Source of the DNA: an uncultured Opitutales bacterium
Lineage (GTDB): Bacteria; Verrucomicrobiota; Verrucomicrobiia; Opitutales; Intestinicryptomonadaceae
Reading direction: 5' to 3'
DNA: 32,000 nucleotides
NCBI GenBank assembly: GCA_934660865.1
Contig: CAKUIA010000017.1
Location: forward strand, 30,001-62,000
Part shown: piece by piece, positions 1 to 32,000 of the stretch
How positions within the stretch are numbered: the first letter of the stretch is position 1
Layout of the letters: each line of letters begins with the position of its first letter
Position numbers and translations under genes: made by a program
Notes under the pieces: generated by a model
Database searches by the model: none
The model's input: the letters and a program-made list of their open reading frames with translations, nothing else
Told to the model about the DNA's origin: nothing

Positions 1-271
1 ATTCCTTTCATTGCTGCGTTTTTTGCATAATATTTAAAAAGCAGTTTTTATGTATTGATACAAAAAACAGGGGCAATGCAAGGCTCGAAAGCCTGTTTAA
101 TATATTGGGCATTCCGTCTAGAATGGCGTTTGGCGAACAAGATATAGAAAGGCTTATCCGCGAAAAAATCGATTTCGACAAAGTGGATAAAAATTTGGGC
201 ATTTTAAGGGATAAATCAGTCGGGTTTCTTGGCGCGGCGTTAGGCCGAAATATCTAAGATTTTAAAAAGTT

Positions 272-1510
272 ATGCGCTCTTTTAATTCAATAATATTCGT
301 TATATTTTTTCTTATATACGGCACATTTTGCGTATTCCAATTTTTGTCGGGAAGCGTTTTCGAAGGTGCGTTTGCCTCGCGCGAAAATTCGGTGCAAATG
401 TATTTGTACATTGCCGTGTTTATTATAACCATAATAGGCATTTTGCCGCATTCGACAAAACTTAAAGGGCAAGACAGCATGTTTTACCTTGTTATTGTCT
501 ATATGCTGTACTATGTGGTTGTCACGGTTTTCTATCTGCTATTAACCCATATTGACGACATTAAATATATTGGTACGGGTGTTATAATGTCGTCGGTATC
601 GCCGCTGGTGTTTCTGTTTTTTTACCATTGCGCAAAGGAAAGCGACATTTCGCTTCGCAAGTGTGTTATAGGTTTTTCGATACTGTTGTTTATCGATACC
701 TGCGCAACGCTAAGGCTTTACAACTTTTCGTTTGAGTATTCAAACTGGGTGGTTATAATGCAGTTTTACACTTTGTTTTTTATTTTGCCGTGGATGCTGT
801 GTATACGAAAAAGATTTGTAAACATAGCCATCTTTTTTGTATTTGCATTGTTGACCGCATATTCGGCAAAGCGAGGGGCGTTTTTAACTTTGTTGGGAAG
901 TATAATGGTTTTTTACATGCTAAAAAGCTATATAAAAAACAAAAATTTGGCTTCGGTTTTACTGTATCCCGTCATTATAATCCCGCCGGTTTTATGCCTT
1001 ATTTTCTGCTTTATAGACTTTTCATTTATGATGGAAAAGATGGAGTCGATTTCCATCGACAGAGGATCGGGCAGATTGGATATTTACCAGCTAATATTCG
1101 ATACGTATAAAAATTCCGGTTTCATGATGCAGTTTTTCGGCAACGGCGGCTATTACGGAGCAAAGGATATTACAATGCAGGTGGAAATTCACGGCGCGCA
1201 CAACGACTTTTTACAGGTATTGCTCGATATAGGAATACCCGGGCTTATTATCCTGTTTAGCATGATCTACATTTTGGTAAAACGGTTTTTTACATTGGTA
1301 AAAAGCAGCTCTTTTATTGCTCCCGCCTACGGGACAACGCTTGTTATGATTTTAGTTCTGTCGAATGTAAGTACCGTCTTTTGCGGAAACTTTACTACAA
1401 TACCTATTTGGGCGTTTTGGGGCTATATAATAGGGGCAATGAATGCAAACAACTACAACAATTTCCTAATGTATCCCCCGCAGGATACTAATTTTCTATG
1501 GAAAAGGTAA
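272..1510 (+). CDS. O-antigen polymerase/ligase family integral membrane protein (Wzy/WaaL type)
   Basis: 412-aa ORF that is hydrophobic and multi-helix throughout. The loop motif 'IHGAHNDFLQVLLDIGIPGLIILF' matches the AHN-x-(F/Y)L-x-x-L-x-x-G-x-x-G signature of the O-antigen ligase/polymerase family. It is first in a run of glycan-assembly genes and overlaps the next ORF by 13 nt. Confidence 0.7.
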   Translation: MRSFNSIIFVIFFLIYGTFCVFQFLSGSVFEGAFASRENSVQMYLYIAVFIITIIGILPHSTKLKGQDSMFYLVIVYMLYYVVVTVFYLLLTHIDDIKYIGTGVIMSSVSPLVFLFFYHCAKESDISLRKCVIGFSILLFIDTCATLRLYNFSFEYSNWVVIMQFYTLFFILPWMLCIRKRFVNIAIFFVFALLTAYSAKRGAFLTLLGSIMVFYMLKSYIKNKNLASVLLYPVIIIPPVLCLIFCFIDFSFMMEKMESISIDRGSGRLDIYQLIFDTYKNSGFMMQFFGNGGYYGAKDITMQVEIHGAHNDFLQVLLDIGIPGLIILFSMIYILVKRFFTLVKSSSFIAPAYGTTLVMILVLSNVSTVFCGNFTTIPIWAFWGYIIGAMNANNYNNFLMYPPQDTNFLWKR

Positions 1511-2505
1511 ACATATTAACGGGCTCTAAAAGCCCCGTGTTCTTAAGGCAGCTAGACACCGAAAGATTCGCGGGAAGTTTCGAGTTTTTCGAGAACAGCA
1601 ACGAGGATATTTTGTGGGACTACGTTGTTGTATACGAAGAATGCCCAATGCCGAAAAAAATTCGATGCAAAAAGGGCGGTTTATACTTCTTTTCGGGCGA
1701 GCCGAGCGATTCGCGTTTTTACGGAAAAGGTTTTCTTTCGCAATTCGACCACGTTATTGCCACCCATAAAAACATTAAAAACAAAAATTTTATAAACTCG
1801 AATACGGCGCTAAATTGGCATTTCGGCAGGGGCACTGCAAGCGGCAAAATAAACTTCGATTTTGCAATGCTAAAAGCAATGCCGTTGCCCGAAAAACAAA
1901 AGAATATATCGGTAATAACTTCGCGGCTTAATATGATGCCGGGGCACCTAAAACGCCTTAAGTTTTTAGACGCCCTGCGCAGCCGCTATGGCGACAAAAT
2001 AGACTATTTCGGAAAGGGCGTTAGATTTATAGACGACAAGGCCGAGGCTATTTTGCCCTACAAATTCCATATTTGTTTGGAAAATTCGCCCGAAAAAAAT
2101 TATTGGACGGAAAAGTTTGCAGACCCCCTTTTGGGTTTTACCGTTCCCATATATTTCGGCGACAAATCCATTTTCGACTACTTCGACAAAAACGCGTTCT
2201 ATTTTATAGACATAGGCGAGCCCGACAAGGCGTTCGAAATTATAGACAAGATTTTGGATAATCCCGACGCAATATATGCCGAAAAACTGCCGTATTTGAC
2301 GTCCGAAAGAAATCGCCTTTTAAACGACTATAACTTCTTTACGGTGTTTGCAAACTATGCAAAAAAATTCGGCATAGAACAGTCGGAAGTTTTGCACACT
2401 TTGTATCCCGTAAGCTCGTTCTTTGGGGGCAAAGTAGGGCGCTTTGTTCTCCGTTTAAAAAGGGGGCTGTACAAATTATATTCTAAAATTTCGGCGTCAT
2501 GCTAA
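1498..2505 (+). CDS. GT10-like glycosyltransferase (alpha-1,3/4-fucosyltransferase family)
   Basis: 335 aa. 'YKFHICLENSPEKNYWTEKFADPLLGFTVPIYFGDKSIFDYF' matches, as I remember it, the GT10 C-terminal motif (YKF-x-L/C-FENS-x4-Y-x-TEK ... PIY-x-G), e.g. Helicobacter FutA. Start and stop overlap both neighbours (13 nt and 7 nt). Confidence 0.7.
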   Translation: MEKVNILTGSKSPVFLRQLDTERFAGSFEFFENSNEDILWDYVVVYEECPMPKKIRCKKGGLYFFSGEPSDSRFYGKGFLSQFDHVIATHKNIKNKNFINSNTALNWHFGRGTASGKINFDFAMLKAMPLPEKQKNISVITSRLNMMPGHLKRLKFLDALRSRYGDKIDYFGKGVRFIDDKAEAILPYKFHICLENSPEKNYWTEKFADPLLGFTVPIYFGDKSIFDYFDKNAFYFIDIGEPDKAFEIIDKILDNPDAIYAEKLPYLTSERNRLLNDYNFFTVFANYAKKFGIEQSEVLHTLYPVSSFFGGKVGRFVLRLKRGLYKLYSKISASC

Positions 2506-3425
2506 AAATCGGCATAATAGTTGCAGTCTACAATTTGTCCGACAAGTTGGACGACCTTTTAAATTCTCTTGAAAAGCAGGATTTGCCCGAAAGCGAATTC
2601 GAGGTGATTTTTGTAGACGACGGCAGCCAAGACAATTCGGCGGAAATTATCCTGGGCAGAAAACGCGCCAACTGGAAAGTGGTTAAGCAGCCCAACAAAA
2701 AGCAGGGGGCTGCGCGCAACAACGGTTTGGCCCATTCCGCGGCGGAATATGTTTGGTTTGTAGACGGCGACGACGCCATTGCCCCAAATTGCCTTGGCAA
2801 GTTGTATTCAACGGCAAAGACAAACAATTTAGACGTGCTTTTGTTTAAAATAAACAAGGTAAAACAAGGGAGCGTTATAGGGCAAATTCCCGAAAACGAG
2901 TTTGCCGCGCAAAACAGGGTGTTAGGCGGTGCAGACTATCTGAATATGCGCCAACTTACCCTTTGCTCGGTTTATATATACAAACGCAGTTTTTTGACGG
3001 AAAACAGCTTGCGTTATATAGAAGGTGTATTTTTTGAAGATTCCGAATTTATGCCGCGCGTATTTTGCCTTGCAAAAAGAATTATGTTTATTCCAATGCC
3101 GGCGTACATATATATAGAAAGGACAAACTCTACAACAAAGTCGTTTACGGCAGAAAAACTCGTATCTTCGGCCGCGGCAACAATGCAAATGTGCACCAAT
3201 GCGACTTTGGCCGGAAAAAATGTTTGCTCGGCAATGCACTACTATGCCGCAATGCAATTCAACACAACTTTTGCAATTTACAGAAAACTTAAAAACAAAA
3301 AAGCCGTGCAGCTTAACAAATCCTTAAAGCGCAAAGTTGTAGCGTCTATGTTGCGGGCAAAACGGCCAAAATATTTTGCCGAGGGAGTTTTTCTGCAATT
3401 ATTTTGGAGGTTTATATTCAACTAA
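2499..3425 (+). CDS. GT2 family glycosyltransferase
   Basis: 308 aa. N-terminal 'IGIIVAVYNLSDKLDDLLNSLEKQ', 'FEVIFVDDGSQDNS', 'QGAARNNGL' and 'YVWFVDGDD' (DxD) form the classic GT-A/GT2 motif series. Confidence 0.85.
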   Translation: MLKIGIIVAVYNLSDKLDDLLNSLEKQDLPESEFEVIFVDDGSQDNSAEIILGRKRANWKVVKQPNKKQGAARNNGLAHSAAEYVWFVDGDDAIAPNCLGKLYSTAKTNNLDVLLFKINKVKQGSVIGQIPENEFAAQNRVLGGADYLNMRQLTLCSVYIYKRSFLTENSLRYIEGVFFEDSEFMPRVFCLAKRIMFIPMPAYIYIERTNSTTKSFTAEKLVSSAAATMQMCTNATLAGKNVCSAMHYYAAMQFNTTFAIYRKLKNKKAVQLNKSLKRKVVASMLRAKRPKYFAEGVFLQLFWRFIFN

Positions 3426-3442
3426 AGAATGCTTAAATTTTT

Positions 3443-4330
3443 ATGAATACATTAAAAAGATTTATATTGAAATTTTTAAATGCCTGCATTTTGTTTTCGG
3501 AAAACTTCAAGAAGAAAATTCCCGTTACAATTCCCGTATTTAACGGAAATTTGCTTGACGGCCGCACCGCGTTGATAACGGGCGGCACACAGGGAATAGG
3601 CTTTGCCGTTGCCGACGCATTTGTTAAAAACAATGCAGCGGTTGTAATTACGGGCAGAAACCTTGAACGCATAAACACCGCTTTAAACGCCTTAAAAAGC
3701 GGCAATCCGGGAAAGTCCGACAAAATTTTCGGCATTGTAATGGACGTTTCAAAACCCGAACTATTCGACGCAAAGATAGACGAAATTTCGCGGCTAATAG
3801 GCGGACAAAAAATTGATATTTTGGTGAACAATGCGGGGATAATGCGCGGCTCTTTCGAAAACGCGACCGAAAACGATTTTAACGAAGTATTAAACACAAA
3901 TGTAAAGGGCACATTTTTCCTTTCGCGCACCATGGCAAAATATATGGTAAAAAATAAAATCGCGGGCAATATCCTTAATGTTGCGTCTTCCTCCAGCCTA
4001 AGGCCTGCAATTTCGCCGTATACGCTGTCGAAATGGAGCATTAGGGGAATGACAATGGGGCTTGCGAAATCTTTGATAAAATATAACATTGTCGTAAACG
4101 GCATAGCCCCGGGGCCCACGGCAACACCTTTGCTTGTAAACCCAATGCAGGAAAGCATTTCGTGCAAAGAATCGCCAAGCAAACGCTTTGCAACTTCGCA
4201 GGAAATTGCAAATATGGCCGTGGTTTTAACAAGCGACCTCGGCAAAATGGTAGTAGGCGACATTGTCTATATGACGGGCGGTTGCGGGAATTTAACCTAC
4301 GACGACATAAACTACGATATAAACCTTTAA
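3443..4330 (+). CDS. Short-chain dehydrogenase/reductase (SDR) family oxidoreductase
   Basis: 295 aa. Contains 'ALITGGTQGIGFA' (TGxxxGxG), 'NNAG' and 'YTLSKW' (YxxxK). It has a ~40-aa N-terminal extension before the Rossmann motif, so an internal start is possible. Confidence 0.85.
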   Translation: MNTLKRFILKFLNACILFSENFKKKIPVTIPVFNGNLLDGRTALITGGTQGIGFAVADAFVKNNAAVVITGRNLERINTALNALKSGNPGKSDKIFGIVMDVSKPELFDAKIDEISRLIGGQKIDILVNNAGIMRGSFENATENDFNEVLNTNVKGTFFLSRTMAKYMVKNKIAGNILNVASSSSLRPAISPYTLSKWSIRGMTMGLAKSLIKYNIVVNGIAPGPTATPLLVNPMQESISCKESPSKRFATSQEIANMAVVLTSDLGKMVVGDIVYMTGGCGNLTYDDINYDINL

Positions 4331-4339
4331 AAGCATTTT

Positions 4340-5383
4340 ATGCAAAAGGCGGTTTTCGACAAGTTCGCTTTCCTGGCATTTTATATGTCGCTGCTGGTAG
4401 TCGGCATACACCTTTGTGTCGACACATTTTATAAATTCGATTTCAACAATCCCGCAGATGTGGTTGTCTACAATCAAATTTATTTTGTACGCAACGTATT
4501 GGCTTTAATTGCGGTTCCAATGTTTTTTATAAAGTCGGGAATTTTGTTCTTTTACAATTTTACGCCCAAAGATTATTTCAGAAAAATTAAACGAAGGTTT
4601 TCTTCCATATTTATACCGTTTTGCGTTTGGAATGTGCTTTGCTATTTATTTGATTTAACGGTTTGCAATTTTCCGCTTACGGCAAAATTCATACAAAACA
4701 GAAGCGTAGATTTCGGCCTGTCGGAATTTTTTTGCGCCGCATTTTTTTACACAAACAATCCCGTAAACTGGTTTTTGTTTCAGTTGATGTTTTTTGCGGT
4801 AATTTCGCCCGTATTCTATTATTTGGCGAAAAACGTTTATGTTGCGGGAGCCGTTATTTTTATATGCCTTTGCGATATTGCGTGTGTAAACAAATTCTTC
4901 GAACAATTTCATTTGCTGTATTTTTCGGTGGCGTTCGGCGTGTATTTGTTCGGAGCCGTAATCGGAATGCACTATAAACAACTTTTAGGCACAGTATATA
5001 AAACGGGCGCTGTCGCAATTAGCTGGGCGGCTTTTGCATTGTTTTTATTGGCAATATTCTATGTAAGAACGCATAATATTGCGATAATTCCCGTAAATTT
5101 CCTAAAAATGGGCGCAATTATAAGTTTGTGGATTGGATTGAGCAGGGCGAAAATTTCCCCAAAATGGTACTATGGGGCGTCTTTTATAATTTACGAATCG
5201 CAGGTAATTGTAGCTTCGGCAATCTTAAAAGTAATTTTAATTTTACTGCCAAATAACAGCTTTTTTGCAGCGCTTAATTTCTACGCAACCATAGCGTTAA
5301 GCGCGCTTGTAAGCATTTGCATTTATAGCTTGGCAAAAAAATATTTCCCTAAAATCTTTGCATGCCTAAACGGCGGCCGGTAG
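4340..5383 (+). CDS. Acyltransferase-3 family membrane protein (probable glycan O-acetyltransferase)
   Basis: 347 aa with ~10 predicted TM helices and no soluble domain. Size, topology and position inside a polysaccharide locus fit the Acyl_transf_3 family. The call rests on architecture and context rather than a sharp motif. Confidence 0.55.
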   Translation: MQKAVFDKFAFLAFYMSLLVVGIHLCVDTFYKFDFNNPADVVVYNQIYFVRNVLALIAVPMFFIKSGILFFYNFTPKDYFRKIKRRFSSIFIPFCVWNVLCYLFDLTVCNFPLTAKFIQNRSVDFGLSEFFCAAFFYTNNPVNWFLFQLMFFAVISPVFYYLAKNVYVAGAVIFICLCDIACVNKFFEQFHLLYFSVAFGVYLFGAVIGMHYKQLLGTVYKTGAVAISWAAFALFLLAIFYVRTHNIAIIPVNFLKMGAIISLWIGLSRAKISPKWYYGASFIIYESQVIVASAILKVILILLPNNSFFAALNFYATIALSALVSICIYSLAKKYFPKIFACLNGGR

Positions 5384-5415
5384 TTTTTTTAACGTAGCTT
5401 TTATTAAGCGCCAAC

Positions 5416-5443
5416 AAGGCAAATTTTTATATAAATTTGCCTT
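5416..5443 (+). terminator. Perfect 11-bp inverted repeat hairpin downstream of the acyltransferase gene
   Basis: AAGGCAAATTT-ttatat-AAATTTGCCTT lies 33 nt after the stop at 5383. No clean T-run follows (TATAATCC), so it could be a terminator or an operator-like palindrome. It marks the left edge of the AT-rich islet. Confidence 0.35.
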
Positions 5444-5621
5444 TATAATCCATAAAAACAATTCCTTTTCAAAAGACAGGCTTTTTGAGACACATAACAG
5501 CATATAAATATCTCATTGATTTATAGTATATTACAAAAATTAAAACTAAAGCCTTGTTTGTCGCACAAGGTATATTATGTCTACTTGCATAACATAGGTT
5601 GACTTTCTATAAAAGATTTCT

Positions 5622-6272
5622 ATGCTCGCCAGAGTGATGAAATTGATATTAAAAGTCCTGCTTGCAATGCTTGTTTCATTTGCTTTTGTATCTGTTGCAA
5701 ACGTATTTCCTGCCGCAAATATTTCAAACGCGGCAAATTTAGATGTTGTAGAAATTCTGTTATGCGAATTGGACAATTCTAAATTTCATTCGCAAATCGA
5801 AAAAATCGAAAATCAATCGATTCCCTACATGCTTACAGAAATTGTTTGGAACGATTGCAAAATGAGCAAAAACGCTGATTTATTGCTTCCGAAAGAATAT
5901 TGTAAAACCGATATTGGTGTATTTTGCTCTAATGAGATGAATTTAAAAGCATTTTCTAAATGTCTATCAAAACTAATATCATTGGGGAAAATGTTGCCAA
6001 CAGGATTGATATCCGGCACCGACTTATTGCCGAACGCCCCAAAAAATTTACCTTTTGCAATTACAAGAATTACCATTTTTAACGGAAAAGAAAAAATCTC
6101 CATTCTTTTCAATGATATAAACTATATTTGGGGAAAGAAAGATATATGTAAGACAAATATGGTTGCAGCTAATGTTAACGCTTTTATAATCGAATATGCC
6201 AATATAATTGCGTCTTTCAACGATACAGAAGCTTTTAATTGTTTCTTCCCTACCCTAAAACTGTATAACTAA
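5622..6272 (+). CDS. Hypothetical exported protein
   Basis: 216-aa ORF with an N-terminal hydrophobic signal-like segment (MKLILKVLLAMLVSFAFVSVANVFPA). I recognise no motif. It lies in the AT-rich islet; an alternative start is at 5637. Confidence 0.45.
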   Translation: MLARVMKLILKVLLAMLVSFAFVSVANVFPAANISNAANLDVVEILLCELDNSKFHSQIEKIENQSIPYMLTEIVWNDCKMSKNADLLLPKEYCKTDIGVFCSNEMNLKAFSKCLSKLISLGKMLPTGLISGTDLLPNAPKNLPFAITRITIFNGKEKISILFNDINYIWGKKDICKTNMVAANVNAFIIEYANIIASFNDTEAFNCFFPTLKLYN

Positions 6273-6285
6273 TCTTAAAATTATT

Positions 6286-6621
6286 ATGAAAAACATCGTT
6301 TCAGTCTTGTTTTTTAGTTTAGTTGCGATGGCATTGTGTGCGGCAATGCCGAATACCGTTGCCCATTCCGATAAATTGAATGCGGATACTAAAGTTATAG
6401 ATATACAACTTGATAAAGAAAATGCGGTAAAAATTGCGGAAACCGTGTTATGCCATATTTACGGGAATAAAGTCTTATATCAAAAGCCGTGGCGCGTCGA
6501 GGAAAGCAAAGAATCTTATATCATCAAAGGGCAATTACCTTCCAATACGCTTGGGGGTACGGCAATGGTAGAGATATCAAAGAAAACCGGTCAAGTTCTG
6601 AATTATTCCCACGGCAAATGA
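6286..6621 (+). CDS. NTF2-fold immunity protein-like small exported protein
   Basis: 111 aa with a signal peptide (MKNIVSVLFFSLVAMALCAA). 'ENAVKIAETVLCHIYGNKVLYQKPWRVEESKESYIIKGQLPSNTLGGTAMVEISKKTGQVLNYSHGK' follows the pattern I remember for Imm-NTF2 proteins (A-x-x-IAE...IYG...KP...W-x-V/I-x-G-x-LP...GG...EI-x-K-x-x-G-x-(V/I)L...HGK). Confidence 0.5.
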   Translation: MKNIVSVLFFSLVAMALCAAMPNTVAHSDKLNADTKVIDIQLDKENAVKIAETVLCHIYGNKVLYQKPWRVEESKESYIIKGQLPSNTLGGTAMVEISKKTGQVLNYSHGK

Positions 6622-6736
6622 GATTAACAAAATTTTGTTTATGCAATATAATTTTGGCGATATTTCGCCGTGGCGTTTCATCTTAACCCAACAAATCTTC
6701 AAATATGAAATACACTAAAGACTTAAGTATACGGAT

Positions 6737-7126
6737 ATGAAAAACTATATAAATAAAATTTTGGCACTGGCCCTATTTTTTCTTTTGCATGTCAATGCCT
6801 TCGCAGAAAATATTGAAAACGGCATTTGTGTTTCATACAAGGTTGTACAAGCCCGGGAAATTGAAACAACTTTTTTTAAAGATTCATCAAATGCAAAGCC
6901 AATGCCGAACGATTTGTATGTAATTGGTTATATCCGCCAAAATATACCTGTAAAATACGATGTGTCGTGCACGTTATATTTTTACAACCCCGGACAACGC
7001 GGCTTAAAGAGAATTGCAAAAATCGGTTGGATTGGCACGGGCAAATTCTTTTTATTGCAACTGGGCAGCAAGGATATTTATAGCAAAGATTTGCAATACG
7101 AAATAAAAATTGACATGCGAAAATAA
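6737..7126 (+). CDS. Hypothetical exported protein
   Basis: 129 aa with signal peptide 'ILALALFFLLHVNAFA-EN'. No recognised motif. Lies in the AT-rich islet. Confidence 0.45.
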   Translation: MKNYINKILALALFFLLHVNAFAENIENGICVSYKVVQAREIETTFFKDSSNAKPMPNDLYVIGYIRQNIPVKYDVSCTLYFYNPGQRGLKRIAKIGWIGTGKFFLLQLGSKDIYSKDLQYEIKIDMRK

Positions 7127-7186
7127 TTGGACAAGGCGATTTTTTTGAAAGACTGTTTGCAATACTAAGCATAACATAAAATAGCC

Positions 7187-7567
7187 ATGAAATTTATAAA
7201 ATATATAACAGTTATTTTGCTGATATTGGTTTTTATGTTATGCGCAATTAACCATTTGGTATTTAAAATAGGATACGGTATTCCGGGCGGTGAAATAGAT
7301 TTTGTAGGGCTTACAAAAATCGACGCTATAAAAAAGCTTCAGGAAAAGAAAATTGGAGATTTAATATTAATATTTGTAGGCGGCTATAAAGGAAGAAGTT
7401 ATAAAAATATAAACGAAGTTGAAAAAGACCCGTATATAATACAGTCGAAGATTTTGGGTGTAAACTGTAAACAAGCGGGCAATGTCAATTATATGCAAAT
7501 TCTTTTTTTTGATGAAACAGAACGCGTATATAAACAAAAAATTAGCTATTCATTTGACGGGCCGTAG
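7187..7567 (+). CDS. Hypothetical N-terminally membrane-anchored small protein
   Basis: 126 aa with N-terminal TM/signal anchor 'YITVILLILVFMLCAINHLVF'. No recognised motif. It is the last gene of the AT-rich islet. Confidence 0.45.
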   Translation: MKFIKYITVILLILVFMLCAINHLVFKIGYGIPGGEIDFVGLTKIDAIKKLQEKKIGDLILIFVGGYKGRSYKNINEVEKDPYIIQSKILGVNCKQAGNVNYMQILFFDETERVYKQKISYSFDGP

Positions 7568-7799
7568 CTTGCATTTTTAATATACTTACAATTAAAATGT
7601 TATGAAAACAAAAAAATTAGATATGCAGTTTCATATGGCAATTCGCTGTTTTCTAGATTAAACTTTTCGCGGCCGTTTGGTTTTGTGTTGTTAACAGATA
7701 AATGGCTTGTGTTCGGGCGGCGTATTTTACGCAAACGCAACAAAAGTTCTCTGTATTTTGATAAAGCCCTACCCTTATTTTTTCGGGTGTTTTGTGGGG

Positions 7800-9338
7800 T
7801 TAGTGTTTGTGGAGTTTTTGCTTTATTTGTTGCATGAGGGCGGATTTTTCGGATTTGGTTAGGCCGAATGCAAATATTGCAAACAAAACCAAAATTTCGG
7901 TAGATGCCGTATCGAACACGAATTTTGCAAAAGCAAAATCTATGCGCACAAAGTTTATCAAAATTTCCGAAAATGCCGTTGCAAACGCGCAAACGGCAAA
8001 AATTCTGGCGGCAACCTCGGTTATGTAGGCCGATATGCTTATGTTATACGCCTTTTTTGCCATAACAATTCTTGAAAGCGCAACAAGCGATATCATTGCC
8101 ACCAAAACAAAATATACATAACTTGGGCTAAAGCCGCATTTTAGGAATACATACGAAATCGGAATGTTTAAGCTATTGATTATAAACAGGATAATTTCGT
8201 AGGTCTTAATGTTGCCCTCCGCAAACAAGCCTATTGCAAACGGCCACGAAACCGTGTCTATTATTATCGAAATCGCCAGCAAAACCACAAACGAATTTGT
8301 GTAGGCCGGATACTCACCAAGCCATAAGTACAGGAAATAATCGGCCCTTGCAATTATGGGGAAAGCCAATGTGGCCATCAAAAAAAACGAGAATTTGGAG
8401 CTTAAAAAAACGGTTTTTTGCATTGCGGGCAAATTTTTGTCGGCATACAGTTTTGTTATTTGCGGCTGGGCCGACACTAAAAAGGTATTTACAAAGCTTG
8501 CAAGCGTAGATGATATTTGAACCGAAATGCCCCTTGCCGCGTTTACCGCATTGCCGAAAAACAGGTTCAGCATTATGTTAAGCCCCTGGTCTCTGATAAT
8601 CGATGCGCCGTTGCCCAAAAATGCCCAGCCGGTGAAAATTCCCATATTTTTCAATATGCCGAAATCTACCTCAAAACGCTGTTTGTATTGCCCGAACTTA
8701 AATTTTACAAATACCGAGCACAAAGCCAAAACCGCGACTATGACAAGGGTATTTAGCGTTGCAAACAGCGGCAGTTTGTCGAAGTCCGCAAACAGCAGGC
8801 AGACTGCCACAAGCAGCTTGCAAAGGGCTTCGAACACCCCTTTAAAGGCGTAAAACGACATTTTTTCGTAGGCTATTATTATTGCGTCGAAAGGAACGTA
8901 TAACATTCGCAACGCAAAGCTTATGCAGGCGCAAAGCAGCACATAAATTGCGGTTTCAACCCTGTCGTGGGCAATAACCATTTTGTTGCATATAAACCAA
9001 TAGCCGCCCGCAAAGGCCAAAATGCACAAAATTGCACCCAAAAAGGCCTGCATAAACAATGCGGTAGAAAACAGTTTTTGGATTTTTGCGACGTTGTTTT
9101 TGCCCAATTCGTAGGTGATAAATCTGCTAATCGAAACGGGTATTGCCCCCGTAACAATTTCGAACATTGCAACAACGCCGTATACTACATTGTATATGCC
9201 GAAATCCTCTACACCAAGCTGTTTAAGAACAACCCTTGTAGAGAAAAACCCGACAAAAACGCAAAATATTTGCCTTAAAAACAAATATAAAGTGTTTTTT
9301 AAAAGCCTTTTCTTCGACGCAACGTAAGCCATCTGCAA
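7800..9338 (-). CDS. wzx: Polysaccharide/O-antigen flippase, MOP superfamily (Wzx-like)
   Basis: 512 aa with ~14 TM helices. The N-terminus 'LLKNTLYLFLRQIFCVFVGFFSTRVVLKQLGVEDFGIYNVVYGVV' is typical of Wzx/polysaccharide biosynthesis proteins. It is the last gene of the minus-strand glycan operon. Confidence 0.75.
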   Translation of the reverse strand: MQMAYVASKKRLLKNTLYLFLRQIFCVFVGFFSTRVVLKQLGVEDFGIYNVVYGVVAMFEIVTGAIPVSISRFITYELGKNNVAKIQKLFSTALFMQAFLGAILCILAFAGGYWFICNKMVIAHDRVETAIYVLLCACISFALRMLYVPFDAIIIAYEKMSFYAFKGVFEALCKLLVAVCLLFADFDKLPLFATLNTLVIVAVLALCSVFVKFKFGQYKQRFEVDFGILKNMGIFTGWAFLGNGASIIRDQGLNIMLNLFFGNAVNAARGISVQISSTLASFVNTFLVSAQPQITKLYADKNLPAMQKTVFLSSKFSFFLMATLAFPIIARADYFLYLWLGEYPAYTNSFVVLLAISIIIDTVSWPFAIGLFAEGNIKTYEIILFIINSLNIPISYVFLKCGFSPSYVYFVLVAMISLVALSRIVMAKKAYNISISAYITEVAARIFAVCAFATAFSEILINFVRIDFAFAKFVFDTASTEILVLFAIFAFGLTKSEKSALMQQIKQKLHKH

Positions 9339-9359
9339 AGATATATTGCCGCAAAAAAA

Positions 9360-11102
9360 CTACCTTAACACTTTCTTTAGCAGTTCTATTCCCCGGCTAG
9401 GTATCATTTCCTTTACCGATTTGTATATTTTGCTTTTTTTAGACAGTGTAATTTCGCCTATAAGTTTCAGCGCGGCGCTTTCGTCGTCGCTGTCGGTAAA
9501 CACTTCGAACAGCATAGGTTTGTCGATTTTCGGCGAAAGGAATTTTTTGCAGTTTTTTTCGAAACCGTCTTTGTCGGTTGCGCACATATATTCAAACCCC
9601 AAATCGGTTGCGTAGTGTTTTACAAGCTCGTGAGATTTGTTGCCGTAGTGGCCGCCTGCCGCAATAAACTTGTCGGCGTCGCTGCCGAAACGGCTTGCGG
9701 GGTGGCTAAACAGTCTAAATTCTGCGCCTTTGCCGTTGTTTACAAGCAAAATTCTAAGGTTTTTGCCCAGGTTTTTATTGCCCAGGCTGTTCATGTCGTA
9801 GAAAAACGACAAATCGCCAATAACGCCGAAATACAGCTTGTTTTTGTCGGCCAAAGACGCGCCTATCAACGACGACATACACCCGTCTATGCCGAACCCG
9901 CCCGTGTTTGAATAGCACAAAACGCCCTTCGGCAAATCAAACAAATTCCATGCCCTAAGCGAGTTTAATATTGCAAAATGCACAACGCTATTTTCAGGAA
10001 TTTTACCCGCCATTTTAGAGGCTATCCAAATATTCGAAAACGGAAGCTCGGGGATATTGTTTTTAATTTCGTTTACAAGCGAATTTTGCGATTCCAATTT
10101 TGCGATTGCGCTGGATGTTCCGCCGCTTGGCTGCGATTTTGCGTAGTGCCCGAAAAAGCTTTCCTCGGGCATTTCGAATATTTTGGATATGCACTTAAAT
10201 GTGTCGCGCATTTCGCCGTCGTCGCTTACCCTCCATACGCTTTTGGCCTTTACGCCAAACAATGTGTATTCGCCGGAAATTTCGCCTATATGTACGGCCA
10301 AATCGAAAGTTTCCTTTTTTATGTACGCCTGCGAAAGGTATAAAACGCTGTTGAATTTGTATTTGCCGAAATAATTGCTGGTGTGGTCGCCAAACACAAC
10401 CGCGTTGTAGCGGCTGCAAAAGGCGTCTAGCTTTTCCTCCAAACTTTTCGGCCACTTTTTGTGCGAGCCTATAATTATGGCTATCTTTTCGGAATTCAAA
10501 TCGGGGAATTTGTCGGTCAGCGTAATTCTGTCGATTTTCTTTGCAGGCGGCAATGTTTCAACCGAAAAATCTTTTGAATAGCTTGTTTCCAAATTTATGT
10601 GCACTGGGCCGCCGCCGTTGCGGAACAATTCCGAAATTGCCTTGTTTGCAAGAAGATTGCAACCCCACTCGTCTTCGGCCGACTCGATGTTTTTTAGAAA
10701 AACGCTAATTTTTGCGACATCGTTGGGCAGCGAATTGCGGTCTATCACCTGCGGGATATTGTTGCCTATCCTATACTGGTGTTGGGTTGAAGTAATCGCC
10801 AAAACGGGAATTTTTCTGTAGTAGGCTTCGGTTAATGCGGGCAAATAGTTTCTTGAAGCCGTTGCCCCCGTGCAAGTTATGGCAACGGGCTCGTTCGATT
10901 CAACAGCCAAGCCGCACGCCATATATGCCGCCGAACGTTCGTCTGCCGACGAATACATCTCGAAATACGGATCTTGTTGCATACTGGCAACTAGCGTATA
11001 GTTTGTCGTTCCCGGCGACGCTATGACCTTTTTTATTCCGTATTGTTTCATTAACGAGAGAACAATCTGCACATTGCGTTCGGCTGAATAAAAATTTTTC
11101 AT
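9360..11102 (-). CDS. Thiamine-pyrophosphate-dependent enzyme, MenD/acetolactate-synthase-like three-domain architecture
   Basis: 580 aa. The N-terminal PYR domain reads 'ASPGTTNYTLVASM...SADERSAAYMACGLA'. The C-terminal TPP-binding motif is 'GDLSFFYDMNSLGNKNLGKNLRILLVNNG' (GD-x24-NN). Lies 21 nt upstream of wzx. Confidence 0.8.
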   Translation of the reverse strand: MKNFYSAERNVQIVLSLMKQYGIKKVIASPGTTNYTLVASMQQDPYFEMYSSADERSAAYMACGLAVESNEPVAITCTGATASRNYLPALTEAYYRKIPVLAITSTQHQYRIGNNIPQVIDRNSLPNDVAKISVFLKNIESAEDEWGCNLLANKAISELFRNGGGPVHINLETSYSKDFSVETLPPAKKIDRITLTDKFPDLNSEKIAIIIGSHKKWPKSLEEKLDAFCSRYNAVVFGDHTSNYFGKYKFNSVLYLSQAYIKKETFDLAVHIGEISGEYTLFGVKAKSVWRVSDDGEMRDTFKCISKIFEMPEESFFGHYAKSQPSGGTSSAIAKLESQNSLVNEIKNNIPELPFSNIWIASKMAGKIPENSVVHFAILNSLRAWNLFDLPKGVLCYSNTGGFGIDGCMSSLIGASLADKNKLYFGVIGDLSFFYDMNSLGNKNLGKNLRILLVNNGKGAEFRLFSHPASRFGSDADKFIAAGGHYGNKSHELVKHYATDLGFEYMCATDKDGFEKNCKKFLSPKIDKPMLFEVFTDSDDESAALKLIGEITLSKKSKIYKSVKEMIPSRGIELLKKVLR

Positions 11103-11180
11103 TATATGTATGTAAAGTATATCGCCAAAATGGCAAAAAATGCCGATTCGAGCAAGAAAATCTTTTTTTTTGAAAATCCC

Positions 11181-11639
11181 CTACAATCTTTTGTTTTTAA
11201 ATGCCGAGACTATACCCAAGCACCCCGAAAGGATTTCGTTGTAGGCGGCGGCAAAGTCGCCCGTATACCACGGGTCGTCAACTTCGGTGTTGGCGGTGTC
11301 GGAAAATTCGGGCAGCAAATGCACCTTGTTTTTCAGGTCGTTGCCGCATATGCGCTTTATGTTGGCTAAATTGCTATTGTCCATACACGCAATAAGGTCG
11401 AATTTTTGCAGGTCTTGGGCCGCCATTTTTCGGGCAAACTTGCCGTCGCATGCAATGCCGTGTTTTGCCAATTCGCGCCTTGCCGGCGGGTATACCGCAT
11501 TTCCCAGTTCCTCGCTGCTTACCGCGGCCGATTCGACATAAAAATTAAGCCCCTCTTTTTGCGCCAAATCTTTCATTATAAATTCGGCCATTGGGCTTCG
11601 GCAAATATTGCCGTGGCATACAAATAATATTTTATACAT
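11181..11639 (-). CDS. Low-molecular-weight protein-tyrosine phosphatase (Wzb-like)
   Basis: 'MYKILFVCHGNICRSPMAE' carries the CX5R(S/T) P-loop, and the C-terminal 'DDPWY' carries the DP general-acid motif. I place the start at ATG 11639; the 20-codon extension to 11699 in the ORF track precedes the conserved N-terminus. Confidence 0.85.
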   Translation of the reverse strand: MYKILFVCHGNICRSPMAEFIMKDLAQKEGLNFYVESAAVSSEELGNAVYPPARRELAKHGIACDGKFARKMAAQDLQKFDLIACMDNSNLANIKRICGNDLKNKVHLLPEFSDTANTEVDDPWYTGDFAAAYNEILSGCLGIVSAFKNKRL

Positions 11640-11791
11640 ACTTAATTTACCTACGTTTTTAAAGCGCCAAAGTCTTATATGTTGTTGCGTTGTTATCAAG
11701 AATTTTCCGCTTTTTGCGGCTTTGCTACACTACCCCATAAAAGTATTGACTGCCCCGCTATTTTTTGTAAAAATCGGTCTACTAACCTTAA

Positions 11792-13111
11792 TTGTATTAT
11801 ATGATGAATTTAAAACGTTTTTTGTATATTGTGCCGCTTTGTGCGTTTTCGCTTTGCGCTTATGCCGAAAAAACTTTGCCAAACGGCGATGTTGTGAATT
11901 TGCACCCGCGGGTAAAGGACGAATACCTTGAGCAAGACGCCCCTTTGAAAATGCTTTTGGACGAAACCGAAAACAATCGCTGGAGGCAAACCCGCATACA
12001 AATTCCCGACGGAACCGTTCACTACACCGGCTACTACAGCAAAAACCACTGGGGGCCTAAAAACGACTATTTTGTGTGCCTAATAAGGCGCAAGGGTTTG
12101 CCGCGCGGGGCTTCGGTTTTGTGCAAATATGTGTTAAAAGAAAGGGCGTTGCGCGAGCTTTGCATAATAAGGGGCGAGGCAACCTACGACCACACGCGCA
12201 ACATAGTGTGGGGGCTTCAGGGCAACAGGTTTTACAAGATAGACCTTAACAAACCCGTAAGCCCCACCGAATTTGCGCCCGAATACATATTCCAAGACTC
12301 GATGAAAAATTCGTATCTATACGGGCCTTTGGAAATAGACGAAAAGCGCGGTTTGGCGTTTTTCGGGATAGGCGTTGAAGACAAGGCAAAAAAGGAGGCG
12401 GCCAACGCCCTTGTTAAGGAGAAAAAAGACCCCCGCTTGGAATACATAGGCGAGCGCTCCTTTATGGTGTTGGACATAAACACGGGCAAGCTTTTAAAGC
12501 GTATCCCCATGGGCGGCAACTTTCATGCAAATCACTGGATAGCAATGCCCGACGGCGAAAACATTGTTTTTGCGCACGAGGGCATAACCGACACCATTGC
12601 CGACCGCATAAACATGATAAACTGGAAAACGGGCGAAAAGAAATGCCTGCATAGCCATATAATAGACAAAAAATCGGGCAGAATGCTCGAGTGCATTGGC
12701 CACGAAATGCGCGGCGGCGACTATATTAACGCGGTAAGGTATGCGCAGTCGGAATTGGGCAGCGCCATTGTAAGAGTAAAAAAAGACGGTTCCGACTACC
12801 ACATTGCCGACTACGACAGCTATTGGCATTCTTCCACAAACCCCGACACCGGCGAAATTATAGTTGCCGATACAATGTGGTGGGGCAAACACAATGTGCG
12901 CAACAAAAAGAAGGACCACGGCTACATAATAAGGCTTGATATGAAAAACGGCACAAAGGAAATCCTTAAGGAGATAAAAATTAACGCGCAAAACGGTTCA
13001 AACCACCCCCACCCTTCGCTTAACGGCGACGGCACAAAAGTTCTCTTTAGCGAACCTGCCGACGACAAATACGAAAACAATTCGCTAACTTTGCTTGAAT
13101 TGGTAAAATAG
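11792..13111 (+). CDS. Exported oligogalacturonate lyase (PL22)-like beta-propeller protein, paralog 1
   Basis: 439 aa with signal peptide (NLKRFLYIVPLCAFSLCAYA-EK). 'FAHEGITDTIADRINMINWKTG' and the C-terminal 'NHPHPSLNGDGTKVLFSE' parallel the Ogl-family motifs as I remember them ('HEGPHDLVDARMWLIN.DG', 'HPHPSF..D.K.ILFTS'). Alternative starts are at 11801 and 11804. Confidence 0.6.
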   Translation: MYYMMNLKRFLYIVPLCAFSLCAYAEKTLPNGDVVNLHPRVKDEYLEQDAPLKMLLDETENNRWRQTRIQIPDGTVHYTGYYSKNHWGPKNDYFVCLIRRKGLPRGASVLCKYVLKERALRELCIIRGEATYDHTRNIVWGLQGNRFYKIDLNKPVSPTEFAPEYIFQDSMKNSYLYGPLEIDEKRGLAFFGIGVEDKAKKEAANALVKEKKDPRLEYIGERSFMVLDINTGKLLKRIPMGGNFHANHWIAMPDGENIVFAHEGITDTIADRINMINWKTGEKKCLHSHIIDKKSGRMLECIGHEMRGGDYINAVRYAQSELGSAIVRVKKDGSDYHIADYDSYWHSSTNPDTGEIIVADTMWWGKHNVRNKKKDHGYIIRLDMKNGTKEILKEIKINAQNGSNHPHPSLNGDGTKVLFSEPADDKYENNSLTLLELVK

Positions 13112-13124
13112 GAGGAATTTTATT

Positions 13125-14339
13125 ATGAAGATTGCATTTTCGATTATGCTGACGCTGCTGGCCTGCAGCCTCTTTGCCGCCGACAACAAACCAAAATATA
13201 AGGACGAAGCCCCGCAACCCGACGTATACAAGGAGGTAAAACGCAACTGGAGGCAGCACACATTGCAGCTTGAAGGCCGCCATGTGATGCGCGCGTATTA
13301 TACGCACAATTCCTTCGGCAAAGACAATAAAACCGTAGTGTGCTATTCGCACGACAAAAATTTCGGCGACCCGCGCATTCATATATACGATATAGCACAG
13401 GGCAAATTCGTAAAAGAGGTTAAACTCGACAAAATGTTTTCGGGGCAAAACCGCACATTGGGCGCAATCTATTGCGCCTCGCAAAACAGCGTGTATTTAA
13501 CGCACCGCAATAAAATATACAAAGTTAACCTAAACGACGGCAAAACATCGGTGTTTTTCGAACACCCGATAAAAACCGCGGCGCTCCATAGCGGCGACAT
13601 AAACAGAGCCGAAACTTTAATGGTTATGGGCGTGTATGCAAACAATCCCGACAAAAAGGAGCAATACAGCTATCTGGGTTTTTGCGTGATAGACCTAAAA
13701 ACGGGAAAGGCCGTAAAAGACGTCGGTATGGGCAACTACCGTTTTGTTGCAAACCACTACCAGTTTATGGACGACAACCCCGACCATATAATGTATGCGC
13801 ACGAGGGCGAAACTTCTACAATTCCCGACCGCATAAACCGCATAAATTGGAAAACGGGCTGGCACAAGATTTTGCACAACCACTATCTGGACAAAAACAA
13901 CGGCTCGCTTATAGAGTGCATTGGCCACGAAATGACTGGCGGCAACAAGATTGTGGCCGTAAGGTACTCGGTTAGCAAAATCCCCGGGGCTTTGGTTGCT
14001 ATGAATACCGACGGCAGCGACTACAAGGTTATAGACTACGACAACTATTGGCACTGCTCGATAAACGCCGACGGCACCGTTTATGCCGCCGACACCATGT
14101 GGTGGGGCAACACCAAGCGCGTTTCCGGCGACGTAAAAAACCCGAAAACCTGGGTGATTTTGCTCGATTCAAAAAGCAAGACAAAGGAAATTATAAAGTC
14201 GTTTAGGGGCGAAAACAAACACAACTACTACCATTCGCACCCCGCAGTAAGTAGCGATGGGCGCCTTGTATATTTTACCGAAGGCGGCGGCGAATTTGTA
14301 AAGGCCACCCTCTTCGAATTGCTCGACAAATCGCTTTAA
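13125..14339 (+). CDS. Exported oligogalacturonate lyase (PL22)-like beta-propeller protein, paralog 2
   Basis: 404 aa with a signal or lipoprotein-like N-terminus (MKIAFSIMLTLLACSLFA). 'YAHEGETSTIPDRINRINWKTG', 'ECIGHEMTGG', 'ADTMWWG' and 'YHSHPAVSSDGRLVYFTE' align block-for-block with the upstream gene. Confidence 0.6.
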   Translation: MKIAFSIMLTLLACSLFAADNKPKYKDEAPQPDVYKEVKRNWRQHTLQLEGRHVMRAYYTHNSFGKDNKTVVCYSHDKNFGDPRIHIYDIAQGKFVKEVKLDKMFSGQNRTLGAIYCASQNSVYLTHRNKIYKVNLNDGKTSVFFEHPIKTAALHSGDINRAETLMVMGVYANNPDKKEQYSYLGFCVIDLKTGKAVKDVGMGNYRFVANHYQFMDDNPDHIMYAHEGETSTIPDRINRINWKTGWHKILHNHYLDKNNGSLIECIGHEMTGGNKIVAVRYSVSKIPGALVAMNTDGSDYKVIDYDNYWHCSINADGTVYAADTMWWGNTKRVSGDVKNPKTWVILLDSKSKTKEIIKSFRGENKHNYYHSHPAVSSDGRLVYFTEGGGEFVKATLFELLDKSL

Positions 14340-14350
14340 AACCCTGCAAA

Positions 14351-14391
14351 AAAATCCGCCCCGTTTTTTCGGAGCGGATTTTTGTTTTTTT
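14351..14391. terminator. Bidirectional rho-independent terminator between convergent genes
   Basis: The hairpin TCCGCCCCG-tttttt-CGGAGCGGA has one mismatch. It is flanked by an A-run upstream and 'TTTTTGTTTTTTT' downstream, so it presents a T-run on either strand. Confidence 0.55.
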
Positions 14392-14404
14392 GCCAATATT
14401 GTTT

Positions 14405-15292
14405 TTATTGCAAAATTTCGCCGCAAACATCGCCTACATGCGCGTAATATTCAATGTTGTTTAGGCTGCATTCCAAAAGTTTTGGCTTAAATTCAACAAA
14501 GCCTTTTTGGAAAACGCAAACTACGCAGGAGCCGCCGAAAAGGAATTTGCCCATTTGGGCTGCGGCCTTAACGTTTGCGCCAATTTCGTCGAAATTTATT
14601 ATGCCGCCTACATTTGTAGCCCCTATTTGCACAACGGCGCAATAGGCCCCGCTTTTGTGGCGCAAAATGTTTACAACCCTCTCGTTTTGCAGCAGATAGT
14701 TTAAGCCCCTGCAAAGCGCTATCGGGCTAACCGAATTTAAGTGCCCTTTTATGCGTTTTCTAGCCTCTATTGTTCCCGAAATCGGGTAGTGAAACCTGTG
14801 GTAGTCTACTGGGCTTAGCCTTGAAATAAGAACCGAGCCTCCATCGAAAAGCTTGGCACATTCGGCGCAGCCCAAAAGGGTTGCAATGTCCAGCTTTTGC
14901 CCTTTTGCGTAAAAAAAATAGTTTTCGCCTATATTTTGCGCCGCTAAATTGCGCGAATCGGCGGGGAAAAATACGCAATTTTCTCCGCCTTTGGCGGTTC
15001 TTGCCTCGGGCAAAAGCTCCCTTGCAAAAAAGTCGTTAAAATTGGCAAAGTTTTTTTGGGGGCAGTCGTCTAAATTTATGGAGTGGGCCTTTGCAAATTT
15101 AGGCCCCGCGTTTTTGCTTATTTTTGAATTTGCCCAAACCCCGAAAATTTTTGAAAAAACCTTCCTTTTAACAAGCGCCCATAAAGCCAGTTTGCCGACG
15201 GCATTTGAATAGAGGAATTTCAGGAAAAACTCGGCGGGAACTTCCTCGTTTTCGTATTTATTTGTGTGGGAATTGAAAATTTTTATCGCCAT
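14405..15292 (-). CDS. psd: Phosphatidylserine decarboxylase proenzyme
   Basis: 'RLSPVDYHRFHYPISG' together with 'FLFGGSCVV' (G-S self-cleavage/pyruvoyl site). I place the start at ATG 15292 (MAIKIFNSH...). The longer ORF to 15376 would run antisense into recD2. There is a 10-nt overlap with the recD2 stop. Confidence 0.85.
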   Translation of the reverse strand: MAIKIFNSHTNKYENEEVPAEFFLKFLYSNAVGKLALWALVKRKVFSKIFGVWANSKISKNAGPKFAKAHSINLDDCPQKNFANFNDFFARELLPEARTAKGGENCVFFPADSRNLAAQNIGENYFFYAKGQKLDIATLLGCAECAKLFDGGSVLISRLSPVDYHRFHYPISGTIEARKRIKGHLNSVSPIALCRGLNYLLQNERVVNILRHKSGAYCAVVQIGATNVGGIINFDEIGANVKAAAQMGKFLFGGSCVVCVFQKGFVEFKPKLLECSLNNIEYYAHVGDVCGEILQ

Positions 15293-17463
15293 TGGGTGTC
15301 CTGGTAAGATAGCAGCCTTTGTTTTAGCCCCGTATCGCGCTTTAGCGATTTGTCGTTGGCTATGGCCATTTGCCATGCGTATGGTTCGCCGATAATAAAC
15401 GCCTTTTTCTTTGCTCTTGTCAATGCAGTATACAATAAATTGCGCTGCAAAAGCATAAAGTGGCTTTTCATTAAAATCAAAACTATCACGGGAAATTCGC
15501 TGCCCTGCGACTTGTGCACGCTAACAGCATACGCCAGGCGCAAGTCGAAGGCGTCGGTTTTCGTAAATTCGGCGGTTTTGCCCTGGAAATCCACGTCCAA
15601 CACATCGTCGGAAATGCCGCTTAAAATGCCCATATCGCCGTTATAGACGTCAAGCAGATAGTTGTTTTTTGTCTGTATAAGCTTGTCGCCCTTTTTGAAC
15701 AAAGTTGCCCCGATACGCGTACTTTGGGTATTTTTGTTTAAACGCTGCTGCAAAGTGTCGTTTAAAGCCCCAATGCCGGCCTGCCCCTTGTGCATGGGCA
15801 GCAAAAATTGCACGTCGTTAACGATGTCTATTTCGGGCATGCTTTTTGGGATTTCGTTTTCGAGCAGGTACAATGCGGTTTTTACGGCATTTTCGGGGCT
15901 GTCTACCGCAAAAAATTCAACCTGTCTAAAGCAGCTTATGTGCGCAGAGGCCCTATATTGCGAAAGCGTGTTTTTGCCTTCAAGTATGTCGTGGGCAATG
16001 TCTACAATGTCGGAATTTTCGCTTTGCCTGAAAATTCTTTTTAAAACAACGGTCTTAAAAATTCCGCTTTCTATAATGTCCTTTAAAACATTGCCCGCCC
16101 CCACGCTTGGCAGCTGGTCTATGTCGCCTACAAGCAAAAGGTGCGCGCTTTCTTTTAGGGCTTTAAAGAGGGCGTTTGCCAGCTTTTCGTCCAGCATTGA
16201 TGATTCGTCTACAATCACAAAATCGGCCTCGAGCTTTTTGTCGCGCCCGAAAGTAAAGCCTCCCGTTTGCGGGTTATACGCCAATATTCTGTGAATTGTC
16301 TGCGCCGGCATATTGCAGCTTTGCGCCATTCTTTGCGCAGCCCTGCCCGTGGGAGCCGCCAAAATCACCCTTACTTTTTTTGCGTTTAAAATTGCAGTTA
16401 TTGCCCTTAGCACCGTCGTTTTGCCGGTGCCCGGGCCGCCCGTTATAACGCAAACCTTGTTTTTAATGGAATTTTTTACCGCCGAAATCTGTTCGGGCGA
16501 CAAGTTGGTGCCGAACTTTTGCTGCGCCCATAGCACCGCCTTTTCCACCGCAATTTTAGGCAGGCCGGAAGGCTCTTTGTTTATCGCGTTAAGGCTTTCG
16601 GCAATGCGCCTTTCGCATATCGCATTGGCCTTTAATTGAACAAAATGCGAATTTACAAGAACAAGCTCGCCAATATTTATCATTTCAAGCAGGCGCTCTT
16701 TGCACAAGGCGGCGTCTACCGCCAAATTTTGCGAGGCGGTTTCTATCAAAATGTCTATGTCGGCCATAGTATGGCCCAGTTGTTCGAATTCGCTTAGCGT
16801 AAAGCTTAGCCCCGCCTTTACCCTAAATACCGACTCGTTTGCAATGCCCGAATTAAGGGCAATTTGGTCGGCCGTTTTAAATCCTATGCCGCCTATTTCC
16901 ATAGCCAGCTTATACGGGTTTTCGGCTATAACATTAAGGGCTTTTTCGCCGTACTTTTTAACTATGTCGGCGCAGTGTTTTATGCCGACACCGTAGGTTC
17001 TAAGCTTCATTACAACATCGCGCAAATTGCGCTGTGCGTCCCACGATTTTTTTATTTCCCGTACGCGCTTTTCGCCAATGCCTGCAACCTCCCTTAGGCG
17101 CGCGGAATCTTCGTCGATAATTTTCAGCGTATTTTCGCCGAATCGGTTTACGATTTTTTCGGCATAGCCCTTGCCGATTCCCTGAATTAGCCCGCTGCCC
17201 AAAAATTTTTTTATGCCGTATAAAGACGACGGCAGCTTGCTTTTAAAGGAAACGGCCTTTAACTGGTCGCCGTAGCTTTTGTGGTGCAGCCAATAGCCCT
17301 TAACTTCAAGCGTTTCGCCGCATTGTATGGAGGGCAACGTGCCCGTTATTGTAAACGAACTTTTGTCGGAGCTTTTTATTTGGGCCACGCAATAGTTGTT
17401 GTCTTCGTTGTAAAAAAGTATTTTTTCTACAACGCCCTCTACGGTTGACAGCGCGCCGTCCAT
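15283..17463 (-). CDS. recD2: RecD2-type SF1B ATP-dependent DNA helicase
   Basis: Contains 'VITGGPGTGKTT' (Walker A), 'LAAPTGRAAQRM', 'VIVDESSMLD' (Walker B), 'LLLVGDIDQLPSVGAGNVL' and 'AVSVHKSQGSEFPVIVL'. The N-terminal OB/HhH region is typical of RecD2. I place the start at ATG 17463 (MDGALSTVEG...), which overlaps the upstream stop as TAATG. Confidence 0.9.
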   Translation of the reverse strand: MDGALSTVEGVVEKILFYNEDNNYCVAQIKSSDKSSFTITGTLPSIQCGETLEVKGYWLHHKSYGDQLKAVSFKSKLPSSLYGIKKFLGSGLIQGIGKGYAEKIVNRFGENTLKIIDEDSARLREVAGIGEKRVREIKKSWDAQRNLRDVVMKLRTYGVGIKHCADIVKKYGEKALNVIAENPYKLAMEIGGIGFKTADQIALNSGIANESVFRVKAGLSFTLSEFEQLGHTMADIDILIETASQNLAVDAALCKERLLEMINIGELVLVNSHFVQLKANAICERRIAESLNAINKEPSGLPKIAVEKAVLWAQQKFGTNLSPEQISAVKNSIKNKVCVITGGPGTGKTTVLRAITAILNAKKVRVILAAPTGRAAQRMAQSCNMPAQTIHRILAYNPQTGGFTFGRDKKLEADFVIVDESSMLDEKLANALFKALKESAHLLLVGDIDQLPSVGAGNVLKDIIESGIFKTVVLKRIFRQSENSDIVDIAHDILEGKNTLSQYRASAHISCFRQVEFFAVDSPENAVKTALYLLENEIPKSMPEIDIVNDVQFLLPMHKGQAGIGALNDTLQQRLNKNTQSTRIGATLFKKGDKLIQTKNNYLLDVYNGDMGILSGISDDVLDVDFQGKTAEFTKTDAFDLRLAYAVSVHKSQGSEFPVIVLILMKSHFMLLQRNLLYTALTRAKKKAFIIGEPYAWQMAIANDKSLKRDTGLKQRLLSYQDTQWR

Positions 17464-18146
17464 TACAGCGCCGAACCGAAAAAGCGTTCGGACATTTCGG
17501 AAAAGTCCGAGTAAACGCCGAGCGCGTTTTTGGCTTTCTTTAAAAGCTCCGATTTTGCAACGGTGCCCGTTGCAACCAAAGCGCATTCAATGCCGGCGTT
17601 TTGCGCCGAGTTGTAGTCGTATAGCGAGTCGCCCACAACAAGCGCGTTTTCGGGAGCAAGTTTCATTTTGCCAAGAGCTGCTAACGTAAATTCCCTGTCG
17701 GGCTTGCGGGGCGAATGTAAGGTAGTTCCCGTTACCGCGCAAAAATACGGCAAAATGCTCAATTTTGCCAAAATCTCGCGGGCGGCGTGCTCTTCTTTGT
17801 TTGTAAAAAGCGCAATTTTATACTTTTTTTTGCGCAAAAATTCCAAAAATTCTACCGTGCGCGGCATTAAGGTAAGGCCGTCGAACATAAAGCGGTAGAA
17901 ATTTTCGGTATATATTTCGGCCAAGCGCATTGCGTCTTTTTCGCCGAAAAGCTTACCCATTGTAATAAGTATAGAGCCGCCTACGCTGTTTACCGTATCT
18001 TCGAAATCGGGTGCTTCCAGCCCAAGCTTTCTGGCCGAATACGACGCGCACGAATGAATTGCGTGGAAATTATCCACCAATGTCCCGTCTAAATCGAACA
18101 ATATGCCTTTAATGTTGCCCTTTTCCACCTTAAGCCGTATCCCCAA
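17463..18146 (-). CDS. HAD-superfamily hydrolase (phosphoglycolate phosphatase-like)
   Basis: 227 aa. Contains 'ILFDLDGTLVDN' (DxDxT), 'ALFTNK' (motif II) and 'VVGDSLYDYNSAQNAG' (motif IV). Confidence 0.8.
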   Translation of the reverse strand: MGIRLKVEKGNIKGILFDLDGTLVDNFHAIHSCASYSARKLGLEAPDFEDTVNSVGGSILITMGKLFGEKDAMRLAEIYTENFYRFMFDGLTLMPRTVEFLEFLRKKKYKIALFTNKEEHAAREILAKLSILPYFCAVTGTTLHSPRKPDREFTLAALGKMKLAPENALVVGDSLYDYNSAQNAGIECALVATGTVAKSELLKKAKNALGVYSDFSEMSERFFGSAL

Positions 18147-18156
18147 AATTATCCCG

Positions 18157-18190
18157 AAAAAGCCTATTTCTTTGTTGAAATAGGCTTTTT
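18157..18190 (-). terminator. Rho-independent terminator after the small lipoprotein gene
   Basis: Perfect 10-bp stem AGCCTATTTC-tttgtt-GAAATAGGCT flanked by A and T runs. It sits between the lipoprotein stop (18216) and the HAD start (18146). Confidence 0.6.
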
Positions 18191-18215
18191 GCTAAAGGCT
18201 TATGAAAATTACAGA

Positions 18216-18467
18216 TTAGTAATCTTCTATCGAGATTGCGCCCCACAAGAACTGTGTTCTGTTGCCGGAGGGCAATTCCATACCGTAAACCTCGTCGGAC
18301 CTGATAATGTCGGAAGTGTCTTTAGTTACCTCGTAGCATGCGGGTTCGAAAGTAAAGATACCCAAAACCGTTGTTTTGTTGTGTGCTACCTGATCGTTAG
18401 ACGAGCAAGCCGACATTAAGCCGGAGATTAGTACTGCGGATAATAAAAATAAATTACGAAGTTTCAT
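18216..18467 (-). CDS. Small putative lipoprotein
   Basis: 83 aa. 'MKLRNLFLLSAVLISGLMSAC-SSN' is a signal peptide plus lipobox (L-M-S-A-C). A terminator follows. No other motif recognised. Confidence 0.5.
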   Translation of the reverse strand: MKLRNLFLLSAVLISGLMSACSSNDQVAHNKTTVLGIFTFEPACYEVTKDTSDIIRSDEVYGMELPSGNRTQFLWGAISIEDY

Positions 18468-18616
18468 ATACGAACTACTCTAGCATATTGTTTTTATAAA
18501 TCAACTCTTTTTTGATAAATTTTTACAAAATTATTAACTTGAACAATAGCAAAGCAAATCGCATAATAAACGCCTAGTTATATTTCACACGTAAATTATA
18601 AATATCGAAAGTATAT

Positions 18617-19552
18617 ATGAACAGACGAAACTTCGTAAAAACGGCGGTTTTGGGGGCATCTGTGTTCGGTGCCGCAAAAACTTTTGCCGACGACAAACCC
18701 AACGCAAAAAAATTCAACGTTAAATTCGCCCCACACTTCGGGCAGTTCGACGCAAGCGCGGGCAAAGACCCAGTAGACAAAATAAAGTTCTTTGCCGACT
18801 GCGGCTTTACCGCTTTTGAAGACAACGGAATGATGAAACGCCCCGTTGCCGTGCAGGAAGCCATTACAAAGGAAAGGGAACGCCTCGGAATGGATATGGG
18901 CATATTTTTGGCGTATGCAAACTTTAAAAGCCCGCTGATGATTTCGAACAGGTTTGAATTGAAAGACCGCAACGAAGACAAAAAAGGCGTAAGGGAATTT
19001 CTTAAAAAGCAAATGCAAGACGCCGTAGAGTGTTCCAAGCGCGTACACACAAAGCTTTGCACGGTAGTTCCCGGCTGTTTCGACGAGCGTTTAGACTATG
19101 GCTACCAGTTTGCAAACGTTATGGACAACCTTAAGTTTTGCTCGGAAATTTGCGAAAAGGCGGGTTTGGTTATGGTGCTGGAACCCCTTAACCCCAAAAA
19201 CCACCCCAATTTGTGGCTAAAAACCATAAACCAGGCATATGCCCTGTGCAAAGCGGTAAACAGCCCGTCTTGCAAAATTTTGTTCGATATCTACCACCAG
19301 CAGATAACCGAGGGCAATATCATTTACAATATAAAACAGGCCTGGAGCGAAATAGGCTACTACCAGATGGGTGAAGTTCCCGGCCGCAAAGAGCCCTGCG
19401 ACGGCGAAATAAACTACAAGAACATCTTTAAGGTGTTAAAGGAAAACGGCTATAACGGTGTTATAGGCATGGAACACGGCCAAAAAGCCAATACAAAGGA
19501 AGGCGACCAACACCTTATAGACAGCTACAAAGCCATAGATTTAGACGCCTAG
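18617..19552 (+). CDS. Tat-exported xylose-isomerase-like TIM-barrel protein (hydroxypyruvate isomerase/sugar-phosphate isomerase-epimerase family)
   Basis: 311 aa. 'MNRRNFVKTAVLGASVFGAAKTFA' is a twin-arginine signal. 'VLEPLNP', 'ILFDIYH' and 'GYNGVIGMEHG' resemble the AP-endonuclease-2/Hyi TIM-barrel metal-ligand blocks. Confidence 0.7.
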   Translation: MNRRNFVKTAVLGASVFGAAKTFADDKPNAKKFNVKFAPHFGQFDASAGKDPVDKIKFFADCGFTAFEDNGMMKRPVAVQEAITKERERLGMDMGIFLAYANFKSPLMISNRFELKDRNEDKKGVREFLKKQMQDAVECSKRVHTKLCTVVPGCFDERLDYGYQFANVMDNLKFCSEICEKAGLVMVLEPLNPKNHPNLWLKTINQAYALCKAVNSPSCKILFDIYHQQITEGNIIYNIKQAWSEIGYYQMGEVPGRKEPCDGEINYKNIFKVLKENGYNGVIGMEHGQKANTKEGDQHLIDSYKAIDLDA

Positions 19553-19582
19553 TTTTCGGCAAAAATATATAGCTAAAATACA

Positions 19583-19612
19583 AAAAAGAGCTTTTAAAAA
19601 GGCTCTTTTTTT
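19583..19612 (+). terminator. Probable rho-independent terminator
   Basis: AAAAGAGC-ttttaaaaag-GCTCTTTTTTT lies ~30 nt after the stop at 19552. Confidence 0.45.
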
Positions 19613-19628
19613 GTAAGTATCGCCCGCA

Positions 19629-20429
19629 ATGAAAATAATGTGCGCACAAATAGACGTAAAACAGGCCGCCTTTGCCGAAAATCTGCAAAGGGCAAACGAA
19701 TGTTGCGCAAGCGCACACGCAAACAACTGCGATTTGGTTGTTCTGCCCGAAATGTTTACGGGCGGTTTTAACTATGCAAAAAACAGGGCGTTTTTGCGCG
19801 AAAATGCGGATTTTTTTAAAAAGAGCCTGGGCGAAATCGCAAAAAACAATTCCGTTGCCGTTTGCGGCTCTATGCCCGCATTGGCAAACGGCGATTGCGT
19901 AAAAAACAGGCTGCATTTTTTCGACAAAACGGGCTTTGAACTTTGCGCCTACGACAAAATGCACCTGTTTAGCCCCTTTCACGAAGACAAATACATAAGC
20001 AGGGGAACTGCCCCCGTTATTTTAAACGGTTTTTGCGGCTTTAACATAGGGCTTGCAGTTTGCTACGATTTGCGCTTTCCAGAACTTTTCAGGCAAATGG
20101 CGTTTGCGGGGGCAAATATGTTTATTGTTGTAGCCGCCTGGCCGCACCCGAGGCTTGGGCATTTTACTACATTGTGCAGGGCGCGCGCCATAGAAAACCA
20201 GGCATATATGGTTGCGGTAAACCAGTCGGGCACCGAGAATTTCGGCTCTAAAAGCGCAAAATATTTCGGGCTAAGCCAAATTATAGACCCGTGGGGCGAA
20301 GTTCTCGCCTGCGCAAAACAGGACGCACCCGACAATGTTTGCGCCGAAGTTTTCCCCGAAACGGCAACCGAAGTGCGCGAAAAAATACCCGCCTTTAAAG
20401 ACGCATATTTCTACAAAAATTGTAGATAA
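19629..20429 (+). CDS. Carbon-nitrogen hydrolase (nitrilase superfamily, omega-amidase-like)
   Basis: 266 aa. E-K-C triad contexts are 'LVVLPEMF', 'YDKMHLF' and 'IGLAVCYDLRFPELF'. Confidence 0.85.
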   Translation: MKIMCAQIDVKQAAFAENLQRANECCASAHANNCDLVVLPEMFTGGFNYAKNRAFLRENADFFKKSLGEIAKNNSVAVCGSMPALANGDCVKNRLHFFDKTGFELCAYDKMHLFSPFHEDKYISRGTAPVILNGFCGFNIGLAVCYDLRFPELFRQMAFAGANMFIVVAAWPHPRLGHFTTLCRARAIENQAYMVAVNQSGTENFGSKSAKYFGLSQIIDPWGEVLACAKQDAPDNVCAEVFPETATEVREKIPAFKDAYFYKNCR

Positions 20430-20487
20430 AGACGGCGCATATTGTCGAATTGCATAAAGGCTGCATTGCAGCGCAAATTCCGCATTT

Positions 20488-20976
20488 CTATTCTTTTGCG
20501 GAGGCTTTTTCGGGCAAAATAACCTTCGCTTTTGCCGAAAATTCCACATAGCCGCATACATGCGAATTGCCCGAAATTTCGCTTGTTGTTTTTGTGTCGT
20601 ACAAATTGCTGTAGTACTGCGTGCTTTGCGTTGCGTTTTCGGCGTTTTCGTTGGCGCAGGCCGAGCTTGCATAAAACATTGCAATGCTTGTAAGCATAAG
20701 CGAAAACACGGCGGCCCACTCCAGCGCAACCTGCTTTGGGTTTTCCTTTTTTGCCTTTTCGGGCAAAACCCCCTCTACAGGCAGCGGCGCAAACTTTGGT
20801 TTTTTTCCGTATATTTTGCACGACGCCATATATATTCGGCAATTTTCGTAAAATATGTTGGCAAATTCGGGGTTTTCCCTTATCGCCGACACCAAAAGGC
20901 GAAGCTCCTCGCAGGTAGCTTCGCCGTCTAGGTAAGAGCTTACAATCTCCTGAAACCTGTTTTTAGAAAGCGCCAT
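20488..20976 (-). CDS. Single-pass anti-sigma factor (cognate to the upstream ECF sigma)
   Basis: 162 aa, starting 2 nt after the sigma gene stop. The N-terminus 'IVSSYLDGEATCEELRLLVSAIRENPEF' looks like an anti-sigma N-domain. One TM helix (VALEWAAVFSLMLTSIAMFYA) is followed by a short extracytoplasmic tail. Confidence 0.55.
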   Translation of the reverse strand: MALSKNRFQEIVSSYLDGEATCEELRLLVSAIRENPEFANIFYENCRIYMASCKIYGKKPKFAPLPVEGVLPEKAKKENPKQVALEWAAVFSLMLTSIAMFYASSACANENAENATQSTQYYSNLYDTKTTSEISGNSHVCGYVEFSAKAKVILPEKASAKE

Positions 20977-20978
20977 TC

Positions 20979-21557
20979 CTATTTTTCGGCGTTAAGCTTT
21001 TCCCTTAAAAAGTCTCTTGCGCGCGACAATCTGCTTTTTACGGTGCCAACCCCTATGTTCAGTTTTTCGGCAATCTCTTCGTACGAAAGGTCGTCTTCGT
21101 TCCTAAGTTTTAAAACCTGGGCGTAAATTTCGGGCATTTGCGCCATTGCCCTGGGCAAAAACTCTTCAAGCTCGTTGGTAATGTTGGCCTCGCTGGGAGT
21201 TTGCATTTCGCATTTAATAACATCGCCAAAGGTTATGCTTGCGCCATCGTCGCCCAAAACGGGCTCTTCAAACGAAACGCTTGCGTGCCTTTTTCTGCGC
21301 CACCAATACCAGCTTTTATTTTTGGCCAAATTAGTGGCAATGCGGTACAGCCAGGTAGACAAAGCGCAGTCGCCCCTAAAATTCGAGATTGAATTTCGGG
21401 CTTTAATAAAGGTGTCTTGGGCAACTTCCTCGGCGTCCTGCCTGTTGTTTAGTATTTTGTTTGCCTGATTTAACACCATAGCGTAGTTGTCCGAAACAAG
21501 CTTTCCGAAAGCCTTTTCGTCTCCGCAACGCAATTTAGTAAGTACTGTATCTTCCAT
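20979..21557 (-). CDS. ECF-type RNA polymerase sigma-70 family factor
   Basis: 192 aa. Region 2 reads 'DAEEVAQDTFIKA...STWLYRIATNLAKN'. The region 4 HTH reads 'LSYEEIAEKLNIGVGTVKSRLSRAR'. Confidence 0.85.
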   Translation of the reverse strand: MEDTVLTKLRCGDEKAFGKLVSDNYAMVLNQANKILNNRQDAEEVAQDTFIKARNSISNFRGDCALSTWLYRIATNLAKNKSWYWWRRKRHASVSFEEPVLGDDGASITFGDVIKCEMQTPSEANITNELEEFLPRAMAQMPEIYAQVLKLRNEDDLSYEEIAEKLNIGVGTVKSRLSRARDFLREKLNAEK

Positions 21558-21713
21558 ATATCTTTGTTATGCGGTTATCATAGCACTTAAGCTGACAACC
21601 CGTCAATAGTTTTTGGACAATTTATTTTCGTATTTGTTCGAAATAATTTGCGTTTTCTATTGTAATTAATCTCTCAAATAGTTTAAATTGCTTCGAAATA
21701 TATCGCATGTAGT
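21558..21713. promoter_or_regulatory. Divergent promoter region between the ECF sigma gene and the GTPase operon
   Basis: 156-nt AT-rich intergenic spacer between divergently oriented start codons. I could not assign specific -35/-10 boxes by eye. Confidence 0.4.
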
Positions 21714-23453
21714 ATGAAATTTTTTGGAAACTCAAAGAAATCAATCGGAAGAAAAGCCGTTTTGTTAAACTGCATAAACGGGCAAATTTCGCAGGCGGAC
21801 GAATTTCCCGCAAAAATAGGCGATTCGGAAAATTGCGCGCTAAAGGCAAACGAAGTGTTCGAAGCCCTGGAGCTTTCCTGCGGGCAATCGGAGGGCTTTA
21901 CATTAGGCAGGTGCTCCGACGACAGCGTTCTTATAAATTCAAAAGTTCCCGAAACCGAAACGGTTGTGGAAAACGGCGAATGTACAATACAGTTTTCAAA
22001 CGGCCTGTATATGCTATTTTGCGGCGAAAACGCCCTTAAAAAAGCGCAAAACATAGATTTGTCGCGCTGGTTTTTGTTCGACGCAATAAACGGCCGAATA
22101 GAAGACGAAGTTCCCTTTGTTTCGCTTAAAAACTCGGTTGTAAAGCGCGGGCTAACGGGCGCAGGCTTGGCCATAGCCCCCAAGGGGGCCGATTTGGGCT
22201 TTTTCTATTCGCAGGTATTTAACGAAGGCAGCGCCGATGTAGCTTTAGACGTTGCCCCCGTTTCGTACAACTCGCATGCGATAACCTGCCCCATGTGCTA
22301 TTTAAGCTTCGACATAGGCGACGCGCTAAGCATAGCCTCGCACGAAAGCCTTAGGGGCGACACCGTTTTAGGCCCCGACGAAATGCTTAGGTTTTTACCC
22401 GTTTCGTTCAACGAGCACGGCATTGCCCTAGACCCTATGGGGCTGCCCGCCCCCGACATTGCGTGTCCGCACTGCCGCAAAAAACTGCCGTCGGGCTTTT
22501 TGGATTTAGACGCAAAAATATTTTCGATTGTAGGCGCGCCAAGTTCGGGCAAGTCGTATTATTTAAGCGTGCTTATTAAAGAGCTTAAAGACGTTTTGGC
22601 CCAGCGTTTCGGCGTAAGCTTTAAAGACCTAGACCCTAGCGGCAATATGATGCTTACATTGATGAAAAACAAGCTCTTTTCGGCCACAACAAGCACCGAC
22701 GCAATACTGGCAAAGACTGCTTTTGAAGGCGCAATGTACGAAAAATACCCGCGCTTCGGCAAAATGGTGGCTTTGCCAAAACCGCTAACCTACTCTATTT
22801 CAAACGAAAAGATTTCCGACAAAGCCCTTGTGTTCTACGACAATGCAGGCGAGCATTTCGAGCCCGGCATAGATTTGGAGGACTCGCCGGGGGCAATGCA
22901 CGTTGCAAGCAGCGCCGCAATATTCTTTCTTTTCGACCCGGCCTCGAACAGGGGCTTTAAGGAAAAGCTGCGCGACCACCCCGACCCACAGCTTAAAATC
23001 AAGGGCCGCGTAGACCAGCAAGACACCATTATGTCGGAAATGGAAGTTCGCATTAAGCGAATTTCGGGAATGGAATCGGCCGCAAAAATAAAGAAGCCGC
23101 TTGCCGTTATAATAAACAAATTCGACATTTACAAAGACCTTTTAGACGGGCCTTTGCAAGACTACTATAAAGACGGTGCGCTGGACCTTTCGGCGGTAAA
23201 AAACAACAGCGATAAGATAAGAAAATTTATGATGGCAACCGAGCCTTCAATAGTGTCTACCGCCGAGTCGCTTTCCGAAAACACAATGTTCTTTGCCGTA
23301 AGCCCGCTTGGGCATACCCCCATAAAGATAGAAAGCGGCGAATGCGCGGGCATGATTGCCCCCGACATAGAAAAGCTAAACCCGATGTATGTGGAAGTTC
23401 CCACAATTTGGGCGATAAGCCAAACAATAGACGGGCTAATTAAAACCGTATAG
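21714..23453 (+). CDS. Multidomain TRAFAC-type P-loop GTPase with an N-terminal beta-rich module, a GYF-like segment and a split CPxC...CPxC zinc ribbon
   Basis: 579 aa. G1 is 'GAPSSGKS' (nt 22533-22556), G3 is 'FYDNAGE' (DxxG, nt 22839-22853) and G4 is 'IINKFD' (NKxD, nt 23115-23126). 'CPMC' (nt 22287-22298) and 'CPHC' (nt 22464-22475) lie ~55 aa apart, directly upstream of G1. Confidence 0.75.
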   Translation: MKFFGNSKKSIGRKAVLLNCINGQISQADEFPAKIGDSENCALKANEVFEALELSCGQSEGFTLGRCSDDSVLINSKVPETETVVENGECTIQFSNGLYMLFCGENALKKAQNIDLSRWFLFDAINGRIEDEVPFVSLKNSVVKRGLTGAGLAIAPKGADLGFFYSQVFNEGSADVALDVAPVSYNSHAITCPMCYLSFDIGDALSIASHESLRGDTVLGPDEMLRFLPVSFNEHGIALDPMGLPAPDIACPHCRKKLPSGFLDLDAKIFSIVGAPSSGKSYYLSVLIKELKDVLAQRFGVSFKDLDPSGNMMLTLMKNKLFSATTSTDAILAKTAFEGAMYEKYPRFGKMVALPKPLTYSISNEKISDKALVFYDNAGEHFEPGIDLEDSPGAMHVASSAAIFFLFDPASNRGFKEKLRDHPDPQLKIKGRVDQQDTIMSEMEVRIKRISGMESAAKIKKPLAVIINKFDIYKDLLDGPLQDYYKDGALDLSAVKNNSDKIRKFMMATEPSIVSTAESLSENTMFFAVSPLGHTPIKIESGECAGMIAPDIEKLNPMYVEVPTIWAISQTIDGLIKTV

Positions 23454-23462
23454 GGCAAAACA

Positions 23463-24767
23463 ATGGCATACGAATTGATTTACACAAGTTTGCCCTCGGG
23501 CATTATGGCGGGTCGCTCGGGCTTTTGCGTTGCAGCCTACACCGAAAATATGCCCGAAAGGCTGGTTTTAATGGTCGAAAAATTCAGCAATTTCGACCAT
23601 TGCGGCATTTCCGAAAAATATTCGCTAAACAAGCTTTGCCATTCCAATATAGACTATTATGTGCTAACGCGTTCGGCCGATTGCGGCAAAGACTATACGG
23701 GGCGCACAAACTTCATTTCGCACCATTTGGTTTTGTCGGCAAACGAAATCGCAAAATATCCGAACCCAGCCGACATTCTTTTGCACTACAACTGGCTAAA
23801 TTCCTACACAAAAGCCCCGCAAAAAATAAAGGAGCCGCCCGATTTGTCGAAAATACCGTTCGAAAAGCACGTTCCCTGCAAAACTTGGGGCGAAATTTTT
23901 AAAGACGCAGGCGTTGCGGCTTTCCCCCGCATAAAGGACGATTGCGAAATATACGCTTCAAAGCAGTTCTCCCAAAAAACCATACTAAAGCTTTTTGCCG
24001 AATCTTTGGCGCTAACGGTAAACGGCAAATCGGCGTGGAGCTACACGTTTACAACGGCTTTGGGCTCAAGCGAGGTTGCGTTGTCGTATAAATGGAAAGT
24101 TTTCGCTAACCGTTCAAAAGATTCGAGAAACCCGAACGCCATAGATTTGGATTTGCAAAAAGCCCCCTCTTTTGCCGAATGCAGGCTAAGCGAATATGCA
24201 AGAAGCGGCGTTTTAACCAAAGCCGAAGCCCTGTCGCTTACCGCCGCAAAACCGAAAAAAGCCAACACCAAATTTACGGTTGTAAACACAAAGCCCGAAC
24301 GCACATTCCAGCCTATATATGTATATTCGGTTGTAATCGCCATATTGTGCTCGCTAATTGTTGTTTTGGCCTTTTCGCTGCTGGGCGGCAACAATGCCGA
24401 CGAATACGAAGACTACCCCGAATACGGCGGCGAATCTTTTGCGCAAATAGCAAAAAGGATAGACAACGCCATTGCCCGCAACGACTATTCTTCGGCCTCG
24501 GCAATTTGGTTCGGCTACGAAAACAGGGAAATCAGAAAAGACTACATATCCTTTGTAAATTCGAAAATAAGAAACTCGATAGCCGAAAACTTGCGGGATT
24601 TTGAAAACGCGCTAAATAGTTCCGACACTATAAGCCAAAAACAGGTAGAGAAAATGACAAAAGCGTGCTCAAACGCCGAAAAATACCTCGAAAAGAGCGA
24701 CTTTCCCGACAAAAAATCGCTTTTAAAACGCACAAAACGCCTGCTAGAGCAACTTTCGAAAGAATAA
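23463..24767 (+). CDS. Bitopic membrane protein with a GAP1-like (GTPase-associated protein 1-like) N-terminal domain
   Basis: 434 aa, starting 9 nt after the GTPase stop. 'MAYELIYTSLPSGIMAGRSGFCVAAYTENMP' resembles the YTS...G...GF-x-x-A-x-(S/T) N-terminal signature I remember for GAP1-N domains. One TM helix spans aa ~285-308 (nt ~24315-24386), with a basic flank before it and an acidic flank after it. The ~125-aa C-terminal tail is helical. Confidence 0.5.
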   Translation: MAYELIYTSLPSGIMAGRSGFCVAAYTENMPERLVLMVEKFSNFDHCGISEKYSLNKLCHSNIDYYVLTRSADCGKDYTGRTNFISHHLVLSANEIAKYPNPADILLHYNWLNSYTKAPQKIKEPPDLSKIPFEKHVPCKTWGEIFKDAGVAAFPRIKDDCEIYASKQFSQKTILKLFAESLALTVNGKSAWSYTFTTALGSSEVALSYKWKVFANRSKDSRNPNAIDLDLQKAPSFAECRLSEYARSGVLTKAEALSLTAAKPKKANTKFTVVNTKPERTFQPIYVYSVVIAILCSLIVVLAFSLLGGNNADEYEDYPEYGGESFAQIAKRIDNAIARNDYSSASAIWFGYENREIRKDYISFVNSKIRNSIAENLRDFENALNSSDTISQKQVEKMTKACSNAEKYLEKSDFPDKKSLLKRTKRLLEQLSKE

Positions 24768-24770
24768 TTT

Positions 24771-27518
24771 ATGAACTGCCAACTTTTAATAGTAAAAATA
24801 CAGTCGCTTTTAAACGGCAAAAGCATACCGAACGAAAGCGAAATAAAAAGCCTGTGCGACGAATACAACGCCGTGCGCAATATGTGCGCCGACAGGCTAC
24901 AGCGGTGCGTTGCCCTTATTCGCTCGAACAGGGACTATTTGGCCTTGCAGATTGCCGAAAGCGAACCGCCGGTTTTGGACACAATAAACCTGCTTGAATT
25001 TAAGGGCCTGCCCGAATGGCGCGCGCTGTGCGGCGAATACAACGCCGAATGTGCCCCCGATTTCGACGGATATTACATAGAGCTTTTGCAGTCGCTATAC
25101 ACAAAGGACATAGGTCAAAACCACCCTCTTTACAGAGACTACCGCAGGGCAATGCGCAGCCGCAACTACGACGACGCGCTTAAAATAATCAAGACAATTT
25201 CGCGCATAAATTCGAATAACAACGACATTAAAGCCGAATATGTGCGCCTGCTAAAAAGCCGGGTAAACGAAAAGCTGGCCGAAATAAAAACCGCCCTGCA
25301 AAACAACGACGCAGAGCGAGCCTTAAAGCTGTTCGCCTTTTTGGACGCAAACAGCTCGGAATTCGACACCGACAGCGACAGCTGGCGCGAAGTCTGCCAA
25401 AAAATCGGCGAGCTTAAACTTCAAAACGCAAAGGACGGCGCAAAAGACATTGTGCGCCGCCTAGGCGTGGTAGATGTGGAAAAAGACTACCGCGAGGCAA
25501 TCTCGCTTTTCAACGAATTAAAGCTGCTTGTGTCGGAATATCCCGACATAGTTTCGCAAGGCGATTTGGACAAAGCCGAAGCCCTGAAAAACAAAGCCTT
25601 TGTTTTGAAGGACGAACGCGAAAAAACGGAACTTTCCGCCAGGGCCAAAACGGCGGCGCTTTTGGCTTTCGAAAGCGATTCAAAAAAGGGCAAAACCCTT
25701 GCGCAAAGACTGGCAGACTTTACCGAATTGCAAAACAAATACGGCAAATATTTCGACGAAAATACGGCAAAAAAAGTTTCCCAAAAAGTTTCGTCTATAA
25801 AGCACGCCTTAAAGATAAAACGCCTTGCAAAGCTGGCGCTTGCGTGTTGTGCCCTTGCATTTTTGGCCGTTTGCGCCGCGCTTTGGCGCAATAACAGCGT
25901 AAAAAACGGGCGCGTAAATTCGGCAAAGTCCGAAATCTTAAAAATGCAAAATCTGCAAAGCATAGGCGAAATAAAAAATTCGCTTGCGTATTTCGGCAAA
26001 CAATATGCCGAATTTGCTCCTCAATTTGAAAGGGAAATTGCAAACGCCGAAAACACCCTGCAAATGCTCGAAAGCAGAAAGGCGAAGATAGAAAAATCGC
26101 TGGAAAGTTTGGGGAAAATTAAAGCCGACACCATAAATTCGAGCACTTTTAAGGCGGCTAACGCCGAATTTGCGGCTTTGGAAGAAAGCGCGCAAAAGCT
26201 TCCCCCGCTCGACGAAAGCGAAATCTCCGAAAAAATACAGGCCACAAAACGCCGCTTCGGCATTTTAATGGACACCGTAAAAAACTCTTTCGAAAGGGAA
26301 TTTTCGGCTGCGGCTAACGATGTAGAAAACTGCCTTTCGGCGGTTTCGAGCGACTACGGCAAAAGCTTCGAAAAATCGGTAGTCGAGTTGGGCGCGAAAG
26401 TAAAAACGCTAAAAGACATTGTTGAAAAATATTCTAGAATAGTGCCTTTGCACCCCCTAAACCAGACAAAATACAACGACTATATTTCGAAATATACCGC
26501 ATTTACCGTAAGGCTGCACGACATTAAAAACGCGGAAAACGCGATAAGCAACGCGCGTTCGCTGGACGAGTTTTATTCGGCCCTAACCCAGTTGTCGGCA
26601 ATAAACCCGCTGCCCGAGCGCTTTGCAAAAAACATAAAAATTGCCCAGTCGCAAAAAGAAAGCCTCCTTTACGGCGACTTGGCCGAAAAAATCGGAAAGA
26701 GCGCCTTTAAATGCGCAGGCAAAGAATTTTCCTTCGCCAAAATAGACCTCCTAAACGAATGGGAACAGCTATTCGACATATACGAATATGCCGATAAAGA
26801 CGGCAAAAAAGTGTATACAAGCAAAATCCTTAAGGAAAGAACCAACGAATGGCCCGGCGGCTACGAAATCATACAAACCGGGCGCCAGTTTTCGCGCGAC
26901 GGCTCGCTAAGGCACATATTGCGCCGCAAGCTTGTTTCGGGCGCGTACGTTAAGGTAAACGAGCTTCTTGCTGGCAAAACCCCCGCAAAGGAATCGCTAT
27001 TTTTGGCAAATTTGGCGCGCAAACGCCCCTCTTTGCCCGAAGCTTTAAACGCAATAGCAAATGCCGACATTAACGGTGCATTTAAAGCCTATCTCGAATA
27101 CTCGCTTTTTACCGCCCCGAATACCGACGACATTTCAAGCGGAACCGCATATTCCGAAAGCGCTATGGCGCGCAAACGCCTGGTACTCGAAAAAGCCGCC
27201 GACCTTGCTCCGCTTTCTTGGCTGTATGCCGACAAGGCCAAAGTAGACGACATTAACTTTGCCCTATATTCGCAAAAATCGCCCGACTACCTAAAGGAGG
27301 CAACCGAAACAAAAAACCTTGCAAAGACAATGCTCGAAAACCCGAAAATTTTTGTAGGCTATGCCGACGAGCTTTCGGTTGCGCATTTTTGCGGCGAAAA
27401 CAGCGGCACAATTTTCGGGATTTCGGCCGCAAACGGCAAAGTTGTTGTTATATACGAAAACGGCAAGCTGGTGGAAAAACCCGCAATATTTTCGCCCCTG
27501 CTAAAGGCGCATAAATGA
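24771..27518 (+). CDS. Large (915 aa) bitopic, predominantly alpha-helical protein of unknown function
   Basis: Starts 3 nt after the previous stop. It has a single TM helix (LAKLALACCALAFLAVCAALW, aa ~352-372, nt ~25824-25886). The composition is K/E/A/L-rich and coiled-coil-like on both sides of the TM. I see no catalytic motif. Confidence 0.6.
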   Translation: MNCQLLIVKIQSLLNGKSIPNESEIKSLCDEYNAVRNMCADRLQRCVALIRSNRDYLALQIAESEPPVLDTINLLEFKGLPEWRALCGEYNAECAPDFDGYYIELLQSLYTKDIGQNHPLYRDYRRAMRSRNYDDALKIIKTISRINSNNNDIKAEYVRLLKSRVNEKLAEIKTALQNNDAERALKLFAFLDANSSEFDTDSDSWREVCQKIGELKLQNAKDGAKDIVRRLGVVDVEKDYREAISLFNELKLLVSEYPDIVSQGDLDKAEALKNKAFVLKDEREKTELSARAKTAALLAFESDSKKGKTLAQRLADFTELQNKYGKYFDENTAKKVSQKVSSIKHALKIKRLAKLALACCALAFLAVCAALWRNNSVKNGRVNSAKSEILKMQNLQSIGEIKNSLAYFGKQYAEFAPQFEREIANAENTLQMLESRKAKIEKSLESLGKIKADTINSSTFKAANAEFAALEESAQKLPPLDESEISEKIQATKRRFGILMDTVKNSFEREFSAAANDVENCLSAVSSDYGKSFEKSVVELGAKVKTLKDIVEKYSRIVPLHPLNQTKYNDYISKYTAFTVRLHDIKNAENAISNARSLDEFYSALTQLSAINPLPERFAKNIKIAQSQKESLLYGDLAEKIGKSAFKCAGKEFSFAKIDLLNEWEQLFDIYEYADKDGKKVYTSKILKERTNEWPGGYEIIQTGRQFSRDGSLRHILRRKLVSGAYVKVNELLAGKTPAKESLFLANLARKRPSLPEALNAIANADINGAFKAYLEYSLFTAPNTDDISSGTAYSESAMARKRLVLEKAADLAPLSWLYADKAKVDDINFALYSQKSPDYLKEATETKNLAKTMLENPKIFVGYADELSVAHFCGENSGTIFGISAANGKVVVIYENGKLVEKPAIFSPLLKAHK

Positions 27519-27901
27519 AAAAATACAAAGTATATTGGAAAGGCCGCATTGTGGGCGAATACGGCCGCGCCGAAATTTTGGCTGCGCTAAACTACGGCAA
27601 GCTAGGCATGCTGCATTCGGTAGACTTGGGCAACGGCGAAATTGTGCCCATGCAAAGCTTTGTGGATTTGCAGCAAATTGCCGACAGCAAACCGCAAACT
27701 TCGCCTGCAGCGGTTTTGGCCGCCTATTTCCTTAGCGGATTGTGTTTTTTGGGCTGGCCGTTTTTGGCGGTTTTTGCGCCATACTGTTATTGGATATACC
27801 GCAAAGGGCAAAAAAAGGCGGCAGCCTACACTTTGGTTTTGTCGTTGGCGTTTTCGGTATTGGGCGCGCTTTTCTTTTATATAATGGGTAAACTCGGCTA
27901 A
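27515..27901 (+). CDS. Small membrane protein: GYF_2-like N-terminal domain plus two TM helices
   Basis: 128 aa. Its ATG overlaps the upstream stop (ATGA). 'YKVYWKGRIVGEYGRAEILAALNYGKLGMLHSVDLGNGEIVPMQSFVDL' follows the GYF_2/DUF4339-like pattern (aromatic...G-x-(Y/P)...E-I/L...G-x-L...V...G-x-x-W/V-x-P...F-x-x-L). Two hydrophobic helices follow. Confidence 0.5.
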   Translation: MKKYKVYWKGRIVGEYGRAEILAALNYGKLGMLHSVDLGNGEIVPMQSFVDLQQIADSKPQTSPAAVLAAYFLSGLCFLGWPFLAVFAPYCYWIYRKGQKKAAAYTLVLSLAFSVLGALFFYIMGKLG

Positions 27902-28005
27902 AAAAATTCCGTTTAAACTCATATTATGCTTGCAAAGGCAACCGTTTTATAAAAAATCTTTCAACACATATCAAATATAACTTACTAAACAATTTTAAAA
28001 AGATT

Positions 28006-28569
28006 ATGAAAAAACTATACGCAGTTTCCTTAATGTTGGCGGCAATGTTTATGCTTTCGGCTTGCGAATCGTGGGACAACCCCTCGCCTTCCGATACTAA
28101 CGCAGCCATGGGTTCGGCCGACAAAAACGGCAACTTGCCCGACGGCTCGTACGGCGCCGACGCCGAAGGCCTTAAAGGTCGCGGCATTAACTCGCTAGAC
28201 GGTTTTGACCCCAACAACATCAATCCCGAAGATATCGTTTGCACGGTTTACTTCGGTTTCGACCAGTATGCAATTCCCGCCTCCGAAAGGGGCAAATTGA
28301 AGGAAGCGGCTCAATTCTATTCGGCCAACCCCAATGTTAAAACGGTTTTGGTAGGCCGCACCGACTGGTACGGCACCGAAGAATACAACCTTTTGCTTTC
28401 CGACAAAAGGGCTTCGGCTGTTAGCGAATATTTGGAAACAAACGGCGTAAACGCCGCCAATATGGAAAGACTTCCCGTAGGCGAAGCAAACGCAACCCCC
28501 GATGTCGATAAAAATTCGCCCCAGGCAAAGCAAGACCGCAGGGTTGAAATTGTAAAACTTACAAAATAA
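28006..28569 (+). CDS. pal: Peptidoglycan-associated lipoprotein, OmpA_C family (Pal-like)
   Basis: 187 aa. 'LAAMFMLSAC-ES' is a lipobox. OmpA_C blocks are 'VYFGFDQYAI', 'LVGRTDWYGTEEYNLLLSDKRASAV' and 'DRRVEIV'. No tol genes are adjacent, so the symbol is tentative. Confidence 0.75.
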   Translation: MKKLYAVSLMLAAMFMLSACESWDNPSPSDTNAAMGSADKNGNLPDGSYGADAEGLKGRGINSLDGFDPNNINPEDIVCTVYFGFDQYAIPASERGKLKEAAQFYSANPNVKTVLVGRTDWYGTEEYNLLLSDKRASAVSEYLETNGVNAANMERLPVGEANATPDVDKNSPQAKQDRRVEIVKLTK

Positions 28570-28590
28570 GCCCATAGCTAAATTTACCCA

Positions 28591-28621
28591 AAAAGCCGCG
28601 CCCATTGGTGCGGTTTTTTTG
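28591..28621 (+). terminator. Rho-independent terminator after pal-like gene
   Basis: The sequence is AAAAAGCCGCgcccattggtGCGGTTTTTTT. The hairpin is short, with one G-U pair, and is followed by a T7 run. It is followed by GTGCCCGTAAAAA; see the finding on the repeated module. Confidence 0.5.
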
Positions 28622-28720
28622 TGCCCGTAAAAATCGGGTTATTTGCATAAAATTTACTTTACTAAGCTTTATAATTTCTATAGCGTAAACCCTTACACGT
28701 TTACCAACAATATTAGTTAA

Positions 28721-30316
28721 ATGAATCTTAAAAAATTCTGTATATATACCGCGGCGCTTTGCTCGGCTTTGTCGGCATTTGCGCTGGAAAACCTAATTCC
28801 CGAAACCCCGCAAAAAAATTCCATGAACACCTGGTGCACATGGGGTTCGCAAAGCAATGTTATAGGCCGATATAAAGACCGCATAAAAAGAGGCAAAACC
28901 GTGCCCGACTATGCGAAAGACATTACAAAAGTTTCGCAGCGCGACGGCATTAACGAGGAAACCGTTTTCGGCGAAAACGGCTGGGCAAAAAATTGGGGCG
29001 GTATTAGGAAAGACTGCTACTTTATTTTGGACGACGGCTGGGACGTTGGCTATTACGAAAGACCCGCAGTAAACATTTCGGTTTTCGGCTCGCACATATT
29101 AAACGAAACAAGGTTTCCCTCGGTTAAGGGAATGTCGCCGCAGGAAAGGCTAAAATGGCTAAACGACAAGCTTGTTGCCAACGGCTGGCTTGGCGGCGCG
29201 CTGTGGATTAGCGCGCAAAAATTCGGCGAAAACTACGGGCGCAACAAAATTAGCCCCGAAAACCAAATCGAATTTTGGAAAGAACGCATTGCCTGGAGCA
29301 AATACGCAAATATAAGGTATTGGAAAGTAGACTGGGGAATACACTGTCTTGATGTCGGCTTTAGGAAAATGCTTACAAAGCTTGCCGCAAAAGAGTTCCC
29401 CGAACTGATTATAGAAAACGCGTATCCCGCACTGCCGGCAAACTTTATAAACAACATACAATTCAAAGACGGTAAGTATTTCGGCGACGGCAAATTTGCC
29501 AATACTCCGCGCAAAGAGCTGGACAAGCTCGACGAAATTTTGGAGTTTTCCACCCTGTTTAGAACCTACGACACCTACGGCAATTCGGTTACCTTAGACC
29601 GTTGTGTATACGAGCTAAATTTCGGCTACGAAGAACAGCTTAATTTGTTTTTAACCTGCGAAGACAACCCCAAAATTGGAGCCGGCCTTGCAAGCTTTTG
29701 CGGCGAAATGAGGGCTATAGACCACAGGCGCGCGCGCGAATTTACGGCCTTTATCCACTGGCAAAGGATAGCGCCCGCCTTGGCGGCAAAAGATTTGCCG
29801 ATTAAAGTTTCAAACGAAAGGCTTAGCGAATTTAAAAAAGTAAGGAATTTGCCCGACGCTTTCAAAAAACGCACCGACCAAAGTTTGCCGCCCATCGAAC
29901 AAAGCGCTCCCGCGGTTATCGTAAGGGGCAATATGGATTTGCCCGAAGTTAAAGTTGCCCAAAAAGACGCCTTGCAACCCTACGTTTTGGCCACAAAACA
30001 CACCAACGCAACCTTGTGCGTGTCTTTTGTAGAGCGCGACGAAAACCGCAATTACCAGACAGACACATTTGTAAACGAAAACTGCCTAAACCGCAAAATA
30101 GGAGTGTTCGGGCAATTCAATACGCTTACTTTTACGCTGCCCGACAATACAAAAAACGTAAAAGTTTTTGTGCAGGATTTAACCGAAAAAACGCCCAAAG
30201 AAATTAAAAACTTTTCGGTAAACTACAATAAGCTTACAATAGGTTTCAACGACTTGGGCTTCGAAAAGCTTGCAAAAAAATATCCGGCATTCGTGCTTTT
30301 TGTAAAAAAAGGATAG
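28721..30316 (+). CDS. Exported glycoside hydrolase, clan GH-D-like (alpha-galactosidase-type TIM barrel)
   Basis: 531 aa with signal peptide (IYTAALCSALSAFA-LE). 'NTWCTWGSQ', 'CYFILDDGWD', 'NETRFPS' and 'IRYWKVDWG' parallel the GH27/GH36 blocks (WNSW, DDGW, rFP, YLK-x-D). The specific family is not resolved. Confidence 0.5.
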   Translation: MNLKKFCIYTAALCSALSAFALENLIPETPQKNSMNTWCTWGSQSNVIGRYKDRIKRGKTVPDYAKDITKVSQRDGINEETVFGENGWAKNWGGIRKDCYFILDDGWDVGYYERPAVNISVFGSHILNETRFPSVKGMSPQERLKWLNDKLVANGWLGGALWISAQKFGENYGRNKISPENQIEFWKERIAWSKYANIRYWKVDWGIHCLDVGFRKMLTKLAAKEFPELIIENAYPALPANFINNIQFKDGKYFGDGKFANTPRKELDKLDEILEFSTLFRTYDTYGNSVTLDRCVYELNFGYEEQLNLFLTCEDNPKIGAGLASFCGEMRAIDHRRAREFTAFIHWQRIAPALAAKDLPIKVSNERLSEFKKVRNLPDAFKKRTDQSLPPIEQSAPAVIVRGNMDLPEVKVAQKDALQPYVLATKHTNATLCVSFVERDENRNYQTDTFVNENCLNRKIGVFGQFNTLTFTLPDNTKNVKVFVQDLTEKTPKEIKNFSVNYNKLTIGFNDLGFEKLAKKYPAFVLFVKKG

Positions 30317-30440
30317 TAAAAGCACGGGCAATCAAGGAACGAAAAGGTTTTTTTAGAGCGTTTTGTAGACAAAATTTATATTGACAAAACGGCTTAAAAA
30401 ACCTTTCATTCTTTGGTATATTCAAACTATAACACAGACT

Positions 30441-31199
30441 ATGAAAAAAGCTATAATATCAATCGTATCGTTGTTTGCGGCGTTCTCTTTTGCGAACGCA
30501 CAGCAGCAAGTTAACGTACAACCCGCACAACAGCAAGTTAGTGCTGCACAGCCCGCACAACAACAGGTTGCCCAAAAAGCAAAGCCCGAATTTACATCGG
30601 CTTTGGGTAAAAACTATGTAGGCTTCGGCCTCGGCGGCGGCAATCTCGACGCTGGCATGGGCGGCAATAGCGCAATGTTGGGCGTTGCATTGGAAGGCAA
30701 CATCAATGTATTCCTTTCCGACGACGAAAGCTTCGGTTTGGACGTAAACGTTCCCCTAAAATATAACTTCTACGGCGTAGACGCGGGCGACAACTACCAA
30801 ACATTCAACTTCCCGTTGAATTTCCGCCCCTTCTATAGATTTGTAGCGGCCGAAAACTTTGTAATTACCCCCTATGCCGACTGCGGCTTTGGCGGTATGT
30901 ACTCGCACTTCAACTCCAGAGATGTTGAACCCGACGGTATCAACCTTACCTGGAAATTGGGCGGCGGCGTAGAATTTTCGTTTGCCAAGAACTTCTCGTT
31001 CGCGGCAAAATATTCCTACAACGCAATAGGCGGCAACTACTTCATCTCGCACTACACAACAGTAGGCGGCGAATTTTCGTGGAAATTCTCGTTCCACATG
31101 GTTGCCTCCATCGAATACGGCCACGACTTCTACCCCACCCACTTCACAGGCATAGACGATGCCGACTGGGGTATGCTCAAGCTCCGCTACGAATTCTAA
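30441..31199 (+). CDS. Outer-membrane beta-barrel protein with a Gln-rich N-terminal linker
   Basis: From ATG 30441 the protein begins 'MKKAIISIVSLFAAFSFANA-QQ' (signal peptide). The body shows an alternating-hydrophobic beta-strand pattern and ends 'LKLRYEF' (C-terminal aromatic beta-signal). The TTG-initiated extension to 30381 in the ORF track would bury the signal peptide. Confidence 0.65.
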   Translation: MKKAIISIVSLFAAFSFANAQQQVNVQPAQQQVSAAQPAQQQVAQKAKPEFTSALGKNYVGFGLGGGNLDAGMGGNSAMLGVALEGNINVFLSDDESFGLDVNVPLKYNFYGVDAGDNYQTFNFPLNFRPFYRFVAAENFVITPYADCGFGGMYSHFNSRDVEPDGINLTWKLGGGVEFSFAKNFSFAAKYSYNAIGGNYFISHYTTVGGEFSWKFSFHMVASIEYGHDFYPTHFTGIDDADWGMLKLRYEF

Positions 31200-31220
31200 T
31201 TACAAAAAGAATTCACCACA

Positions 31221-31249
31221 AAAAAGCCGCCCTCCCGCGGCTTTTTTTT
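31221..31249 (+). terminator. Rho-independent terminator after OMP gene
   Basis: AAAAAGCCGC-cctccc-GCGGCTTTTTTTT: a GC-rich stem plus a T8 run, ~20 nt after the stop. Confidence 0.65.
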
Positions 31250-31669
31250 GTGCCCGATAAAAACCTCAACTTTGAAAAAGGCATTGCCCAAAAATTTGCT
31301 AACTCATTAAAGAGGTACTCAAGCGAAAAACATTCTTGATTTTGATTTTTTTTGTGCAAATTACAAAGCTTAGAGACATTCCCTAAATTTACAGCCAAAC
31401 ACAGCTACTACAGTAAGGTTGGTTGCCACCACGTTCCTTTCCTGTTTAATATCCAAGCCGAACAACCTAAAAATATATCTCTGTTTCGTATTCTTTGCCA
31501 CTGAATATCTCCACTGCTAGCATATTGCCAGATACATCTTTTTTGTTGTGAGAGTTTAATAAAGCTGCAGCTTCGCTTTTGGTTAAGAAAGTTCCCATTG
31601 TTCACGTCATACTATTGCAGTTCTCACTTTGGGAGCTTTCTTTATATATTGATATTTAAGGTATCCGTA

Positions 31670-32000
31670 TTTTCAATTCACGCGCTCGCGAGGAGCGCGA
31701 CGATACAGCCTATAGTTGGGACGACGCCGCCCAAATAGTTTCAATTCACGCGCTCGCGAGGAGCGCGACCTCAATTTGTTTAAAATCACTGTTTTTATCT
31801 TCGTTTCAATTCACGCGCTCGCGAGGAGCGCGACATATTCTTTTGCCTCATATTCTTTTGGAGCAAAAGTTTCAATTCACGCGCTCGCGAGGAGCGCGAC
31901 TAACGGTATTTATTCACTCTCTTTTCGCAAAAAGTTTCAATTCACGCGCTCGCGAGGAGCGCGACTTGGCAGAAAGTATATAGCCAAGGTTATGTATTTG
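31670..32000 (-). CRISPR. CRISPR array, type I-C-like repeat, trailer end (truncated by the window edge)
   Basis: Five 32-nt direct repeats lie at 31670-31701, 31738-31769, 31803-31834, 31869-31900 and 31934-31965. Spacers are 36, 33, 34 and 33 nt, plus >=35 nt of a fifth. The plus-strand repeat is GTTTCAATTCACGCGCTCGCGAGGAGCGCGAC. Its reverse complement, GTCGCGCTCCTCGCGAGCGCGTGAATTGAAAC, has the I-C form (GTCGCGC...7-bp stem/5-nt loop...ATTGAAAC). The repeat at 31670 has T instead of G at its first plus-strand base, which makes it a degenerate terminal repeat if the array is read on the minus strand. Confidence 0.9.

Follow-up and report, generated by a model that had tools for sequence, protein, structure and literature searches.

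A predicted membrane-anchored variant of the DO-GTPase2/GAP1-N2 systems in Opitutales, encoded beside an ECF sigma factor

In the window, a 32,000-nucleotide stretch of DNA from an uncultured Opitutales bacterium, we identified a four-gene operon that is, by sequence, a membrane-anchored variant of the GTPase-centric DO-GTPase2/GAP1-N2 systems (PF19993, PF20013, and PF20014), apparently Opitutales-wide and chromosomally fixed. The DO-GTPase/GAP1 class was proposed computationally (Kaur, Burroughs, Iyer & Aravind, eLife 2020, PMC7159879), and our literature search found no experimental paper on these systems. The class is not new, because GAP1-N2 systems with a transmembrane (TM)-anchored GAP1 and GYF+TM partners were already described in that study. 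The FHA-fold N-terminal domain on the GTPase and the sigma/anti-sigma linkage of its operon are both beyond the study's main text, and the text of its supplement lists neither Opitutales nor Coraliomargarita. The third gene, likewise beyond that text, represents an undescribed family of ~915-aa bitopic proteins without a Pfam model, in place of the usual FNIII-repeat partner. The initial annotation had suggested that the operon might be a membrane-embedded variant of the theme of Kaur et al.; this stands in that GAP1-N2 and DO-GTPase2 were matched, and falls for the GASH-containing N1 type.

The operon consists of gene 1 (21714 to 23453, plus strand, 579 aa), encoding a DO-GTPase2-family TRAFAC GTPase predicted to be cytoplasmic; gene 2 (23463 to 24767, plus strand, 434 aa), encoding a bitopic GAP1 protein; gene 3 (24771 to 27518, plus strand, 915 aa), encoding the bitopic protein of the previously undescribed family; and gene 4 (27515 to 27901, plus strand, 128 aa), encoding a GYF_2-type domain with a two-segment membrane module. 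Coordinates and spacings were reproduced as annotated: 9 nt between genes 1 and 2, 3 nt between genes 2 and 3, and a 4-nt ATGA overlap between genes 3 and 4. A 192-aa ECF (group 4) sigma factor (20979 to 21557, minus strand) and a 162-aa putative anti-sigma factor (20488 to 20976, minus strand) are encoded divergently. The sigma start at 21557 lies 156 nt from the start of gene 1, and 104 nt separate the end of the operon from an OmpA/Pal-like gene at 28006, matching the 156-nt divergent region and ~100-nt gap before pal noted earlier. Hydrophobic TM segments were found in all three proteins said to carry them (residues 290 to 308 of gene 2, 352 to 370 of gene 3, and 66 to 84 and 107 to 125 of gene 4) and not in gene 1. 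We consider all six ORFs real genes because their order is kept in ~80 other genomes and because dN/dS against close relatives is 0.04 to 0.18, i.e., purifying selection on all six. Diversifying selection was sought at domain resolution against two close relatives and was not found: the faster-evolving genes had omega values of 0.14 to 0.18, with no domain near 1. A scan of 20400 to 28800 for sigma-70 promoters and terminators was uninformative because the count did not exceed the shuffled expectation.

Gene 1 carries the GTPase motifs first reported for it, GAPSSGKS (274 to 281), DNAGE (376 to 380), and NKFD (468 to 471). Across 37 orthologues, G274, P276, G279, K280, D376 through E380, K469, and D471 were invariant, and N468 was variable, mostly Gly. 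The invariant FYDNAGE stretch in these orthologues holds the Walker-B Glu that is diagnostic of the DO-GTPase family, in which the motif is hhhhDxxGE (PMC7159879). The DO-GTPase2 model PF19993 matched 36 of the 37 (best E value, 8.7e-7), while the DO-GTPase1 model matched a single one (E value, 0.007). The window copy scored 21.3 bits against PF19993, below the cutoff of 27; since the window copies of genes 1 and 4 both fall below their Pfam thresholds, we assigned the two to their families through the matches of their orthologues.

The AlphaFold2 (AF2) model of gene 1 (pLDDT, 78) comprises an FHA-fold domain (residues 15 to 103), a small alpha/beta domain (107 to 170), a linker, a Zn-knuckle region, and the G domain (267 to 579). 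Foldseek matched the model to atlastin/GBP, EF-Tu, and G-alpha at probability 1.0 and its N-terminal domain to the FHA domain 2lc1 (TM score, 0.67); a TRAFAC fold and an FHA fold were thus confirmed at the level of the predicted structure. A PDB profile search with the gene 1 alignment gave no match, and FHA or Yop-YscD_cpl profiles matched 5/37 orthologues. FHA phosphothreonine readers are beta-sandwiches with Gly-Arg, Ser-x-x-His, and Asn-Gly peptide-binding loops. The gene 1 domain conserves N75-G76 and has neither a conserved Arg after G36 nor the Ser/His pair, so the canonical phosphothreonine residues are absent; in this it resembles YscD-type FHA domains, which are phospho-independent. 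The Zn-binding module claimed for this protein corresponds to two knuckles invariant among orthologues, CPxC192 (CPMC192 in the window) and CPHC251, 56 residues apart. Because the two supply four Cys, we predict one Zn site. This region was modeled with low pLDDT (50 to 65) and is the most constrained part of gene 1 (dN/dS of 0.01, compared to 0.06 to 0.07 for the whole gene).

The N terminus of gene 2 had been described as GAP1-like, and residues 1 to 129 indeed matched Pfam GAP1-N2 (PF20013), scoring 66.7 bits (cutoff, 24; E value, 2.9e-18); the model also matched 35/35 orthologues. The GAP1 gene directly follows the GTPase gene. R18, G20, E39, D77, and R81 were invariant among the orthologues. 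Downstream of GAP1-N2 are a divergent GAP1-M-like region (~130 to 250), which the GAP1-M model recognized in 2/35 orthologues (E value, 2.1e-5), the TM segment, and a helical tail (309 to 434). The GAP1-C model never matched among the 35 orthologues, and the TM segment and periplasmic tail stand in its stead. By the positive-inside rule applied to these orthologues, the protein is predicted to be N-in, with cytoplasmic GAP1 domains and a periplasmic tail. The length of this tail ranges from ~0 to 900 aa across relatives.

Gene 3 is composed of a helical/TPR-like N terminus (1 to 350), a TM segment, a helical bundle (372 to 650), and an alpha/beta C-terminal domain (655 to 915), and its AF2 model (pLDDT, 85) was helical plus alpha/beta. 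The positive-inside rule again predicts an N-in protein, with the N terminus in the cytoplasm and the ~545-aa C-terminal part in the periplasm. Residues 1 to 170, which carry the HPLYRDYRRAMR motif, are the most constrained (dN/dS of 0.05, compared to 0.14 to 0.15 for the gene). The initial annotation had assigned gene 3 the role of the all-helical GASH partner. This was not borne out: 0/41 orthologues matched GASH at an E value of ≤0.01, and the GAP1 domain of the operon is of the N2 type, while GASH goes with N1. FNIII was likewise rejected, and no Pfam family matched any of the 41. A PDB profile search returned just compositional coiled-coil/apolipoprotein matches and no relative, and Foldseek, with the C-terminal alpha/beta domain searched only within the larger model, gave nothing but generic TPR/helical repeats (TM score, <0.1). 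A word-indexed homologue search with the N-terminal 192 aa recovered one fragment. The family itself comprises 282 clusters at 50% identity (E value of ≤1e-30, full length).

Gene 4 combines a GYF_2-type domain (residues ~1 to 55) with its two membrane segments, in line with the GYF-like/2-TM subunit proposed for it. GYF_2 matched 15/35 orthologues (best E value, 1.6e-13), and the subthreshold window copy aligns to the signature WKGxxSGPxSxxEI...GxIGLxH. The membrane topology is ambiguous. The membrane module occurs in 2-TM and 3-TM versions and is exchanged for RDD or CD225 in distant clades; in three distant cassettes (L082, L083, and L089), the GYF domain is present twice and is accompanied by an RDD TM region. 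We looked for a proline-rich GYF ligand in the partner proteins; such stretches occurred inconsistently, were missing from the window, and often fell beyond the GAP1 TM segment, in the periplasm. Neither the gene 4 nor the gene 2 orthologues matched FNIII.

Like the DO-GTPase2/GAP1-N2 systems reported in verrucomicrobia and planctomycetes, from computation only, this operon pairs a TRAFAC GTPase bearing the Walker-B Glu and a predicted N-terminal Zn module with an immediately following GAP1-N2 gene, a C-terminal TM segment on GAP1, and TM-rich partners. It differs in several respects. N2 GTPases usually have two N-terminal ZnRs (PMC7159879), whereas the single GTPase here has one four-Cys site and an extra FHA fold. 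N2 systems also normally include a rapidly evolving FNIII-repeat protein as the third component (PMC7159879), but the operon has none, with the ~915-aa bitopic gene 3 in its place, and FNIII did not rank among the top 25 Pfam families in flanking genes. GAP1-C was not detected, nor were tubulin, HSP70, or kinase modules, and inheritance is vertical in nondefense contexts. The linked ECF sigma/anti-sigma pair is unmentioned in the main text of PMC7159879. A planctomycete GAP1-N2 subtype in which a GYF-domain pair is joined either to trypsin or to a region rich in TM segments (PMC7159879) similarly places a membrane GYF protein in one operon with the GTPase and GAP1-N2; however, in the window and in gut Opitutales there is just one GYF, of divergent sequence, followed by a minimal module of 2 TM segments, and trypsin is absent. 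The GAP1-N1/GASH systems share the theme of a DO-GTPase, a GAP1, and a third constant component. GASH is the all-helical partner of the N1 type, which is mutually exclusive with N2 (PMC7159879); here the domain is N2, there is one GTPase instead of two, no GASH, GAAD, or EAD was detected, and the calcineurin, TIR, PNPase, and SLATT effectors are all absent.

An experimentally characterized parallel is the ZnR-linker-GYF switch of GltJ in Myxococcus gliding motility, controlled by MglA-GTP (Sci Adv 2024, PMC11135422); according to that paper, the PVC group commonly has ZnR/GYF proteins, and receptor-like TM proteins are encoded alongside them (PMC11135422). In both cases, a membrane protein with a bacterial GYF domain at its cytosolic N terminus is combined with a GTPase and a Zn-ribbon, although here the ribbon and the location are predictions; the operon would likewise work as a membrane-proximal switch. 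In contrast to the Ras-like MglA, the GTPase here is a DO-GTPase2 and itself carries the putative Zn module, which in GltJ is on the GYF protein, and we identified no AglZ-like proline-rich partner and no motility genes. We regard the likeness as one of functional analogy, not system homology.

The divergent genes were confirmed as a likely sigma/anti-sigma pair. The window sigma matched Sigma70_r2 (E value, 1.4e-13), Sigma70_r4_2 (E value, 5.1e-17), and TIGR02937 sigma70-ECF (98 bits, cutoff of 42.9), and it is 56 to 61% identical across genera. The anti-sigma factor has an N-terminal anti-sigma domain (RFxELVSxYLDGE), one TM segment (83 to 101), a short, variable extracytoplasmic tail, and a dN/dS of 0.08 to 0.10; zf-HC2 matched 13/24 orthologues (best E value, 9.9e-5), with the window copy below threshold. 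Linkage to the operon held for the sigma gene in 56/75 loci and for the anti-sigma gene in 44/74, and sigma and gene 1 distances covaried (r = 0.88). The operon with this pair is effectively a six-gene unit. The pair is absent from deeper-branching cassettes (e.g., L009, L082, and L083), and the core machine therefore does not require it.

In relatives, sigma is preceded at a distance of 15 to 60 nt by a TGAAAC-N16-18-GTCTA motif (≤1 mismatch in 20/51 loci), and this position accounts for 22 of the motif's 35 occurrences in 1.4 Mb. The window has a degenerate candidate, TCGAAC-N17-GTCCA (21614 to 21641, minus strand), 56 nt before the start of sigma. With three mismatches to the motif, it was assigned by position and homology only and is probably sigma's own autoregulated promoter. 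An ECF promoter driving the GTPase operon was sought and not found; the motif faced gene 1 in 1/51 loci, giving no evidence that sigma transcribes the operon. The pair resembles RpoE-RseA and SigW-RsiW in its group-4 sigma with sigma-2 and sigma-4 domains, its cotranscribed zf-HC2-type single-TM anti-sigma, and its candidate autoregulated GAAC...GTC-type promoter. It departs from those systems in its conserved place beside a GTPase/GAP1 operon, toward which its promoter motif is not directed, in the lack of an evident site-1/site-2 protease partner within the window, and in the short, poorly conserved external part of the anti-sigma.

Relatives of the cassette were present in at least 399 GTDB species, the best 80 all Verrucomicrobiota; ~900 GAP1-N2 organisms were counted in the 2020 study (PMC7159879). 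The four genes do co-occur outside this genome, with order next to gene 1 kept for gene 2 in 71/77 loci, gene 3 in 54/56, and gene 4 in 47/53. Each locus has a single GTPase gene. Pairwise distances correlated from component to component (r = 0.78 to 0.94), and subclades had conserved housekeeping synteny and taxonomy-like gradients of similarity. By these comparisons, the cassette is stably and vertically inherited as a unit. LpxI and UppS-type envelope genes were among the flanks.

We judge the chances to be about even that the operon encodes a trans-envelope GTPase switch for envelope or membrane-stress signaling rather than classical anti-phage defense. GAP1, gene 3, and the GYF-TM protein would form a trans-envelope platform in the inner membrane, with the N2 and M-like domains of GAP1 and the TPR-like domain of gene 3 in the cytoplasm and the GAP1 tail and the ~545-aa coiled-coil plus alpha/beta region of gene 3 in the periplasm. 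Docking sites for the soluble FHA-fold/Zn-knuckle GTPase would be the GAP1-N2 and TPR-like domains in the cytoplasm, and the GTPase would act as a nucleotide-dependent switch; the Zn-knuckle and the gene 3 N terminus are under the strongest constraint, which would fit docking surfaces. The fast-evolving portions of gene 3 and GAP1 that lie in the periplasm would sense a cue from the periplasm or envelope. In the signal flow that we infer, this cue would alter the nucleotide or assembly state of the GTPase, which the GYF domain of gene 4 may couple, as an adaptor, to the membrane module. The anti-sigma/ECF sigma pair would be the likely transcriptional partner, as output or coregulated input, with putative coupling to the GTPase complex at the protein level. 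That this GTPase/GAP1/TPR-coiled-coil/GYF complex senses envelope state and gates the adjacent anti-sigma through a GTP-dependent switch is a speculative and, we think, doubtful extension. If true, it would be an unrecognized way of ECF sigma control and the first physiological nonconflict role for the DO-GTPase/GAP1 class.

Kaur et al. counted every DO-GTPase/GAP1 system as a conflict system whose core is constant and whose periphery varies; they read such variability of partner modules as effector diversification and linked the class to biological conflict and a multicellular habit (PMC7159879). An anti-phage or abortive-infection system, with a GTPase/GAP1 threshold switch, envelope sensing, and the GYF-TM protein as a membrane-disrupting effector, would fit several features. 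The GTPase core is far better conserved (54 to 65% identity, versus ~25 to 35% for GAP1, gene 3, and gene 4, with GAP1 at 51% to the closest genome), gene 4 swaps its membrane module, GAP1 tails vary in length, and a CRISPR-Cas I-C locus lies 3.8 kb from the operon. We nevertheless hold this explanation to be rather unlikely. The conflict reading of the initial annotation found no contextual support: the four operon proteins had no significant match in PADLOC (PADLOC-DB v2; mad8 at an E value of 0.025 and AbiTi at 0.0085 were partial), and the suggested enrichment beside defense genes was not seen, the flanks being housekeeping with ~4 to 5 of 103 proteins matching PADLOC, some generically. 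The CRISPR array is where it had been reported (32-nt repeat, starting at ~31670, with type I-C cas genes beyond on the parent contig), but this adjacency is missing in other genera, and we consider it coincidental. The cassette co-diverges as a unit with conserved synteny, unlike mobile defense islands, even its fast genes are far from an omega of 1, and, as noted at the outset, it has no soluble effector (no recognizable toxin, nuclease, protease, or nucleotide-signal domain).

These same properties, namely wide, apparently single-copy, vertical inheritance in Opitutales and relatives and purifying selection on all six genes, would also suit a lineage-specific housekeeping envelope machine for biogenesis, inner-to-outer-membrane tethering, or division/morphogenesis, in which the GTPase regulates assembly and not signaling. 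The long periplasm-spanning coiled-coil protein in the AF2 model of gene 3, the LpxI and UppS-type neighbors, and the OmpA/Pal-like gene that immediately follows the operon in the window, as in L001, are consistent with it. Yet the partner proteins diverge much faster than typical core machinery, the OmpA neighbor is lost beyond close genera, and the profile searches that recovered GAP1-N2, DO-GTPase2, and GYF_2 placed no component in a known division, secretion, Tol-Pal, Lpt, Bam, or motility family, leaving this machine improbable in our view. Chance adjacency of four genes, with a coincidental GTPase/GAP1 likeness, could draw on the subthreshold Pfam scores of genes 1 and 4 in the window; it is effectively refuted by the recurrence of the tight, same-order cassette in ~80 species with differing flanks, by the correlated component distances, and by family-level Pfam matches that are consistent among orthologues. 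Envelope signaling is favored by the negative PADLOC result, the housekeeping flanks, purifying selection, and the conserved sigma linkage, and also by the GltJ/MglA precedent (PMC11135422) and by another computational paper, in which DO-GTPases were associated with "membrane-related stresses" and with Psp operons (PMC11237479). Stable inheritance across Opitutales with an ECF sigma/anti-sigma pair makes the operon look more like an envelope-signaling device than a mobile anti-phage system. An envelope module tied to the ECF sigma, offered initially as the alternative, is thus the better supported of the two readings.

The vertically inherited, core-module behavior of this cassette questions the blanket label of "conflict system" for a class that is widespread and rests wholly on computational prediction, and the analysis defines both the ~915-aa protein family and the FHA-fold extension of the GTPase. 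The variant offers an unusually clean case: a single GTPase is accompanied by three membrane partners and a linked sigma, and enzyme effectors are lacking. Its presence in cultured strains makes it a tractable entry point to class function. Carriers include gut and aquatic Opitutales, among them abundant members of the human and animal gut, and the cultured Intestinicryptomonas porci and Puniceicoccaceae Marseille-Q1082.

The window unit comprises a cytoplasmic TRAFAC GTPase with an FHA-fold domain and a putative Zn site, three inner-membrane partners in a likely topology, and a co-inherited ECF sigma/anti-sigma pair. The four plus-strand open reading frames proposed in the initial annotation lie exactly where it placed them: gene 1 at 21714-23453 (579 aa), gene 2 at 23463-24767 (434 aa), gene 3 at 24771-27518 (915 aa), and gene 4 at 27515-27901 (128 aa). 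The first two junctions are 9 nt and 3 nt, and genes 3 and 4 share an ATGA overlap. Gene 1 lies 156 nt from the divergent ECF sigma gene (20979-21557, minus strand), and a 104-nt gap follows gene 4 before an OmpA/Pal-like lipoprotein gene starting at 28006. Hydrophobic transmembrane (TM) segments number none in gene 1, one apiece in genes 2 and 3, and two in gene 4. Compared with two close relatives, all six genes (the operon and the sigma pair) gave dN/dS (omega) values of 0.04 to 0.18; thus, the six genes are real, as is the unit originally reported.

The GTPase motifs claimed for gene 1 (GAPSSGKS, DNAGE, and NKFD) were found there. The window protein scored just under the cutoff for DO-GTPase2 (21.3 versus 27 bits), which 36 of 37 orthologues passed, and the FYDNAGE Walker-B glutamate diagnostic of DO-GTPase2 is invariant among the orthologues. 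Their alignment also showed an invariant P-loop and invariant K and D in the G4 motif, where the Asn is mostly Gly. Using an AF2 model (pLDDT 78) and Foldseek to define the architecture, we found that the G domain resembles atlastin/GBP, EF-Tu, and G-alpha (Foldseek probability 1.0). The N-terminal beta-sandwich superposes on the mycobacterial FHA domain 2lc1 (TM 0.67), and five orthologues matched FHA or YscD-type FHA Pfam models. This FHA-fold domain retains the structural Asn-Gly but not the Arg, Ser, and His that bind phosphothreonine in canonical FHA domains. Residues 107-170 form a small alpha/beta domain, and two invariant CPxC knuckles lie in a region under stronger constraint than any other in the protein (omega, 0.01).

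The GAP1 resemblance proposed for gene 2 proved right. Pfam GAP1-N2 matched residues 1-129 with 66.7 bits (cutoff, 24) and was matched by all 35 orthologues tested, two of which also matched GAP1-M. The orthologues range from 307 aa, ending just past the TM segment and lacking a periplasmic tail, to about 1,250 aa, the longest having a very large periplasmic extension that matches nothing in Pfam (differing lengths are seen at loci L001, 11748-12671; L009, 7884-10004; L082, 9661-13407; and L083, 11793-15572). Proline-rich runs, some of them pure poly-Pro, adjoin the TM segment in 16 of the 35 (e.g., residues 288-315 in L054, 287-313 in L065, and 258-278 in L005); the window GAP1 has none near its TM segment. 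These runs could be candidate GYF ligands, though they occur on either side of the membrane.

Gene 3 matched no Pfam family across 41 orthologues and no PDB entry by sequence or by fold. In its four-part AF2 model (pLDDT 85), a helical, TPR-like N-terminal region (residues 1-350) precedes the TM segment, which is followed by a long helical bundle (372-650) and then an alpha/beta domain (655-915). Searched exhaustively by HMM at an E value of ≤1e-30, gene 3 gave 282 clusters at 50% identity, nearly all of them 900 to 1,070 aa long and aligned over their full length. We therefore regard gene 3 as a coherent, undescribed family. The window gene 4 alone gave no Pfam match, yet its N terminus aligns to a clear WKGxxSGPxSxxEI...GxIGLxH signature, and GYF_2 was matched by 15 of 35 orthologues (best E value, 1.6e-13). 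Across this family, the GYF domain is constant and the membrane module is exchanged among clades: 2-TM in the gut clade, 3-TM in the freshwater clade, and, in distant clades, two GYF copies with RDD (E value, 6.8e-21) or a CD225/IFITM-like module (E value, 9.8e-24). Members with swapped modules lie at L082 16914-18029, L083 19054-20151, L089 12356-13492, and L090 16020-16691. Applied across orthologues, the positive-inside rule indicates cytoplasmic N termini for both GAP1 and gene 3, so that the GAP1 tail and the roughly 545 C-terminal residues of gene 3 would be periplasmic. The orientation of gene 4 was ambiguous by this rule.

Two types of GTPase-centric systems have been defined (Kaur et al., eLife 2020, PMC7159879). 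N1 systems have GASH, two GTPases, and enzymatic effectors, and N2 systems have a ZnR-GTPase, a GAP1-N2 protein that is often TM fused, and an FNIII-repeat protein. [quoted passage not shown] The window unit very probably belongs to the DO-GTPase2/GAP1-N2 class, as an N2 system or a variation on one; because it matches the N2 type, we rejected a GASH-type (N1) identity, and the earlier GASH analogy was mistaken. Unlike N2 systems as described there, the window operon lacks an FNIII protein and has the novel 915-aa protein in its place; its GTPase bears an FHA-fold domain and one four-Cys site instead of two ZnRs; and the operon has a linked ECF sigma pair. The main text of PMC7159879 mentions neither sigma factors nor FHA for GTPase-centric systems, and we found no experimental work on any DO-GTPase/GAP1 system in the literature. 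A useful analogy is GltJ, a membrane protein whose cytosolic bacterial GYF domain and ZnR were shown experimentally to form a GTPase-controlled switch (PMC11135422). The GltJ study also reports many ZnR/GYF proteins from the PVC group, adjoining receptor-like TM proteins (PMC11135422).

The host of the window is an uncultured gut Opitutales bacterium. Scanning one genome per GTDB species, we found GTPase relatives encoded in at least 399 species. Leaving aside two bins that evidently carry a wrong label, every one of the best 80 belongs to Verrucomicrobiota; most are Opitutales, Opitutia, and Puniceicoccales, and some are Verrucomicrobiae and Spartobacteria. Two MAG records filed as “uncultured Enterobacteriaceae bacterium” (L056, CAZEDB010000024.1; L064, CAYYLJ010000006.1) hold the full Opitutales-type sigma-GTPase-GAP1-gene 3-gene 4 cassette with a GTPase 47% identical to that of the window, and this taxonomic assignment is almost certainly mistaken. 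Each of the six genes was scored by HMM on 82 non-redundant loci, and its tally took in the loci with enough sequence to judge. GAP1 was present at 71/77, gene 3 at 54/56, gene 4 at 47/53, the divergent ECF sigma at 56/75, and the anti-sigma at 44/74; deeper-branching cassettes (e.g., L009, L082, and L083) have no sigma pair. The GTPase, GAP1, gene 3, gene 4, and sigma have correlated pairwise-distance matrices (r = 0.78 to 0.94), so these genes are inherited as a unit.

Identity to other genera and dN/dS against close relatives were 54 to 65% and 0.06 to 0.07 for the GTPase, 56 to 61% and 0.04 to 0.05 for the ECF sigma, 25 to 34% and 0.08 to 0.10 for the anti-sigma, 30 to 51% and 0.14 to 0.16 for GAP1, 29 to 31% and 0.14 to 0.15 for gene 3, and 28 to 30% and 0.18 for gene 4. 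Since no domain of the six genes neared an omega of 1 against close relatives, the partners are less constrained with no demonstrable diversifying selection. Cytoplasmic residues 1-170 of gene 3 (omega, 0.05) are as constrained as the GTPase.

The upstream 162-aa frame (20488-20976, minus strand) is, as judged from its sequence, a predicted anti-sigma factor: it has a YLDGE-type N-terminal helix and one TM segment, and zf-HC2 was matched by 13 of 24 orthologues. The conserved helix, RFQEIVSSYLDGE, is seen in all orthologues; because the 162-aa frame contains it, the deposited 113-aa call on the parent contig (L007, 5723-6064) probably starts too late. In gut-clade loci, an ECF-type dyad, TGAAAC-N16-18-GTCTA, lies 15 to 60 nt upstream of the sigma gene. 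It was present there at 20 of 51 loci with ≤1 mismatch, and this position holds 22 of the 35 instances in 1.4 Mb. A degenerate copy, TCGAAC-N17-GTCCA, is present in the window (21614-21641, minus strand). The dyad faced the GTPase operon only once, so the ECF sigma appears autoregulated, and the survey upstream of the operon gave no sign that this sigma transcribes it. At L009, whose cassette is sigma-less, a divergent bacterial alpha-2-macroglobulin gene (1-5822, minus strand, 1,988 aa) occupies the site of the ECF sigma pair in other clades.

The cassette sits in a non-defence, vertically inherited context. Its flanks vary by genus and keep housekeeping synteny inside subclades, with NAD kinase, BrkB, and PNPOx downstream at 21 to 23 loci and PtsI-like, HisC, and HisB genes upstream at 14 to 17. 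Pfam families in a 103-protein flank sample were housekeeping (NAD kinase, LpxI, TIM, URO-D, purine/tryptophan synthesis, and DnaB). About four or five of these proteins matched PADLOC, some generically, and none of the four operon proteins did. The conflict framing first proposed is thus unsupported by context, and a role in conflict or abortive infection, gene 4 being the membrane effector, seems unlikely. We consider a housekeeping role in envelope assembly slightly less likely again.

Envelope signalling, to which we give an even chance, could work as follows. The GTPase would dock on the cytoplasmic GAP1-N2 domain and the TPR-like domain of gene 3; constraint is highest on these surfaces and on the Zn region. 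The periplasmic portions of gene 3 and GAP1 would act as sensors of an envelope cue, the GTPase would set a threshold or timer through its nucleotide state, and the GYF domain would recruit or control the membrane module. The ECF pair would supply transcriptional coupling, possibly through action of the membrane complex on the single-pass anti-sigma. The DO-GTPase/GAP1 class itself is already described. New here are an Opitutales-wide architecture, which combines an FHA-fold GTPase, an undescribed 915-aa partner family, and a link to an ECF sigma, and the evidence for stable, core-module behaviour. The unit offers a clean, cultivable entry point to a widespread, uncharacterised GTPase system and may reveal a new mode of ECF sigma factor control.

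Neither the CRISPR nor the OmpA neighbour in the window persists beyond close relatives, and other genera do not retain the adjacency of CRISPR to the GTPase operon. The array (31668-32000, extending beyond the window) has at least five copies of the 32-nt repeat GTTTCAATTCACGCGCTCGCGAGGAGCGCGAC with spacers of 33 to 34 nt, and type I-C cas genes (cas2, cas1, cas4, cas7, csd1, and cas5d) follow it on the parent contig (L007, 17622-22748). Downstream of the OmpA/Pal-like gene, a 531-aa frame (28721-30316, plus strand) without a Pfam or NCBIfam match occupies the corresponding position in L011 and L012, both close relatives. An outer-membrane beta-barrel-type gene (30381-31199, plus strand; OMP_b-brl on the parent contig) includes a tandem repeat at 30497-30569 (27 to 30 nt, 2.6 copies) that would encode a short repeated peptide.

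What the first reader, a model, noticed from the sequence alone, without database searches (positions are those of the whole stretch)
23463..24767. GAP1-like N-terminal domain tethered to the membrane, with an acidic/helical extracytoplasmic tail
Seen: the protein starts 'MAYELIYTSLPSGIMAGRSGFCVAAYTENMPERL'. It has one TM helix at aa ~285-308. The flank before it is basic ('KPKKANTKFTVVNTKPER') and the flank after it is acidic ('GGNNADEYEDYPEYGGE'). By the positive-inside rule this puts the ~280-aa N-domain in the cytoplasm, where it could meet the GTPase, and the 125-aa helical tail outside. Established knowledge (from memory): GAP1-N domains begin with a (Y/H)TS...G...GF-x-x-x-A-x-S type motif and are genomically coupled to TRAFAC GTPases. 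I recall the described GAP1 proteins as soluble multidomain proteins, so a bitopic version would be a distinct architecture. That recollection needs checking.
Basis: partly seen in the sequence, partly recalled or inferred. Interest (0 to 1): 0.65.

Follow-up and report, generated by a model that had tools for sequence, protein, structure and literature searches.

The report
Membrane-anchored GAP1-N2 GTPase partner protein
This gene encodes the membrane-anchored partner protein (GAP1, N2 type) of a GTPase operon common in Verrucomicrobiota; the single-pass architecture that looked new was already described in 2020 and is the norm among its relatives, so it is an ordinary member of a known but untested family.

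Summary
ORF 23463-24767 (+) encodes the quoted 434-aa protein. It has one transmembrane helix (aa ~285-308), a basic flank before it (+5) and an acidic flank after it (-4/-5), and a confidently modelled helical tail.

The family assignment holds. Pfam GAP1-N2 matches aa 1-129 (E=2.9e-18, 66.7 bits, cutoff 24). The gene lies 9 nt downstream of a zinc-ribbon TRAFAC GTPase whose only Pfam match is DO-GTPase2.

The novelty claim fails. Kaur et al. [quoted passage not shown] Here, 158 of 169 relatives of at least 330 aa have exactly one TM helix, and tails run from 1 to 911 aa.

An N-in/C-out topology is supported by three things: family-wide charge bias, relatives at 50% identity that end right after the TM helix, and the absence of a signal peptide.

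The tail is a conserved ~110-aa helical domain limited to gut and rumen Opitutales. The core system does not need it.

Differences from the published description: no detectable GAP1-M or GAP1-C domain, and no FNIII partner. A conserved 915-aa bitopic helical protein follows instead.

Verdict: a new member of a known, experimentally uncharacterised kind. Interest is low to moderate.

The parts
23463..24767 (+). GAP1 (GAP1-N2 type) gene, 434 aa, bitopic membrane protein
   Evidence: ORF and translation. Pfam PF20013 E=2.9e-18. AF2 mean pLDDT 81.2.
23463..23849 (+). GAP1-N2 domain, aa 1-129. Strand/helix order is b-b-a-b-b-b-a. Invariant residues are T8 S9 R18 S19 G20 C22 E39 D77 R81 N83 E95.
   Evidence: Pfam match aa 1-129. 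Invariant columns in 50- and 28-sequence alignments. Secondary structure from the model.
23850..24236 (+). Second conserved cytoplasmic globular region, aa 130-258 (motifs P138..W142, LFAES ~176-181, W192-x-x-x-FTT). No Pfam match, so it is not recognisable as GAP1-M.
   Evidence: Conservation. No Pfam hit even at E<=10. None of 50 relatives hits GAP1-M or GAP1-C. Modelled confidently.
24237..24314 (+). Basic, disordered juxtamembrane linker, aa 259-284
   Evidence: pLDDT below 50 for aa 259-288. Net charge +5 in the 25 aa before the TM helix.
24315..24386 (+). Single transmembrane helix, aa ~285-308
   Evidence: Kyte-Doolittle peak 2.96 and uncharged run aa 284-309. Helix 286-307 in the model. 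A TM helix at the equivalent place in nearly all relatives.
24387..24428 (+). Acidic, disordered linker on the far side of the membrane, aa 309-322
   Evidence: Net charge -5 over 15 aa. pLDDT below 50 for aa 307-322.
24429..24764 (+). C-terminal helical domain, aa 323-434, inferred periplasmic. It is conserved only in a gut/rumen Opitutales sub-clade and absent from the relatives at 50% identity.
   Evidence: Helices 326-433 with high pLDDT. Homologous tails in 16 relatives, with A345 invariant and W349 invariant in the tail-only alignment. No Pfam or PDB sequence match. P0003-P0005 end at the TM helix.
21714..23453 (+). Upstream GTPase, 579 aa. It has two CxxC pairs (C192, C251), P-loop GAPSSGKS (274), Walker B DNAGE (376) and G4 NKFD (468). 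It is a divergent DO-GTPase2.
   Evidence: Translation. Motifs. Pfam DO-GTPase2 E=2.4e-4, 21.3 bits, below the cutoff of 27. All 10 homologues tested have DO-GTPase2 as their best P-loop NTPase match, and 2 reach the cutoff. A homologue lies directly upstream of GAP1 in 71 of 85 loci.
24771..27518 (+). Conserved third component, 915 aa. It has a ~350-aa N-terminal helical-repeat region, one TM helix (352-372), long helices, and a beta-rich C-terminal domain (655-915). No Pfam family matches.
   Evidence: Translation. TM prediction. AF2 pLDDT 85.8. Foldseek finds only generic TPR-like scaffolds. A homologue lies directly downstream of GAP1 in 57 of 85 loci. Homologues carry no Pfam domain.
27515..27901 (+). 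Small protein, 128 aa: a ~60-aa N-terminal GYF-like domain (weak, indirect support) plus a 2-TM hairpin. Its start overlaps the stop codon of the 915-aa gene.
   Evidence: Translation. TM prediction. Homologues in 11 of 85 loci, including an ABC-transporter fusion in L058 whose N-terminus weakly matches GYF_2 (E=6.4e-4).
28006..28569 (+). Pal/OmpA-like peptidoglycan-binding lipoprotein, 187 aa, lipobox MLSAC
   Evidence: Pfam OmpA E=3.3e-14. NCBIfam Pal_lipo E=9e-21, below its cutoff. Signal peptide and lipobox visible in the translation. Kept with the operon only in the closest relatives, 5 of 85 loci.
20979..21557 (-). Divergently transcribed ECF sigma factor, 192 aa
   Evidence: NCBIfam sigma70-ECF E=3.7e-28, above its cutoff. 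The same divergent arrangement occurs in 17 of 85 loci.
20488..20976 (-). Probable anti-sigma factor, 162 aa, with an N-terminal 'YLDGE' type helix and one TM helix
   Evidence: Translation. No Pfam hit. The assignment rests on position and sequence pattern only.

Best explanation
The gene encodes the GAP1 component (GAP1-N2 subtype) of a DO-GTPase/GAP1 operon in a gut Opitutales bacterium (Verrucomicrobiota).

Shown:
- The N-terminal 129 aa are a GAP1-N2 domain.
- A second conserved globular region follows (aa 130-258).
- One TM helix (aa ~285-308) tethers both regions to the inner membrane.
- The gene is tightly packed or overlapping with its neighbours. Upstream is a zinc-ribbon TRAFAC GTPase. 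Downstream are a conserved 915-aa bitopic helical protein and a small 2-TM protein.

Inferred:
- The ~260-aa N-terminal module faces the cytoplasm. There it binds the GTPase and sets its nucleotide or assembly state.
- The 112-aa helical tail faces the periplasm.
- Across the family, the segment after the TM helix is the hypervariable part (1 to 911 aa; helical, Ig, LRR, DUF1349). I take it to be an exchangeable extracytoplasmic sensing or docking module. It would relay envelope or invader cues through the membrane to the GAP1-N2/GTPase switch, as Kaur et al. proposed for membrane-proximal GAP1-N2 systems.
- The helical tail of this protein is one lineage-specific version of that module. It is dispensable for the core machine.
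- The output is unknown. Candidates are the 2-TM small protein, as a membrane effector, and the adjacent ECF sigma/anti-sigma pair.
For: Identity:
- Pfam GAP1-N2 scores 66.7 bits against a cutoff of 24. All 50 aligned relatives hit the same model.
- The N-domain has 2704 cluster representatives at E<=1e-3.

GTPase partner:
- It carries GAPSSGKS, DNAGE and NKFD plus two CxxC pairs.
- Among 63 distinct relatives, Walker A, DxxGE and at least two CxxC are each present in 63 of 63.
- G4 is [NG]KxD.
- DO-GTPase2 is the only Pfam GTPase family matched.

Operon:
- Gaps of 9 nt and 3 nt, then a 4-nt overlap.
- The GTPase-GAP1-915-aa triad is conserved in 71 and 57 of 85 loci.

Topology:
- Flank charges are +5 before and -4/-5 after the TM helix.
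- Family-wide mean K+R is 4.28 before and 2.26 after. The N-side is higher in 54 of 74 proteins and lower in 11.
- Relatives P0003-P0005 (about 50% identity) end 1-2 residues after the TM helix.
- There is no N-terminal signal peptide, and the partner GTPase has no TM helix.
- DUF1349 domains lie after the TM helix in some relatives.

Variable tail: lengths run from 1 to 911 aa with different domains.

Published description: membrane-proximal GAP1-N2 systems with TM-fused GAP1, present in verrucomicrobia (PMC7159879).
Against: - No experiment on any GAP1 or DO-GTPase was found in the searchable literature. Every functional step is therefore inference.
- The GTPase falls below the Pfam DO-GTPase2 gathering score (21.3 against 27).
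- GAP1-M, GAP1-C and the FNIII-repeat partner that the paper lists for GAP1-N2 systems are not detectable here.
- The system functions without the tail in the relatives at 50% identity, so a sensing role for this tail is weakly grounded.
- One sub-clade (the ~710-aa proteins) has a reversed charge bias.
- A large clade carries an Ig domain before the TM helix, i.e. on the inferred cytoplasmic side. That is unusual.
- Nine relatives lack an adjacent GTPase.
- No PADLOC defence model matches.
- No plasmid or phage copies were found.
- The window context is housekeeping.
- The last three points do not particularly favour a mobile defence system.
Confidence: 0.7

Rival explanations
1. Same protein family, different biology. 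In Verrucomicrobiota the GTPase-GAP1-915-aa triad would be a vertically inherited, housekeeping trans-envelope signalling or envelope-maintenance machine rather than an anti-invader conflict system. In this lineage it would be wired to an ECF sigma/anti-sigma pair and a Pal-like lipoprotein.
For: - The triad is found across Opitutales, Puniceicoccales, Limisphaerales and Verrucomicrobiia. There were 181 confirmed loci among species representatives, and 80 were kept.
- The GTPase is highly conserved (E about 1e-100 to 1e-150).
- The divergent ECF sigma is conserved in 17 of 85 loci, and Pal/OmpA in the closest relatives.
- The window context is chromosomal and housekeeping.
- No PADLOC hit. No plasmid or phage copies.
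Against: - The extracytoplasmic tail of GAP1 is hypervariable in length and domain content. That is the hallmark Kaur et al. use to argue for conflict.
- One distant relative sits beside helicase/MZB/PLD/Vsr genes, a defence-island-like context.
- I made no presence/absence census across complete genomes, so vertical inheritance is not shown.
Confidence: 0.3
2. The GAP1-N2 domain would be a longin/roadblock/PAS-like GTPase-regulatory platform. It would act directly as a GAP or GEF for the upstream GTPase, for example through invariant R18 or R81, with membrane tethering serving only to localise the switch.
For: - The modelled strand/helix order b-b-a-b-b-b-a for aa 1-108 is the longin order.
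- Foldseek hits include TagF (E=0.01, prob 0.98), FLCN-FNIP2 (6ulg_N), the Lst4 longin domain (4zy8_C) and many PAS domains.
- Longin and roadblock domains are established GTPase platforms (PMC3521125, PMC3747258).
- R18, D77, R81 and N83 are invariant, and H87/H88 nearly so.
Against: - No Foldseek hit reaches E<=1e-3, and all TM-scores are below 0.5. The fold class cannot be told apart from PAS.
- The defining paper does not propose this.
- No complex model or biochemistry exists.
Confidence: 0.25
3. The tail would not be a sensor. It would be a structural spacer or oligomerisation module that docks onto the periplasmic helical stalk of the 915-aa protein, or a neutral lineage-specific addition.
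For: - The relatives at 50% identity lack the tail entirely yet keep the same operon, with a 913-aa partner of unchanged length.
- The tail is an all-helical bundle with no pocket-type fold match.
- The tail profile shows a weak similarity to aa 122-194 of the 915-aa protein (hhalign E=0.008, prob 5%).
Against: - The tail is conserved as a domain at 14-23% identity over 16 relatives, with A345 and W349 invariant. So it is under selection.
- The matched region of the 915-aa protein is on the inferred cytoplasmic side. Homotypic contact is therefore unlikely.
Confidence: 0.3
4. Inverted topology: the GAP1-N2 module would be extracytoplasmic and the tail cytoplasmic.
For: - A minority sub-clade has more K+R after the TM helix than before it (11 of 74).
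- Ig domains lie before the TM helix in many relatives, and Ig domains are more often extracytoplasmic.
Against: - There is no signal peptide, and 260-430 aa precede the only TM helix. From established knowledge, bacteria rarely translocate long N-terminal domains without a signal peptide.
- This protein shows a strong positive-inside bias, and so does the family mean.
- Tail-anchored relatives exist.
- The co-evolving partner GTPase is cytoplasmic.
Confidence: 0.04

Closest known systems
GAP1-N2-type DO-GTPase/GAP1 conflict systems (Kaur, Burroughs, Iyer, Aravind, eLife 2020, PMC7159879; Pfam PF20013 GAP1-N2, PF19993 DO-GTPase2)
   Same: - N-terminal GAP1-N2 domain.
- Gene directly downstream of a TRAFAC GTPase with Glu after the Walker B glycine and N-terminal zinc-ribbon cysteines.
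- C-terminal TM helix fused to GAP1.
- Membrane-proximal operon with other TM proteins.
- Occurrence in verrucomicrobia.
- A GYF-like + TM protein resembling the planctomycete variants the paper mentions.
   Different: - No detectable GAP1-M or GAP1-C domain.
- No FNIII-repeat partner. A conserved Pfam-less 915-aa bitopic helical protein takes its place.
- One GTPase gene, not two.
- G4 is mostly GKxD in relatives.
- The GTPase is just under the Pfam cutoff.
- No recognisable enzymatic effector.
- ECF sigma/anti-sigma and Pal-like genes are attached in this lineage.
Longin/roadblock GTPase platforms (MglB-MglA, DENN uDENN, FLCN-FNIP, Lst4-Lst7, Ragulator)
   Same: A small alpha/beta domain genomically or physically paired with a P-loop GTPase. 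The same b-b-a-b-b-b-a order appears in the model. Weak Foldseek hits reach FLCN-FNIP2 and the Lst4 longin domain.
   Different: No significant structural or sequence match (best E=0.01, TM-scores below 0.5). The GTPase is not an MglA/Ras-like small GTPase. GAP1 is membrane-tethered and carries a second domain. Membership is not established.
Bitopic 'N-in' transmembrane signalling proteins of bacteria (ToxR/CadC-type one-component regulators; RseA/RsiW-type anti-sigma factors)
   Same: The layout is the same: a cytoplasmic N-terminal module that binds a cytoplasmic partner, then a basic juxtamembrane stretch, a single TM helix, and a variable periplasmic C-terminal domain. This comparison concerns how it may work, not homology.
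   Different: There is no sequence or fold relationship. The cytoplasmic partner is a GTPase rather than DNA or a sigma factor. No evidence exists for regulated proteolysis.

Membership tests
GAP1, GAP1-N2 subtype (Kaur et al. 2020; Pfam PF20013) | N-terminal GAP1-N2 domain | tested here: met
   Pfam E=2.9e-18, 66.7 bits against a cutoff of 24, covering aa 1-129 and profile positions 1-137 of 139. All 50 relatives also match.
GAP1, GAP1-N2 subtype | Encoded directly downstream of (or fused to) a DO-GTPase gene | tested here: met
   The GTPase gene ends 9 nt before the GAP1 start. A homologous GTPase lies directly upstream in 71 of 85 related loci.
GAP1, GAP1-N2 subtype | Three globular domains: GAP1-N, GAP1-M and GAP1-C | tested here: not met
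   No Pfam hit for aa 119-282 even at E<=10. None of 50 relatives hits a GAP1-M or GAP1-C model at E<=1e-3. A second conserved globular region (aa 130-258) exists and could be a diverged GAP1-M. A profile-profile test against GAP1-M could not be run. The place of GAP1-C is taken by the TM helix plus tail.
GAP1, GAP1-N2 subtype | C-terminal TM segment fused to GAP1 (described as frequent in N2-type systems) | tested here: met
   TM helix at aa ~285-308. 158 of 169 relatives have exactly one TM helix.
DO-GTPase (Pfam PF19993 DO-GTPase2) | TRAFAC GTPase with a conserved glutamate in the Walker B motif | tested here: met
   GAPSSGKS, hhhhDNAGE and NKFD are present. DxxGE is present in 63 of 63 relatives, and 'YDNAGEHF' is nearly invariant.
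DO-GTPase (Pfam PF19993 DO-GTPase2) | Passes the curated Pfam model | tested here: inconclusive
   The window protein scores 21.3 bits (E=2.4e-4) against a cutoff of 27. Ten of ten homologues hit DO-GTPase2 at 18.7-27.3 bits, and two reach the cutoff.
DO-GTPase (GAP1-N2-associated type) | N-terminal zinc ribbon(s) on the GTPase | tested here: met
   CPMC at 192 and CPHC at 251 precede the P-loop. At least two CxxC are present in 63 of 63 relatives and at least four in 26 of 63. Some relatives show DZR/Zn-ribbon Pfam hits.
GAP1-N2-type system (operon level) | Partner protein with rapidly evolving FNIII repeats | tested here: not met
   No FNIII Pfam hit in any operon protein. The conserved downstream 915-aa protein is helical with a C-terminal beta-rich domain and has no Pfam family.
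GAP1-N2-type system (operon level) | Two paralogous GTPases (stated for 38% of systems, so not obligatory) | tested here: not met
   Only one P-loop GTPase ORF lies in the operon.
Longin/roadblock GTPase-regulatory domains | Five-stranded sheet with b-b-a-b-b-b-a(-a) topology and significant structural similarity to known longin domains | tested here: inconclusive
   The element order matches. Foldseek gives no hit at E<=1e-3, longin hits lie at E 0.2-0.5 with TM-scores below 0.5, and PAS domains score equally well.
Known anti-phage defence systems (PADLOC-DB v2) | Match of any operon protein to a defence-system model | tested here: not met
   There are no hits other than MotB/OmpA-type similarity of the lipoprotein and noise-level hits.

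The most novel reading that the evidence does not exclude
The Verrucomicrobiota-wide triad consists of a zinc-ribbon GTPase, a single-pass GAP1-N2 protein with a hypervariable extracytoplasmic tail, and a ~900-1000-aa bitopic helical protein. It lacks the GAP1-M, GAP1-C and FNIII parts of the published systems. On this reading it would be a distinct, largely vertically inherited transmembrane 'receptor-G-protein' module. A longin/PAS-like GAP1-N2 platform would convert extracytoplasmic signals into a GTPase state. In gut Opitutales it would feed an ECF sigma/Pal envelope circuit. It would not be a classical abortive-infection system.
Probability: 0.2. Interest if true: 0.65.

Novelty: new member of a known kind. 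Interest (0 to 1): 0.3.

Why it matters
The finding as stated does not add a new architecture. TM-fused GAP1-N2 proteins were described when the family was defined, and they dominate among relatives.

Its value is as a clean, compact example of a system that is still experimentally untouched. It has five tightly linked genes, confident structure models and a clear predicted topology. Natural tail-less and tail-swapped variants are available for comparison.

If the DO-GTPase/GAP1 pair is a transmembrane switch, the variants could be used to test how signals cross the membrane to a bacterial GTPase. These include the tail-anchored form, the helical tail, and the Ig, LRR and DUF1349 tails.

The lack of GAP1-M, GAP1-C and FNIII, together with the conserved 915-aa partner, suggests that the verrucomicrobial systems deserve their own subtype in future classifications.

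Tried and rejected
- Pfam at E<=10 on aa 119-282, on the tail, on the 128-aa protein, on the GTPase N-terminus and on the C-terminus of the 915-aa protein gave nothing usable.
- NCBIfam gave no family for the GAP1, the GTPase, or the 915-aa and 128-aa proteins.
- PADLOC matched no defence model.
- A PDB sequence search with the GTPase returned only noise. The same search with the tail profile also returned only noise.
- Foldseek of the GAP1 model found nothing significant against PDB or the viral library. I keep the longin/PAS-like resemblance only as a weak lead.
- Foldseek of the 915-aa model found only generic TPR and helical-repeat scaffolds, with very low TM-scores.
- I recalled that TagF is a DENN/longin-like protein and tried to confirm it in the literature. 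Neither PMC3521125 nor a TagF+longin search supported it, so the claim is dropped.
- The supplement of the eLife paper held as text contains no GAP1-N2 or Verrucomicrobia entries.
- I aligned the sigma-GTPase intergenic regions to look for a shared ECF-type promoter. No convincing conserved motif emerged. The sigma-70 and terminator scans were at background level.
- hhalign of the tail profile against the 915-aa protein profile gave 5% probability. I treat it as generic TPR-like similarity.
- tblastn of the N-domain against plasmids and phages found no match.
- I rejected an inverted (N-out) topology, and I rejected the idea that the hydrophobic segment is not a TM helix. It is a 24-26-residue uncharged run with a Kyte-Doolittle score of 2.96, and it is conserved in position.
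Full report
**1. Observation**

ORF 23463-24767 (+) is real.

A simple hydropathy scan finds one hydrophobic segment. The Kyte-Doolittle 19-residue peak is 2.96 at aa 290-308, and an uncharged run spans aa 284-309. The 25 residues before it carry a net charge of +5. The 15 and 25 residues after it carry -5 and -4.

I built an AlphaFold2 model on an 18-sequence alignment; its mean pLDDT is 81.2. It shows:
- a confident globular region at aa 1-258;
- a disordered basic linker at aa 259-288;
- a helix at aa 286-307;
- a disordered acidic linker at aa 307-322;
- a confident helical bundle at aa 326-433.

Every descriptive element of the finding is therefore confirmed.

**2. Identity**

Pfam matches GAP1-N2 (PF20013) over aa 1-129 with E=2.9e-18 and 66.7 bits against a cutoff of 24.

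The gene 9 nt upstream (21714-23453) encodes a 579-aa P-loop protein. It has GAPSSGKS, a Walker B followed by glutamate (DNAGE), NKFD, and two CxxC pairs before the P-loop. Its only Pfam match is DO-GTPase2, at 21.3 bits, just under the cutoff of 27.

All ten homologous GTPases that I scanned gave DO-GTPase2 as their GTPase-family match, and two reached the cutoff. Across 63 distinct relatives, Walker A, DxxGE and at least two CxxC are each present in 63 of 63. The G4 motif is [NG]KxD.

These are the features that Kaur, Burroughs, Iyer and Aravind (eLife 2020, PMC7159879) give for DO-GTPases and for the GAP1-N2-associated type: a glutamate in Walker B, N-terminal zinc ribbons, and GAP1 encoded downstream.

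**3. The novelty claim**

The defining paper says otherwise. [quoted passage not shown] My own census agrees:
- Nearly every complete GAP1 homologue in 85 fetched loci has exactly one TM helix, 270-445 aa from the N-terminus. It is followed by a tail of 1 to 911 aa.
- Of 169 database relatives of at least 330 aa, 158 have exactly one predicted TM helix.
- The N-domain has 2704 cluster representatives at E<=1e-3 among 1.84 billion.
- The genome hits are almost all Verrucomicrobiota (Opitutales, Puniceicoccales, Limisphaerales, Verrucomicrobiia). The closest, at 83% identity, are human-gut and other gut Opitutales MAGs.

**4. Topology**

An N-in/C-out topology is the best-supported reading. None of the following is an experiment.
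- The protein shows a strong positive-inside bias.
- The bias holds for the family. Mean K+R in the 15-residue flanks is 4.28 before and 2.26 after the TM helix. The N-side is higher in 54 of 74 proteins and lower in 11.
- The closest relatives outside the species (P0003-P0005, about 50% identity, 307-308 aa) end one or two residues after the TM helix. They are tail-anchored proteins whose whole soluble part must be cytoplasmic.
- There is no signal peptide. The 260-430 residues that precede the only TM helix would have to cross the membrane for an N-out topology.
- The co-evolving GTPase has no TM segment.
- In some relatives a DUF1349 domain lies after the TM helix.

**5. The tail**

The 112-aa helical tail is not random sequence. 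It aligns with the tails of 16 relatives of 434-470 aa from gut and rumen Opitutales at 14-23% identity. A345 and W349 are invariant in the tail-only alignment, and the consensus runs Y..(I)...I....WQ.AL..WD.....NP..R..IL..IG...D.L..AE.

It has no Pfam or PDB sequence match. It is absent from the relatives at 50% identity, which keep the same operon with a partner of unchanged length.

Across the family, the post-TM segment is the hypervariable part. Versions include nothing at all, a helical bundle, Ig, LRR, DUF1349, and long Pfam-less regions of up to about 900 aa.

**6. The operon**

- GTPase to GAP1: 9-nt gap.
- GAP1 to a 915-aa protein: 3-nt gap.
- 915-aa protein to a 128-aa protein: 4-nt overlap.
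- 128-aa protein to a Pal/OmpA-like lipoprotein with an MLSAC lipobox: 104-nt gap.

The 915-aa protein has one TM helix (aa 352-372), no signal peptide, and a modest positive-inside bias for an N-in orientation (K+R 4.8 against 3.05 over 19 homologues). It has no Pfam family. Its model is confident (pLDDT 85.8): helical repeats followed by a beta-rich C-terminal domain. That model matches only generic TPR-like scaffolds.

A homologue of the 915-aa protein lies directly downstream of GAP1 in 57 of 85 loci, and the GTPase lies upstream in 71 of 85. This includes distant soil relatives. GTPase, GAP1 and this protein therefore form the conserved triad.

The 128-aa protein has a ~60-aa N-terminal domain plus a 2-TM hairpin. 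The ECF sigma/anti-sigma pair is transcribed divergently. These genes and the Pal-like gene are conserved only in subsets: 11, 17 and 5 of 85 loci.

The N-terminal domain of the 128-aa protein is only indirectly GYF-like. phmmer links it to an ABC-transporter fusion in L058 whose N-terminus weakly matches GYF_2. The paper does mention GYF + TM proteins in planctomycete GAP1-N2 systems.

**7. How this example differs from the published description**

- No GAP1-M or GAP1-C is detectable, either in the window protein or in any of 50 relatives. A second conserved globular region (aa 130-258, with P138/W142, LFAES and W192..FTT) might be a diverged GAP1-M.
- There is no FNIII-repeat partner.
- There is only one GTPase.
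- There is no recognisable enzymatic effector.
- No PADLOC model matches. The N-domain has no tblastn match in plasmid or phage collections. The window context is housekeeping, with polysaccharide synthesis, RecD2, phosphatidylserine decarboxylase and similar genes.

These points leave room for a non-defence, envelope-signalling role. They do not demonstrate one.

**8. Mechanism I commit to**

Identity has a confidence of about 0.9. The mechanism has about 0.5.

The cytoplasmic GAP1-N2 module and the second domain bind the zinc-ribbon GTPase at the inner face of the membrane. The extracytoplasmic tail varies between lineages. Together with the ~545-aa periplasmic part of the 915-aa protein, it receives an envelope-side cue. 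The TM helix couples this cue to the GTPase switch.

The output is unknown. The candidates are the 2-TM small protein and the neighbouring ECF sigma circuit.

A weaker structural lead concerns the fold. GAP1-N2 has the b-b-a-b-b-b-a order of longin domains. Its best Foldseek hits are TagF, PAS domains, FLCN-FNIP2 and the Lst4 longin domain (E 0.01-0.5, TM-scores below 0.5). Longin and roadblock domains are classic GTPase platforms (PMC3521125, PMC3747258). The match is not significant, and the defining paper does not mention it.

**9. Verdict**

- The family assignment and topology are supported.
- The claimed architectural novelty is refuted by the literature and by the census.
- This is a new member of a known but experimentally uncharacterised kind. 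No paper other than the 2020 study mentions GAP1-N2 in the searchable library.
- It shows lineage-specific deviations worth recording.

Noticed in passing
L010, L018, L034, L036, L042, L044, L057, L061, L073 (GAP1 genes at about 7.7-9.5 kb of each locus): A sub-clade of single-TM GAP1-N2 proteins (465-500 aa) from rumen and gut Opitutales MAGs has no adjacent GTPase and no homologue of the 915-aa protein. The upstream gene is an aspartokinase (AA_kinase + ACT). These are 'orphan' GAP1-N2 genes whose partner, if any, is encoded elsewhere.
   Followed up: partly
P0006-P0014; L013 and L037 (Ig at aa ~270-350, TM helix at aa ~411-431): In the Limisphaerales/Verrucomicrobiia clade an I-set/Ig_3 domain sits between the GAP1 N-module and the TM helix, on the inferred cytoplasmic side. 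DUF1349 sits after the TM helix. A cytoplasmic Ig domain is unusual and is the main observation that does not fit the N-in model comfortably.
   Followed up: partly
window 20488-21557 (-), and the equivalent genes in L001, L002, L006-L009, L012, L068-L070, L074, L076, L077, L079, L082-L084: An ECF sigma factor is transcribed divergently from the GTPase operon. In the window it is followed by a probable single-TM anti-sigma factor. The arrangement is kept in 17 of 85 loci spanning quite different Opitutales, which suggests regulatory coupling. No shared promoter motif was found.
   Followed up: partly
window 23112-23126 (GTPase aa 467-471) and homologues: The G4 motif of this GTPase family is mostly GK[CSY]D rather than the canonical NKxD. 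The window protein and its closest relatives have NKFD. The guanine-contacting Asp is kept.
   Followed up: yes
window 21714-22280 (GTPase aa 1-189): The first ~190 residues of the GTPase, before the zinc-ribbon cysteines, have no Pfam match. By eye they contain an FHA-like and a GYF-like stretch. More distant relatives (465 aa) lack this region and start with a double zinc ribbon instead.
   Followed up: no
L004/L005 1-7100: In a soil-metagenome relative, the GTPase-GAP1-984-aa operon lies next to genes for a large helicase, an MZB (DUF1998) protein, a PLD nuclease and Vsr. This is a defence-island-like neighbourhood, unlike the housekeeping context of the window.
   Followed up: no
window 6286-7567 (+): A 111-aa NTF2-fold immunity protein (Imm-NTF2-2, E=5.5e-15) is followed by two small Pfam-less ORFs (129 and 126 aa). 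This may be an orphan polymorphic-toxin immunity cluster. It is unrelated to the finding.
   Followed up: no
window 24429-24764 versus 25134-25352 (aa 122-194 of the 915-aa protein): The tail profile aligns weakly (hhalign E=0.008, probability 5%) to the most conserved N-terminal region of the 915-aa partner ('RDYRRAMRSRNYDDALKII...'). This is probably generic TPR-like similarity, and the two regions are predicted to lie on opposite sides of the membrane.
   Followed up: partly
window 27515-27901; L058 7200-9371: The small 2-TM protein has a strongly basic loop between its two TM helices (RKGQKK). By the positive-inside rule this would put its ~65-aa N-terminal GYF-like domain in the periplasm. 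In L058 the same N-terminal domain is fused to an ABC transporter (ABC_tran + ABC2_membrane) encoded after the triad.
   Followed up: no
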